Assembly: GCF_000734015.1 (NCBI RefSeq)
Contig: NZ_CP008796.1
Coordinates: forward strand, 1,732,046 to 1,764,045
Direction of reading: 5' to 3'
From: Thermodesulfobacterium commune DSM 2178
Lineage (GTDB): Bacteria; Desulfobacterota; Thermodesulfobacteria; Thermodesulfobacteriales; Thermodesulfobacteriaceae
DNA length: 32,000 bases
In this document: piece after piece, positions 1-32,000 of the stretch
How positions within the stretch are numbered: the stretch's first letter is position 1
How the letters are laid out: each line of letters starts with the position of its first letter
Made by a program: the position numbers and the translations under genes
The notes under the pieces: generated by a model
Database searches by the model: none
What the model saw: the letters and a program-made list of their open reading frames with translations, nothing else
Told to the model about the DNA's origin: nothing

Positions 1-1
1 G

Positions 2-712
2 GGTGTAAGTTTTGATGCTCTGGATGGTAGCATTACCACAATTCTTGGCCCAAATGGTTCAGGGAAAACCACACTTTTTAAATGCATAATCGGACTGTGG
101 AAACCTCATAAAGGCGAGGTTATGGTTGATGGTGTTTCTGTAGATAAGCTTTCTTTCAGAAAAAGGGCAAGGATTTTTTCGGTGGTTCCTCAGGAGCATG
201 AACCTCCTTTTCCCTATTCAGTTTTTGATGTGGTTTTGATGGGCAGAGCAAGCTATGTTGGAGTTTTTTCATCTCCTGGTAAAAGAGATTATGAAATGGC
301 TGAAGAGGCTTTAAAAATAGCTGGAATTGAACATTTAAGAGATGTGCCCTACACAAAAATAAGTGGTGGAGAGAGACAGCTTACCTTGATTGCAAGAGCT
401 CTTTGCCAGAATGCTCCTGTGATGTTACTTGATGAGCCGACCTCACATCTTGATTTTAGAAATCAGATAACTCTGCTTAAAAAAATCAAGGAAATTGCAG
501 GACAGAGAAAATTGACTGTTGTTATGACCCTACACGATCCAAATCTGGCAGGTATTTTTTCTGATAAGGTGGTTGTAATTAACTCAGGAACCAAGGTAGC
601 AGAAGGAAGTCCTGAAGAAGTTCTTACAGAGGATTTGATTAAAAGAGTTTATGATGTTGAGGTAAGAAAAACTCAGATTAACGGACGAAGTATAATATGT
701 CCTGTTTTGTAG
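2..712 (+). CDS. ABC transporter ATP-binding protein, FecE/FepC/BtuD-like (5' end outside window)
   Basis: The reading frame is open from the window start. Walker A GPNGSGKT, ABC signature ISGGERQ, Walker B MLLDEPTSHLD, H-loop TLHD. The stop TAG 710-712 overlaps the AGGAGG Shine-Dalgarno of the next gene. Confidence 0.85.
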   Translation, partial: GVSFDALDGSITTILGPNGSGKTTLFKCIIGLWKPHKGEVMVDGVSVDKLSFRKRARIFSVVPQEHEPPFPYSVFDVVLMGRASYVGVFSSPGKRDYEMAEEALKIAGIEHLRDVPYTKISGGERQLTLIARALCQNAPVMLLDEPTSHLDFRNQITLLKKIKEIAGQRKLTVVMTLHDPNLAGIFSDKVVVINSGTKVAEGSPEEVLTEDLIKRVYDVEVRKTQINGRSIICPVL

Positions 713-722
713 GAGGATTAAA

Positions 723-3128
723 ATGCTCAAAATAGTTTCCATCGTTTGGCAGAGCTATTACAATGCAGTTTTAAGAGCATCAAAAAGTATTAAAGAGTTT
801 AAGATAAAAGTCTACTCAGCAAGAGTCCTTGACTCAAAACCTGAGAGGCTTGATGAAGTCTTGAAAGAGATTAAAGATGCTGATATTTTATTTCTTTATC
901 GTTCAACAGAACCAGTTTGGGAAGAGATAGAAAAAACAATAAAGAAAGAGGGTTTAAAAGCAAAAATAGTATGCCTTGGGCATGATCCTTCTTACTGGAT
1001 GCTTTCCAATGTAGACCATAAGATTGTGCATAAAGCATATAAATATCTCGTGATAAATGGGGAAAAAAATATTAAAAATCTATTTCTCTTTCTTGCTAAT
1101 GAGCTCACCGGTTTAAATATTCTTTATGATGAACCCGAAGAAATTCCATGGGAAGGGCTATATCACCCAAGGGCAGAAATCATTTTTACTGATGTTGAGG
1201 AATATCTCAGCTGGTATCAAAGATACAAACCTCATACATACGGAAAAAATCCCACAGTTGGAATACTTTTTTCGAGGCATTACTGGATAAACGGTAATAC
1301 CGAGGTTGAGGATTTGCTTATTGAAGAGCTTGAGGCAAAGGGATTTAATGTAATCTCAGCGTTTGCCTATTCTGTAAAGGATAATGCTTTAGGAACAAAG
1401 GGTAGCGGAGAGGTAATATTAGATTGGTTCTTTGATGAGCATGGTACACCAAGAATTGATATTATGGTGAAGCTTATCTCCTTTTTCTTGGGAACTAACA
1501 GAGAAAAGACAATAGATAACACTGAAGTAGCCGCAGATGGAGTTGAGATTCTGAAAAGGCTTAATGTGCCGGTTATTTCACCCGTCTCTTCTTATTATAA
1601 AACAATTGAAGAATGGGAAAAGGAAGATTTAAATCTTGATATTGGTTGGTCTATTGCGCTTCCTGAGTTTGAAGGAGTCATTGAGCCAGTTATTATTTCT
1701 GCGCAAAAAGAAGGCTCTGAAGATGAAAGGATAAAAGTCCCAATAAGAGAAAGGGTGAAAAAACTTGTAGAAAGGATTTCTCGATGGGTTGAGCTTAAAA
1801 AAACTCCTGCCCATGAAAGAAGGGTTGCCTTTATACTTCACAACAACCCATGTGCCTCTGTTGAAGCAACGGTTGGCTCAGCTGCTTATCTTGACAGCAT
1901 TGAAAGTGTAGTTGAGATTATGAAAAAGATGAAAGAATCTGGCTACAATGTTGATCCACCTGAGAACGGAAAAGCCTTGATAGATGAGATAATGAGTAAA
2001 AAGGCAATTTCAGAGTTCAGATGGACAACTGTTGAAGAAATCGTTGAAAAAGGTGGTGTTATTGCTTTAGTTGATAAGGAAAAATATCTTGAATGGTTCA
2101 ATGAACTTCCTCCCAAGACCCGTTTAAAAATGATTGAGGCATGGGGAGAGCCTCCAGGGGAACACAAAAATGAAATACCTCCTGCAATGGTTTACGATGG
2201 AAAAATCGTAATCACAGGGCTTAGATTTGGAAATGTTTTGGTTATGGTTCAACCAAAAAGAGGATGTGCAGGAGCAAGATGCGATGGACAGGTCTGTAGA
2301 ATACTTCACGATCCCGATACACCACCACCTCATCAGTATGTGGCAACGTATAAGTGGCTTTCCCGTGAGTTTAAAGCTCATGCAGTAGTTCATGTAGGCA
2401 CTCATGGAAATCTTGAATTTTTGCCAGGTAAAGGGGTTGCCCTTTCTCAAGCCTGTTTTCCTGACATTGGTATTGATACAATGCCTCACCTTTATATTTA
2501 CAATGCCGACAATCCACCTGAGGGTACCATCGCCAAGAGACGCTCTCTGGCAGTTCTTGTTGATCACATGCAGACTGTCCTTACGGAAGGAGGACTTTAC
2601 GATGAACTTTTAGAGCTTGACAGACTCCTTGGTGAGTATGAAGAGGCAAAGAAAAAAGAACCTGCAAGGCTTCATGTTCTTGAACACTTGATAATACATG
2701 CGATTACCAAATCAAAGCTTGACAGAGAGATAAAAGTTTTATGGCAGGGCAAGAAGATTTCACTTTCAGAGTTAAGCCATGATGAGCTGCATCAGATACC
2801 CTTTGAGAAAATTGTGGAAGAAGCGCATGCAAAGCTTTCGCTTATTAGAAATACCCAGATCCAGGATGGTATGCATGTTTTTGGCAGGGTTCCAGAGGCA
2901 GAAAGAAGGATTGATTTTATTTATTCAATTCTAAGATACGATGCAGGAAGTGAAGTTTCACTGAGAAAAGAGATCGCAAAATTACTTGGATACGAGCTTT
3001 CAGATCTTGTTTCGAATCCTCAGGGTTTTGATCCTGAAAAAGGCAAATCCTACGGTGCAATTTTAGAAGAGATAGACAGGATAGGCAAAGAAGTGATAAA
3101 AAAAGTTTTGTTTCAGGAGGTTAACTGA
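723..3128 (+). CDS. cobN: CobN/BchH-family chelatase large subunit, N-terminal two-thirds (split gene)
   Basis: 801-aa ORF with the CobN-family motif HVGTHGNLEFLPGK. ATG 723 is preceded by AGGAGG (711-716). It ends at TGA 3126-3128, overlapping the next ATG (TGATG). Confidence 0.8.
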   Translation: MLKIVSIVWQSYYNAVLRASKSIKEFKIKVYSARVLDSKPERLDEVLKEIKDADILFLYRSTEPVWEEIEKTIKKEGLKAKIVCLGHDPSYWMLSNVDHKIVHKAYKYLVINGEKNIKNLFLFLANELTGLNILYDEPEEIPWEGLYHPRAEIIFTDVEEYLSWYQRYKPHTYGKNPTVGILFSRHYWINGNTEVEDLLIEELEAKGFNVISAFAYSVKDNALGTKGSGEVILDWFFDEHGTPRIDIMVKLISFFLGTNREKTIDNTEVAADGVEILKRLNVPVISPVSSYYKTIEEWEKEDLNLDIGWSIALPEFEGVIEPVIISAQKEGSEDERIKVPIRERVKKLVERISRWVELKKTPAHERRVAFILHNNPCASVEATVGSAAYLDSIESVVEIMKKMKESGYNVDPPENGKALIDEIMSKKAISEFRWTTVEEIVEKGGVIALVDKEKYLEWFNELPPKTRLKMIEAWGEPPGEHKNEIPPAMVYDGKIVITGLRFGNVLVMVQPKRGCAGARCDGQVCRILHDPDTPPPHQYVATYKWLSREFKAHAVVHVGTHGNLEFLPGKGVALSQACFPDIGIDTMPHLYIYNADNPPEGTIAKRRSLAVLVDHMQTVLTEGGLYDELLELDRLLGEYEEAKKKEPARLHVLEHLIIHAITKSKLDREIKVLWQGKKISLSELSHDELHQIPFEKIVEEAHAKLSLIRNTQIQDGMHVFGRVPEAERRIDFIYSILRYDAGSEVSLRKEIAKLLGYELSDLVSNPQGFDPEKGKSYGAILEEIDRIGKEVIKKVLFQEVN

Positions 3129-4597
3129 TGGAAATTTTAAAGAAGATTGACTGGCAAAGACCAGAATGGAAGGCAATAAAGGAAAAAATTCTTGAAATTA
3201 ACAGAAAGATTGAGGAATCACGTGAGATAGAATCTTTACTTCATGGACTTTCTGGAGGGTATATTCCTCCAGGTCCTTCAGGATTGATAGCCCGTGGAAG
3301 GGATGATGTTTTACCTACAGGGAGAAACTTTTACAGCCTTGATCCCCACAGAGTTCCTACAAAAACTGCCTTTGAGATTGGTAAAAGACTTACTGAAAAA
3401 CTTATTGAAAAGCATGTTACTGAAGAGGGGAGATATCCAGAAAATGTTGCTATTTATTGGCAGTGCTCAGACATCATGTGGGCAGATGGAGAGGGTATGG
3501 GTCAGATTATGTATCTTTTAGGAGTAAAGCCTATATGGCTTTCCAATGGAAGGGTCAAAGGGTTTGAAATAATTCCTTTAAATGAGCTTGGTAGACCCCG
3601 CATTGATGTCACCATCAGGGTCTCAGGTATTACAAGAGACAATTTCCCGATGTGCATCGAACTTATAGATGAGGCCATACAAGTAGTTGCCTCTTTAGAT
3701 GAGCCATTGGATATGAATTTTGTTCGCAAGCATACTTTAGAGTTAATTGCTCAAAATGAAGTTGACTTTCGTTCAGCAACATTAAGAGTTTTCTGCTCAA
3801 TGCCTGGTACCTATCAAGCAGGGACTCAGCTTGCTGTTTATGCTTCGGCATGGAAAGAAGAAAAAGACCTTGCGGAAGTATTTCTTTACTGGAATGGATA
3901 TGCCTACGGAAAGGGAATCTGGGGTGAAAGCAAGCATAAAGAGTTTGCCCAGATTTTAAAAAGCGTTGATATTACTTACAATAAAGTAGTATCAGACGAG
4001 TACGATCTTTTGGGATGTTGCAGTTATTTTGGAACTTATGGAGGAATGACAGCTGCAGCAAGGCATTTAAGTGGTAAGGAGGTAAAAACCTACTATGGAG
4101 ATACAAGAAATCCTGACCATGTAGAGGTAAGAACACTTTCTGATGAGATAAGACGTGTGGTAAGGACAAAGCTTCTAAATCCAAAATGGATTGAGGGAAT
4201 GAAGAGACACGGATATAAAGGTGCTGGGGATATTTCAAAAAGAATAGGAAGAGTCTATGGTTGGGAAGCAACAACTAAAGAAGTTGATGACTGGATATTT
4301 GATGACATAGCAAGAACATTTATCATGAACGAGGAAAATAGAAAATTTTTTGAGGAACATAATCCATGGGCGATGGAAGAGATTGCCAGAAGACTTATTG
4401 AGGCGATGGAGCGCGGATTGTGGAATCCTTCCGAGGATGTAAAAGAGGTCTTGAAGGTATTTTATCTTGAAATTGAAGGCTGGATAGAAGAAAAAATGGG
4501 AGATATTAAAGGGGATTTTCAAGGAGGTTCAATTGATGTTATAACAGCAGAAGAGGTAGAGTTCTGGAAAAATAAAATGAGAGAGGTAATAAAATGA
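3128..4597 (+). CDS. cobN: CobN/BchH-family chelatase large subunit, C-terminal third (split gene)
   Basis: 489-aa ORF with the CobN motif [13 protein letters not shown]. It has its own SD, AGGAGG 3115-3120, 7 nt before ATG 3128. 801+489 aa together equal a normal full-length CobN. Confidence 0.8.
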
Positions 4598-5604
4598 TAT
4601 TTCCATTTACTGCTATTGTCGATCAGGAAGAGATGAAGCTTGCATTAATTCTTAATGTGATCGACCCAAGCATCGGTGGAGTACTTATTATGGGTGAAAA
4701 AGGAACTGCTAAATCAACAACTGTTCGTGCTTTGGCTGATTTACTTCCTGAGATAGAAGTGGTTAAGGGTTGTAGATTCAACTGTTCCCCGGAAGGGCCT
4801 TTTTGCAGTGATTGTTTAGAAAAAATTAAAAATAACGAAACATTAGAGTTTGAAAAAAAGAAGATGAGAGTGGTTGAGCTTCCACTTGGAGTAACCGAAG
4901 ACAGGGTTGTTGGGAGCCTTGATATTGAGCATGCAATAAAAAAAGGCGAAAAACGCTTTGAGCCAGGTATTCTTGCAGAGGCCAACAGAAACTTTCTTTA
5001 TATTGATGAAGTGAATCTTTTAGAAGATCACATTGTGGATTTACTCTTGGATTCTGCAGCGATGGGAGTAAACACGGTCGAAAGGGAGGGGATCTCCTTT
5101 GTTCATCCTGCAAGATTTATTCTTGTTGGAACCATGAACCCTGAAGAAGGAGAACTCCGTCCACAACTTCTCGACAGATTTGGACTGTGTGTTTTTGTTA
5201 ATTCATTAAAAGAAAAGAGTTTAAGAGTTGAAGTACTTAAAAGAAAAGCCGAATTTGATGATGATCCTGAAGGTTTTTTAAAAAAATGGGAACCTCATCA
5301 ACAAAGCCTTGCCGCAAGGATCATAAAGGCAAAAGAGAATCTTAAAAACGTAAAAATTACTGAAGACGCTCTCTCTAAAGTTGTTGAGATTACTTCTCAA
5401 TTAAATCTTGATGGTCATAGAGCAGACATAGTGATGTTAAAAGCTGCCCGTGCTCATGCAGCGTATAATGAAAGAAAAGAGATTATTCCAGATGATATTA
5501 AAAAAATTGCGCCTTTAGCTTTAAAACACAGGCTTAAAAGACTACCTTTTGAAGAAATCTCAACAGAACTGGAAAAGCTTAACGAAGTTATTACACGAAT
5601 ATAG
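4594..5604 (+). CDS. chlI: Mg/Co-chelatase AAA+ ATPase subunit I (ChlI/BchI-like)
   Basis: 336 aa. Walker [10 protein letters not shown], Walker [17 protein letters not shown] motif. ATGA overlap with the stop of the preceding cobN part; SD-like GAGAGG 4581-4586. Confidence 0.85.
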
Positions 5605-5605
5605 A

Positions 5606-7420
5606 ATGACTTTTTCAGATTTTGTAGACCAAGAACAGGCAAAACTTGCTCTGATTTTAAATGCAATACTGCCAGACTGTGGTGGACTTCTATTAGTTGG
5701 TAAGAGAGGAACAGGCAAGTCCACCCTCTTAAAAGCTTTCAAAAATATTGTTCAGGCTCTTAATATTCCTTTTGTTGAACTTCCCATGAATTCTACTGAA
5801 GAGGCAGTTTTAGGCGGAATTGATATTGAAGAGACAGTTAAGCAAGGTAGAAGAATTTATCAAAAAGGACTTGTTTCAAAGGCACACGGGGGATTTCTTA
5901 TGATTGAAGATATAAACCTTTTCCCTAATGATATACTCTCCCTGATTTTTGAAGTCCAATCAAGAGGGGAAAATATCATTGAAAGAGAAGGAATTACACT
6001 AAAAGAGCCAGCTAAATTTCAGATTCTTGCAACGATGAACCCAGAGGAAGGAGATTTTTCAGCTCATTTTCTTGATAGATTTGGTATGTGCGTGATTATG
6101 GATGAAATTAAAGATAAAAATAAAAGGATAGAGATCGTAAAACTTAATCTCGACTGTGCAGATCAAAATAAGGATTTTCAGTTAATAGAAAGAATTTTAA
6201 AGTCAAAGGAATTTATCAAACAACTCAGACTTTCAGATGAAATAAAAGAATACATAGCCGAATTAACGCTAAAAGAAGCTGTTTCAGGACATAGGGCTGA
6301 TATATTTTTAATGTATGCCTCAAAGGCCTATGCAGCTTATAAGGAAGAAAAAGAAATCCGAAAAGAACATGTTGATAGGGTTGCTCCTCTTGTTTTTATT
6401 CACAGAAAAAGGCAGGTTGAGAATCCTCAAACAGAAGAGAAAGAACAAGAGCAGAAAAGAAAGGAAAATACAGAGGAAAGAGGAAACAAAGAAAATAAAC
6501 CAAAACATACTTCATCAACTCAATTTTCCGAGCAAGGAAGTCCTCAGGAAAGGCCATCAAGTGAAAAAGAGGAAGTTTTTCCAGTTGGTGACAGCTTTAA
6601 AGTAAAAAGAATTTTATTAAAAAAGGATAGAATTTTGAGAGAAGTTTTTGGAAGAAGAACAAAAACAAAAATAAAAGGTAGAGGAGGAAGATTTGTTAGA
6701 AGTTTAATGCAAAAAAGAGAGGATATTGCCATTTCTGCAACACTTAGAGCAGCAGCCCCATTTCAAAAAGTAAGAGGTAGAAAAGATAAGCTTATCATAA
6801 AAGATCAGGATCTAAGATATAAAGAAAAAGAGAGAAAGATGAGCCATATTGTTATATTTGTTGTGGATGCTTCTGGTTCTATGGGTGTTGAGCAAAGGAT
6901 GATACAAACAAAAGGAGCAATACTGTCTCTTCTTATGGATTGCTATCAGAAAAGAGATAAAGTTGCGATGATTGTTTTCAGAAAAGACCGTGCAGAGGTA
7001 GTTCTCCCCCCAACCTCTTCTCATGACCTTGCTTTAAAAAGACTAAAACAAATTCCCACAGGAGGTAAAACACCACTTTCAGCAGGGCTTATGGAAGCAT
7101 ATAAGTTGATAAAAAGAACATCTTTAAAAGAACCAGAAGCCCGTTTTTTGATGATTCTCGTCACAGATGGCAAAGCTAACGTTCCTATCGCTGAAAAATC
7201 CTCTATCACTTTATTTGAAGAAGTCAGGAAAATCTGTTCTACACTGAAAAATATACCTAAAGTCGATTTTGTAGTCGTTGATACAGAAAAGAAAAATAAA
7301 TTTATAAAAATAGATATGGCACTAAAAATTGCAGAATGGCTTTCTGGTAAATATTTTAAAATAAATACTCTTACATCTGAAAATCTTGTAGAAATTGTAA
7401 AGTTCTATAAGATAGATTAA
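5606..7420 (+). CDS. chlD: Chelatase subunit D (ChlD/BchD-like: AAA+ N-domain, acidic linker, vWA domain)
   Basis: N-terminal AAA+-like domain (GKRGTGKST, FLDRFG) paralogous to ChlI, then a K/E/Q-rich linker, then a C-terminal vWA domain with MIDAS VVDASGSMG. Start placed at ATG 5606, directly after the chlI stop, because MTFSDFVDQEQAKLALILNAI aligns with the ChlI N-terminus. The track's ATG 5549 would overlap chlI by 56 nt. Confidence 0.8.
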   Translation: MTFSDFVDQEQAKLALILNAILPDCGGLLLVGKRGTGKSTLLKAFKNIVQALNIPFVELPMNSTEEAVLGGIDIEETVKQGRRIYQKGLVSKAHGGFLMIEDINLFPNDILSLIFEVQSRGENIIEREGITLKEPAKFQILATMNPEEGDFSAHFLDRFGMCVIMDEIKDKNKRIEIVKLNLDCADQNKDFQLIERILKSKEFIKQLRLSDEIKEYIAELTLKEAVSGHRADIFLMYASKAYAAYKEEKEIRKEHVDRVAPLVFIHRKRQVENPQTEEKEQEQKRKENTEERGNKENKPKHTSSTQFSEQGSPQERPSSEKEEVFPVGDSFKVKRILLKKDRILREVFGRRTKTKIKGRGGRFVRSLMQKREDIAISATLRAAAPFQKVRGRKDKLIIKDQDLRYKEKERKMSHIVIFVVDASGSMGVEQRMIQTKGAILSLLMDCYQKRDKVAMIVFRKDRAEVVLPPTSSHDLALKRLKQIPTGGKTPLSAGLMEAYKLIKRTSLKEPEARFLMILVTDGKANVPIAEKSSITLFEEVRKICSTLKNIPKVDFVVVDTEKKNKFIKIDMALKIAEWLSGKYFKINTLTSENLVEIVKFYKID

Positions 7421-7591
7421 AGATTGTTTTGGTAGAAAATCTACAGTTATTAATTGTATCTATCCCTGCAAAGTAAGAACCTTCTTACTAGAGATACCGC
7501 TTTGTGAACCAAATTCATCTTAGTATTCAAAAAGAAGAAATTTTTCATAGGTTGTAAATTTTTATCGGCAAATTAGGGCTAATGCGTGTGC

Positions 7592-7620
7592 TTGACTTTT
7601 ATACCGGTAAGTTTTAAAAT
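7592..7620 (+). promoter_or_regulatory. Putative sigma70-type promoter for rtcB
   Basis: TTGACT (7592-7597), a 17-nt spacer, then TAAAAT (7615-7620), about 50 nt upstream of ATG 7671 in a 250-bp intergenic gap. Confidence 0.4.
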
Positions 7621-7670
7621 AAAAATAGTTTAAATATTAATACGAAATTTACTTTTGGTAGTTAGGGACT

Positions 7671-9101
7671 ATGGAGCTTAAGAAATTAAAAAGAATTTCA
7701 GAATACGAGTGGGAAATTTCTCCTGTAGGTGATATGAAAGTTCCTGGAAAAATTTTTGCCAGTCAGAAGTTAGTTGAAGAAATGGATGAAAAGGTCTATG
7801 AGCAGGTCTGTAATGTAGCAAGTCTTCCTGGTATTGTGAAGGCTTCTATCGCCATGCCAGATGCTCATTGGGGATATGGGTTCCCTATCGGAGGGGTTGC
7901 TGCCTTTGACCCTGAAGAAGGAGGTATCATCTCTGTCGGTGGGGTGGGATACGATATCTCCTGTGGGGTTAGAACTCTTCTTACTCCCTTAGAAAAAAAC
8001 GAAGTAATTCCTCATTTAGAAACTTTGGTAAAGATGCTTTTTGAAACCGTTCCTTCAGGGGTAGGCTCGGAGGGAACTATAAAGCTTTCCCCCTCTCAAT
8101 TAGATGAGGTCTTAGTTGAAGGGGCTAAGTGGGCGGTAAAAAAGGGGTATGGGATTCCAGAAGATTTGGAGTATATAGAGGAAAAAGGTTGTATGCCTGG
8201 AGCTGACCCCAGCTTTGTGTCTATGGAAGCCAAAAAGAGACAACACAGACAAATAGGGACCTTAGGCTCAGGGAACCATTACTTAGAAATTCAATATGTC
8301 TCAGAGATCTATAATCAGGAAGTAGCTGAGGTGTTTGGTCTTTTTAAAAACCAGGTGGTAGTTACCTTTCATTGTGGTTCTCGGGCTTTGGGGCATCAAA
8401 TCGCTACCGATTATCTTCCTGTTTTAGCCAAGGCTGCAAGGAAATATGGTATCCCTATCAAAGAAAAAGAGTTGGTTTGTGCCCCTATCGACTCTCCTGA
8501 AGGAGAAAGTTATTTTAAAGCCATGGTTTGTGGGATAAACTGTGCTTTAGCCAACCGCCAGGTGATTACCCATTTAGTAAGAGAGGTTTTTCAAGAGATA
8601 TTCCCAGGGATATTCCTTAAAGTACTTTATGATGTTAGTCATAATACCTGTAAAGTGGAACATCACTTAATAAACGGTAAACTAAAAAAGCTTTATGTCC
8701 ATCGTAAAGGAGCTACGAGAGCTTGGGGTCCCGGGAGAAAAGAGTTGCCTAAGGAGTATCAAAAGGTAGGTCAGCCTGTTATCATCGGTGGTTCTATGGG
8801 GACAGCCTCTTACATTTTGGTCGGCACCGAAGAAGGAGAAGAAAAAGCCTTTGGTTCTGCCTGTCACGGAGCAGGAAGGACGATGAGTAGAAATCAAGCT
8901 ATTAAAACTTTTAGGGCAGACCAAATAATAGAAAATCTAAGGAAAAAGGGTATCATAGTAATGGCTAAATCTAAAAAAGGGTTATGTGAGGAAGCACCAG
9001 AGGCTTATAAGGATGTTAACGAGGTAATCGAGGCTACCTGCAAGGCAGGTCTTACCAAAAAGGTAGCTAAGTTAATACCTATAGGTTGTATTAAAGGCTA
9101 A
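7671..9101 (+). CDS. rtcB: RNA 3'-phosphate/5'-OH ligase RtcB
   Basis: 476 aa with RtcB hallmarks: PDAHWGYGFPIGG, GSGNHYLE, HRKGAT, CHGAGR. Confidence 0.93.
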   Translation: MELKKLKRISEYEWEISPVGDMKVPGKIFASQKLVEEMDEKVYEQVCNVASLPGIVKASIAMPDAHWGYGFPIGGVAAFDPEEGGIISVGGVGYDISCGVRTLLTPLEKNEVIPHLETLVKMLFETVPSGVGSEGTIKLSPSQLDEVLVEGAKWAVKKGYGIPEDLEYIEEKGCMPGADPSFVSMEAKKRQHRQIGTLGSGNHYLEIQYVSEIYNQEVAEVFGLFKNQVVVTFHCGSRALGHQIATDYLPVLAKAARKYGIPIKEKELVCAPIDSPEGESYFKAMVCGINCALANRQVITHLVREVFQEIFPGIFLKVLYDVSHNTCKVEHHLINGKLKKLYVHRKGATRAWGPGRKELPKEYQKVGQPVIIGGSMGTASYILVGTEEGEEKAFGSACHGAGRTMSRNQAIKTFRADQIIENLRKKGIIVMAKSKKGLCEEAPEAYKDVNEVIEATCKAGLTKKVAKLIPIGCIKG

Positions 9102-9123
9102 AATCTCGTTAAAAAGGGGGTAG

Positions 9124-9474
9124 GTGATGAAAAAGAGATGGGTTAAGTTTTTAGGTATCGTTTCTGCTGGGTTGTTAGCTTTTGGTTGTAGCTGCCCTAT
9201 CGAAGCTCCAGAGAAGGCAGTAGCTCAACCTGCACCACAACCACCAGCTTGTCCAGAGTGTGTAAAGAAGGTAGAGGATGAGTTAAAAGCTTTAAAGCTT
9301 CAGGTAGAAAGTCTTAAGTCTCAAGTTGACAACCTCAAGGTTGATACAGCAGAGGCCAAGCAAGCTTCTCAAAAAGCAATAGAAGCGGCAAACAAAGCTG
9401 AAGAAGCTGCACAAAAGGCAGAGGCAGCTGCCAAAAAATGCGAAAGAGTTTTTGAAAAAGGATTAAAAAAGTAA
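9124..9474 (+). CDS. Small lipoprotein with Ala/Lys/Glu-rich coiled-coil C-terminus
   Basis: Signal peptide with lipobox LLAFGC, then a heptad-like A/K/E/Q-rich segment. GTG 9124 or ATG 9127 as start; SD AAGGGGG lies upstream. Confidence 0.6.
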   Translation: MMKKRWVKFLGIVSAGLLAFGCSCPIEAPEKAVAQPAPQPPACPECVKKVEDELKALKLQVESLKSQVDNLKVDTAEAKQASQKAIEAANKAEEAAQKAEAAAKKCERVFEKGLKK

Positions 9475-9478
9475 GGTT

Positions 9479-10102
9479 ATGCAGCGTCCTTTTGAAGCAC
9501 TCGGGGAATACTTTGGTATAAGTATTCCCCGAAAAAAGTTAAAGTTAAACGATCCCTTGCTTTTGGAAAAACCCTCTTTTTGCGAGGAAAAGGACTGGTC
9601 TGAGGTGGTTAGCAGGGCCAAACCTCTTAAGGAAAAAAACTTTCTTTGGTTTTTTACCCCTAAAAAACCATTCTGGGACCTTAAAAAGGATTGGCCTCCT
9701 AAAAGAATAGACCTTAAGGTTTGGCTCACTTCAGAATACATAGAAGGTGGTTTTTCCAAGACTTACAAAAGTTTAGTGTATGAATTAAGAGAAGGAAGGT
9801 TTTCTGTTAAAAAAACCTTAAACTTGAGAGGGATGTTTGTAGAGGAGGCCAAAATCGCGTTCGAAGAGTTTTTGAGGGAGGCCATTATAAACGGTGATAA
9901 TTGCGTGCTTATCATCCACGGAAGAGGCCTTTCTTCTAAAAAAGAGCCGGTGCTTAAAACCAAGGTTAAAGAATGGCTTGAAAGGGGACCTTTTAGAAAA
10001 TATGTTATGGCTTTTTGTTCTGCCAGACCTTGTGATGGAGGGTTAGGGGCAACCTACGTCCTCTTATCTTCAAAACCTATCAAAAAGTCTAAAAAGTCGT
10101 AG
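9479..10102 (+). CDS. Smr (MutS2 C-terminal-like) domain protein, SmrA/SmrB-like
   Basis: 207 aa. The C-terminal ~85 aa match the Smr pattern (LNLRGMFVEEA...VLIIHGRGLSS...VKEWL...GGLGATYVLL). Confidence 0.75.
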   Translation: MQRPFEALGEYFGISIPRKKLKLNDPLLLEKPSFCEEKDWSEVVSRAKPLKEKNFLWFFTPKKPFWDLKKDWPPKRIDLKVWLTSEYIEGGFSKTYKSLVYELREGRFSVKKTLNLRGMFVEEAKIAFEEFLREAIINGDNCVLIIHGRGLSSKKEPVLKTKVKEWLERGPFRKYVMAFCSARPCDGGLGATYVLLSSKPIKKSKKS

Positions 10103-10108
10103 TGTTTT

Positions 10109-11287
10109 ATGTTTTTACAAGGTCCAAGGTCAAAACTTTTTGTCACCGGTGATCCTGGAGTAGGCAAAACTACCTTAGTCGAAAAGTTGACTAAATATTT
10201 ATCAAAAATAAACCTTCCGTTTAAAATAAGAGGTTTTTTTACCAAAGAAATCAGAGAAAACAGCAAGAGAAAAGGTTTTAAAATCATCGATCCTTTTCTT
10301 TCTAAAGAATTTCTCCTTGCCAAAAGAAAAGACCTTGTTAATCCCTCAGAGTCTATAAACACTTACCATACTGTAGGAAAATATGCGGTGTTTTTAGAGG
10401 GGTTAGAAACACTTCTGGAAGAGTATAAGAAAGATTTGATAGACGGGGCTCAGGTTTTTTGGGTGATAGATGAAGTAGGAAAGATGGAAGCTTTATCTAA
10501 GAGTTTTTGTCATTTTATAGAAAAGCTCTTAGGTTCTTCTTGTTTTTTACTTGCAACCGTAGGCAAAGGAGAAACACCTTTTTTAAAAAAGGTTTTTTCC
10601 TTTGAACCAGCTTTAAGGTGTGAAGTAACCACTGAGAACCGAGATTTTCTGGAAGAAAGACTGAAAATAGAGTTCAAAAGAAAGGGTAAGTTGATAGTTT
10701 TTGAGGGGATAGATGGAGCAGGTAAAACCACCGTTAGTAAGCTTTTGGTAAAAGCTTTAGAGGATCAGGGAGTTTCAGTTTTTTGGGGATGCGAACCTAC
10801 TTCTCAAGGCCCTTATGGTAAAGTTTTACGCGAAAAGCTGCAACAAAGAGAGGCCCATCCGTTAGAGATTAAACAACTTTTTTTGAAAGACCGGGAATGG
10901 AACGTAAAAAATTTTATTTTACCTAAGCTTAAGGAAGGAGCTTGGATAGTTTTAGACAGATATTATCTTTCTACTCTCTCCTATCAAGGAGCTCAAGGGT
11001 TTGACTTAAAAAGCCTTTTTATAAAAAACGAGACCATCGCTCCTTTGCCAGACTTGGTAGTTTACTTAGACCTAACGATAGATGAGGCCTTAAAAAGGCT
11101 TAACTCTACCAGAGACAACCTTACGTTTTTTGAAAAAACCGAGTTTTTAACCAAAGTAAGAGAAAACTACTTAAAAATCCTTCCTTGGTTTAATCACGTA
11201 AAATTAGATGCCACAAAACCTTTAGAGGAAAACCTGAATTATTTGATAGAAACTTTACACCGTAAATTTAAAAGTTCCCTTTCCTAA
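10109..11287 (+). CDS. tmk: Fusion protein: THEP1-like NTPase domain + thymidylate kinase domain
   Basis: 392 aa with two P-loops. The N-terminal half has KLFVTGDPGVGKTTLVEKL, GFFTKEIRE, GKYAV and VIDEVGKMEA (NTPase_1/THEP1 pattern). The C-terminal half has LIVFEGIDGAGKTT, EPT and DRYYLSTLSYQG (dTMP kinase pattern). Confidence 0.75.
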   Translation: MFLQGPRSKLFVTGDPGVGKTTLVEKLTKYLSKINLPFKIRGFFTKEIRENSKRKGFKIIDPFLSKEFLLAKRKDLVNPSESINTYHTVGKYAVFLEGLETLLEEYKKDLIDGAQVFWVIDEVGKMEALSKSFCHFIEKLLGSSCFLLATVGKGETPFLKKVFSFEPALRCEVTTENRDFLEERLKIEFKRKGKLIVFEGIDGAGKTTVSKLLVKALEDQGVSVFWGCEPTSQGPYGKVLREKLQQREAHPLEIKQLFLKDREWNVKNFILPKLKEGAWIVLDRYYLSTLSYQGAQGFDLKSLFIKNETIAPLPDLVVYLDLTIDEALKRLNSTRDNLTFFEKTEFLTKVRENYLKILPWFNHVKLDATKPLEENLNYLIETLHRKFKSSLS

Positions 11288-12241
11288 AATGTCGTGAAGA
11301 TGTAAAATCCCGGTAAGTTTTCCGTCAAAGTCCACAACCGGTAAAACCGTAATCAGATGTTTTTCCATCATTTCTAAGGCTTCGTAAGCTAAGGCATTTT
11401 CTTGTATGGTTTTAGGGTTTTTGGTCATTACTTCTTCTACTTTAAGATTATCTATAGAGCCATACTTTAAAAAAATCCTTCTTAAATCTCCGTCGGTGAT
11501 GATACCTGTAAGAGCATTAAATTGGTTTACGACTAACACGCATCCCAGCCTTTTTTGATCTATTTCTTTTATGGCTTCCTTTAAAAAGGTACCTTGTAAT
11601 ACCTTAGGAATGTTTTCACCGGTAAGCATTATTTCTTTAACCTTAACCTTAAGCCTTTCCCCTAAAGAACCTCCAGGATGATTTTTCCTGAAATCTTCAG
11701 ACCCTAAGCCCTTGATTTCAAACAGGCAAATAGCTAGGGCATCACCTAAGGCTAAACAAGCGGTAGTGCTGGTGGTAGGAGCTAAGTTAAAGGGACAAGC
11801 CTCTTTGGGTACCCTTCCGTTAATCACCACGTCTGAAAGCTGGGCTAACCGGCTATCTAAATTTCCTGTAATACTGATGATTTTTATGTTTCTTTTTTTT
11901 AGTATGGCTACCAACTCACAAACCTCAAGGGTATTCCCTGAATAAGAAAGGGCAAGGACCACATCTTCAGGGGTTACCATCCCAAGGTCTCCATGTAAAG
12001 CCTCTACAGGATGAAGAAAGAAAGCCGGAGTTCCGGTAGAAGAAAGGGTAGCTGCAATTTTCCTTCCTATAATACCACTTTTTCCTACCCCTGTAACTAC
12101 TATTCTTCCTTTAGTTTGTAAGATGATATCTACCGCTTTTACAAAGGAGCTATCAAGATTCTTTATAACTTCTTCTATCCCTAATTTTTCAGTTTCTAAC
12201 ACACTTTTAGCTTTTTCTAAAATCTCTCTTTCTTTTAACAT
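11255..12241 (-). CDS. kdsD: Arabinose-5-phosphate isomerase (KdsD/KpsF family: SIS + 2 CBS)
   Basis: 328 aa. SIS domain with VVTGVGKSGIIGRKIAATLSSTG and HGDLGM; C-terminal tandem CBS domains. The 3' end overlaps the convergent tmk-fusion gene by 33 nt. Confidence 0.85.
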   Translation of the reverse strand: MLKEREILEKAKSVLETEKLGIEEVIKNLDSSFVKAVDIILQTKGRIVVTGVGKSGIIGRKIAATLSSTGTPAFFLHPVEALHGDLGMVTPEDVVLALSYSGNTLEVCELVAILKKRNIKIISITGNLDSRLAQLSDVVINGRVPKEACPFNLAPTTSTTACLALGDALAICLFEIKGLGSEDFRKNHPGGSLGERLKVKVKEIMLTGENIPKVLQGTFLKEAIKEIDQKRLGCVLVVNQFNALTGIITDGDLRRIFLKYGSIDNLKVEEVMTKNPKTIQENALAYEALEMMEKHLITVLPVVDFDGKLTGILHLHDILGKGTFKFTV

Positions 12242-12262
12242 GTGTAAACCTCAGGTGAATTT

Positions 12263-12640
12263 TTAATGAAAAACAGGAGGGTTTATCGGGACTTCAAAAA
12301 GTATTTTTTGTTCTTCAACCCCTACCATTATAGAAAGAAGTTCTAAAACTTTGTTTATCATCCTGGTAATCATTTCTTCTCGATAGAAAAGAGCACTTAA
12401 TTTTTGCTCTATTTCTCCTGAGGGATCTGAAGAAAAATCTTTTTTCGAAAGGTGTTTGTAAAACTGGTAAAAAACTTTTCGCATATTGACCCGTTCTTTT
12501 ATGTTTTTCAAGATCTCTTCAGGTTCAAATGACTTTTGGGTAGATACAAGGTTTTGAAAATATTTTATGTCTTCTTCTTGAAATTGCCAAAAAAGGTCTA
12601 TCCAATCTTCAAGACTGATCACTTTATCTTGATTCTCCAT
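12263..12640 (-). CDS. Hypothetical protein (125 aa)
   Basis: ORF packed between the LysM hydrolase gene and kdsD on the same strand. I recognise no motif. Confidence 0.45.
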   Translation of the reverse strand: MENQDKVISLEDWIDLFWQFQEEDIKYFQNLVSTQKSFEPEEILKNIKERVNMRKVFYQFYKHLSKKDFSSDPSGEIEQKLSALFYREEMITRMINKVLELLSIMVGVEEQKILFEVPINPPVFH

Positions 12641-12681
12641 GAGTTTTAATGTAAAACAAATCCTTAAAAATGCAACCTGGT

Positions 12682-14292
12682 TTAAGACCCTATATCTTCA
12701 GAAAAAGAGGAAAGGTTGAACAAGACAGAGTTTTTAAGTACCCTTTTGGCCCCAACGAACCGGTTTCTGAAATAGTTGCTGTCTAAGGAATCTACAGCAA
12801 GCCCCTTTTTAGTAGAGGAAAAATGCATAAAACGGTTGTTTCCTATGTAAATACCTACATGGTTTATACTCTCAGGCCTTCTGTTTTTAGCAAAGAATAG
12901 TAAATCCCCGGGAATAAGTTCATCTTTAGACACGGAAACCCCTATCCAAAACTGTTCTCTTGAGGTTCTCGGAAGTGCTATTCCTAAACTCTCAAACACC
13001 TTTTTTACAAACATAGAACAGTCCATATATCCGTTGCCATTACCTCCTAACTTATAACGATAATCCTCATATTGTTTGGCTATCTCAATAAACTTGTCTT
13101 GCAATCGTTTTTCATCCTCTTGGTCTAAGAAAGATCTGTTTAAAAAGAAATCAGAAAAGCTGTGAGATTTTGTTTTTTCTTGAAAGGCAACCGCAGGGTT
13201 TTCTAACACAAAAGGTTCATCATCATAGGTGGGGATCTTTAAGGCCTGCCCCACAAAGATTACGTTGTCTTCAAGGTTGTTTAGTTTTTTAATATCCTCG
13301 ATAGGTATACCATACCTTAAAGAGATGTTGTATAAAGTTTCTCCTTCTTTAACCTTATGCCAGATAAAACCTGTGCCTGAAGGAGCTTCTATCTTGGGTA
13401 GGTTAACTTTTTCCTGGACTAAAACCCTTTTTTCTTTTACCTTAATTACCTTGCCTACTCTTAATTTAGTATGACTTAGATGATTAATTCTTTTTAGTTC
13501 TTCTACCGAAACTCCAAACTTTTTAGCGATGCTAAAAAGGGTGTCCCCCTTTTTTACCTTATAGGTTATCCATTGAATTTTCTCTTTTTGTCCTACCTTC
13601 TTGGGAGTAGCAGAGACAACCTCAGTTGAGATAACCCTTGGTGAGTCAACCTCTGGGGAGATAATCTGTGGTGGTTGTGAATCCACTTTTTGTGAAACCT
13701 CTTGTTGGGAACTTTCTACAGTTTTTTGTTCTAAAAATTCTATAGGTTTGTTAGAAGGAATTTTTACTATCAACGATTGTCCTACCTTTAAAGAATGGTC
13801 TGATAGCTGGTTTATTCTTTTTAGTTCTTCTACTGAGACTCCAAACTTTTTAGCGATGCTAAAAAGGGTATCTCCCTTTTTTACTACATAAACAGAAGGA
13901 CTTTCGGGTAAGGAGGTTTGTATTAAGTTTTTTGAGGAAGGAGCGGTTTTTGCTTCTGAGATAGGTTGGGTAGCAACAATCTTTATGGTTTGTCCAGGTT
14001 TTAATTGATGATTTTTAAGCTGATTAATTCTTTTAAGGTCTTCTACCGAGATCCCAAACTTTTTAGCGATACTGTAAAGGGTGTCTCCTTTTTGAATTTT
14101 ATAGGTAATGGGTTTGTTAGAAGTTTTAACAGCTTTTAACGAGGCTGACTTTTTAGTTTTTGAAGGTTTTTTAGAGGTAGTTTTGGTTTTTGCATCAACT
14201 TGATAGGCACCAAAAAGAAAAAAACAACAAACAACCCATAATATGGCTAAAAAAGGATTTTGAAATATTTTAGATTTGTACTGTTTTGACAT
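12682..14292 (-). CDS. Secreted peptidoglycan hydrolase: 4 x LysM + C-terminal NlpC/P60 domain
   Basis: N-terminal signal/TM segment. Four LysM modules (Y.V/IKKGDTL.SIAKKFG.SVEELKRIN.L). C-terminal NlpC/P60 with catalytic MDCSMFV and HVGIYIG. Confidence 0.85.
   Translation of the reverse strand: MSKQYKSKIFQNPFLAILWVVCCFFLFGAYQVDAKTKTTSKKPSKTKKSASLKAVKTSNKPITYKIQKGDTLYSIAKKFGISVEDLKRINQLKNHQLKPGQTIKIVATQPISEAKTAPSSKNLIQTSLPESPSVYVVKKGDTLFSIAKKFGVSVEELKRINQLSDHSLKVGQSLIVKIPSNKPIEFLEQKTVESSQQEVSQKVDSQPPQIISPEVDSPRVISTEVVSATPKKVGQKEKIQWITYKVKKGDTLFSIAKKFGVSVEELKRINHLSHTKLRVGKVIKVKEKRVLVQEKVNLPKIEAPSGTGFIWHKVKEGETLYNISLRYGIPIEDIKKLNNLEDNVIFVGQALKIPTYDDEPFVLENPAVAFQEKTKSHSFSDFFLNRSFLDQEDEKRLQDKFIEIAKQYEDYRYKLGGNGNGYMDCSMFVKKVFESLGIALPRTSREQFWIGVSVSKDELIPGDLLFFAKNRRPESINHVGIYIGNNRFMHFSSTKKGLAVDSLDSNYFRNRFVGAKRVLKNSVLFNLSSFSEDIGS
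13482..14096. repeat. Three ~75-bp near-identical direct repeats (LysM-encoding modules) inside the hydrolase gene
   Basis: Units at about 13482-13558, 13809-13884 and 14020-14096 share ...TTCTTTTTAGTTCTTCTAC.GA.ACTCCAAACTTTTTAGCGATGCTAAAAAGGGT... with only scattered mismatches. Confidence 0.7.
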
Positions 14293-14554
14293 GGCAAAGA
14301 TTTTTTAAAAAGTTTTATAAGAAAAATACCAAAAAATTGGCAAAAGTCAAGTAAAATTTTAAAAAAAGTTCTTTTTAAAGATTTTTGGGTTTTAAAAGCG
14401 TAAAAATTATTTTTTTTATCTTTTTTAAGCTTTTTTTAGGTTGTCTAGTAGTTGTGTTTTAACAAAATCTGTATAAAATTTAAAATAAATAGATTAGGAG
14501 GTTCTAAAGATTAACGTTTTCTTAGATTTTGAGGTTGCTACCAAATTAGAATTA

Positions 14555-15262
14555 TTGAAAAAACTTTATGAACACTTAGAAAACACCTATCAAGCCTGGG
14601 ATCTTTTTTGTAAACCAGGTTGTAACCTTTGCTGCACACAGCGTATTTATGCTACTTCTTTAGAGGCTTACCATCTGTTAGAAAAGATTAGTCCCGAGGT
14701 TTTAACCAGGGTCTCGCATCTCCAAAATTATCCAAGGCCAAAGATTACCCATAACCAGACCCTCCTTTGCTATCTTCAAGGTACAGAGCCCCCTTTAGAG
14801 GATTATCCCCCTCATTTGTCTACGTGTCCTTTTTTAGACGAAAAAGGACTTTGTATGGTTTATCCTTATCGACCTCTTATGTGCAGGATAATGGCTTCAA
14901 CCAAAAGCTGTGAACAGGGAGAGGCATCTTTACCTCCTTTTTTGTTTTACGTTGGGACCCTTGCTTTACAGTTAGCTGAAAATATAGACATTGGGGGGCT
15001 TTATGGGAATCTTTTTGATCTTTTAAAGTTTTTAAAGGATTATAAGGAGGGGCAAGTAGAGGAAGTGCCTCCTTATCTTCTTTCTAACGTAGATGTGGAC
15101 GAGTTACCCGTCCTCCCTGAGGAAAAAGACCTTAGGTCCTGGGTAGGCACACTTTATCGGACCCATGTAACAGAAGAAAAAAGTTTTAGAGAAGTTTTAC
15201 AAGAACTAAGAGAAAAATTTAGAGACAAAAAATCTCTTTCCTTTTTAGAGGAAATTTTTTAA
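14555..15262 (+). CDS. YkgJ/UPF0153-like Cys-cluster (putative Fe-S or Zn) protein
   Basis: 235 aa. N-terminal CKPGCNLCC cluster plus later C..F...GLC..Y..RP..C. The start is uncertain: TTG 14555 lacks a good SD. Confidence 0.55.
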   Translation: MKKLYEHLENTYQAWDLFCKPGCNLCCTQRIYATSLEAYHLLEKISPEVLTRVSHLQNYPRPKITHNQTLLCYLQGTEPPLEDYPPHLSTCPFLDEKGLCMVYPYRPLMCRIMASTKSCEQGEASLPPFLFYVGTLALQLAENIDIGGLYGNLFDLLKFLKDYKEGQVEEVPPYLLSNVDVDELPVLPEEKDLRSWVGTLYRTHVTEEKSFREVLQELREKFRDKKSLSFLEEIF

Positions 15263-15263
15263 C

Positions 15264-16040
15264 ATGTATCAAGGCGAGGTTATAAAAAACCTTCCTCTTT
15301 CTCAGAACGTTTATCTTTTGAGGGTAAAAACAGATTTAGATATAATCTTTAGTTTTAACCCAGGGCAATTTGTCAAAATCAAAATTAACGAAAGGATTGA
15401 CCCTCTTATTCCCAGGCCTTTTACCATACATGATGTAAAAAAGAATAGTTTTTACGTGCTTTACCAGGTAGTGGGAAAAGGGACCAAAGCTTTGTCTTTG
15501 GTTCAACCAGGAAATAAGATTGAGTTTTTAGGTCCCCTTGGGAAACCCTTTCCTAAGCTTGAAAACTATGTAATCTGTGCAGGAGGCATAGGAATAGCAG
15601 GTTTTATCTATCTTTTAGAAAGCATAAAAAGAAAAACCCATCCCTATGTGTTACCCAAGAAAATTTTTTATGGGGCTCGTACAGCAGAAGACCTGGTTTG
15701 TTATCCCTTTTTAGAGGGTATCGGTACTAAGGTAGAGATAGCCACAGAAGACGGCTCACAAGGCTATAAAGGGTTGATTACCGAACCTTTGATAAAGTAT
15801 TTAGAAAAAAACAAGGTAGACGTGCTTGCCTGTGGTCCTTTGCCTATGTTAAAAGCAGTAGCAAAAATAGCCCAAAGTTTTGGGGTAAAGGCCTATCTTA
15901 CTATGGAAACCTTTCTTTCTTGTGGTACAGGTTTTTGTAAAGGCTGTGTAATTCCGCTTAAAAACGGAAATTATGCTCATCTTTGTATAGAGGGCCCTAC
16001 TCTTTTAGCAGAGGAGATTGACTTTGAGGCCCTATCTTAA
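15264..16040 (+). CDS. pyrK: Dihydroorotate dehydrogenase B electron-transfer subunit (PyrK)
   Basis: 258 aa. FAD-binding RPFTI, NAD-binding-type GGIGIAG, C-terminal 2Fe-2S motif CGTGFCKGC. Sits immediately upstream of and overlapping pyrD. Confidence 0.85.
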   Translation: MYQGEVIKNLPLSQNVYLLRVKTDLDIIFSFNPGQFVKIKINERIDPLIPRPFTIHDVKKNSFYVLYQVVGKGTKALSLVQPGNKIEFLGPLGKPFPKLENYVICAGGIGIAGFIYLLESIKRKTHPYVLPKKIFYGARTAEDLVCYPFLEGIGTKVEIATEDGSQGYKGLITEPLIKYLEKNKVDVLACGPLPMLKAVAKIAQSFGVKAYLTMETFLSCGTGFCKGCVIPLKNGNYAHLCIEGPTLLAEEIDFEALS

Positions 16041-16899
16041 AATCAGGAATCTCGAACTTAAAACACCTCTTATGCTGGCTTCAGGTACCTGGGGCCTTGG
16101 AGAAAACTTAGACCTCTATCTTACTAAGGAAGAAATTAAATCTAACATAGGTGCTTTTGTTTCTAAAGGAATCTCTCGTTTTCCTAAGAAAGGCAACCCC
16201 CCTCCTCGTCTTTATGAAACTCCTTGTGGATTGATCAATTCCATAGGGCTTGAAAACCCGGGTTTAGAGGTCTTTAAAAAAGACTATCTCCCTAAGCTTC
16301 TTTCTTACGAGGTGCCACTCATCATTAACCTTCACGGAGAGGAAGTAGAGGACTTTGTAGCCCTTGCTGAAGGTTTTAAGGAAGAAAAGGTAGATGGTAT
16401 AGAGCTTAACATCTCATGCCCTAACGTTAAGAAGGGTGGTCTAGCCTTTTCCTCTGACCCAAAGGGGGTTAAAACCCTGGTAAAAGAGGTCAGAAAGGTT
16501 TGGGAAAGGTTTTTAGCAGTAAAGCTTTCTCCTGTAGGTCCAGTTTATGAAATAGCCGAAATCTGTGAAAAAGAAGGGGTAGATGCTTTAGTAGTAGCCA
16601 ATACTTATCCTGCTTTAGGGGTGATAGGTTTAGCACCTTTAAAGGTTATCAAAGGAGGTCTCTCAGGTCCTGCCATAAAACCTTTAACCTTAAGGTTGGT
16701 ATACGAACTTGCCCAAAAGGTTAAACTCCCTATCATAGGTAGCGGAGGCATCCTTTCTGGAAAGGATGCTTTAGAATACTTGGTTTGCGGTGCTAAAGCC
16801 TTTCAAATAGGGGTTGCCAACTTGATAGACCCCACTTCTGCTGTAAAAATAATTCAAGAGATGGAGGAGCTAAAAAAGAAACATGGCTTATTTGGTTAG
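16018..16899 (+). CDS. pyrD: Dihydroorotate dehydrogenase, class 1B catalytic subunit (PyrD)
   Basis: 293 aa. LKTPLMLASGTWG, IELNISCPNV, GLSGPAIKP, IIGSGGI. TTG start at 16018 (or 16024) overlaps the end of pyrK. Confidence 0.9.
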   Translation: MTLRPYLKIRNLELKTPLMLASGTWGLGENLDLYLTKEEIKSNIGAFVSKGISRFPKKGNPPPRLYETPCGLINSIGLENPGLEVFKKDYLPKLLSYEVPLIINLHGEEVEDFVALAEGFKEEKVDGIELNISCPNVKKGGLAFSSDPKGVKTLVKEVRKVWERFLAVKLSPVGPVYEIAEICEKEGVDALVVANTYPALGVIGLAPLKVIKGGLSGPAIKPLTLRLVYELAQKVKLPIIGSGGILSGKDALEYLVCGAKAFQIGVANLIDPTSAVKIIQEMEELKKKHGLFG

Positions 16900-17755
16900 A
16901 GGGTTACCTGTAGATAAAAATTTTAGGGTCTATGCGGTTTGTTGTAAAGAGATAGTAGAGGAAGCTCGTCGTCTGCAAGGGTTAAGCCCTGTGGCTTCAG
17001 CTGCGTTGGGAAGGGCTTTAGCAGGGGTGGCTTTACTTTCTGCTGACCTGAAGATAGGTAAGGTCCTTTTGCAGATCAAGGGAGACGGTCCACTCGGTGA
17101 GATTTTAGCAGAAGGTGATTATCAGGGATTTTTAAGGGGAACGGTACAAAATCCTCACGTTTATATAGACCCTATCAACCGAAAACTTCCTGTTGGGCTT
17201 GCGGTTGGAAAAAAAGGTTTTATCTCTGTGGTAAAAGATTTAGGGTTGAAAGAGCCTTATTATGGGTCTGTAGAACTGATTTCAGGAGAAATTGCCGAAG
17301 ACTTGGCTTATTATTTAACCGTTTCTGAACAAATCCCATCTGCCGTAAGTTTGGGGGTTTTGGTTGATAGAGACGGAACCATCCTTGCTGCAGGTGGTTT
17401 TTTGGTCCAAAAACTGCCAGAGGCAACCGAGTCTGAATTAGAAGAAATAGAGGCTAAACTTAAAAATTTCCCTCCTGTTACCTCACTTTTATCTTCAGGT
17501 AAAACCCCAGAAGAGATTTTACAGATGATTTTCCCAAACCTTCAAATATTAGAAAAAAGGCCTTTAGCCTGGAGATGTACCTGTTCTGAAAAAAGGGTAG
17601 AAGAGGTTTTGATAGCCATGGGAAGAGGAGAACTTGAGGGTTTTTTAAAAGAAGGAAAGCCTGTCTCTGTTACCTGTGAATTTTGTAAGAAAACTTATCA
17701 TATTTCCTTGGAAAGGGTTAAAGAACTTTTAAAGGAGGTTATGGATGTTTCTTAG
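16883..17755 (+). CDS. hslO: Redox-regulated chaperone Hsp33
   Basis: 290 aa. Hsp33 fold pattern with the C-terminal zinc centre CTC...(27 aa)...CEFC. Confidence 0.9.
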   Translation: MAYLVRGLPVDKNFRVYAVCCKEIVEEARRLQGLSPVASAALGRALAGVALLSADLKIGKVLLQIKGDGPLGEILAEGDYQGFLRGTVQNPHVYIDPINRKLPVGLAVGKKGFISVVKDLGLKEPYYGSVELISGEIAEDLAYYLTVSEQIPSAVSLGVLVDRDGTILAAGGFLVQKLPEATESELEEIEAKLKNFPPVTSLLSSGKTPEEILQMIFPNLQILEKRPLAWRCTCSEKRVEEVLIAMGRGELEGFLKEGKPVSVTCEFCKKTYHISLERVKELLKEVMDVS

Positions 17756-18017
17756 GTTGATACTCTGGTTGGTTTTGATATTGTTGTTGGTTTTCTTTGT
17801 AGTTTTTAACATAGACCCAAAGGTTAATCTACATATTTTCCCTGGGGTTACTTTGGAAAACATCCCTTTAGCCTTAGTCATCATCATAAGTTTTATTTTA
17901 GGGGTACTTTTTGGAATTATGGTTTCGATTACCCAGATGATAAAGCTAAAACTTGAGATAAGAAAACTGCAGAAAAAGGTTGAAGAAAAACATGAAAATC
18001 CTGAACAGACTCTTTGA
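17745..18017 (+). CDS. LapA/DUF1049-like small inner-membrane protein
   Basis: 90 aa: two hydrophobic helices followed by a K/E-rich coiled tail. Overlaps the hslO stop by 11 nt. Confidence 0.55.
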   Translation: MFLRLILWLVLILLLVFFVVFNIDPKVNLHIFPGVTLENIPLALVIIISFILGVLFGIMVSITQMIKLKLEIRKLQKKVEEKHENPEQTL

Positions 18018-19071
18018 GCTTTTAAACGAAGGGGTAAAAAAAGAGGTTTTCCCTGGTGCAGTTGCAGGGGTTTACTATCAACAGAGGCGATACATAGTTG
18101 GGGCTGGTTATCAGGCTTTAACCCCATATACCGAACCTGTAGAAGAAAACACCATCTTTGACCTTGCCTCCCTTACCAAGCCTTTAGCCTTGGTGTTGGG
18201 ATTTTTAGATTGTTTAGCTAAAAACTCCAAGATAGCAGACCTTTTTTCTCCTGTAAAAAATTACCTGGACCTTAAACCTCCTCTTTCTGAAATTCCCGTT
18301 TATCGTTTTTTTAACCATACCTCAGGTCTCAAAGCATGGTACCCTTTTTATCAGGAAATTTTAGAAAAAAGACCAGAAAAGCCCTTAGAATATATAATAA
18401 GAAAAATAGAAGAAATGCCTTTGGAATATACTCCTGGGGAGAAAAGCTTATATTCAGACCTTGGTTACTTTATGTTAACCTATCTCTTAGAAAACTTATC
18501 TGGAGAACCTTTAGAAAAAATCTTTGAACAGGCTAAAAAAAGAATTTCTTTAGGAAAAAAGTCTTTTATAGGTTTTAATCCTCTAAAAAAAGGAATAGAC
18601 CAGGAATATATAGCCCCTACCTCTGTTTGCCCCTGGGGTAAAAAACTATTGAGAGGAGTTGTTGAAGACGAAAACACCCGGGCTTTGGGTGGGGTTTCTG
18701 GGGTAGCAGGGCTATTTGGTAACATCTACGGAGTTCTTGATGTTTTAGAATTTTTGCTAAAGGCTTATCAACAAGAGGAATCGGTTTTTTCTGAGCATTT
18801 AAGAACTTTTGTAAATTTTAGGGAAAAAAATTCTGAATATGCCTTAGGTTTTATGTTGCCCAATCCTAAGGAAAAAGAAATTTTGAAGGATAAAATTTCT
18901 CCTAATACTTTGAGACACACCGGTTTTACCGGGACCTCCTTTTTGATAGACTTTGACCAGGGAATTATCATCGTACTTTTGTCAAACAGGGTGCATCCTA
19001 CCAGGGACAACCTAAAAATAAGGGATTTTAGGCATTATTTTCATCAACAGGTTATGGAAGCCCTTAACTGA
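17980..19071 (+). CDS. Serine hydrolase, beta-lactamase/PBP4*-like family
   Basis: 363 aa with the SxxK active-site motif (ASLTKPLA). TTG 17980 is the track start; ATG 17992 (MKILNRLF...) is an equally plausible start. Confidence 0.8.
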   Translation: MKKNMKILNRLFELLNEGVKKEVFPGAVAGVYYQQRRYIVGAGYQALTPYTEPVEENTIFDLASLTKPLALVLGFLDCLAKNSKIADLFSPVKNYLDLKPPLSEIPVYRFFNHTSGLKAWYPFYQEILEKRPEKPLEYIIRKIEEMPLEYTPGEKSLYSDLGYFMLTYLLENLSGEPLEKIFEQAKKRISLGKKSFIGFNPLKKGIDQEYIAPTSVCPWGKKLLRGVVEDENTRALGGVSGVAGLFGNIYGVLDVLEFLLKAYQQEESVFSEHLRTFVNFREKNSEYALGFMLPNPKEKEILKDKISPNTLRHTGFTGTSFLIDFDQGIIIVLLSNRVHPTRDNLKIRDFRHYFHQQVMEALN

Positions 19072-19879
19072 AAGCTTCGCTTAGTTCTTTACTTCTTAGG
19101 TAAGCCTTATATATGGCCTCGATTACTGTTCCAGGAAATCCCTTTTGGTAAAAAACCTCTAAAGCGGTTATGGTGGTTCCGGCAGGAGAGGTTACCATGG
19201 CTTTGATTTCATAGGGGTTCTTTTTTAGTTTTTTCATCATTTCTACCGAGCCTACAACAGTTGCCAGGGCCAGCTTTTCTGCCAGAGGCCTTGGCAAACC
19301 TGCTCTTACCCCTCCGTCTACTAAAGACTCTATAAACAAAGCTACATAAGCAGGTCCACTTCCTGAAAGAGCAGTTACTGCATCAATCAGCTCTTCTCCT
19401 ACCACCACCGTTTCACCTATGGCAGAAAAAAGCTTTTCTGCCGAAGTTAAGTCCTCTTCAGTAGCAAAGCTTCCCTTGGTTAAAGCACTTATGCTTTTAT
19501 GCACGATGGCACAGGTATTCGGCATAACCCTGATGAGTCTTGTCCCTTGAGGTAATAATTTTTCGTAAAAACTGATCGGAAGTCCTGCAGCGATGGTAAT
19601 TAAAAGATGCTTTTCTATATCGATATGTTCTTTTATCTCTTCCAAAACTTTTTTCATTACCTGCGGTTTTACCGCCAAAATTATTTTTGCACAACCTTTT
19701 AAAACCTTTTCATTTTGGTCTACGGTGTGGACTTTATAGGTAGAGCTCAGGTATTCGCGTCTTTCTGCCACCGGTTCAGAAACAAAAATGTTTTCTGGAC
19801 TAAAAAGTCCTTTGTCTAACAATCCTTTGATGATAGCCTCTGCCATCATTCCCCCGCCGATAAAACCTATCGTAGCCAT
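19064..19879 (-). CDS. proC: Pyrroline-5-carboxylate reductase
   Basis: 271 aa. N-terminal IGFIGGGMMAEAI Rossmann motif and C-terminal SPAGTT motif. Convergent with the hydrolase gene, with an 8-nt overlap. Confidence 0.9.
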   Translation of the reverse strand: MATIGFIGGGMMAEAIIKGLLDKGLFSPENIFVSEPVAERREYLSSTYKVHTVDQNEKVLKGCAKIILAVKPQVMKKVLEEIKEHIDIEKHLLITIAAGLPISFYEKLLPQGTRLIRVMPNTCAIVHKSISALTKGSFATEEDLTSAEKLFSAIGETVVVGEELIDAVTALSGSGPAYVALFIESLVDGGVRAGLPRPLAEKLALATVVGSVEMMKKLKKNPYEIKAMVTSPAGTTITALEVFYQKGFPGTVIEAIYKAYLRSKELSEAFS

Positions 19880-20093
19880 CTATCCTTCCTCCGCTTTGGT
19901 CTTTTGTTTGGAATCTATTATAAACACCAAAAATTTTTCTGTAAAGATGAAATCGTAAAAGGGTTAACTTATTCAAAATATATTTTTTATTGACAAAATT
20001 TAATATATCAAGACAAATTTTATTTATTTTTTAAATATAAATTTTTATTACTTATTGCAAATAAAACGTATATTTTATATTGAAAAAATCTAT

Positions 20094-20122
20094 TTGACTT
20101 AGTATTGAAATTGTAATAAAAA
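20094..20122 (+). promoter_or_regulatory. Putative promoter of hdrA1 operon
   Basis: TTGACT at 20094-20099 followed by A/T-rich -10 candidates (TAATAA/TAAAAA, 20114-20122), inside a very AT-rich 284-bp intergenic region. The 12-mer TCTATTTGACTT (20089-20100) recurs upstream of hdrA2. Confidence 0.35.
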
Positions 20123-21525
20123 CTTAACTTAAAAATAATACTATTATCAAAAGGAGGGGTAAAATGCCTAAGGTAGGTGTATATGTATGTCATTGTGGAG
20201 AAAACATTAAGGGTGCGGTTAATATCCAGGAAGTAGTAGAGTTTGCTAAGACCTTACCTGATGTAGTGGTTGTGAGGGACTATCAGTTTATGTGTTCTGA
20301 CCCTGGGCAAGAGTTGATCAAGAATGATATTAAAGAAGGGCTGGTTGACAGGGTTGTGGTTGCTGCTTGTACTCCAAGGACTCATGAGGCTATCTTTAGG
20401 GTAGCTGTTGAGTCAACTGGTTTGAACAAATATTTTTGTGAGATGGCTAACATAAGAGACCAGGATAGCTGGGCTCATTGGCATGATAAAGAGGGGGCTA
20501 CCAAAAAGGCTAAAAGGCTTGTTGCCAGTGCGGTGGCTAAGGTAAGATTGGCAGAGCCTTTAGAAGATCGCTTTCAGGATGCAGAAAAGTCGGTTTTGGT
20601 GGTAGGAGGTGGGATCGCAGGTATCTTTGCTGCTTTAGACCTGGCAACGATAGGTTTAAAGGTTTATCTGGTAGAAAAACAGCCTTCTATCGGTGGGGTT
20701 ATGGCCAAGCTTGACAAGACCTTTCCTACGATGGACTGTTCAGCTTGTATCTTAACCCCAAAGATGGTTGAGGTTGCCCAGCATCCTAACATCGAACTTA
20801 TCACCTATGCCGAGGTAGAAGATGTTAAGGGTTATGTAGGAAACTTTGAGGTTACCATCAGGAAAAAAGCCAGATATGTAGACTGGGATAAGTGCACAGG
20901 TTGTGGTCACTGTATGAACATTTGTCCTTCCAAGGCTCCAAACGAGTTTAACCTTGGTTTGGATAAAAGACCAGCCATTTACATAGAGTTTCCACAGGCA
21001 GTGCCTAAGAAGGCGGTGATAGACGCAGACAACTGTTTGTATTTTAAGACTTTGAGAAAGACAGGTAAGACAGCCTGTCAGATCTGTCAGAAGGGTATAC
21101 CTAGCAAGAACATCGAGGGTTGTCCGGCGGGGGCGATCAACTATGAGGACAAGGATGAGTTTATCAAGGTAAAGGTAGGGGCTGTAATACTGGCTACAGG
21201 GTTTAAGGTTATGGACAAACATCATTTTAAGGAATACTCCCCTAATTGTCCTGATGTTCTTACTGCCCTTGAGTTTGAAAGACTTATTTCTGCTACAGGG
21301 CCTACGGAAGGGCAGCTTAAAAGACTTTCTGACGGGCAAAAGCCCAAAAAATTAGCCTTCATCTCTTGTGTAGGAAGCAGAGATGAAAGACATCACAGTT
21401 ATTGTTCAAAGGTTTGTTGTATGTATATGTTTAAGCATGCCAAGATTCTCAAAGAGAAGTATCCAGACATAGACCTATATCTTTTCTTCATAGACGTGAG
21501 GACTGCAGGAAAGGATTTCGAAGAG

Positions 21526-21533
21526 TTTTATGT
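21526..21533. repeat. Target-site duplication, left copy (TTTTATGT)
   Basis: An 8-bp direct repeat abuts both IS ends. A single copy is present at the equivalent site of hdrA2 (…GAATTTTATGTTTAC…). Confidence 0.85.
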
Positions 21534-22872
21534 GACACTTGTCAAGAGAATTGTGTCTCCTTATAAAATCTCTTTACAAACATTTGCCTCAATTCGTATA
21601 AAGCAGACTTAATTAAAGGAAGTGGTTTTTGCCATCTCGTTTTCTGAATCCGACTTACTGTTATGTATATCGCAACCTCTGCTGTCTTGATTGATTGAAA
21701 ATATCCCCCTGTATTTACCCTTATCAGCTCTATCCTGCTATTTATATTCTCAACCACATTCGTCGTGTATATATACCTCCTCACCCCCTCAGGATATTTC
21801 TTATAAACAAAATAATGCTCCTTCTTTTTCAAAAGTCCCTTTATATAAGCTGGATACTTCTTCTCATAACTCTTACATAATTCCTCAAATCTATTTAAGG
21901 CCCTCTCATACTCCTCTATCCTCTTTATAATGCTTAACTCCTCATAAAATTTTTTAGCATCCTGCTTAGACATGTTCCTGTTGATGTTCCTTTGCATGTG
22001 TACAAAACAAAGCTGATGATCTGTCTCAGGAAAGAGGGCTTTTATGGCTTGAGTAAGGCCAGGAAAATCATCACTCACTATTACCATAACCCTCTTAACT
22101 CCCCTCTTTATCAAATCATTAAGTATCTGGAGCCAGTCCTCCTTCGTCTCTGAACCAAAATAAATGTAATAAGAAAGTAAATTTTTTCTTCCCTCCATAT
22201 CTATCCCGATGATATTATAAATAACTGCTTTTCTGATTCTGTTGGCTTCGGTATCTTTTATCTGAGTATGATAAGCGTCTATAAACATAGCAAACAAATT
22301 TTCTGGCAATTCTTTGGTTTTTAATTCTTTGGCTTGGTTATACAATTCTTCTTTAATTTCTTCTATTTGTTCTGGGGAGTAGGGGAGTTTCATAGATTGC
22401 AAGAGGGCTTTGATTTTATTGGGGGAGTAGCTTTGGAGAACGAGGTTAAGGATAAAGTCCTGGAAGGATTCATCAGCTTTTTGCCATTCAGGAGGAAGAA
22501 TAGCAGGTCTGAATTCAGATTTTCTATCTCTTGGGACAGAGATACCAAGGTTACCTAAGAAACAGGCAAGTTGTCTTTCATAGTAACCATTAGCTTTATT
22601 ATCAATACTATCTCTAAGGAATATTTCTCTTTCTTTTTTCATGAGAGCGTTTAAGAGGAGTGCAGCAGCCATTTTGATACCCTCTTTTGATTCAATTTTT
22701 GAGATTTCACTTAAAACTTTTTCTAAATCTAAGTCTAAGTTTTCCATTTTACAGACCTCCTGGTTAGTTTAGTCTTTTAGGTTTTATGTTATCATTAATT
22801 TAAAAAATATTAAAAATTTTTATTATGCCTCTAAAATATTTTATTAAAAGACACAATTTATATTCTACTCCC
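21534..22872 (-). mobile_element. IS256-family insertion sequence (1,339 bp), intact
   Basis: Boundaries come from comparison with the uninterrupted paralog hdrA2 and from the flanking 8-bp direct repeat TTTTATGT. Imperfect terminal repeats share AATTGTGTCT...TAAAAT (compare the AATTGTGT core of IS256 ends). There is a single 401-aa transposase ORF. Confidence 0.9.
21542..22747 (-). CDS. IS256-family (Mutator-type, Transposase_mut) DDE transposase
   Basis: 401 aa. Candidate DDE residues in MFIDAYH, IVSDDFPGL and TTNVVENINSRIE; the family motif CFVHMQRN is present. Confidence 0.9.
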   Translation of the reverse strand: MENLDLDLEKVLSEISKIESKEGIKMAAALLLNALMKKEREIFLRDSIDNKANGYYERQLACFLGNLGISVPRDRKSEFRPAILPPEWQKADESFQDFILNLVLQSYSPNKIKALLQSMKLPYSPEQIEEIKEELYNQAKELKTKELPENLFAMFIDAYHTQIKDTEANRIRKAVIYNIIGIDMEGRKNLLSYYIYFGSETKEDWLQILNDLIKRGVKRVMVIVSDDFPGLTQAIKALFPETDHQLCFVHMQRNINRNMSKQDAKKFYEELSIIKRIEEYERALNRFEELCKSYEKKYPAYIKGLLKKKEHYFVYKKYPEGVRRYIYTTNVVENINSRIELIRVNTGGYFQSIKTAEVAIYITVSRIQKTRWQKPLPLIKSALYELRQMFVKRFYKETQFS

Positions 22873-22880
22873 TTTTATGT
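22873..22880. repeat. Target-site duplication, right copy (TTTTATGT)
   Basis: See the left copy. An 8-bp TSD is typical of IS256-family elements. Confidence 0.85.
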
Positions 22881-23541
22881 TTCTACCAAACAACTTGGAG
22901 CCAAGGTAATAAGGGGAGGAAGGGTTTCAGCGGTAGATGTAAAACCTGATGGTAAGTTAAGGGTCAGGGCATATGACAACGACCTTTGCAGTCCGGTAGA
23001 GGTGGATGTAGACATGGTGGTTTTGGCAACAGCAATTGAGCCAGGTCCAGACACAGAGAAACTTGGAAGGCTTTTTAGTGCAAGTTGTGGTAGGGAAGGA
23101 TTTATCAGAGAAGTTCACACCAAACTTTATCCAGTAGATACCGCTTCTAAAGGTGTTTTTGTCTGCGGTTGTGTACAGGGACCTAAGGACATTCCTGATT
23201 CTGTTTCTCAAGCTAAAGCAGCAGCTGCTTCAGCAGCCGCAACCGTTATCCCAGGGAAGATTAAGTTTGAGGCTATAGCTGCCGAGGTGATAAGGGATAA
23301 GTGTAGTAGTTGTGGGGTATGTGTACAGCTTTGTCCATATAACGCGATAGTGCTTGAGGAGTATAACGGGGTTTATAAGGCCAAGGTTGAGCCAGCCCTT
23401 TGTGCTGGATGTGGAACCTGTGCAGCAGCTTGTCCTTCTAAGGCTATCATCTTTCATGGATTCTCTACCGAACAAGTGCTTGCGCAAATAGAGGCCATAG
23501 TGGAAGACTATCCAAATCTATAAACCAAAGGGGGTAGGATA

Positions 23542-24084
23542 ATGGAGAAGGAAGTGAATGTTATAAAGTTAGACGAGGAGTTTATGAAGGAGTTTTGGGA
23601 AGAGCTTGAGGCGATGGGGATGCCTGTTAAGGAGTTGAGGGAGTGTATCCAGTGTGGTAGGTGTGCGGCAACTTGTCCGATGGCGTTAGCTGGGTTGGAG
23701 TATTTTATCAAGAGGATAGTGCATGCGAGCATGTTGGGGTTGAAGGAGATATTTTTGGATGATTCATCGGTGTGGGGGTGTCAGAGTTGTAACCGGTGTG
23801 TGGAGGTATGTCCGATGGACATTAAGCCATATGAGTTGATACAGGCGATAAGGAGGGTGTGTTTTAGGGAGTATGCGATGCCATCTAACACGATAGATGG
23901 TTTGAGGAACTATTATGAGAGGGGGCATGCGGTGATAGTTAAGGGATTTGAGGAGAGGAGGAAGAAGGTGGGGTTACCTGAGATGCCACCTACGGTGATA
24001 GGGAATGAGGAGATGAGGAAGAAGTTTCAGGAGGTAATGAAGCAGACAGCGTTAGCAGAGGTAGCACCGTTTCCACTTGACTAA
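23542..24084 (+). CDS. hdrC: Heterodisulfide reductase subunit C
   Basis: 180 aa with two 4Fe-4S ferredoxin motifs, CIQCGRCAATCP and CQSCNRCVEVCP. SD AAGGGGG upstream. Confidence 0.9.
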   Translation: MEKEVNVIKLDEEFMKEFWEELEAMGMPVKELRECIQCGRCAATCPMALAGLEYFIKRIVHASMLGLKEIFLDDSSVWGCQSCNRCVEVCPMDIKPYELIQAIRRVCFREYAMPSNTIDGLRNYYERGHAVIVKGFEERRKKVGLPEMPPTVIGNEEMRKKFQEVMKQTALAEVAPFPLD

Positions 24085-24102
24085 AGAAAAAGGAGGGAAG
24101 AG

Positions 24103-25005
24103 ATGAAGAGGGTAGGATTGTTTTTAGGATGTAACATACCGTTGAGGAGGCCGGATATAGAGTATTCGATGAGGTATTTGTTGAAGGAGTTGGGGGTGGA
24201 GGTAGTGGATTTAGAGGGAGCGACATGTTGTCCGGCGTTTGGGACGATGCCATCGGTGGATTTAGTGGGGTGGTGTGTGGGATCAGCGTGGAACATGGCG
24301 ATAGCAGAGGGTAAGGGATTAGAGGTGATGGTAACGGGGTGTGGTAGTTGTTATGGGAGTTTGAATGAGGCGAGATATCACATGGAGAAGCATCCTGAGA
24401 TAAAGGAGAAGGTTAACGAGATACTGGGAAGTGTGGGTATGAGGTATGAGGGGAAGGTGAAGGTGTACAACATATACAATTATATATATGATTTTATTGG
24501 GTTAGAGGAGTTGAGGAAGGCGGTGAAGTATCCGTTGAATGGGATGGTATGTGGGGTGCAGGTAGGGTGTCACAATTTATGGCCGAGCAAGGCGTATCCG
24601 GCGAATGATGAGAATACGTTTCAGCCGAGGAGGTTGAGGGAGATATGTGAGGCGTTAGGAGGGGTAGCGCCGTGGTATAGCATGATGACAGATTGTTGTG
24701 GTATGGGTGCGTTGGGTAGTTTAGCGAGGGACAAGTCTTGGAGTTTGTTTAAGAAGAAGGCGAGTAAGATGATAGAGGAGATAAATCCTGAGGTATTTGT
24801 GACGGGGTGTAGTAGTTGTTTGTTGAGGTTTGACAACGATCAGGCTCAGATGAAGAAGGAGGGGGTAATAGATTTTGAGGTACCGGCGGTGCATGTGGCG
24901 CAGTTGGTTGCGTTGGCGTTGGGGGCGGAGCCGGAGAAGGCGGTAGGTTTGGCAGAGGTGCCAGTAGACAAGGTGGTAGAAAAAATAAGAGCAGGAGGTA
25001 AGTGA
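24103..25005 (+). CDS. hdrB: Heterodisulfide reductase subunit B
   Basis: 300 aa with two CCG-type Cys-rich domains (GATCCPAFG; MTDCCGMGA plus GCGSCY/GCSSC). SD AGGAGGG upstream. Confidence 0.9.
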   Translation: MKRVGLFLGCNIPLRRPDIEYSMRYLLKELGVEVVDLEGATCCPAFGTMPSVDLVGWCVGSAWNMAIAEGKGLEVMVTGCGSCYGSLNEARYHMEKHPEIKEKVNEILGSVGMRYEGKVKVYNIYNYIYDFIGLEELRKAVKYPLNGMVCGVQVGCHNLWPSKAYPANDENTFQPRRLREICEALGGVAPWYSMMTDCCGMGALGSLARDKSWSLFKKKASKMIEEINPEVFVTGCSSCLLRFDNDQAQMKKEGVIDFEVPAVHVAQLVALALGAEPEKAVGLAEVPVDKVVEKIRAGGK

Positions 25006-25006
25006 T

Positions 25007-25417
25007 ATGAGTTGGGAGCCAAAGATAGTGGTTATAGCTTGTAACTGGTGTACCTATGCTGCGGCAGACCTGGCAGGTAGTTTAAGATATAGTTATCCAC
25101 CTACAGCATATATAGTAAGGGTTCCCTGTAGTGGTAGGGTAGAGCCTGAGTTTATAGTAGAGGCTTTAAAAACAGGAGCAGACGCTGTGTTAGTGGGTGG
25201 CTGACCTCCTGGGGACTGTCATTACCGGTCAGGTAATTACAAGGCATTGAGGCGTTTTAAGCTTTTGAAGAGGGTGTTAGAGGAGTTGGGAGTGGAAGGA
25301 GACAGGGTGAGGCTTGAGTGGATATCAGGTAGTGAGGGTAAGAAGTTTGCGGACATAATAACGGAGATGGATGCCAAGGTAAGGGAACTAGGACCAAATC
25401 CAATGAAGGGGGTATAG
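25007..25417 (+). CDS. mvhD: Hydrogenase delta subunit MvhD/VhuD-like, selenocysteine-containing (UGA at 25202-25204 read through)
   Basis: The ORF track stops at ...DAVLVGG. The same frame continues after TGA as PPGDCHYRSGNYKALRRFKLLKRVLEELGVEGDRVRLEWISGSEGKKF..., completing the MvhD pattern G-[C/U]-xxGDCHY, and ends at TAG 25415-25417, 3 nt before the mvhG ATG. A SECIS-like hairpin lies 12 nt after the UGA. Confidence 0.8.
25217..25241 (+). promoter_or_regulatory. SECIS-like stem-loop for mvhD UGA
   Basis: UGU-C-AUUACC [GGUCA] GGUAAU-U-ACA: 3 bp, a C/U mismatch, 6 bp, then a 5-nt loop containing GGU. It starts 12 nt 3' of the UGA, the position and loop type expected for a bacterial SECIS. 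Confidence 0.65.
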
Positions 25418-25420
25418 GAG

Positions 25421-26377
25421 ATGAGTAAGCCTAAGTTAGCATATTACCTGGCAGGAGGATGTGCAGGTTGTGATATAAGTTTGGTAGATTTAGCTGATTT
25501 TTTGGTGGATGTGGTTAGTGCGGTGGACATAGTGTTTTTTGCGCCTACACTTGTGGATGTGAAGTATAAGGATTTTGAGGCATTGCCAGATGGGTCGGTG
25601 GATGTGGGTTTGTTGACAGGTAACATAAGGAACAAGGAACATGAGCATATGGCGAAGGTGATGAGGGCGAAGTGTAAGGTGTTGATAGCGTATGGTATAT
25701 GTGCGAGTTTAGGTGGTATCAAGGGTTTGGTTAATTTGTATAGTAATCAGGAGTTGTTGGAGAAGGCGTATAGGGATACGTTTAGTACAGACAATCCTAC
25801 AGGGGAGTTACCGAGTCCCAAGTATGTGGTAGATGGGAAGTATGAGTTGGAGTTGCCGGAGTTGACGGAGGCCAGAACGTTGGATCAGGTGGTGGAGGTG
25901 GATTATTACATAGGAGGGTGTCCGCCGCATTATGAGCATGTGAAGGCGGCGTTGGTTGCGTTGTTAGAGGGTAAGTTACCGCCGAGGGGTAGTTGGATAA
26001 CGATGGGGCATGCGGTGTGTGAGGTATGTTCGAGGAACCCTGTGTTGAGGGGGGAGAAGAAGAAGCCTGTATTAGAGGTTAGGAGGGTGATAGAAGGGGG
26101 AGTAGAGGAGGAGGCATGTTTGCTTGAGGCGGGGTATTTGTGTTTAGGTCCTGTTACACAGGGAGACTGTGGAGCGAGTTGTTTGAAGGTGAACGTGCCG
26201 TGTAGGGGATGTGGAGGGCCGATACCAGGGGTAAGGGATTATGGTTTGAGGGCGATAAGTGCGATAGCGAGTGCATTGGAAAACGAGGAGTTGGTAGACA
26301 GGATAGAGGACCCTGTGAGGTTGTTTTACCGGTATAGTTTGCCAGGGTCTATGATAGGGAAGAGGCTTGGAAAGTAG
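25421..26377 (+). CDS. mvhG: F420-non-reducing [NiFe]-hydrogenase small subunit (MvhG-like)
   Basis: 318 aa. N-terminal GGCAGCDISLVD and distal Fe-S motifs (GGCPP, CEVC, CLGPVTQGDCGASC, CRGCGGP). Confidence 0.85.
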   Translation: MSKPKLAYYLAGGCAGCDISLVDLADFLVDVVSAVDIVFFAPTLVDVKYKDFEALPDGSVDVGLLTGNIRNKEHEHMAKVMRAKCKVLIAYGICASLGGIKGLVNLYSNQELLEKAYRDTFSTDNPTGELPSPKYVVDGKYELELPELTEARTLDQVVEVDYYIGGCPPHYEHVKAALVALLEGKLPPRGSWITMGHAVCEVCSRNPVLRGEKKKPVLEVRRVIEGGVEEEACLLEAGYLCLGPVTQGDCGASCLKVNVPCRGCGGPIPGVRDYGLRAISAIASALENEELVDRIEDPVRLFYRYSLPGSMIGKRLGK

Positions 26378-26412
26378 GTAAGAAGATAAAAAACAGAGAG
26401 GAGGGGAAGGGT

Positions 26413-27876
26413 ATGCAGAGGATAGAGATAAATCCCATGACAAGGCTTGAGGGTCATGGGAAGATAACGATATTTTTGGATGACAAGGGGAATGTGGACA
26501 ATGCCTTTTGGCAGGTAGTAGAGTTTATGGGATATGAGAAGTTTTTGATAGGTATGCCTATAGAGGAGGTACCAAGGACAGTAAGTACCGTCTGTGGGGT
26601 ATGTAGGGCTGTTCATTTTATGGCCTCGTTGAAGGCCGCAGATGAGGTATATGGGGTAAAGCCTACGGAGACGGCGAGGAAGTTGAGGGAGTTGTTTTAT
26701 TATGCGCATTATGTAGAGGACCACATGGAGATCATATATGCGTTGGGGTTGCCTGATTTTGTTTGTGGGCCTACGGCATCTCCAGCAGAGAGGAACTTGG
26801 TTGGGTTGATTATGAAGGTGGGAGTTGATGTAGGAAGAGATGTTTTGAAGAAGAGATTTGCTGCTGTTAGGATCTTTGAGATCCTTGGAGGAAGGCCAAG
26901 CCATCCAGTGGCAGCGATACCCGGGGGATGGAGCAAGAGGCTGAAGGAGGAGGAAAGGCAGGAGATACTGAGGTATGCGGATGAGTGTGTGGAGTTAGGG
27001 AAGTTTACGCTTAAGGCGTTTAAGGATTTGGTGTTAAGTAATCCTCAGTATGTGGAGTTGATAAAGGGGGACATTTACAAGGTGGTGACGAATTATTTGG
27101 GAACGGTGGATGAGGCTGGGAAGGTAACCTATTATGATGGTACACAGGTGTTTGTGGACACGAAGGGTAATGAGATAGGTAGGTTTAGTGGTAAGGAGTA
27201 TTTGGAGTGGATAGCAGAGAGGACGTTGCCGTGGAGTTATCAGAAGGCACCGTACATTAAGAAGTTAGGTTGGAAGGGGATAGTGGATGGAGAGGGAACG
27301 AGTTTATACAGTGTGGGGCCGCTAGCGAGGTTTAACGTGGGGAATGGATTTGACACACCTGGTGCGCAGGAGGCGTATGAGGAGATGGTAGAGTTTTTTG
27401 GAGGGAAGCCTGTGCATAACATACTGGGTTATCACTGGGCGAGGGCGATAGAGTTGTTACATTGTGCGGAGAAGGTGAAGGAGCTTGCGTCAGACGAGAG
27501 TATCACAGCTCCTGACGTGAGGCAGGAGTTAGGTGAGGCATTAGGAGAGGGAGTAGGGATTGTTGAGGCAGCGAGGGGAACGCTTATTCATCATTACAAG
27601 ACAGACAGTAAGGGTATAGTAACTGACGCAAACATCATAGTTGCAACCACCCACAACAAAGGGTCTATAAACATAGCGATCAAGAGGGCGGCAGAGAATT
27701 TTATCAAGGAAGGAAAGGTAGATGAGGGAATTTTAAACTTGGTAGAGATGGCTTACAGGCCCTATGACCTTTGTCTTGCCTGTTCTACCCACACCTTACC
27801 TGGGAAGTTGCCTGTGCAGATAGACATCTACACCAAGGACGGAGAGCTGGTAAAAAGTTTGAGAAACTTTAAATAA
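26413..27876 (+). CDS. mvhA: F420-non-reducing [NiFe]-hydrogenase large subunit (MvhA-like)
   Basis: 487 aa. N-terminal RLEGHG and Ni-binding CGVCRAVH; C-terminal Ni-binding DLCLACSTH (both Cys, not Sec). Confidence 0.9.
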   Translation: MQRIEINPMTRLEGHGKITIFLDDKGNVDNAFWQVVEFMGYEKFLIGMPIEEVPRTVSTVCGVCRAVHFMASLKAADEVYGVKPTETARKLRELFYYAHYVEDHMEIIYALGLPDFVCGPTASPAERNLVGLIMKVGVDVGRDVLKKRFAAVRIFEILGGRPSHPVAAIPGGWSKRLKEEERQEILRYADECVELGKFTLKAFKDLVLSNPQYVELIKGDIYKVVTNYLGTVDEAGKVTYYDGTQVFVDTKGNEIGRFSGKEYLEWIAERTLPWSYQKAPYIKKLGWKGIVDGEGTSLYSVGPLARFNVGNGFDTPGAQEAYEEMVEFFGGKPVHNILGYHWARAIELLHCAEKVKELASDESITAPDVRQELGEALGEGVGIVEAARGTLIHHYKTDSKGIVTDANIIVATTHNKGSINIAIKRAAENFIKEGKVDEGILNLVEMAYRPYDLCLACSTHTLPGKLPVQIDIYTKDGELVKSLRNFK

Positions 27877-27900
27877 AATTCAAATTTTCTGATCTCAATT

Positions 27901-27931
27901 AAGTAGGGGGATCTCCCCCTACTTTCTTTTA
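27901..27931 (+). terminator. Rho-independent terminator after mvhA
   Basis: An 11-nt arm AAGTAGGGGGA (27901-27911) pairs perfectly with TCCCCCTACTT (27914-27924), followed by TCTTTT. It lies 25 nt after the mvhA stop. Confidence 0.75.
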
Positions 27932-28142
27932 ATCTATTGCTTTTAAAATCTTAAATTAAAACTGACAGGTTTTCAAATACACCTGTTCAAAAAGTGTCAT
28001 TTAGGATAGCTCTTCATGTGTAAACTGTGTTTTGTATAAATATAAAAAGTAAAAATTTTAAAAAACAAATAAAAATGTTTAAATTTTTTAGAAAAGTTAA
28101 ATAAAAAAAGGAAAAAATAAGAAAAAAAGCTTTTAAGTCTAT

Positions 28143-28171
28143 TTGACTTTGATTATTAGTATTTTATAAAT
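28143..28171 (+). promoter_or_regulatory. Putative promoter of hdrA2
   Basis: TTGACT (28143-28148), a 16-nt spacer, then TATAAA (28165-28170). It is embedded in TCTATTTGACTT (28138-28149), identical to the motif upstream of hdrA1. A long A-rich tract lies upstream. Confidence 0.4.
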
Positions 28172-28216
28172 AAATAATGAAGGGACTAATAGAATATCAA
28201 AATAAGGGGGTTAGAC

Positions 28217-29059
28217 ATGCCAAAGGTTGGGGTTTATGTATGTCATTGTGGTGAGAACATTAAAGGTGGGCTTAATATCCAGGAGTTGGTAGAGTTTGCC
28301 AAAACATTGCCTGATGTGACAGTAGTGAGAGATTATTTCTTCATGTGTTCTGACCCTGGGCAGGAGTTGATCAAGAATGATATTAAAGAGGGTTTAGTTG
28401 ACAGGGTGGTAGTTGCTGCTTGTACTCCAAGAACTCATGAGCCTATTTTTAGGGCAGCGGTAGAGTCAGCAGGTTTAAACAAGTATTTTTGTGAAATAGC
28501 TAACATAAGAGACCAGAATACCTGGGCTCACTGGGGGAAGATTAAAGAGGCTACAGACAAGGCTAAAAGGATCATAAAAAGCGCGGTAGCTAAGGTAAGA
28601 TTGGCTGAACCTTTAGAAGACCGTTTTGAACCTATGGAAAAGTCTGTTTTGGTGGTAGGTGGTGGAATTGCAGGTATGTTTGCTGCTTTAGACTTAGCTA
28701 ACATGGGTTTAAAGGTTTATCTGGTAGAGAAAAGGCCTTCTATAGGCGGGAACATGGCTATGCTTGACAAAACGTTCCCGACTATGGACTGTTCGGCTTG
28801 AATACTCACCCCCAAGATGGGCGAGGTCGCCCAGCATCCTAACATCGAACTTATCACCTATGCCGAGGTAGAAGATGTTAAGGGTTATGTAGGTAACTTT
28901 GAAGTTACCATAAGAAAAAAAGCCAGGTATGTAGACTGGGATAAGTGTACAGGTTGTGGTCACTGTATGAACATTTGTCCTTCCAAGGCTCCAAACGAGT
29001 TTAACCTTGGTCTGGATAAGAGACCGGCTATTTATATACAATTTCCTCAGGCAGTGCCC
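28217..29059 (+). pseudogene. hdrA: Heterodisulfide reductase subunit A, Sec-type copy (hdrA2), 5' part (codons 1-281) ending at a rearrangement junction
   Basis: Colinear with hdrA1 20164..21006 without indels and roughly nine-tenths identical by eye. In-frame TGA 28799-28801 lies exactly where hdrA1 has Cys (DCSA-C/U-ILTPKM). Homology ends after ...FPQAVP at 29059, where the sequence switches to the reverse complement of the hdrB 3' end. Confidence 0.85.
28816..28835 (+). promoter_or_regulatory. SECIS-like stem-loop for hdrA2 UGA
   Basis: Core 28818-28833 is UGGGCG [AGGU] CGCCCA: a 6-bp GC-rich stem with a GGU-containing tetraloop, starting 16 nt 3' of the UGA. The Cys-type copy has UGGUUG AGGU UGCCCA at the same place, which cannot form the full stem. 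Confidence 0.6.
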
Positions 29060-29062
29060 ATA

Positions 29063-29965
29063 TCACTTACCTCCTGCTCTTATTTTTTCTACCACCTTGT
29101 CTACTGGCACCTCTGCCAAACCTACCGCCTTCTCCGGCTCCGCCCCCAACGCCAACGCAACCAACTGCGCCACATGCACCGCCGGTACCTCAAAATCTAT
29201 TACCCCCTCCTTCTTCATCTGAGCCTGATCGTTGTCAAACCTCAACAAACAACTACTACACCCCGTCACAAATACCTCAGGATTTATCTCCTCTATCATC
29301 TTACTCGCCTTCTTCTTAAACAAACTCCAAGACTTGTCCCTCGCTAAACTACCCAACGCACCCATACCACAACAATCTGTCATCATGCTATACCACGGCG
29401 CTACCCCTCCTAACGCCTCACATATCTCCCTCAACCTCCTCGGCTGAAACGTATTCTCATCATTCGCCGGATACGCCTTGCTCGGCCATAAATTGTGACA
29501 CCCTACCTGCACCCCACATACCATCCCATTCAACGGATACTTCACCGCCTTCCTCAACTCCTCTAACCCAATAAAATCATATATATAATTGTATATGTTG
29601 TACACCTTCACCTTCCCCTCATACCTCATACCCACACTTCCCAGTATCTCGTTAACCTTCTCCTTTATCTCAGGATGCTTCTCCATGTGATATCTCGCCT
29701 CATTCAAACTCCCATAACAACTACCACACCCCGTTACCATCACCTCTAATCCCTTACCCTCTGCTATCGCCATGTTCCACGCTGATCCCACACACCACCC
29801 CACTAAATCCACCGATGGCATCGTCCCAAACGCCGGACAACATGTCGCTCCCTCTAAATCCACTACCTCCACCCCCAACTCCTTCAACAAATACCTCATC
29901 GAATACTCTATATCCGGCCTCCTCAACGGTATGTTACATCCTAAAAACAATCCTACCCTCTTCAT
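29063..29965 (-). CDS. hdrB: Heterodisulfide reductase subunit B, second copy (identical to 24103..25005)
   Basis: The 300-aa translation is identical to the first copy. It lies within the perfect inverted repeat arm. Confidence 0.85.
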   Translation of the reverse strand: MKRVGLFLGCNIPLRRPDIEYSMRYLLKELGVEVVDLEGATCCPAFGTMPSVDLVGWCVGSAWNMAIAEGKGLEVMVTGCGSCYGSLNEARYHMEKHPEIKEKVNEILGSVGMRYEGKVKVYNIYNYIYDFIGLEELRKAVKYPLNGMVCGVQVGCHNLWPSKAYPANDENTFQPRRLREICEALGGVAPWYSMMTDCCGMGALGSLARDKSWSLFKKKASKMIEEINPEVFVTGCSSCLLRFDNDQAQMKKEGVIDFEVPAVHVAQLVALALGAEPEKAVGLAEVPVDKVVEKIRAGGK

Positions 29966-29983
29966 CTCTTCCCTCCTTTTTCT

Positions 29984-30526
29984 TTAGTCAAGTGGAAACG
30001 GTGCTACCTCTGCTAACGCTGTCTGCTTCATTACCTCCTGAAACTTCTTCCTCATCTCCTCATTCCCTATCACCGTAGGTGGCATCTCAGGTAACCCCAC
30101 CTTCTTCCTCCTCTCCTCAAATCCCTTAACTATCACCGCATGCCCCCTCTCATAATAGTTCCTCAAACCATCTATCGTGTTAGATGGCATCGCATACTCC
30201 CTAAAACACACCCTCCTTATCGCCTGTATCAACTCATATGGCTTAATGTCCATCGGACATACCTCCACACACCGGTTACAACTCTGACACCCCCACACCG
30301 ATGAATCATCCAAAAATATCTCCTTCAACCCCAACATGCTCGCATGCACTATCCTCTTGATAAAATACTCCAACCCAGCTAACGCCATCGGACAAGTTGC
30401 CGCACACCTACCACACTGGATACACTCCCTCAACTCCTTAACAGGCATCCCCATCGCCTCAAGCTCTTCCCAAAACTCCTTCATAAACTCCTCATCCAAC
30501 TTTATAACATTCACTTCCTTCTCCAT
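29984..30526 (-). CDS. hdrC: Heterodisulfide reductase subunit C, second copy (identical to 23542..24084)
   Basis: The 180-aa translation is identical to the first copy. It lies within the perfect inverted repeat arm. Confidence 0.85.
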   Translation of the reverse strand: MEKEVNVIKLDEEFMKEFWEELEAMGMPVKELRECIQCGRCAATCPMALAGLEYFIKRIVHASMLGLKEIFLDDSSVWGCQSCNRCVEVCPMDIKPYELIQAIRRVCFREYAMPSNTIDGLRNYYERGHAVIVKGFEERRKKVGLPEMPPTVIGNEEMRKKFQEVMKQTALAEVAPFPLD

Positions 30527-30556
30527 TATCCTACCCCCTTTGGTTTCTTTCTTTTA

Positions 30557-31709
30557 TTAATCAACCGTTATAGCTCTAATCTGCTCTATTATCTGCTCGG
30601 TGGTAAATCCATGGAAAACGATGGCTTTGGAAGGACAAGCTGCTGCACAGGTTCCACATCCAGCACAAAGGGCTGGCTCAACCTTGGCCTTATAAACCCC
30701 TTTATACTCTTCAAGCACTATCGCGTTATATGGACAAAGCTGTATACATACACCACAACTACTACACTTATCCCTTATCACCTCGGCAGATATAGCTTCA
30801 AACCTGATTTTACCTGGTAATACCAAAGCTGCCGCCGCAGAAGAAGCAGCCCTTGATTGAGCGATAGATTCTGGAATATCCTTAGGCCCCTGCACACATC
30901 CTGCGATAAATACGCCTTTAGCAGAAGTTTCTACTGGATAAAGTTTGGTGTGAACTTCTCTGATAAATCCTTCCCTACCACAACTGGCACTAAAAAGCCT
31001 TCCAAGTTTCTCTGTGTCTGGACCTGGCTCAATTGCTGTTGCCAAAACCACCATGTCTACATCCACCTCTACCGGACTGCAAAGGTCGTTGTCATATGCC
31101 CTGACCCTTAACTTACCATCAGGTTTTACATCTACCGCTGAAACCCTTCCTCCCCTTATCACCTTGGCTCCAAGCTTCTTGGTGTAAACATAAAATTCCT
31201 CAAAATCCTTTCCTGCAGTCCTCACATCTATAAAGAAAAGATAAAGGTCTATGTCTGGATACTTCTCTTTGAGAATCCTTGCATGTTTCATGATATACAT
31301 ACAACAAACTTTAGAACAATAAGTATGATATCTTTCGTCTCTACTTCCTACACAGGCTATAAAAGCCATTTTCTTTGGTTTTTGCCCGTCAGAAAGTCTT
31401 TTAAGCTGCCCCTCCGTAGGACCTGTAGGAGAAAGAATACGTTCAAACTCCATAGCAGTAACCACATCTGGACAGTTAGGAGAATATTCTTTAAAATGAT
31501 ATTTTTCCATCGGTTTAAAACCTGTTGCCAAGATCACAGCCCCTACCTTTACCTTGATAAACTCATCCTTGTCCTCATAGTTGATCGCCCCCGCCGGACA
31601 ACCCTCGATGTTCTTGCTAGGTATACCCTTCTGACAGATCTGACAGGCTGTCTTGCCTGTCTTTCTCAAAGTCTTAAAATACAAACAGTTGTCTGCATCT
31701 ATCACTGCC
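30557..31709 (-). pseudogene. hdrA: hdrA2 3' part (about codons 284-666), inverted relative to its 5' part and fused upstream to an IS end and a GGDEF fragment
   Basis: The minus-strand translation from 31708 reads AVIDADNCLYFKTLRK... through to ...IRAITVD-stop. It is colinear with hdrA1 21013..21533 + 22881..23523 and uninterrupted at the hdrA1 IS site (EEFYVYTKKLGAKV). Confidence 0.85.
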
Positions 31710-31742
31710 TTATAAGGAGACACAATTCTCTTGACAAGTGTC
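31710..31742 (-). mobile_element. Solo 33-nt terminal fragment of the IS256-family element
   Basis: The reverse complement equals GACACTTGTCAAGAGAATTGTGTCTCCTTATAA, identical to 21534..21566 (the end nearest the transposase stop). No IS interior follows it. Confidence 0.85.
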
Positions 31743-32000
31743 CCTACTTCCTCAAAAGGGTAGGTCGCTATACTCTGTCTGATTCTTTCAGCTATAACCA
31801 AAGCTTCTTCTTTAATAGTCCTAGGACAAAGGATTACAAACTCCTCTCCTCCCCATCGAGCTGGCAAATCGGTTTGCCTGATGTTTTCTTTTATCAAACG
31901 GGAAACCTCTTTTAACACATAATCTCCCCTATCATGCCCATAAGTATCGTTAATAACTTTAAAATTATCGAGGTCAAAAAGTATAACAGAAAAGGAGGTC
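31743..32000 (-). pseudogene. GGDEF-domain (diguanylate cyclase) gene fragment, 3'-truncated by the IS end; 5' end outside window
   Basis: The minus-strand frame reads ...FSVILFDLDNFKVINDTYGHDRGDYVLKEVSRLIKENIRQTDLPARWGGEEFVILCP...YPFEEVG and then runs directly into the IS end. The distal part of the GGDEF domain is missing. Confidence 0.75.

Follow-up and report, generated by a model that had tools for sequence, protein, structure and literature searches.

Why does Thermodesulfobacterium commune DSM 2178 carry hdrC and hdrB twice, in opposite orientations, on either side of a single set of hydrogenase genes? In the stretch of 32,000 nucleotides analyzed here (contig NZ_CP008796.1, positions 1,732,046 to 1,764,045; the window), an original prediction saw a DNA switch in which recombination between the two copies would let one hydrogenase cassette serve two alternative Hdr modules. 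Our analysis leads to a different answer. The inverted repeat is probably the scar of a recent rearrangement of tandem Cys-type and Sec-type operons, whose hdrC-hdrB genes were homogenized by gene conversion, and not a switch.

Results

The arms and the spacer

Positions 23522-25009 and 29059-30546 form an inverted repeat far above chance expectation. As had been proposed, the arms are hdrC-hdrB: arm 1, on the plus strand, contains hdrC (23542-24084) and hdrB (24103-25005) and reaches the ATG of mvhD, and arm 2, on the minus strand, contains hdrB (29063-29965) and hdrC (29984-30526). The repeat had been called perfect over 1,488 bp. The coordinates stand and the perfection does not: a full nucleotide alignment, the check suggested with the claim, gave two mismatches over the 1,488 bp (23571/30497 and 23574/30494), both synonymous and at third positions of hdrC codons 10-11, and the longest perfect run is 1,435 bp (23575-25009). 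Either arm yields the same HdrC (180 aa) and HdrB (300 aa), as stated. Beyond the arms, the homology runs on into the 3' ends of hdrA (22873-23521 versus 30547-31195) as a mosaic of near-identical patches between diverged ones, which gives 2,137 nt of patchy homology with 96% identity overall.

The 4,049-bp spacer (25010-29058) was correctly described as carrying mvhDGA and the 5' part of hdrA2. Its plus strand comprises a Sec-type mvhD (25007-25417; a GGUC-loop hairpin comes after its in-frame TGA, 25202-25204), mvhG (25421-26377), mvhA (26413-27876; Cys at codon 64), an AT-rich intergenic region (27877-28216; 23% GC) with a terminator-like hairpin (27901-27924), and hdrA2 up to codon 281, with a promoter-like site upstream (28149-28178). 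All six subunit genes of an HdrABC-MvhADG cluster were found with their characteristic domains, namely HdrA, HdrC (two [4Fe-4S]), HdrB (two CCG), MvhD (FlpD), MvhG, and MvhA (NiFe). All Hdr and Mvh scores are below the NCBIfam methanogen equivalog cutoffs (e.g., 209.8 versus 345 for HdrB), and we therefore assign them to a bacterial Hdr/Mvh-like type. A functional complex needs an intact hdrA, and both copies in the window are interrupted.

Two interrupted hdrA genes

The Cys-type hdrA1 (motif DCSAC, with NCBIfam HdrA2/HdrA matches) is split on the plus strand into a 5' part with codons 1-457 (20164-21533) and a 3' part (22873-23523), which is also the outer mosaic section of the left arm. The 5' part is 99.96% identical to the uninterrupted 670-aa gene of a 154-kb metagenome contig (L020). 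Between the parts lies a 1,339-bp insertion sequence (IS) on the minus strand (21534-22872), with a transposase gene at 21542-22747 that matches NF033543 transpos_IS256 (275.7 bits; cutoff, 150) and PF00872 (215.7 bits). It is flanked by an 8-bp target duplication, TTTTATGT, at 21526-21533 and 22873-22880, and occurs with 98.7 to 100% identity and in different contexts in seven other contigs; the hdrA1 site is empty in 13 other loci. An IS256-type DDE transposase, a target duplication within the 8 to 9 bp of this family, and multiple copies place the element in the IS256 family. Computational excision of the IS restores an intact hdrA1 of 670 aa that differs from L020 by 3 nt, and we infer that the element is active and that its insertion is a recent knockout of hdrA1. 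The original prediction did not include this interruption.

The Sec-type hdrA2 is broken as well. Its 5' fragment (28217-29058, plus strand; codons 1-281, motif DCSAU, TGA at 28799-28801) terminates in GGCAGTGCC at junction J1 (29058/29059), a blunt join lacking microhomology. The 3' fragment (30547-31709, minus strand) extends from about codon 284 to the stop codon at 30557-30559, and its part 30547-31195 is the outer mosaic section of the right arm. The break thus falls between codons 281 and 284 and removed 6 nt; joining the fragments through TAAGAA gives a 666-aa open reading frame, 7 nt apart from L020, whose sole stop is the Sec TGA. At junction J2 (31709/31710) the 3' fragment meets 33 nt of terminal sequence from the same IS (31710-31742, minus strand), and the outer terminus of this IS end abuts a truncated GGDEF (diguanylate cyclase) domain gene (31743-32000, minus strand; TIGR00254 and PF00990) that runs off the window. 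The three pieces share one reading frame and form a fusion. In a database of 5.8 billion proteins the GGDEF fragment had no close homologue (best match, 58% identity). Neither the start at about codon 284 nor the in-frame GGDEF fusion was part of the original prediction. The minus-strand piece had been taken for a Sec-type hdrA2; it is the hdrA2 paralogue, and since it starts only at about codon 284, it does not include the Sec codon.

Both hdrA genes at this locus are thus predicted to be inactivated. The repair of hdrA2 by 6 nt and of hdrA1 by removal of the IS indicates that these events were recent. Among the contigs examined, three changes are private to the window: the IS in hdrA1, the hdrA2 break, and the inverted hdrA2-3'-hdrC-hdrB block.

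Tandem Cys and Sec operons in relatives

L020 contains two complete operons in tandem and in direct orientation, both equipped with mvhDGA, in the order proC / hdrA1 (670 aa)-C-B-mvhD (Cys)-G-A (487) / hdrA2 (TGA)-C-B-mvhD (TGA)-G-A (TGA)-hycI. The path of L020 through two identical 1.3-kb repeats was possibly an assembler's choice, which would affect the assignment of mvhDGA to hdrA and leave the tandem order as it is. The link from mvhA through the intergenic region to hdrA2 recurs in L020 and L022-L029; after it, hdrA2 reads on past the break site in L022-L026, L028, and L029, and 10 contigs (L001, L020, and L022-L029) have the break-site sequence unbroken. At essentially all diagnostic sites the window hdrA1 belongs to operon 1 and the split hdrA2 to operon 2. 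The window mvhD protein is identical to that of L020 operon 2, and the DNA of mvhG and mvhA combines alleles of operon 1 and operon 2 in a mosaic. These comparisons show, at the level of gene order, a usual state in which an all-Cys operon is followed head to tail by an all-Sec operon and hycI.

The in-frame TGA codons lie at Cys positions with the reading frame conserved downstream, as in other Sec/Cys paralogues: hdrA2 has DCSA-TGA at the position of DCSAC in hdrA1, and the window mvhD has GG-TGA versus GGC in L020 operon 1. Hairpins with GGU(C) loops lie 14 to 17 nt past the TGA in hdrA2 and mvhD, with fold energies that are not significant versus shuffled sequences, and the window contains none of the sel genes (selA, selB, and selD).

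Gene conversion of hdrC-hdrB

Why are the arms nearly identical when divergence between the hdrA and mvh paralogues beside them locally reaches about 15%? The original prediction offered very recent duplication or ongoing gene conversion, and the relatives favor the latter. Within a genome the hdrCB copies differ by 2 nt (window) or 0 to 1 nt (L020), whereas the window copies differ from those of L020 by 23 to 24 nt, of L003 by 37 nt, and of L001 by 52 nt; copies are alike within a lineage and 1.6 to 3% apart between lineages. The same repeat boundaries (about 23522-24839), with lineage-specific sequence, recur in the unrearranged tandem form of other lineages. L003, a separate 1,314-nt contig from T. 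thermophilum, has exactly the extent of window positions 23526-24839, and six metagenome contigs, entering from the hdrA1 side and from the hdrA2 side, stop 127 to 128 nt inside the repeat and share its boundary at 23522. Mosaic patches occupy 22873-23521 and are found throughout mvhDGA.

Had hdrC-hdrB been duplicated very recently in this genome, perfect identity over 1,435 bp with sharp ends on both sides would follow. However, L020 and the JGI sample series already have the repeat with the same boundaries, as does T. thermophilum in collapsed form (L003), with copies identical within and 1.6 to 2.8% divergent between lineages and with diverged, patchy flanks; we regard a recent duplication as very improbable. 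Because copies are identical within and different between lineages, the pattern is one of concerted evolution by gene conversion, with sharp tract edges and diverged mosaic flanks. The comparisons show a tract of about 1.3 kb, hdrC-hdrB, kept identical by gene conversion, with hdrA, mvhD, and mvhA retaining their Cys/Sec differences.

Does the segment work as a switch?

In the predicted switch, a flip of 25010-29058 would pair the single mvhDGA alternately with the hdrA1 or the hdrA2 module. The premise holds in principle: a near-identical inverted repeat of 1.4 to 2.1 kb is a good RecA substrate. In addition, the hdrA2 promoter region lies inside the spacer, and contigs L013, L017, and L018 link hdrA2-3' through hdrCB to mvhD. 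These three linkages, however, represent operon 2 of the tandem form. The order of hdrB followed by antisense hdrA2-5' occurs in no other contig, and in 49 public loci mvhD is the sole downstream partner of hdrB, arm 2 excepted; the arrangement is private to one genome, and the relatives own two complete operons, each with mvhDGA. In either isomer hdrA1 is disrupted by the IS, and the hdrA2 3' piece has no promoter and no Sec codon, since codons 1 to about 283 are absent from it; with hdrA2 split, neither isomer contains an intact copy. The larger open reading frames of the window were annotated directly or through precomputed Pfam matches of identical or near-identical counterparts in L010 and L040, and they include no invertase or other site-specific recombinase gene, as had been noted; the sole mobile-DNA enzyme is the IS256-family DDE transposase. 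With all public hdrA2-to-mvhD linkages explained by the tandem form, hdrA2 split, and no recombinase gene in the window, the idea of a shared hydrogenase is unsupported, and we consider such a switch extremely unlikely.

An accidental, RecA-driven toggle can also be envisaged, in which the spacer flips and the GGDEF'-hdrA2' fusion drives hdrC-hdrB-mvhDGA, past the IS-split hdrA1, combined with a selenium-responsive system of tandem Cys/Sec isoenzymes that share homogenized HdrCB and use Sec for the second Cys of the N-terminal Ni-binding CxxC of MvhA. This combination seems to us a long shot.

Assembly error or real junctions?

The window could also be an assembly or cloning artefact, with a true tandem or other arrangement and chimeric joins, or a wrong finishing path, at 29058/29059 and 31709/31710. 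Of the 49 loci, the window alone contains the J1 and J2 sequences, which have no match in JGI metagenome contigs, so that both are unique to this record; J1 is blunt, the neighboring GGDEF fragment has no close relatives, and a near-identical second assembly (L021; GCA_000746435.1) departs from the window at this point, with other partners and an N gap. L021 is 100% identical to the window over 27459-29058, and its hdrA2 5' piece ends and its 3' piece starts at the same nucleotides, joined to different partners; either one or both assemblies are wrong, or the cultures differ. On the other hand, novel junction sequences require reads, and an arbitrary path through a collapsed repeat cannot create them. 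The sub-pieces of L021 end at 29058, 30630, 30987, and 31709, the repeat boundaries predicted from the window, and an intact hdrA2 would presumably not yield these boundaries, which include both ends of the hdrA2 break. Moreover, the junction of the IS end with the GGDEF fragment falls precisely, to the nucleotide, at the IS terminus, as a genuine insertion would leave it. We therefore judge an artefact to be rather unlikely.

A probable rearrangement scar

We hypothesize that the window derives from two paralogous hdrA-hdrC-hdrB-mvhD-mvhG-mvhA operons of Thermodesulfobacterium arranged head to tail. A recent, lineage-private rearrangement, whose mechanism we infer, would have broken hdrA2 between codons 281 and 284 and left the hdrA2-3'-hdrC-hdrB block inverted between the hdrA2 5' fragment and the 33-nt IS end with the truncated GGDEF gene. 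The same IS256-family element would also have placed a copy in hdrA1. Because one member of a homogenized direct repeat was inverted, the inverted repeat would be a by-product. The second mvhDGA-hycI is missing beside the inverted block, and three breakpoints or two events are thus needed. A simple two-break inversion does not suffice for the structure of the window. J1, a blunt join seen in this record alone, the GGDEF fragment, which has no close relative, and the different partners that L021 gives to the hdrA2 ends also count against a rearrangement scar.

Discussion

Our work corrects an apparent invertible hydrogenase cassette to a probable rearrangement scar in a genome in which an illegitimate rearrangement and an active element of the IS256 family presumably knocked out both hdrA paralogues recently. 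Thermodesulfobacterium has tandem Cys-type and Sec-type Hdr-Mvh operons, with hdrC-hdrB homogenized within the same boundaries in several lineages. The operons appear to recombine freely, which gives rise to mosaic mvhDGA, single-operon deletion forms, and the inversion in the window. The locus offers a clean natural case of concerted evolution limited to the subunits without a Sec/Cys difference. It also calls for caution, because short-read assembly routinely breaks or misjoins it.

Parallel Sec and Cys sets of HdrA, MvhD/VhuD, and the hydrogenase large subunit are also found in Methanococcus (vhu/vhc, fru/frc, and hdrA_U/hdrA_V), with the in-frame TGA of the Sec copy exactly at the Cys of the paralogue. 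Here, the host is a bacterium, and the sets are complete tandem operons with identical HdrCB. In addition, the operon-2 MvhA of related loci has Sec in the N-terminal CxxC motif, in contrast to the UxxC listed as C-terminal in PMC13188914.

The locus resembles IS256-driven rearrangements in its transposase, 8-bp target duplication, several copies, gene inactivation, and IS end at a junction. However, merely 33 nt of the IS are present at J2 and none at J1, and the event was therefore not textbook recombination between two inverted IS copies.

With fimS, Hin, Bacteroides invertons, and shufflons the window shares a promoter-bearing segment between inverted repeats. Those systems use short sites (about 10 to 40 bp) and switch between functional alternatives, whereas the arms here consist of 1,488 to 2,137 nt of hdrA/hdrC/hdrB coding sequence, the window contains no invertase gene, the contigs show no second orientation, and a flip gives no intact alternative gene, with the IS in hdrA1 and hdrA2 split in either isomer.

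The locus also resembles tufA and tufB of Salmonella and E. coli, inverse duplicates that coevolve through gene conversion; recombination between them inverts the chromosome segment that they enclose, and such inverted repeats serve as a RecA substrate. In the proposed parallel, repeats of about 1.2 to 1.4 kb of an essential-enzyme gene are held (near-)identical by RecA-type gene conversion as their flanks diverge, and recombination within an inverted pair can flip the DNA between the copies as a side effect. Unlike tufA/tufB, hdrCB is normally a direct repeat in tandem operons, and its inversion in the window is private and gene-destroying.

Both hdrA genes are disrupted in the window

Gene names in the window are backed by NCBIfam and Pfam scans. 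The NCBIfam scores of the hdr and mvh genes all fall under the methanogen equivalog cutoffs, and we therefore assign the genes to a bacterial Hdr/Mvh-like type. hdrA1 is Cys-type (motif DCSAC) and is broken at codon 457 by an IS256-family element of 1,339 bp (21534-22872; transposase at 21542-22747 on the minus strand, NF033543 with 275.7 bits against a cutoff of 150), which is flanked by a perfect 8-bp target duplication, TTTTATGT. hdrA2 lies in two pieces. The 5' piece (28217-29058, plus strand) holds codons 1 to 281, including the DCSA-U motif with its TGA at 28799, and the 3' piece runs on the minus strand from about codon 284 to the stop (31709 down to 30557). Six nucleotides (TAAGAA) were lost at the break, and the rejoined pieces give a 666-aa ORF with no stop other than the Sec codon.

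Ahead of the 3' piece on the minus strand stands an exact 33-nt end of the same IS256-family element (31710-31742) and, upstream of this IS end, a truncated GGDEF domain that extends off the window edge. The GGDEF fragment and the IS end (together 31710-32000) are fused in frame with hdrA2 from about codon 284, and we found no record of an ORF across this junction in our look-up. A search of a 5.8-billion-protein database for a close homologue of the GGDEF fragment returned none (best identity 58%). For nearly all other genes looked up, many metagenomes contain identical or near-identical copies. The annotation in the original prediction had missed the IS256-family element in hdrA1, the division of hdrA2 into two pieces, and the 33-nt IS end with its in-frame GGDEF fusion.

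mvhA is followed by a strong terminator-like hairpin (27901-27924), and the spacer ahead of hdrA2 (23% GC) contains a promoter-like site. The hdr-mvh genes (20164-31709) have 43 to 48% GC, compared to 37.7% in the upstream 19 kb (1-19000). In this upstream part, cobN (CobN/Mg-chelatase; 723-4597) consists of two abutting ORFs (723-3128 and 3128-4597) matching profile positions 1 to 655 and 676 to 1088; the gene may be frameshifted, a pseudogene or naturally split. Within a 536-aa LysM/NlpC-P60 gene, a sequence of about 109 nt is present in three direct copies (13461-14109; 76 to 79% identical), which probably encode the repeated LysM domains of the protein.

The inverted repeat is probably the scar of a rearranged tandem locus

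The closest genomes are those of Thermodesulfobacterium, namely T. thermophilum (97%) and T. hveragerdense (95 to 96%). The TGA codons in hdrA and mvhD had at first hinted at Methanococcales, but a methanogen origin was rejected because both the GGDEF domain and the closest loci belong to Thermodesulfobacterium. The genome of T. commune DSM 2178 was Sanger finished with its repeats verified (PMC4319511). The un-rearranged form, two full operons in tandem and in direct orientation, is present in L020, a metagenome contig of 154 kb that matches the window at 99.96% identity upstream of the locus. The order in L020 is proC (minus strand), hdrA1 (670 aa, Cys)-hdrC-hdrB-mvhD(Cys)-mvhG-mvhA(Cys), then hdrA2(TGA)-hdrC-hdrB-mvhD(TGA)-mvhG-mvhA(TGA)-hycI, followed by PHO4 and further genes. 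The link from mvhA through the intergenic region into an hdrA2 that runs past the break is present in L020, L022 to L026, L028 and L029, and the break-site sequence of hdrA2 is unbroken in L001, L020 and L022 to L029. At sites diagnostic for the two operons of L020, the hdrA1 of the window is operon-1-like and its split hdrA2 operon-2-like throughout. The single-operon form hdrA1-CB-mvhDGA-hycI, found in L042 (Logan SRR29026321) and L037, is what a deletion by recombination between tandem operons would be expected to leave. Five more distant relatives (L002, L004, L005, L007 and L008) have one hdrACB-mvhDGA match each in the fetched DNA. One metagenome-assembled contig (L010:9355-9420 against window 23357-23522) is about 100 nt shorter at the hdrA1 3' end, has no hdrA called at that place and is otherwise 99.98% identical; a mis-assembly at the repeat edge is possible.

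Compared with this tandem form, the inverted repeat of the window is most likely a rearrangement scar. The two junctions, J1 (29058/29059, joining the hdrA2 5' piece to antisense hdrB) and J2 (31709/31710, joining the 3' piece to the IS end), occur only in the window among 49 fetched loci; in these, the sequence after hdrB is mvhD in 22 cases, and antisense hdrA2 in the window alone. No exact match to J1 or to the GGDEF-IS junction was found in JGI metagenome contigs, and the IS insertion site in hdrA1 is vacant in 13 loci. The absence of any further lesion in either hdrA gene shows that both disruptions are recent.

How did the rearrangement arise? J1 is blunt, J2 has a 2-nt microhomology, and there are three breakpoints, which fits either one complex illegitimate event, for example template switching, or an inversion that would have been followed by an IS-associated change. 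A simple in-place inversion of 29059-31717 was rejected: undoing it restores hdrA2-hdrC-hdrB, yet mvhD2 would then be predicted beside the inverted hdrA2 start, where the 33-nt IS end and the GGDEF fragment lie, so that one two-break inversion is insufficient. A crossover between two full-length IS copies in inverted orientation was also rejected, since IS sequence is absent from J1 and limited to 33 nt at J2. The same element is present at 98.7 to 100% identity in 7 other contigs in other contexts; in most of them it has no matching target duplications, a hint that the IS has mediated rearrangements elsewhere.

A second assembly may support the hdrA2 break

Could the structure be an artefact of assembly or cloning? 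We consider this unlikely. A second assembly, L021 (GCA_000746435.1, first 14 kb of scaffold KN050845.1), bears on the question from both sides. It joins both hdrA2 pieces to partners other than those in the window and has a 1,325-N gap, as an artefact would allow. However, across 27459-29058 it matches the window at 100% identity, and both the end of the hdrA2 5' piece (...GGCAGTGCC) and the start of the 3' piece (GGCAGTGATAG) are those of the window. The scaffold has 100% identity to parts of the window, with the repeat-bounded pieces in scrambled order, and an 11-nt filler (TTGGTTGTGGA) matches nothing that was searched. The internal pieces end at 29058, 30630, 30987 and 31709, which coincide exactly with the repeat boundaries predicted from the window structure: the arm end, the edges of 71-nt and 173-nt patches identical between hdrA1 and hdrA2, and the IS end. 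We infer that L021 consists of repeat-bounded pieces wrongly concatenated; so read, it would independently support the hdrA2 break but not the break partners. L021 also contains a second mvhDGA-hycI, whose 5' neighbor is an hdrB remnant of just its final 838 nt. Should L021 and the window come from one strain, the genome has a third (partial) hdrB copy, and a conservative two-break inversion does not account for the event.

Gene conversion keeps the arms alike

A repeat search returned the inverted pair as 22873-25009 against 29059-31195 (2,137 nt, 96% identity, spacing 4,049 nt). The original prediction described a perfect 1,488-bp repeat within it. The arms (23522-25009 and 29059-30546) lie where it placed them, but base-by-base alignment over their full length gives two mismatches, at 23571 and 23574, neither zero nor many, leaving 1,435 bp of uninterrupted identity (23575-25009). 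Both mismatches fall on the third base of a codon, and either arm encodes the same HdrC and HdrB, as had been predicted. Homology ends sharply at 25009/29059, the G of the mvhD start codon. Beyond the other end, the adjoining hdrA sequences, described there as differing at many positions, form a mosaic in which near-identical patches (22909-23081, 23083-23138 and 23368-23438) alternate with strongly diverged ones.

The same pattern is seen in relatives. The two hdrCB copies of L020 are the same as each other, and each differs from the window copies at 23 to 24 positions. Six metagenome contigs stop 127 to 128 nt inside the repeat, two from the hdrA1 side (L047 and L048) and four from the hdrA2 side (L022, L024, L026 and L028); such ends mark an exact repeat in an assembly graph built with k=127, with the outer boundary at 23522 as in the window. 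In the T. thermophilum draft, a free-standing 1,314-nt contig corresponding to window 23526-24839 looks like a collapsed repeat unit, and 24840 is the first site that distinguishes the two operons of L020. Because hdrCB copies are identical within a lineage and 1.6 to 3% apart between lineages, with conserved tract boundaries, their identity is due to concerted evolution by gene conversion, one of the options first offered for the repeat, and is older than the inversion.

Compared with operons 1 and 2 of L020, the mvhDGA genes of the window (25010-27876) are a patchwork of operon-1-like and operon-2-like tracts, which places a Sec-type mvhD (TGA at 25202) and a Cys-type mvhA (codon 64, TGT at 26602-26604) together behind the Cys-type hdrA1. 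Several combinations of Cys or Sec in mvhD and at mvhA codon 64 are found in public contigs behind either hdrA type. Reciprocal crossovers by repeated flipping were rejected as the source of the patchwork: the mvhDGA copy of L021 has the same mosaic as the window, not the complementary one, which indicates conversion rather than reciprocal exchange.

The repeat shows no sign of use as a switch

The original prediction proposed that flipping 25010-29058 lets two Hdr modules share one hydrogenase cassette. The locus does not bear this out, as there is no intact hdrA2 in either orientation, hdrA1 is broken, and each operon in the relatives has its own cassette. In the deduced layout of the flipped isomer, mvhDGA would lie behind the GGDEF and IS fragments, hdrA2 from about codon 284 to its end, hdrC and hdrB, with the hdrA2 5' half still apart and pointing at the end of the other hdrB. 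This would not be the Sec-type module envisaged, since the Sec codon is in the 5' piece and the minus-strand piece starts at about codon 284. Contigs that link the hdrA2 3' end to mvhD (L001, L013, L017 and L018) represent the second operon of a tandem locus. NCBIfam and Pfam scans of the larger window ORFs identified no invertase or other site-specific recombinase gene, in agreement with the first reading. Homologous flipping is physically possible, with no sign of its use.

Relation to known systems

The mvhA of operon 2 has an in-frame TGA at codon 64 (L020:15092-15094; also in L010, L012 to L014, L021 and L027). It takes the place of the second Cys in the N-terminal nickel-ligand motif RxCGxC (..STICGV-TGA-RGVHF..), the ORF is conserved beyond it, and the C-terminal motif retains its Cys (DLCFAC). 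A 2026 selenoproteome review gives only the C-terminal UxxC position for MvhA/VhuU (PMC13188914); hence, judged from the sequence, codon 64 may represent a Sec position of [NiFe] hydrogenase that has not been described before. A full-text literature search for Thermodesulfobacterium, heterodisulfide reductase and selenocysteine together returned nothing, so the tandem Cys/Sec Hdr-Mvh pair may be undescribed, though the pair belongs to known kinds. Its closest biological counterpart is the Sec/Cys isoenzyme sets of Methanococcus, and the nearest analogue of the repeat system in the window is tufA/tufB, duplicates maintained by gene conversion.

Follow-up and report, generated by a model that had tools for sequence, protein, structure and literature searches.

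Background

In classical cases of rearrangement associated with insertion sequences, homologous recombination between two full copies of the element inverts DNA. Genomic rearrangements and inactivation of genes by IS256-family elements have been described, for example for IS256 in Staphylococcus aureus, including an inversion of one megabase (PMC5065196). A copy-out, paste-in route via a TIR-TIR junction is known from ISCth4 of the IS256 family (PMC7780238), from IS30 and its (IS)2 form (PMC9333248) and from IS2 (PMC3299598); within the IS256 family, integration works best from a junction with a 6-bp spacer and duplicates 8 bp of the target (PMC7780238). Paired selenocysteine- and cysteine-type forms of Hdr-associated hydrogenase have been reported as Vhu/Vhc in Methanococcus, and Desulfobacterium autotrophicum encodes Sec-HdrA, Sec-MvhD and Sec-MvhA2DG (PMC2702500). 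In invertons and shufflons, finally, a gene segment is inverted relative to its promoter-proximal part.

Thermodesulfobacterium commune is a sulfate reducer of hot springs, and DSM 2178 is its type strain and the reference genome of the genus. Within the window (the entire stretch of 32,000 nucleotides that was analyzed) the Sec-type gene hdrA2 lies in two pieces on opposite strands, and comparison at the level of sequence leads to the conclusion, with a probability of roughly 0.7, that hdrA2 was destroyed in this strain by a real, recent and strain-specific rearrangement.

The tandem operons and their ancestral arrangement

Nine environmental contigs, at 98.9-100% identity, carry an unbroken hdrA2-hdrC-hdrB-mvhD2G2A2-hycI cluster, and contig L018 contains a full tandem pair of Cys-type and Sec-type operons, with mvhD2-mvhG2-mvhA2-hycI located directly 3' of hdrB2. 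Comparative analysis at this level demonstrates an ancestor in which the Cys-type operon (hdrA1CB-mvhD1G1A1) was followed in tandem, on one strand, by the Sec-type operon (hdrA2CB-mvhD2G2A2-hycI). The first-pass annotation had suggested looking in related genomes for a colinear Sec-type hdrA-hdrC-hdrB, which the nine contigs provide, next to a GGDEF gene, which they do not: mvhD2 adjoins hdrB in all of the wild contigs, and neither an IS nor a GGDEF gene ever does so. A metagenome collection that evidently lacks the relevant hot-spring samples gave no match to a 23-mer from the 5' side of hdrA2. In the strain itself, the Sec-type mvhD2G2A2-hycI cluster is found at a separate place (draft contigs L019/L122).

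The intact wild hdrA2 reads as 194 and 466 amino acids on either side of a TGA, a split that is conserved in many contigs. In the window that in-frame TGA (Sec195, at 28799-28801) aligns with a cysteine of hdrA1 (CSA*ILTPKM versus CSACILTPKM), and the reading frame continues past it and is conserved. A SECIS-like hairpin (UGGGCG-AGGU-CGCCCA, 28818..28833) lies 19 nt after the UGA with a folding z-score of only -0.5; in hdrA1 the corresponding hairpin is disrupted.

The Cys-type operon of the window has been altered as well. Its hdrA1 gene carries a fresh insertion, accompanied by an 8-bp duplication, of an element assigned to the IS256 family in one source; once that element is taken out, 3 of the 2013 nt of hdrA1 depart from the wild sequence. 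The cognate transposase is intact and is found in identical copies at several loci, the element being identical over its 1339 bp in contigs L011-L016 and recorded for T. commune under several AIH accessions that are identical to one another. The chimeric hdrA1::IS reading frame has no exact match in the protein collection. Painting of single-nucleotide differences against the two operons of L018 revealed the mvhDGA genes in the window to be hybrid, with sequence from both the Cys-type and the Sec-type wild operon; they differ from those of L019 at 20 positions, and the MvhA protein encoded in the window matches T. commune AIH04800.1 exactly.

Table 1. Features of the Hdr-Mvh region in the window.
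Feature	Position	Strand	Remarks
hdrA1 (Cys type), 5' part	20164..21533	+	Ends at IS insertion; same order as in L001 and L108, where hdrA1 is intact and colinear
Target duplication, 8 bp, TTTTATGT	21526-21533 and 22873-22880		Flanks the IS; direct sequence comparison
IS256-family IS, 1339 bp	21534..22872	-	Pfam Transposase_mut (PF00872), E=1e-63
Transposase gene of IS	21542..22747	-	Intact 401-aa protein
hdrA1, 3' part	22873..23523	+	ORF and homology
hdrC, copy 1	23542..24084	+	
hdrB, copy 1	24103..25005	+	
mvhD	25007..25417	+	In-frame TGA at 25202-25204
mvhG	25421..26377	+	
mvhA	26413..27876	+	Cys at codon 64
Terminator-like hairpin after mvhA	27901..27924	+	
Promoter-like site upstream of hdrA2	28149..28178	+	Consensus match only
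hdrA2 (Sec type), 5' fragment	28217..29058	+	280 codons plus CC of Pro281
Left end of inverted block	29059..29062	-	Reverse complement of T+ATG (base after hdrB stop and former mvhD2 start codon)
hdrB, copy 2 (inverted)	29063..29965	-	Pfam CCG domain
hdrC, copy 2 (inverted)	29984..30526	-	Sequence, Pfam
hdrA2, 3' fragment	31709..30557	-	Codons 284 to end; stop 30557-30559
IS left-end remnant, 33 nt (IS positions 1-33)	31710..31742	-	Tip faces GGDEF gene
GGDEF-domain gene fragment	31743..32000	-	Runs off window; IS end cuts at profile position 110/161

The two halves of hdrA2 and their joints

The first-pass annotation had described hdrA2 as split between a 5' part on the forward strand, colinear with hdrA1, and a 3' part on the reverse strand that runs from 31709 to a stop at 30557, is followed there by hdrC and hdrB, and is inverted together with them relative to the 5' part. 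Those assignments hold, with the end of the 5' part corrected from 29059 to 29058 and the 3' part comprising 383 full codons, and Pfam recovered the domains FAD/Rossmann, Fer4, CCG, GGDEF and Transposase_mut, each in the piece where it was expected. The reading of the hdrA2 frame antisense into hdrB, which gives ORF 28817..29347 its nonsense tail, is also as described, and that chimeric ORF has no exact match in the protein collection.

The inverted piece is 2,651 bp long and comprises codons 284 to the end of hdrA2, hdrC, hdrB and the ATG of mvhD2. On one side it is flanked by the hdrA2 5' fragment, and on the other by an IS256-family end of 33 nt that is attached to a truncated GGDEF gene; the hdrA2 3' fragment is in frame with that upstream remnant and GGDEF fragment. 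The placement of this second break 33 nt inside an IS end was accurate (the remnant matches 21534..21566, an end of the resident IS copy, at 100% identity), as was the associated view that the IS belongs to the history of the locus. At the hdrB end, the break had been put 3 nt past the stop codon, and the hdrB-mvhD homology in fact extends 4 nt (TGA-T-ATG, including the mvhD start codon): the block ends as GTGATATG/GGCAC, versus GTGATATG/AGTTGG in copy 1, and the stretch 23575..25009 agrees at 100% of positions with 29059..30493 read in reverse complement. Relatives of the GGDEF fragment in the protein collection do not exceed 58% identity, and a scan of the genome contigs with it returned only unrelated GGDEF genes (59% identity at most).

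Across the break site, the nine environmental contigs read CAGGCAGTGCC TAAGAA GGCAGTGATAG, the unbroken gene containing FPQAVPKKAVIDAD and GTGCCTAAGAAGGCAGTG over the break point. The two joints of the window read GTGCC/CATATCAC on the left (29058/29059) and, on the reverse strand, CCTTATAA/GGCAGTGATAG on the right (31710/31709); the left joint is blunt, and the right displays 2 nt of microhomology. Missing between the two halves is the hexamer TAAGAA, or 4 nt if an ambiguous AA is assigned to hdrA2, so that the breaks in hdrA2 lie 4-6 nt apart, in agreement with the two lysine codons that had earlier been listed as unaccounted for. When the gene is rebuilt from the 5' part, TAAGAA and the 3' part, it differs from that of L018 by 7 nucleotides out of 2001 and by 2 amino acids out of 667, and displays no further lesion. 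Because the rebuilt gene is so close to the wild gene, and because wild relatives are uninterrupted, the split appears to be both recent and strain-specific.

Reality of the break

The finished genome of DSM 2178 (CP008796), which the window matches, was produced by Sanger sequencing at 9x from clones of 2-10 kb, with clone walking and verification of repeats. A second T. commune draft (GCA_000746435.1, represented by L019/L122) is 100% identical to it in every piece that the two have in common, and in L019 hdrA2 is broken at exactly the same positions, 29058 and 31709. The partners differ: the window joins 29058/29059 and 31709/IS position 33, and L019 joins 29058/29888 and 31709/30630. In L019 an 8-bp duplication, AAATACCT, is located on both sides of a piece corresponding to 27460..29058, and one joint contains an unexplained filler of 11 nt. 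Since two assemblies report the same breaks with different partners, the break itself is taken to be real and the exact local architecture uncertain; either at least one of the assemblies contains a local error, or the DNA preparations were not the same. Acceptance of L019 as plain truth was rejected, its filler and a piece that starts at a repeat boundary having the look of artefact, and so was its dismissal as plain artefact, as both hdrA2-tip joints carry novel sequence, which an assembler would not be expected to make up.

An assembly artefact, in which hdrA2 is intact or otherwise arranged in the cells and the block arose by mis-joining of perfect repeats, is nevertheless the reading that the low Sanger coverage and the disagreement of L019 (with its N gap, its filler and a piece that starts exactly at the repeat boundary, 27459) would favor, and perfect repeats do abound in the region: 1,435 bp of hdrCB, a stretch of approximately 3 kb from hdrB through mvhDG to the 5' part of mvhA, and the multi-copy IS. 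Such an origin is judged unlikely. The joints do not fall at a boundary of homology between hdrA1 and hdrA2, related and divergent hdrA sequence crosses the break point, a setting in which misjoining through repeats would not occur, and the surroundings of the break are unique (12-18% different from hdrA1), such that an assembler had no reason to stop there; two independent assemblies, made with different technologies, nonetheless end at exactly the same pair of nucleotides, and the finishing procedure included the steps that would address repeats.

Number of breaks and rival histories

The earlier interpretation of the locus as a genuine two-break inversion is supported in part. Both novel joints use the two sides of a single break in hdrA2, as a reciprocal inversion requires, whereas the remaining two sides, mvhD2 and the IS remnant with its GGDEF gene, are not ancestral neighbors. 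A simple inversion would have set the reverse complement of the hdrA2 3' part beside codon 2 of mvhD2, and an IS end and GGDEF gene are found there instead; at least three breakpoints are therefore required, namely in hdrA2, between the mvhD2 start codon and the AGT that follows it, and at IS position 33/34. Alternatively, two successive events may have occurred, with one junction reused exactly. A reciprocal inversion of 29059..31709 can be rescued by supposing an older junction at which the hdrB stop plus TATG lay directly against IS position 33; it would produce the very layout seen in the window, and the hdrA2 ends do lie 4-6 nt apart and exactly bound the block. It is considered very unlikely, given that the wild contigs all have mvhD2 beside hdrB and none an IS or GGDEF gene, that a prior joining of the mvhD2 ATG to IS position 33 would have to be followed by a second break at exactly that point, and that the GGDEF fragment lacks any close relative in the protein collection. 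Recombination between inverted IS copies, which would leave full, oppositely oriented copies at both joints, does not fit, as IS sequence is absent from 29058/29059 and limited to positions 1-33 at the other joint. Flipping by homologous recombination between the inverted hdrCB copies was also rejected: it leads to a symmetrical isomer in which hdrA2 is never restored.

In the history proposed here, the third break would have occurred inside an IS copy residing in the GGDEF gene. The simplest layout that conserves all material would be an inversion of two adjacent segments, the 2.65-kb block and a large segment from mvhD2 to GGDEF, and it predicts a third junction, outside the window, between the reverse complement of mvhD2 (from codon 2) and IS position 34. 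Five transposase proteins with tails predicted for such a junction (at IS position 34 or 26) were absent from the protein collection, a result that has no bearing should the gene carry a pseudogene annotation.

The trigger of the hdrA2 break is a separate matter, with two main candidates. In one of them the wild hdrA2 site would mimic the circle junction of an IS, with a tip resembling the IS left end, an AT-rich spacer of 6 bp and a tip resembling the IS right end, and cleavage at the two tips by the resident transposase may have dropped the spacer. Integration of such a junction would involve cuts precisely at outward-facing tips with a spacer of 5-7 bp between them. The last 26 nt of the 5' fragment agree with the left end of the IS at 15 of 26 positions in register, a post hoc score that is equaled at 178 of 136,846 background positions (0.13%); the right-hand tip is a weak match (11 of 26), and the equivalent site of hdrA1 scores only 12 and 9. 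Together with the paired-tip score given below, these figures lend the mimic modest support. A random double-strand break, followed by illegitimate end joining or template switching and with the likeness to IS ends coincidental, is a serious contender that falls somewhat short of even odds. It accounts for the blunt left joint and the 2-nt microhomology at the right one, for the agreement between IS CCTTATAA and hdrA2 CCTAAGAA at 6 of 8 positions of the right joint, and for the lack of any 8-bp duplication common to both joints of the window (CATATCAC versus TTATAAGG); the paired-tip score is also not extreme, being reached by 87 of 124,230 combinations of position and spacer (a chance of approximately 0.001, under scoring chosen post hoc). 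Against it stand the loss of 6 bp, equal in length to the optimal IS256-family spacer, the high rank of the left tip, the 8-bp duplication in L019 and the retention by both assemblies of exactly the same two tips with different partners. The hypothesis that transposase cutting of the junction mimic triggered the break is offered only tentatively, and its extension, that wild hdrA2 is a natural IS256-family circle-junction mimic cut by the resident transposase and a recurrent fragile site, is somewhat more doubtful. As the window joints share no 8-bp duplication, a single concerted transposase integration does not explain them, and each version that was considered (a small inversion, a large inversion and an excised operon circle of 6.7 kb) fits one joint only.

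That the block might be a programmed invertible segment, in which a site-specific recombinase switches hdrA2 in phase variation, is suggested by a 7-bp inverted repeat around it (GGCAGTG at 29050-29056 and CACTGCC at 31703-31709). This repeat is simply a direct repeat of hdrA2 itself, AGGCAGTG...AGGCAGTG, as it appears after inversion; flipping back would not restore the gene, 6 nt having been lost and the right flank being foreign; no invertase or integrase ORF is found within the 32 kb; and all nine of nine environmental contigs are colinear. The probability of such a switch is negligible.

Consequences for the type strain

From its sequence, DSM 2178 would be unable to make intact HdrA2. 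Since hdrA1 has been separately broken by an IS and hdrA2 is split, both Hdr-Mvh operons would lack an intact HdrA, and in wild populations both hdrA genes are kept intact. Conclusions about Hdr-Mvh that are drawn from the genome of DSM 2178, or from experiments with it, would thus misrepresent the species. The locus also provides an example of how annotation fragments can conceal a whole selenoprotein operon. The rearrangement is ordinary in kind, and is useful for understanding the physiology of DSM 2178.

Comparison with known systems

The hdrA2 event is a strain-specific, gene-killing rearrangement, and not a new type of genetic system. As in invertons and shufflons, a gene segment has been inverted relative to its promoter-proximal part; unlike them, the hdrA2 case involves no recombinase ORF within the 32 kb and no meaningful inverted repeats, is irreversible and is not seen in the population. 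The rearrangements associated with IS256, as in S. aureus (PMC5065196), offer another parallel: an active, multi-copy IS256-family element is likewise present, hdrA1 bears a simple insertion with an 8-bp duplication, IS sequence is found at one joint, and the event is strain-specific and recent. They differ in that the classical cases involve two full IS copies, whereas here only 33 nt are present at one joint, which lies inside the IS end and not at its tip, and the other joint has no IS sequence. The TIR-TIR junction systems resemble the locus in the 6-bp separation of the IS-end-like tips of wild hdrA2, the position of the break at these two tips, where the spacer was lost, the 8-bp duplication at the L019 joint and the AT-rich targets; the hdrA2 tips, in contrast, are pseudo-ends (15/26 and 11/26), and the window joints have no common duplication. 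Finally, wild relatives of T. commune have one operon of the Cys type and one of the Sec type, in line with known Sec/Cys isoenzyme pairs, and in-frame TGA codons align with cysteines in hdrA, mvhD and mvhA; unlike the cited pairs, the six-gene operons of T. commune are complete, in tandem and recombining, and in the type strain both hdrA genes are broken.

The split hdrA2 gene and its inverted remainder

The first-pass annotation had described the Sec-type hdrA2 as split, with its remainder inverted together with hdrC and hdrB, and this description is borne out by the open reading frames, by the sequence itself, and by Pfam domains that support all pieces of the locus, at the positions collected in the table. 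The 5' part carries an in-frame TGA at 28799-28801; the Cys-type paralogue, hdrA1, encodes Cys at the equivalent position. A repeat search and base-by-base comparison demonstrated that 23575..25009 is 100% identical, over 1,435 nt, to the reverse complement of 29059..30493 (a repeat spanning hdrC, hdrB and 4 nt past the hdrB stop), and that the parts of hdrA1 and hdrA2 form a mosaic of 66-100% identity.

Features of the two hdr-mvh loci in the window, and joint regions in the draft assembly
Feature	Position	Strand	Remarks
hdrA1 5' part	starts 20164	+	ORF list and sequence; interrupted by IS
IS, 1,339 bp	21534..22872	transposase gene on -	interrupts hdrA1
hdrA1 3' part	22873..23523	+	ORF list and sequence
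hdrC copy 1	23542..24084	+	ORF list
hdrB copy 1	24103..25005	+	ORF list
mvhD, mvhG, mvhA	after hdrB, to 27876	+	ORF list
Strong terminator-like hairpin	27901..27924		after mvhA
hdrA2 5' part	28217..29058	+	matches hdrA1 residue for residue until ...FPQAV
hdrB copy 2	29965..29063	-	ORF list, Pfam
hdrC copy 2	30526..29984	-	ORF list, Pfam
hdrA2 3' part	31709..30557	-	upstream of hdrC/hdrB copy 2
L019 joint regions	5225..5250, 6835..6850, 7575..7595		L019 = L122 reversed

The earlier proposal that an IS took part in the history of the locus also proved correct, in that 33 nt of an IS end sit at the right joint (31709/31710): positions 31710..31742 repeat IS positions 1-33 without a mismatch, the tip of the element pointing toward the GGDEF gene. 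The element is named IS256-family by its database source, and its transposase is present as several identical copies in the T. commune genome. The GGDEF gene extends past the window edge, and at the IS end it is cut off at position 110 of the 161-position Pfam profile. The surrounding hdr and mvh genes have many near-identical environmental copies; for the GGDEF fragment (31743..32000), by contrast, a collection of 5.8 billion clustered proteins contained no relative more than 58% identical, and it may lie within a strain-specific region. Elsewhere in the window, three direct repeats of about 109 nt (13461..14109; 76-79% identical) correspond to the repeated LysM domains of a LysM/NlpC-P60 gene (12682..14292, - strand).

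The arrangement in environmental relatives

Exact-protein look-ups identified many environmental contigs that are 97-100% identical to the window. In L018, part of a 154-kb contig, both operons lie on one strand, Cys-type then Sec-type, the first reading hdrA1-hdrC-hdrB-mvhD(136 aa)-mvhG-mvhA(487 aa) and the second hdrA2(194+466 aa)-hdrC-hdrB-mvhD(65+56)-mvhG-mvhA(63+418)-hycI, with in-frame TGA at hdrA codon 195, mvhD codon 66 and mvhA codon 64. Two complete tandem operons (L018 1..12585; compare window 20164..31709) are also found in a further contig, L108. A colinear hdrA(Sec)-hdrC-hdrB, for which the first-pass annotation had suggested a search of related genomes, is indeed present there: nine contigs continue without interruption across the break site (CAGGCAGTGCC TAAGAA GGCAGTGATAG; the wild hdrA2 sequence through the site is GTGCCTAAGAAGGCAGTG), and L018 holds the whole operon.

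When joined through TAAGAA, the hdrA2 fragments of the window give a 2,001-nt gene that differs from L018 hdrA2 by 7 nt and 2 residues and contains no other lesions. The first paralogue, hdrA1 (20164..23523), is interrupted by an IS bordered by an 8-bp duplication, TTTTATGT; it is uninterrupted in the relatives L001, L108 and L110, and once the IS is removed, 3 of its 2,013 nt depart from the wild sequence. Because both rebuilt genes so nearly match their wild counterparts, the two disruptions are recent and strain-specific.

Sequence exchange between the two operons has been heavy (as seen when window 23542..27876 is set against L018 and L019, the latter from a second T. commune assembly). 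The hdrC and hdrB copies are identical in the window and largely so in the wild contig, and the window mvhD-mvhG-mvhA is mostly type 2 with a type 1 3' end, differing from the strain's other mvhDGA at 20 sites that fall only within 26496..26613 and 27459..27789. The window mvhD (25007..25417), in the first operon, has an in-frame TGA at 25202-25204 (VLVGG*PPGDCH) and is identical to the wild Sec-type mvhD2 despite its position in the 'Cys' operon; the window MvhA is identical to AIH04800.1 of T. commune. In the Sec-type mvhA (L018, TGA at 11092..11094; also L019/L122), the nickel-binding motif RxCGxC near the N terminus has TGA in place of its second Cys (STICGV*RGVH), where the window reads TGT (26602..26604), and the Cys residues of the C-terminal DxCxxC motif are retained. 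In known [NiFeSe] hydrogenases, Sec sits in the C-terminal motif. Other operon mosaics occur in environmental contigs; in L110 (Logan SRR29026321) and L118 (SRR34848657), a single operon, hdrA1CB-mvhDGA, is followed directly by hycI-PHO4-PhoU, a form that represents either natural variants or collapsed assemblies and that unequal recombination between tandem operons would be expected to yield.

The break in a second assembly

Scaffold KN050845.1 of the T. commune draft GCA_000746435.1 starts with a stretch (L019/L122) of which all pieces are 100% identical to the window. Its hdrA2 break falls at the same two nucleotides, with different partners: the hdrA2 5' end ...GTGCC (29058) continues into AAATACCT... 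(29888, within the reverse complement of hdrB), and GGCAGTG... (31709) adjoins ...GGCTTTG (30630), both tip joints containing novel sequence. In front of the unique piece 27460..29058 come an 11-nt filler of unexplained origin, TTGGTTGTGGA, and AAATACCT again, so that the piece has an 8-bp duplication on both sides, equal in length to the target duplication of the IS; an N gap follows. That piece starts at the first SNP distinguishing the strain's two mvhA paralogues, suggestive of a boundary made by the assembler.

The CP008796 genome, of strain DSM 2178, was assembled from Sanger reads of 2-10 kb clone libraries (coverage about 9x) and was finished by clone walking, PCR and 'verification of repeats' (PMC4319511). 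Because two technologies stop at the same two nucleotides in unique sequence, the hdrA2 break, as read from both assemblies, is real. The exact neighbours of its tips are less certain: the two assemblies disagree on them, which points to a tangled draft or to a difference between the two DNA preparations.

More than a simple inversion

At the left joint (29058/29059), ...GGCAGTGCC is followed by CATATCACTTACC with no microhomology, and CATATCAC there is the reverse complement of GTGATATG, which comprises the stop codon of hdrB, a single base and the ATG with which the former next gene, mvhD, began. The right joint, on the - strand, passes from GGDEF through ...GACACTTGTCAAGAGAATTGTGTCTCCTTATAA (IS positions 1-33) into GGCAGTGATAG of hdrA2; two bases (AA) are of ambiguous origin, and IS CCTTATAA matches hdrA2 CCTAAGAA at 6 of 8 positions. 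The two-break inversion of 29059..31709 that the first-pass annotation had envisaged does not account for these joints: it would place the block end at mvhD2 codon 2, and what is found is IS position 33.

Because the block retains the mvhD ATG, hdrB2 still adjoined mvhD2 at the time of the break. The Sec-type mvhD-mvhG-mvhA(TGA at codon 64)-hycI-PHO4-PhoU is present in the strain, on the draft scaffold, which continues for about 272 kb and whose first 18.7 kb (L122) extends to ATP synthase genes; the mvhDGA-hycI cluster was therefore not simply deleted. The smallest layout that conserves all material would involve three breakpoints (hdrA2, ATG^AGT of mvhD2, and IS 33^34) and two adjacent segments, each inverted, and predicts a third joint outside the sequence analysed, between mvhD codon 2 (AGTTGGGAACC) and IS position 26-34 (CCTTATAAAATCTC or AATCTC). 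Of the transposase-tail proteins that such a joint would create, five were looked up and none was on record, a result that carries no information should the gene have been annotated as a pseudogene.

A possible transposase trigger

According to PMC7780238 (also PMC3299598, PMC9333248), IS256-family transposase acts on an end-to-end junction of the element; for ISCth4, a 6-bp spacer gives the best substrate in coupled cleavage and integration, and target duplications are 8 bp, with AT-rich targets preferred (PMC7780238). The resident transposase would have processed the hdrA2 site off-target, as a pseudo-junction, a tentative reading to which we assign a probability of about 0.3. The left end of the IS reads GACACTTGTCAAGAGAATTGTGTCTC and the right end GGGAGTAGAATATAAATTGTGTCTTT. 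The reverse complement of the left break end, GGCACTGCCTGAGGAAATTGTATATA, agrees with the left end of the element at 15 of 26 positions in register (5/6 at the tip, 7/8 in the AATTGTGT box), a score equalled by only 178 of 136,846 background positions; the right break end starts GGCAGT, compared with GGGAGT in the IS, and matches at 11/26. As a pair of tips with a 5-7 bp spacer, their score, under scoring chosen post hoc, is reached by 87 of 124,230 combinations, and the equivalent hdrA1 site scores lower.

Consistent with such processing are the loss of six bases, the exact tips, the recurrence of those tips beside other partners, and the duplication of AAATACCT (8 bp) in L019. The lack of an 8-bp duplication common to the two window joints, the weak right tip and the post hoc scoring speak against it, and a random break in hdrA2 followed by illegitimate joining has at least the same likelihood. 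A programmed switch was rejected: the 32 kb contain no recombinase gene, the change is irreversible, and it is missing from the population, all nine environmental contigs being colinear.

Consequences and comparison with known systems

The hdrA2 5' fragment retains its own promoter-like region, and would at best give a product of 281 residues with a nonsense tail. On the - strand, 30557..32000 is a single open frame, GGDEF(5')-IS(33 nt)-hdrA2(284-667), followed by hdrC-hdrB; it reads ...ATYPFEEVG-TLVKRIVSPYK-AVIDADNCLYF..., and a fusion protein with read-through into hdrC-hdrB is possible. With hdrA1 cut by the IS, neither Hdr-Mvh operon of the strain would have an intact HdrA. Homologous recombination between the perfect inverted repeats of 1,435 bp, which lie 4,049 bp apart, could flip the mvhDGA-hdrA2' segment; the flip isomers have all joint sequences in common, and the assembly therefore cannot distinguish them.

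In kind, this is an IS-associated rearrangement that disrupts genes in a single laboratory strain. Events of this type are known, and the value of the finding lies in a corrected picture of a reference genome and in a testable idea on off-target transposase action. Sulfate reducers were already known to have Sec-type forms of HdrA, MvhD and Mvh hydrogenase, and back-up pairs of Sec and Cys enzymes are known as well (PMC2702500); the Cys- and Sec-type operons of the wild T. commune relatives parallel, in bacteria, the methanococcal Sec/Cys pairs Vhu/Vhc.

Follow-up and report, generated by a model that had tools for sequence, protein, structure and literature searches.

The window, by which we mean the whole 32,000-nt stretch of Thermodesulfobacterium commune DSM 2178 DNA analysed here, with positions counted from its first nucleotide, carries two copies of a gene for HdrA, the subunit that holds flavin and iron-sulfur centres in the hydrogenase-heterodisulfide reductase complex MvhADG/HdrABC. 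The copies differ at one codon, which is TGT in hdrA1 and an in-frame TGA in hdrA2, and each is interrupted in the sequence as given. The features are the following.

20164-21533, forward strand: 5' part of hdrA1, codons 1-456 and two bases of codon 457; TGT at 20746-20748 makes it the Cys form
21534-22872, reverse strand: IS256-family insertion sequence (IS) of 1339 bp that splits hdrA1; transposase at 21542-22747 (Pfam Transposase_mut, 1.2e-63)
22881-23523, forward strand: 3' part of hdrA1, from the last base of codon 457 to the stop
23542-25005, forward strand: hdrC1 (23542-24084) and hdrB1 (24103-25005), whose proteins are identical to those of the inverted hdrC2 and hdrB2
25007-25417, forward strand: mvhD, with an in-frame TGA at 25202-25204 (VLVGG-U-PPGDCHY); the second putative selenocysteine (Sec) gene of the window
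25421-27876, forward strand: mvhG (25421-26377) and mvhA (26413-27876)
27901-27934, forward strand: terminator-like hairpin and T run 3' of mvhA, followed by the upstream region of hdrA2
28217-29059, forward strand: 5' part of hdrA2, Sec form, codons 1-281 only; matches the first part of the intact hdrA2 of contigs L055 and L057-L060
28799-28801, forward strand: TGA predicted to be read as selenocysteine, hdrA2 codon 195, aligned with Cys197 of HdrA
28818-28833, forward strand: SECIS-like hairpin with the conserved core GGGCG (28819-28823)-AGGU-CGCCC (28828-28832), from folding and comparison with relatives
29059-31711, reverse strand: inverted block with hdrB2 (29063-29965), hdrC2 (29984-30526) and hdrA2 codons about 283-665 (30557-31711), from inverted repeats I1 and I2
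31710-31742, reverse strand: first 33 nt of the left end of an IS, the same as that in hdrA1 (repeat I4, 100%)
31743-32000, reverse strand: 5' part of a gene with a GGDEF domain (matching profile positions 58-111 of 161), cut short by the IS end and running off the window edge

The element in hdrA1, whose 1339-bp limits are identical in 7 independent copies, is bordered by an 8-bp target duplication, TTTTATGT, at 21526-21533 and 22873-22880. Once the IS and one copy of the duplication are taken out, hdrA1 encodes a 670-aa HdrA, and its DNA is 99.96% identical to the intact hdrA1 of L055, a 154-kb metagenome contig whose identity to the window 5' of the IS is likewise 99.96%. The two paralogues are between 73% and 100% identical per 100 nt, and these swings in identity point to gene conversion. 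A TCTATTTGACTT box is common to the upstream regions of hdrA1 and hdrA2, and the terminator-like hairpin lies between the two clusters.

The TGA of hdrA2 is found in the context FPTMDCSA-TGA-ILTPKMGEVAQ, and the counterpart in hdrA1 reads FPTMDCSA-C-ILTPKMVEVAQ, so that the TGA at 28799 stands opposite the Cys codon at 20746, as a preliminary description of this DNA had claimed. Its count of 86 open, homologous codons 3' of the TGA, up to codon 281 at 29059, was likewise exact, and in the intact relatives L055 and L005 the full 470 homologous codons follow. This 5' part is 99.9% identical to the intact hdrA2 of L058 and 96.8% identical to that of L057. At the column of the TGA, all 36 other distinct forms compared have TGT or TGC. 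The protein search returned matches of 466-467 residues that start at a Met five codons past the TGA, a signature of gene callers halting at the Sec codon; Sec-type hdrA genes are thereby cut into pieces of 194 aa and 466 aa.

A gapless alignment of a 120-residue stretch around the TGA with solved HdrA chains places the TGA (query position 53) at residue 197, which is Cys197 in 5odc_A and a non-standard residue 'X' in 9sfi_A, the latter corresponding to Sec197 of Methanococcus maripaludis. Cys197 of the crystallised complex is a ligand of the N-terminal [4Fe-4S] cluster of the partner HdrA (PMC9012536), and Sec197 (U197) of the M. maripaludis protein was described in a 2026 cryo-EM study (PMC13518236). 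That HdrA is an established selenoprotein family, as had been stated at the outset, agrees both with this residue and with an earlier survey in which HdrA, MvhD (there called FrhD) and FrhA are already given as bacterial selenoprotein families (PMC1794560). What hdrA2 presents is thus the pattern of a selenoprotein gene, with a UGA at a Cys column, a homologous open frame beyond it and a documented Sec position, and the view that the UGA is not a real stop is borne out by the downstream frame, by the Sec197 column and by TGA-bearing relatives in which the frame is intact.

The second part of the argument concerns the RNA just 3' of this codon. The sequence UGGGCG-AGGU-CGCCCA does occupy 28818-28833, separated from the TGA by 16 nt, and the hdrA1 counterpart, UGGUUG-AGGU-UGCCCA, differs from it by the changes that had been reported, GTT to GGC and GTT to GTC. 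Bacterial SECIS elements have been described as stems of 6-8 bp whose loop has a conserved G about 20 nt past the UGA (PMC4605307). The geometry in hdrA2, a stem of 28818-28823 paired with 28828-28833 around an AGGU loop, agrees with the start expected at about 11-25 nt after the UGA. When the 62 nt 3' of the TGA were folded, this hairpin was the minimum-energy structure (-10.7 kcal/mol). By itself it does not stand out from shuffled sequence: 50 of 200 shuffles give an equally good fold (z = -0.57), so any significance it has must come from the comparative data alone. Rfam returned nothing relevant for the hairpin region at a permissive threshold and nothing across the whole window at gathering scores.

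For that comparison, loci from Thermodesulfobacterium, Thermodesulfatator and Thermodesulfovibrio were collected from the contigs behind the protein matches and from a genome scan. The 14-nt core, GGGCGAGGTCGCCC, is unchanged in 15/15 distinct TGA forms of this clade, about 20 nt past the TGA, and occurs in 0 of the Cys (TGT or TGC) forms collected. Synonymous sites within it are frozen: across the 15 TGA forms the third position varies in 0/4 of the hairpin codons GGC GAG GTC GCC as against 15/16 of the flanking codons (Fisher p = 0.001), and in 8 close Cys forms the same four codons are all variable. The preliminary description had spoken of a 6-bp stem. Six pairs are indeed present in the window, but the outer U-A pair is unconserved among relatives, being C/A in Thermodesulfovibrio and U-G in T. 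hydrogeniphilum, which leaves a shared core of 5 bp. There is no covariation in the GGGCG/CGCCC stem within the TGA forms of the clade, because the stem is invariant there, and the evidence at this level is one of conservation. Since the hairpin codons stay invariant along with the TGA while their flanks vary, the Gly that hdrA2 has in place of Val would be a cost imposed by RNA structure, much as was first guessed.

Beyond the clade, an unbiased metagenome scan with the pattern FPT[LM]DC[SA]x-TGA, together with the genome loci, yielded at least 128 distinct TGA sequences. A stem of at least 5 bp with a G-rich loop of 3-6 nt, placed 23-31 nt from the U of the UGA, is present in 125 of the 128 TGA forms listed as compared with 9 of 36 Cys forms (p = 5e-20), and the mean fold energies are -11.6 kcal/mol for the TGA forms listed and -6.2 kcal/mol for the Cys forms (p = 5e-17). 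The loops among the TGA forms listed include GGUC, GUG, AGGU, GGC, GUU, GGU and GGA. The stems differ from clade to clade at the same place, with compensatory changes in some, for instance GGAUGCC/GGCAUCC as against GGAUGUC/GACAUCC. It is well supported that the hairpin of hdrA2 behaves like a bacterial SECIS, and its conservation ties it to the Sec codon.

One might still ask whether a gene in decay has simply acquired the TGA as an ordinary nonsense mutation, next to a hairpin that is there by coincidence. The window does hold a locus in decay, given that hdrA2 is broken and hdrA1 disrupted as well, and the lone hairpin is, as noted, no better than its shuffles; but a chance mutation sits poorly with an identical TGA and 14-nt hairpin in 15 distinct sequences from two phyla, with a frame that is intact wherever the whole gene is covered, with more than 120 further TGA forms at the HdrA column among the matches listed, or with the coincidence of that column with the documented Sec197. 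On these comparisons we regard the nonsense-mutation reading as effectively refuted. We consider instead, with a probability of roughly 85%, that the TGA at 28799 is the inherited Sec codon of a Sec-type HdrA that belongs to a duplicated cluster and has been damaged in this window.

If so, the decoding would be expected to follow the usual bacterial scheme. The GGGCG-AGGU-CGCCC stem-loop, about 20 nt past the codon, would act as the SECIS; SelB carrying Sec-tRNA(Sec) would presumably be bound to it while the ribosome sits at the UGA, and Sec would then be inserted at the position of residue 197. The window contains no tRNA genes of any sort, and no tRNA-Sec was found in it or in 14 related loci; selA, selB, selC and selD are likewise absent from the window, as judged by Pfam scans of its other genes, and from the related loci fetched. 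Indirect evidence for the machinery comes from relatives. T. thermophilum DSM 1276 and T. hveragerdense DSM 12571, which have 92-98% DNA identity to the locus, are both listed as users of Sec, the former with 4 selenoproteins and the latter with 5 (PMC5029168 Table S2), and complete selABCD sets have been reported for Thermodesulfobacteria (PMC5389517).

An alternative in which the UGA is still read, but as cysteine, also deserves mention. Genes for a tRNA(Sec)-like tRNA(Cys), selC*, have been reported alongside complete selABCD sets from Thermodesulfobacteria and Thermodesulfovibrio genomes (PMC5389517), and such a tRNA, with its UCA anticodon, might insert Cys at the UGA, at least where selenium is scarce; the Sec-type cluster would in that case be without a strict need for it. 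We think this improbable: a selC*-type tRNA was found neither in the window nor in the related loci fetched, and Cys read-through as the main backup fits poorly with the separate all-Cys cluster that intact relatives possess.

As to how the Cys/Sec pair arose, the preliminary description had the hairpin created in hdrA2 by two nearby substitutions, and here the comparison reverses the direction. The TGA and the hairpin are present in outgroups of two phyla, and in a neighbour-joining tree hdrA1 and hdrA2 are mutual closest relatives surrounded by Sec forms. With both paralogues nested among Sec forms, Sec and its hairpin are the ancestral state, and the Cys copy, hdrA1, is derived, having lost both.

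The organisation from which the window departs is best seen in L055, where the order is proC, hdrA1(Cys)-hdrC1-hdrB1-mvhD1-mvhG1-mvhA1 and then hdrA2(Sec)-hdrC2-hdrB2-mvhD2-mvhG2-mvhA2-hycI. Cluster 1 of L055 has Cys at HdrA 195, MvhD 66 (GGCHPGDCHY) and MvhA 64 (CGVC), and cluster 2 has TGA at all three of these positions. The hdrA2 gene is also intact in L057-L060, and T. hveragerdense has a contiguous Sec-type hdrA2-hdrC-hdrB-mvhDGA. Judged from these gene orders and codons, the intact layout is a tandem duplication of hdrACB-mvhDGA with one all-Cys and one triple-Sec cluster. By analogy with the Vhu/Vhc isoenzymes of Methanococcus, the Cys and Sec clusters probably serve selenium-poor and selenium-replete conditions, respectively.

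The mvhDGA genes of the window do not follow this plan. Their DNA is a mosaic of clusters 1 and 2 of L055, combining a Sec-type mvhD with a Cys-type mvhA codon 64, and Sec-type mvhDGA is absent 3' of hdrB2 in the window except for the stretches that have come to lie inside cluster 1. The protein of the window's mvhD equals that of the Sec-type mvhD2 of L055, whereas mvhD1 of L055 has GGCHPGDCHY. A hairpin, AUUACC-GGUCA-GGUAAU, lies at 25221-25237, at the same distance from its TGA as in hdrA2, and has no significance when folded by itself. As an observation in its own right, this second in-frame TGA with a hairpin lends further support to Sec decoding in the window. The window's mvhA has TGT at 26602-26604 in place of the TGA (CGV-U) of its Sec-cluster paralogues, and keeps the hairpin GGCCUCGUUGAAGGCC at 26622-26637 despite the TGT.

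Returning to hdrA2, the homology ends after the 86 codons because the gene is broken at 29058/29059, after codon 281, a point missed in the preliminary description. Six bases, TAAGAA, are lost there, and the open frame beyond the break runs for about 95 further codons, to 29347, as the antisense of hdrB2. The rest of the gene lies in the inverted block, which begins with the ATG of the lost mvhD2 and is 98.9% identical to hdrA2-hdrC2-hdrB2 of L055 in the opposite orientation. At its far end the 33-nt IS end is joined by its inner side to hdrA2 codon about 283 and has its outer terminus toward the GGDEF fragment. Rejoined, the two halves give an in-frame HdrA of 665 residues, one Lys short, and together cover residues 2-661 of solved HdrA (E = 1e-200).

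A full HdrA has an N-terminal Fe-S domain, an FAD/thioredoxin-reductase-like domain with an inserted ferredoxin, and a C-terminal ferredoxin domain. Nowhere in the window is this architecture found in one reading frame, since the halves of hdrA2 are on opposite strands and hdrA1 is split by the IS. As assembled, then, hdrA2 would yield no functional HdrA, and Sec insertion there would be without a useful product. The earlier remark that both isoforms stand side by side therefore applies to intact relatives such as the near-identical L055, in which a complete Cys/Sec pair is present in one genome, but not to the window.

Whether the break is a genuine rearrangement bears on the integrity of the genes only and leaves the Sec reading unaffected. 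It is possible, if on balance unlikely, that the assembly went astray over several near-identical, duplicated kilobases and that the true genome has an intact Sec-type hdrA2-hdrC2-hdrB2-mvhD2G2A2 like that of L055. Such an error would explain why hdrA2 is intact in the near-identical contigs L055 and L057-L060, why the window's mvhDGA is a mosaic drawn from both L055 clusters, and why the junction 24-mer is found in no JGI metagenome contig and the chimeric ORFs 28817-29347 and 20164-21612 have no record on exact look-up. In the NCBI draft L056 (GCA_000746435.1), moreover, segments that match the window at 100% identity are arranged differently, and there are further odd joins and an N gap, a conflict that means at least one of the two assemblies is wrong or heterogeneous. 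Yet in L056 hdrA2 is broken at exactly the same nucleotide as in the window, and hdrA1 of T. hveragerdense (L042) is broken at that nucleotide too, fused there to an internal part of the IS. No join has more than 1-2 nt in common between its two sides, where graph-based misassembly usually needs long shared words, and the precise 33-nt IS terminus against a truncated GGDEF gene looks like real genome history.

In hdrA2 of the window, in that of the independent draft L056 and in hdrA1 of L042 alike, the break falls at one and the same nucleotide, after CAGGCAGTGCC; each of the three has a different partner sequence, and the lost TAAGAA sits between two AGGCAGTG repeats. We speculate, with considerable doubt, that this shared breakpoint could mark a sequence-specific hot spot for breakage or rearrangement, for instance the target of a nuclease or restriction-type enzyme. 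Were that so, hdrA would be inactivated repeatedly in cultured strains, and not by an accident of assembly.

Several routes to these junctions were considered and rejected, and no mechanism considered accounts for all of them. Recombination between the 2.1-kb inverted repeats fails because flipping 25010-29058 leaves hdrA2 unrestored. IS256-type transposition fails because the IS junctions fall inside the element in both cases (nt 33 in the window, nt about 286 in L042) and so are not transposition ends. A single large inversion would put IS nt 34 next to the N-terminal part of hdrA2, an arrangement that differs from the one in the window. A cut by a TspRI-like enzyme (CASTG) fits both break positions, but the partner ends are without a site and the idea is speculation; CASTG is about two-fold under-represented (18 versus 37.8 +/- 5.9).

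Since hdrA2 belongs to a known selenoprotein family and the genus is already listed as Sec-using, the finding adds little on selenoproteins as such. Its value is comparative, and lies in the SECIS, in the whole-cluster Cys/Sec duplication of the relatives and in the broken state of hdrA2. The locus offers a clean natural case in which a 14-nt coding hairpin stays frozen along with a UGA and decays once the codon is TGT, and this frozen/decayed pair should be useful for annotation and for the training of SECIS predictors. The duplication of an entire hydrogenase/heterodisulfide-reductase cluster as all-Cys and triple-Sec versions would provide a bacterial case for selenium-dependent switching. 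The window is also a warning, in that the locus is rearranged or misassembled in the given sequence and neither hdrA copy should be annotated as functional unchecked.

The Sec-HdrA proteins of Methanococcus and Methanocaldococcus (Sec197), of Deltaproteobacteria and of Clostridia share both the family and the Sec column with hdrA2, and they share the partner MvhD/VhuD, itself a selenoprotein, as it would be in the window. They differ in that the archaeal SECIS is in an untranslated region, whereas the candidate SECIS of hdrA2 is inside the coding sequence directly 3' of the UGA, the organism being a bacterium. The gene order hdrA-hdrC-hdrB-mvhD-mvhG-mvhA of the window and the truncation of its copy also set it apart from known Sec-HdrA loci.

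With respect to the RNA, the SECIS elements of E. coli fdhF and Moorella thermoacetica fdhA are recognised by SelB, and the hairpin of hdrA2 is like them in its short G+C-rich stem, its GGU(C) apical loop and a first loop G 24 nt past the UGA. Its conserved stem of 5 bp (6 in this genome) is at the short end of the 6-8 bp range, and SelB binding is putative. A likeness to the [NiFeSe] hydrogenases with an N-terminal CxxU is confined to paralogues in related loci, where the Sec-cluster MvhA has CGV-U and a conserved hairpin, as the window's own mvhA is Cys (TGT 26602); CXXU hydrogenases have been reported 27 times in Group 4 and rarely in Groups 1 and 3 (PMC13582414).

The closest parallel to the two clusters as a whole is found in Methanococcus, where under selenium limitation Cys isoforms replace the Sec enzymes and Vhc replaces Vhu (PMC2933860; PMC13518236). 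The sets compared here differ from those isoenzymes in being a recent tandem duplication with apparently ongoing gene conversion, and in that both hdrA copies of the window are interrupted; the intact relatives nevertheless carry their subunit sets twice, in the manner of Vhu/Fru (Sec) and Vhc/Frc (Cys) and of the HdrA pairs of Methanococcus.

The break in hdrA falls at the same nucleotide, immediately after CAGGCAGTGCC, in the Sec form hdrA2 of the window, in hdrA2 of the NCBI draft GCA_000746435.1 (L056) and in hdrA1 of the Thermodesulfobacterium hveragerdense locus (L042), and the sequence joined to it is different in each of the three. The junctions and the insertion sequences of the locus are as follows.

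29058/29059 and 31709-31711: hdrA break junctions in the window (in L056, 10842 and 11584; in L042, 10842)
21534-22872: IS256-family element of 1339 bp inside hdrA1, the Cys form, with an 8-bp target duplication
31710-31742: 33-nt left end of this element standing alone, joined on one side to a truncated GGDEF gene and on the other to hdrA2 at about codon 283

Missing at the break is TAAGAA, the normal place of which is between two AGGCAGTG repeats, and in metagenome contigs the site is uninterrupted. A mechanism was sought across the window, L056 and L042 junctions, and none was found. The IS256-family element is multi-copy, since the transposase of the hdrA1 copy is also carried by 23 short contigs from many samples. 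As a separate matter, two copies of the palindromic pentamer CASTG flank the breakpoint region; the whole window holds 18 copies, as compared to 37.8 +/- 5.9 in shuffles.

Elsewhere in the window, CobN/Mg-chelatase (723-4597) is present as two ORFs with a one-base overlap at 3128, which match the profile at 1-655 and 676-1088; either a frameshift or a natural split may account for this.

The single mvhD-mvhG-mvhA of the window is a patchwork of the two tandem clusters of the near-identical metagenome contig L055: across 24172-27876, stretches identical to its all-Cys cluster 1 occur along with stretches identical to its Sec cluster 2. The source is either gene conversion between tandem copies or the collapse of two copies during assembly.

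25007-25417: mvhD, with the second in-frame TGA of the window and a hairpin together at 25202-25237

Read across this TGA, mvhD gives VLVGG-U-PPGDCHY (U, selenocysteine), and the hairpin, AUUACC-GGUCA-GGUAAU, is located 18 nt downstream. The Cys copy mvhD1 of L055 still has the same hairpin. MvhD/FrhD is an already known selenoprotein family (PMC1794560).

In mvhA of the Sec clusters (L055 15092, L056, L001, L006, L012-L014, L020, L039 and L084) a conserved hairpin lies downstream of the Sec codon, an in-frame TGA in CGV-U, either as GGCCUC..GAAGGCC or, with a compensatory change, as AGCCUC..GAAGGCU. In the window (26602-26637), mvhA has TGT at that Sec position, and the hairpin is nonetheless present. 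Among Group 1 and Group 3 hydrogenases an N-terminal CXXU is reported to be a rare exception (PMC13582414).
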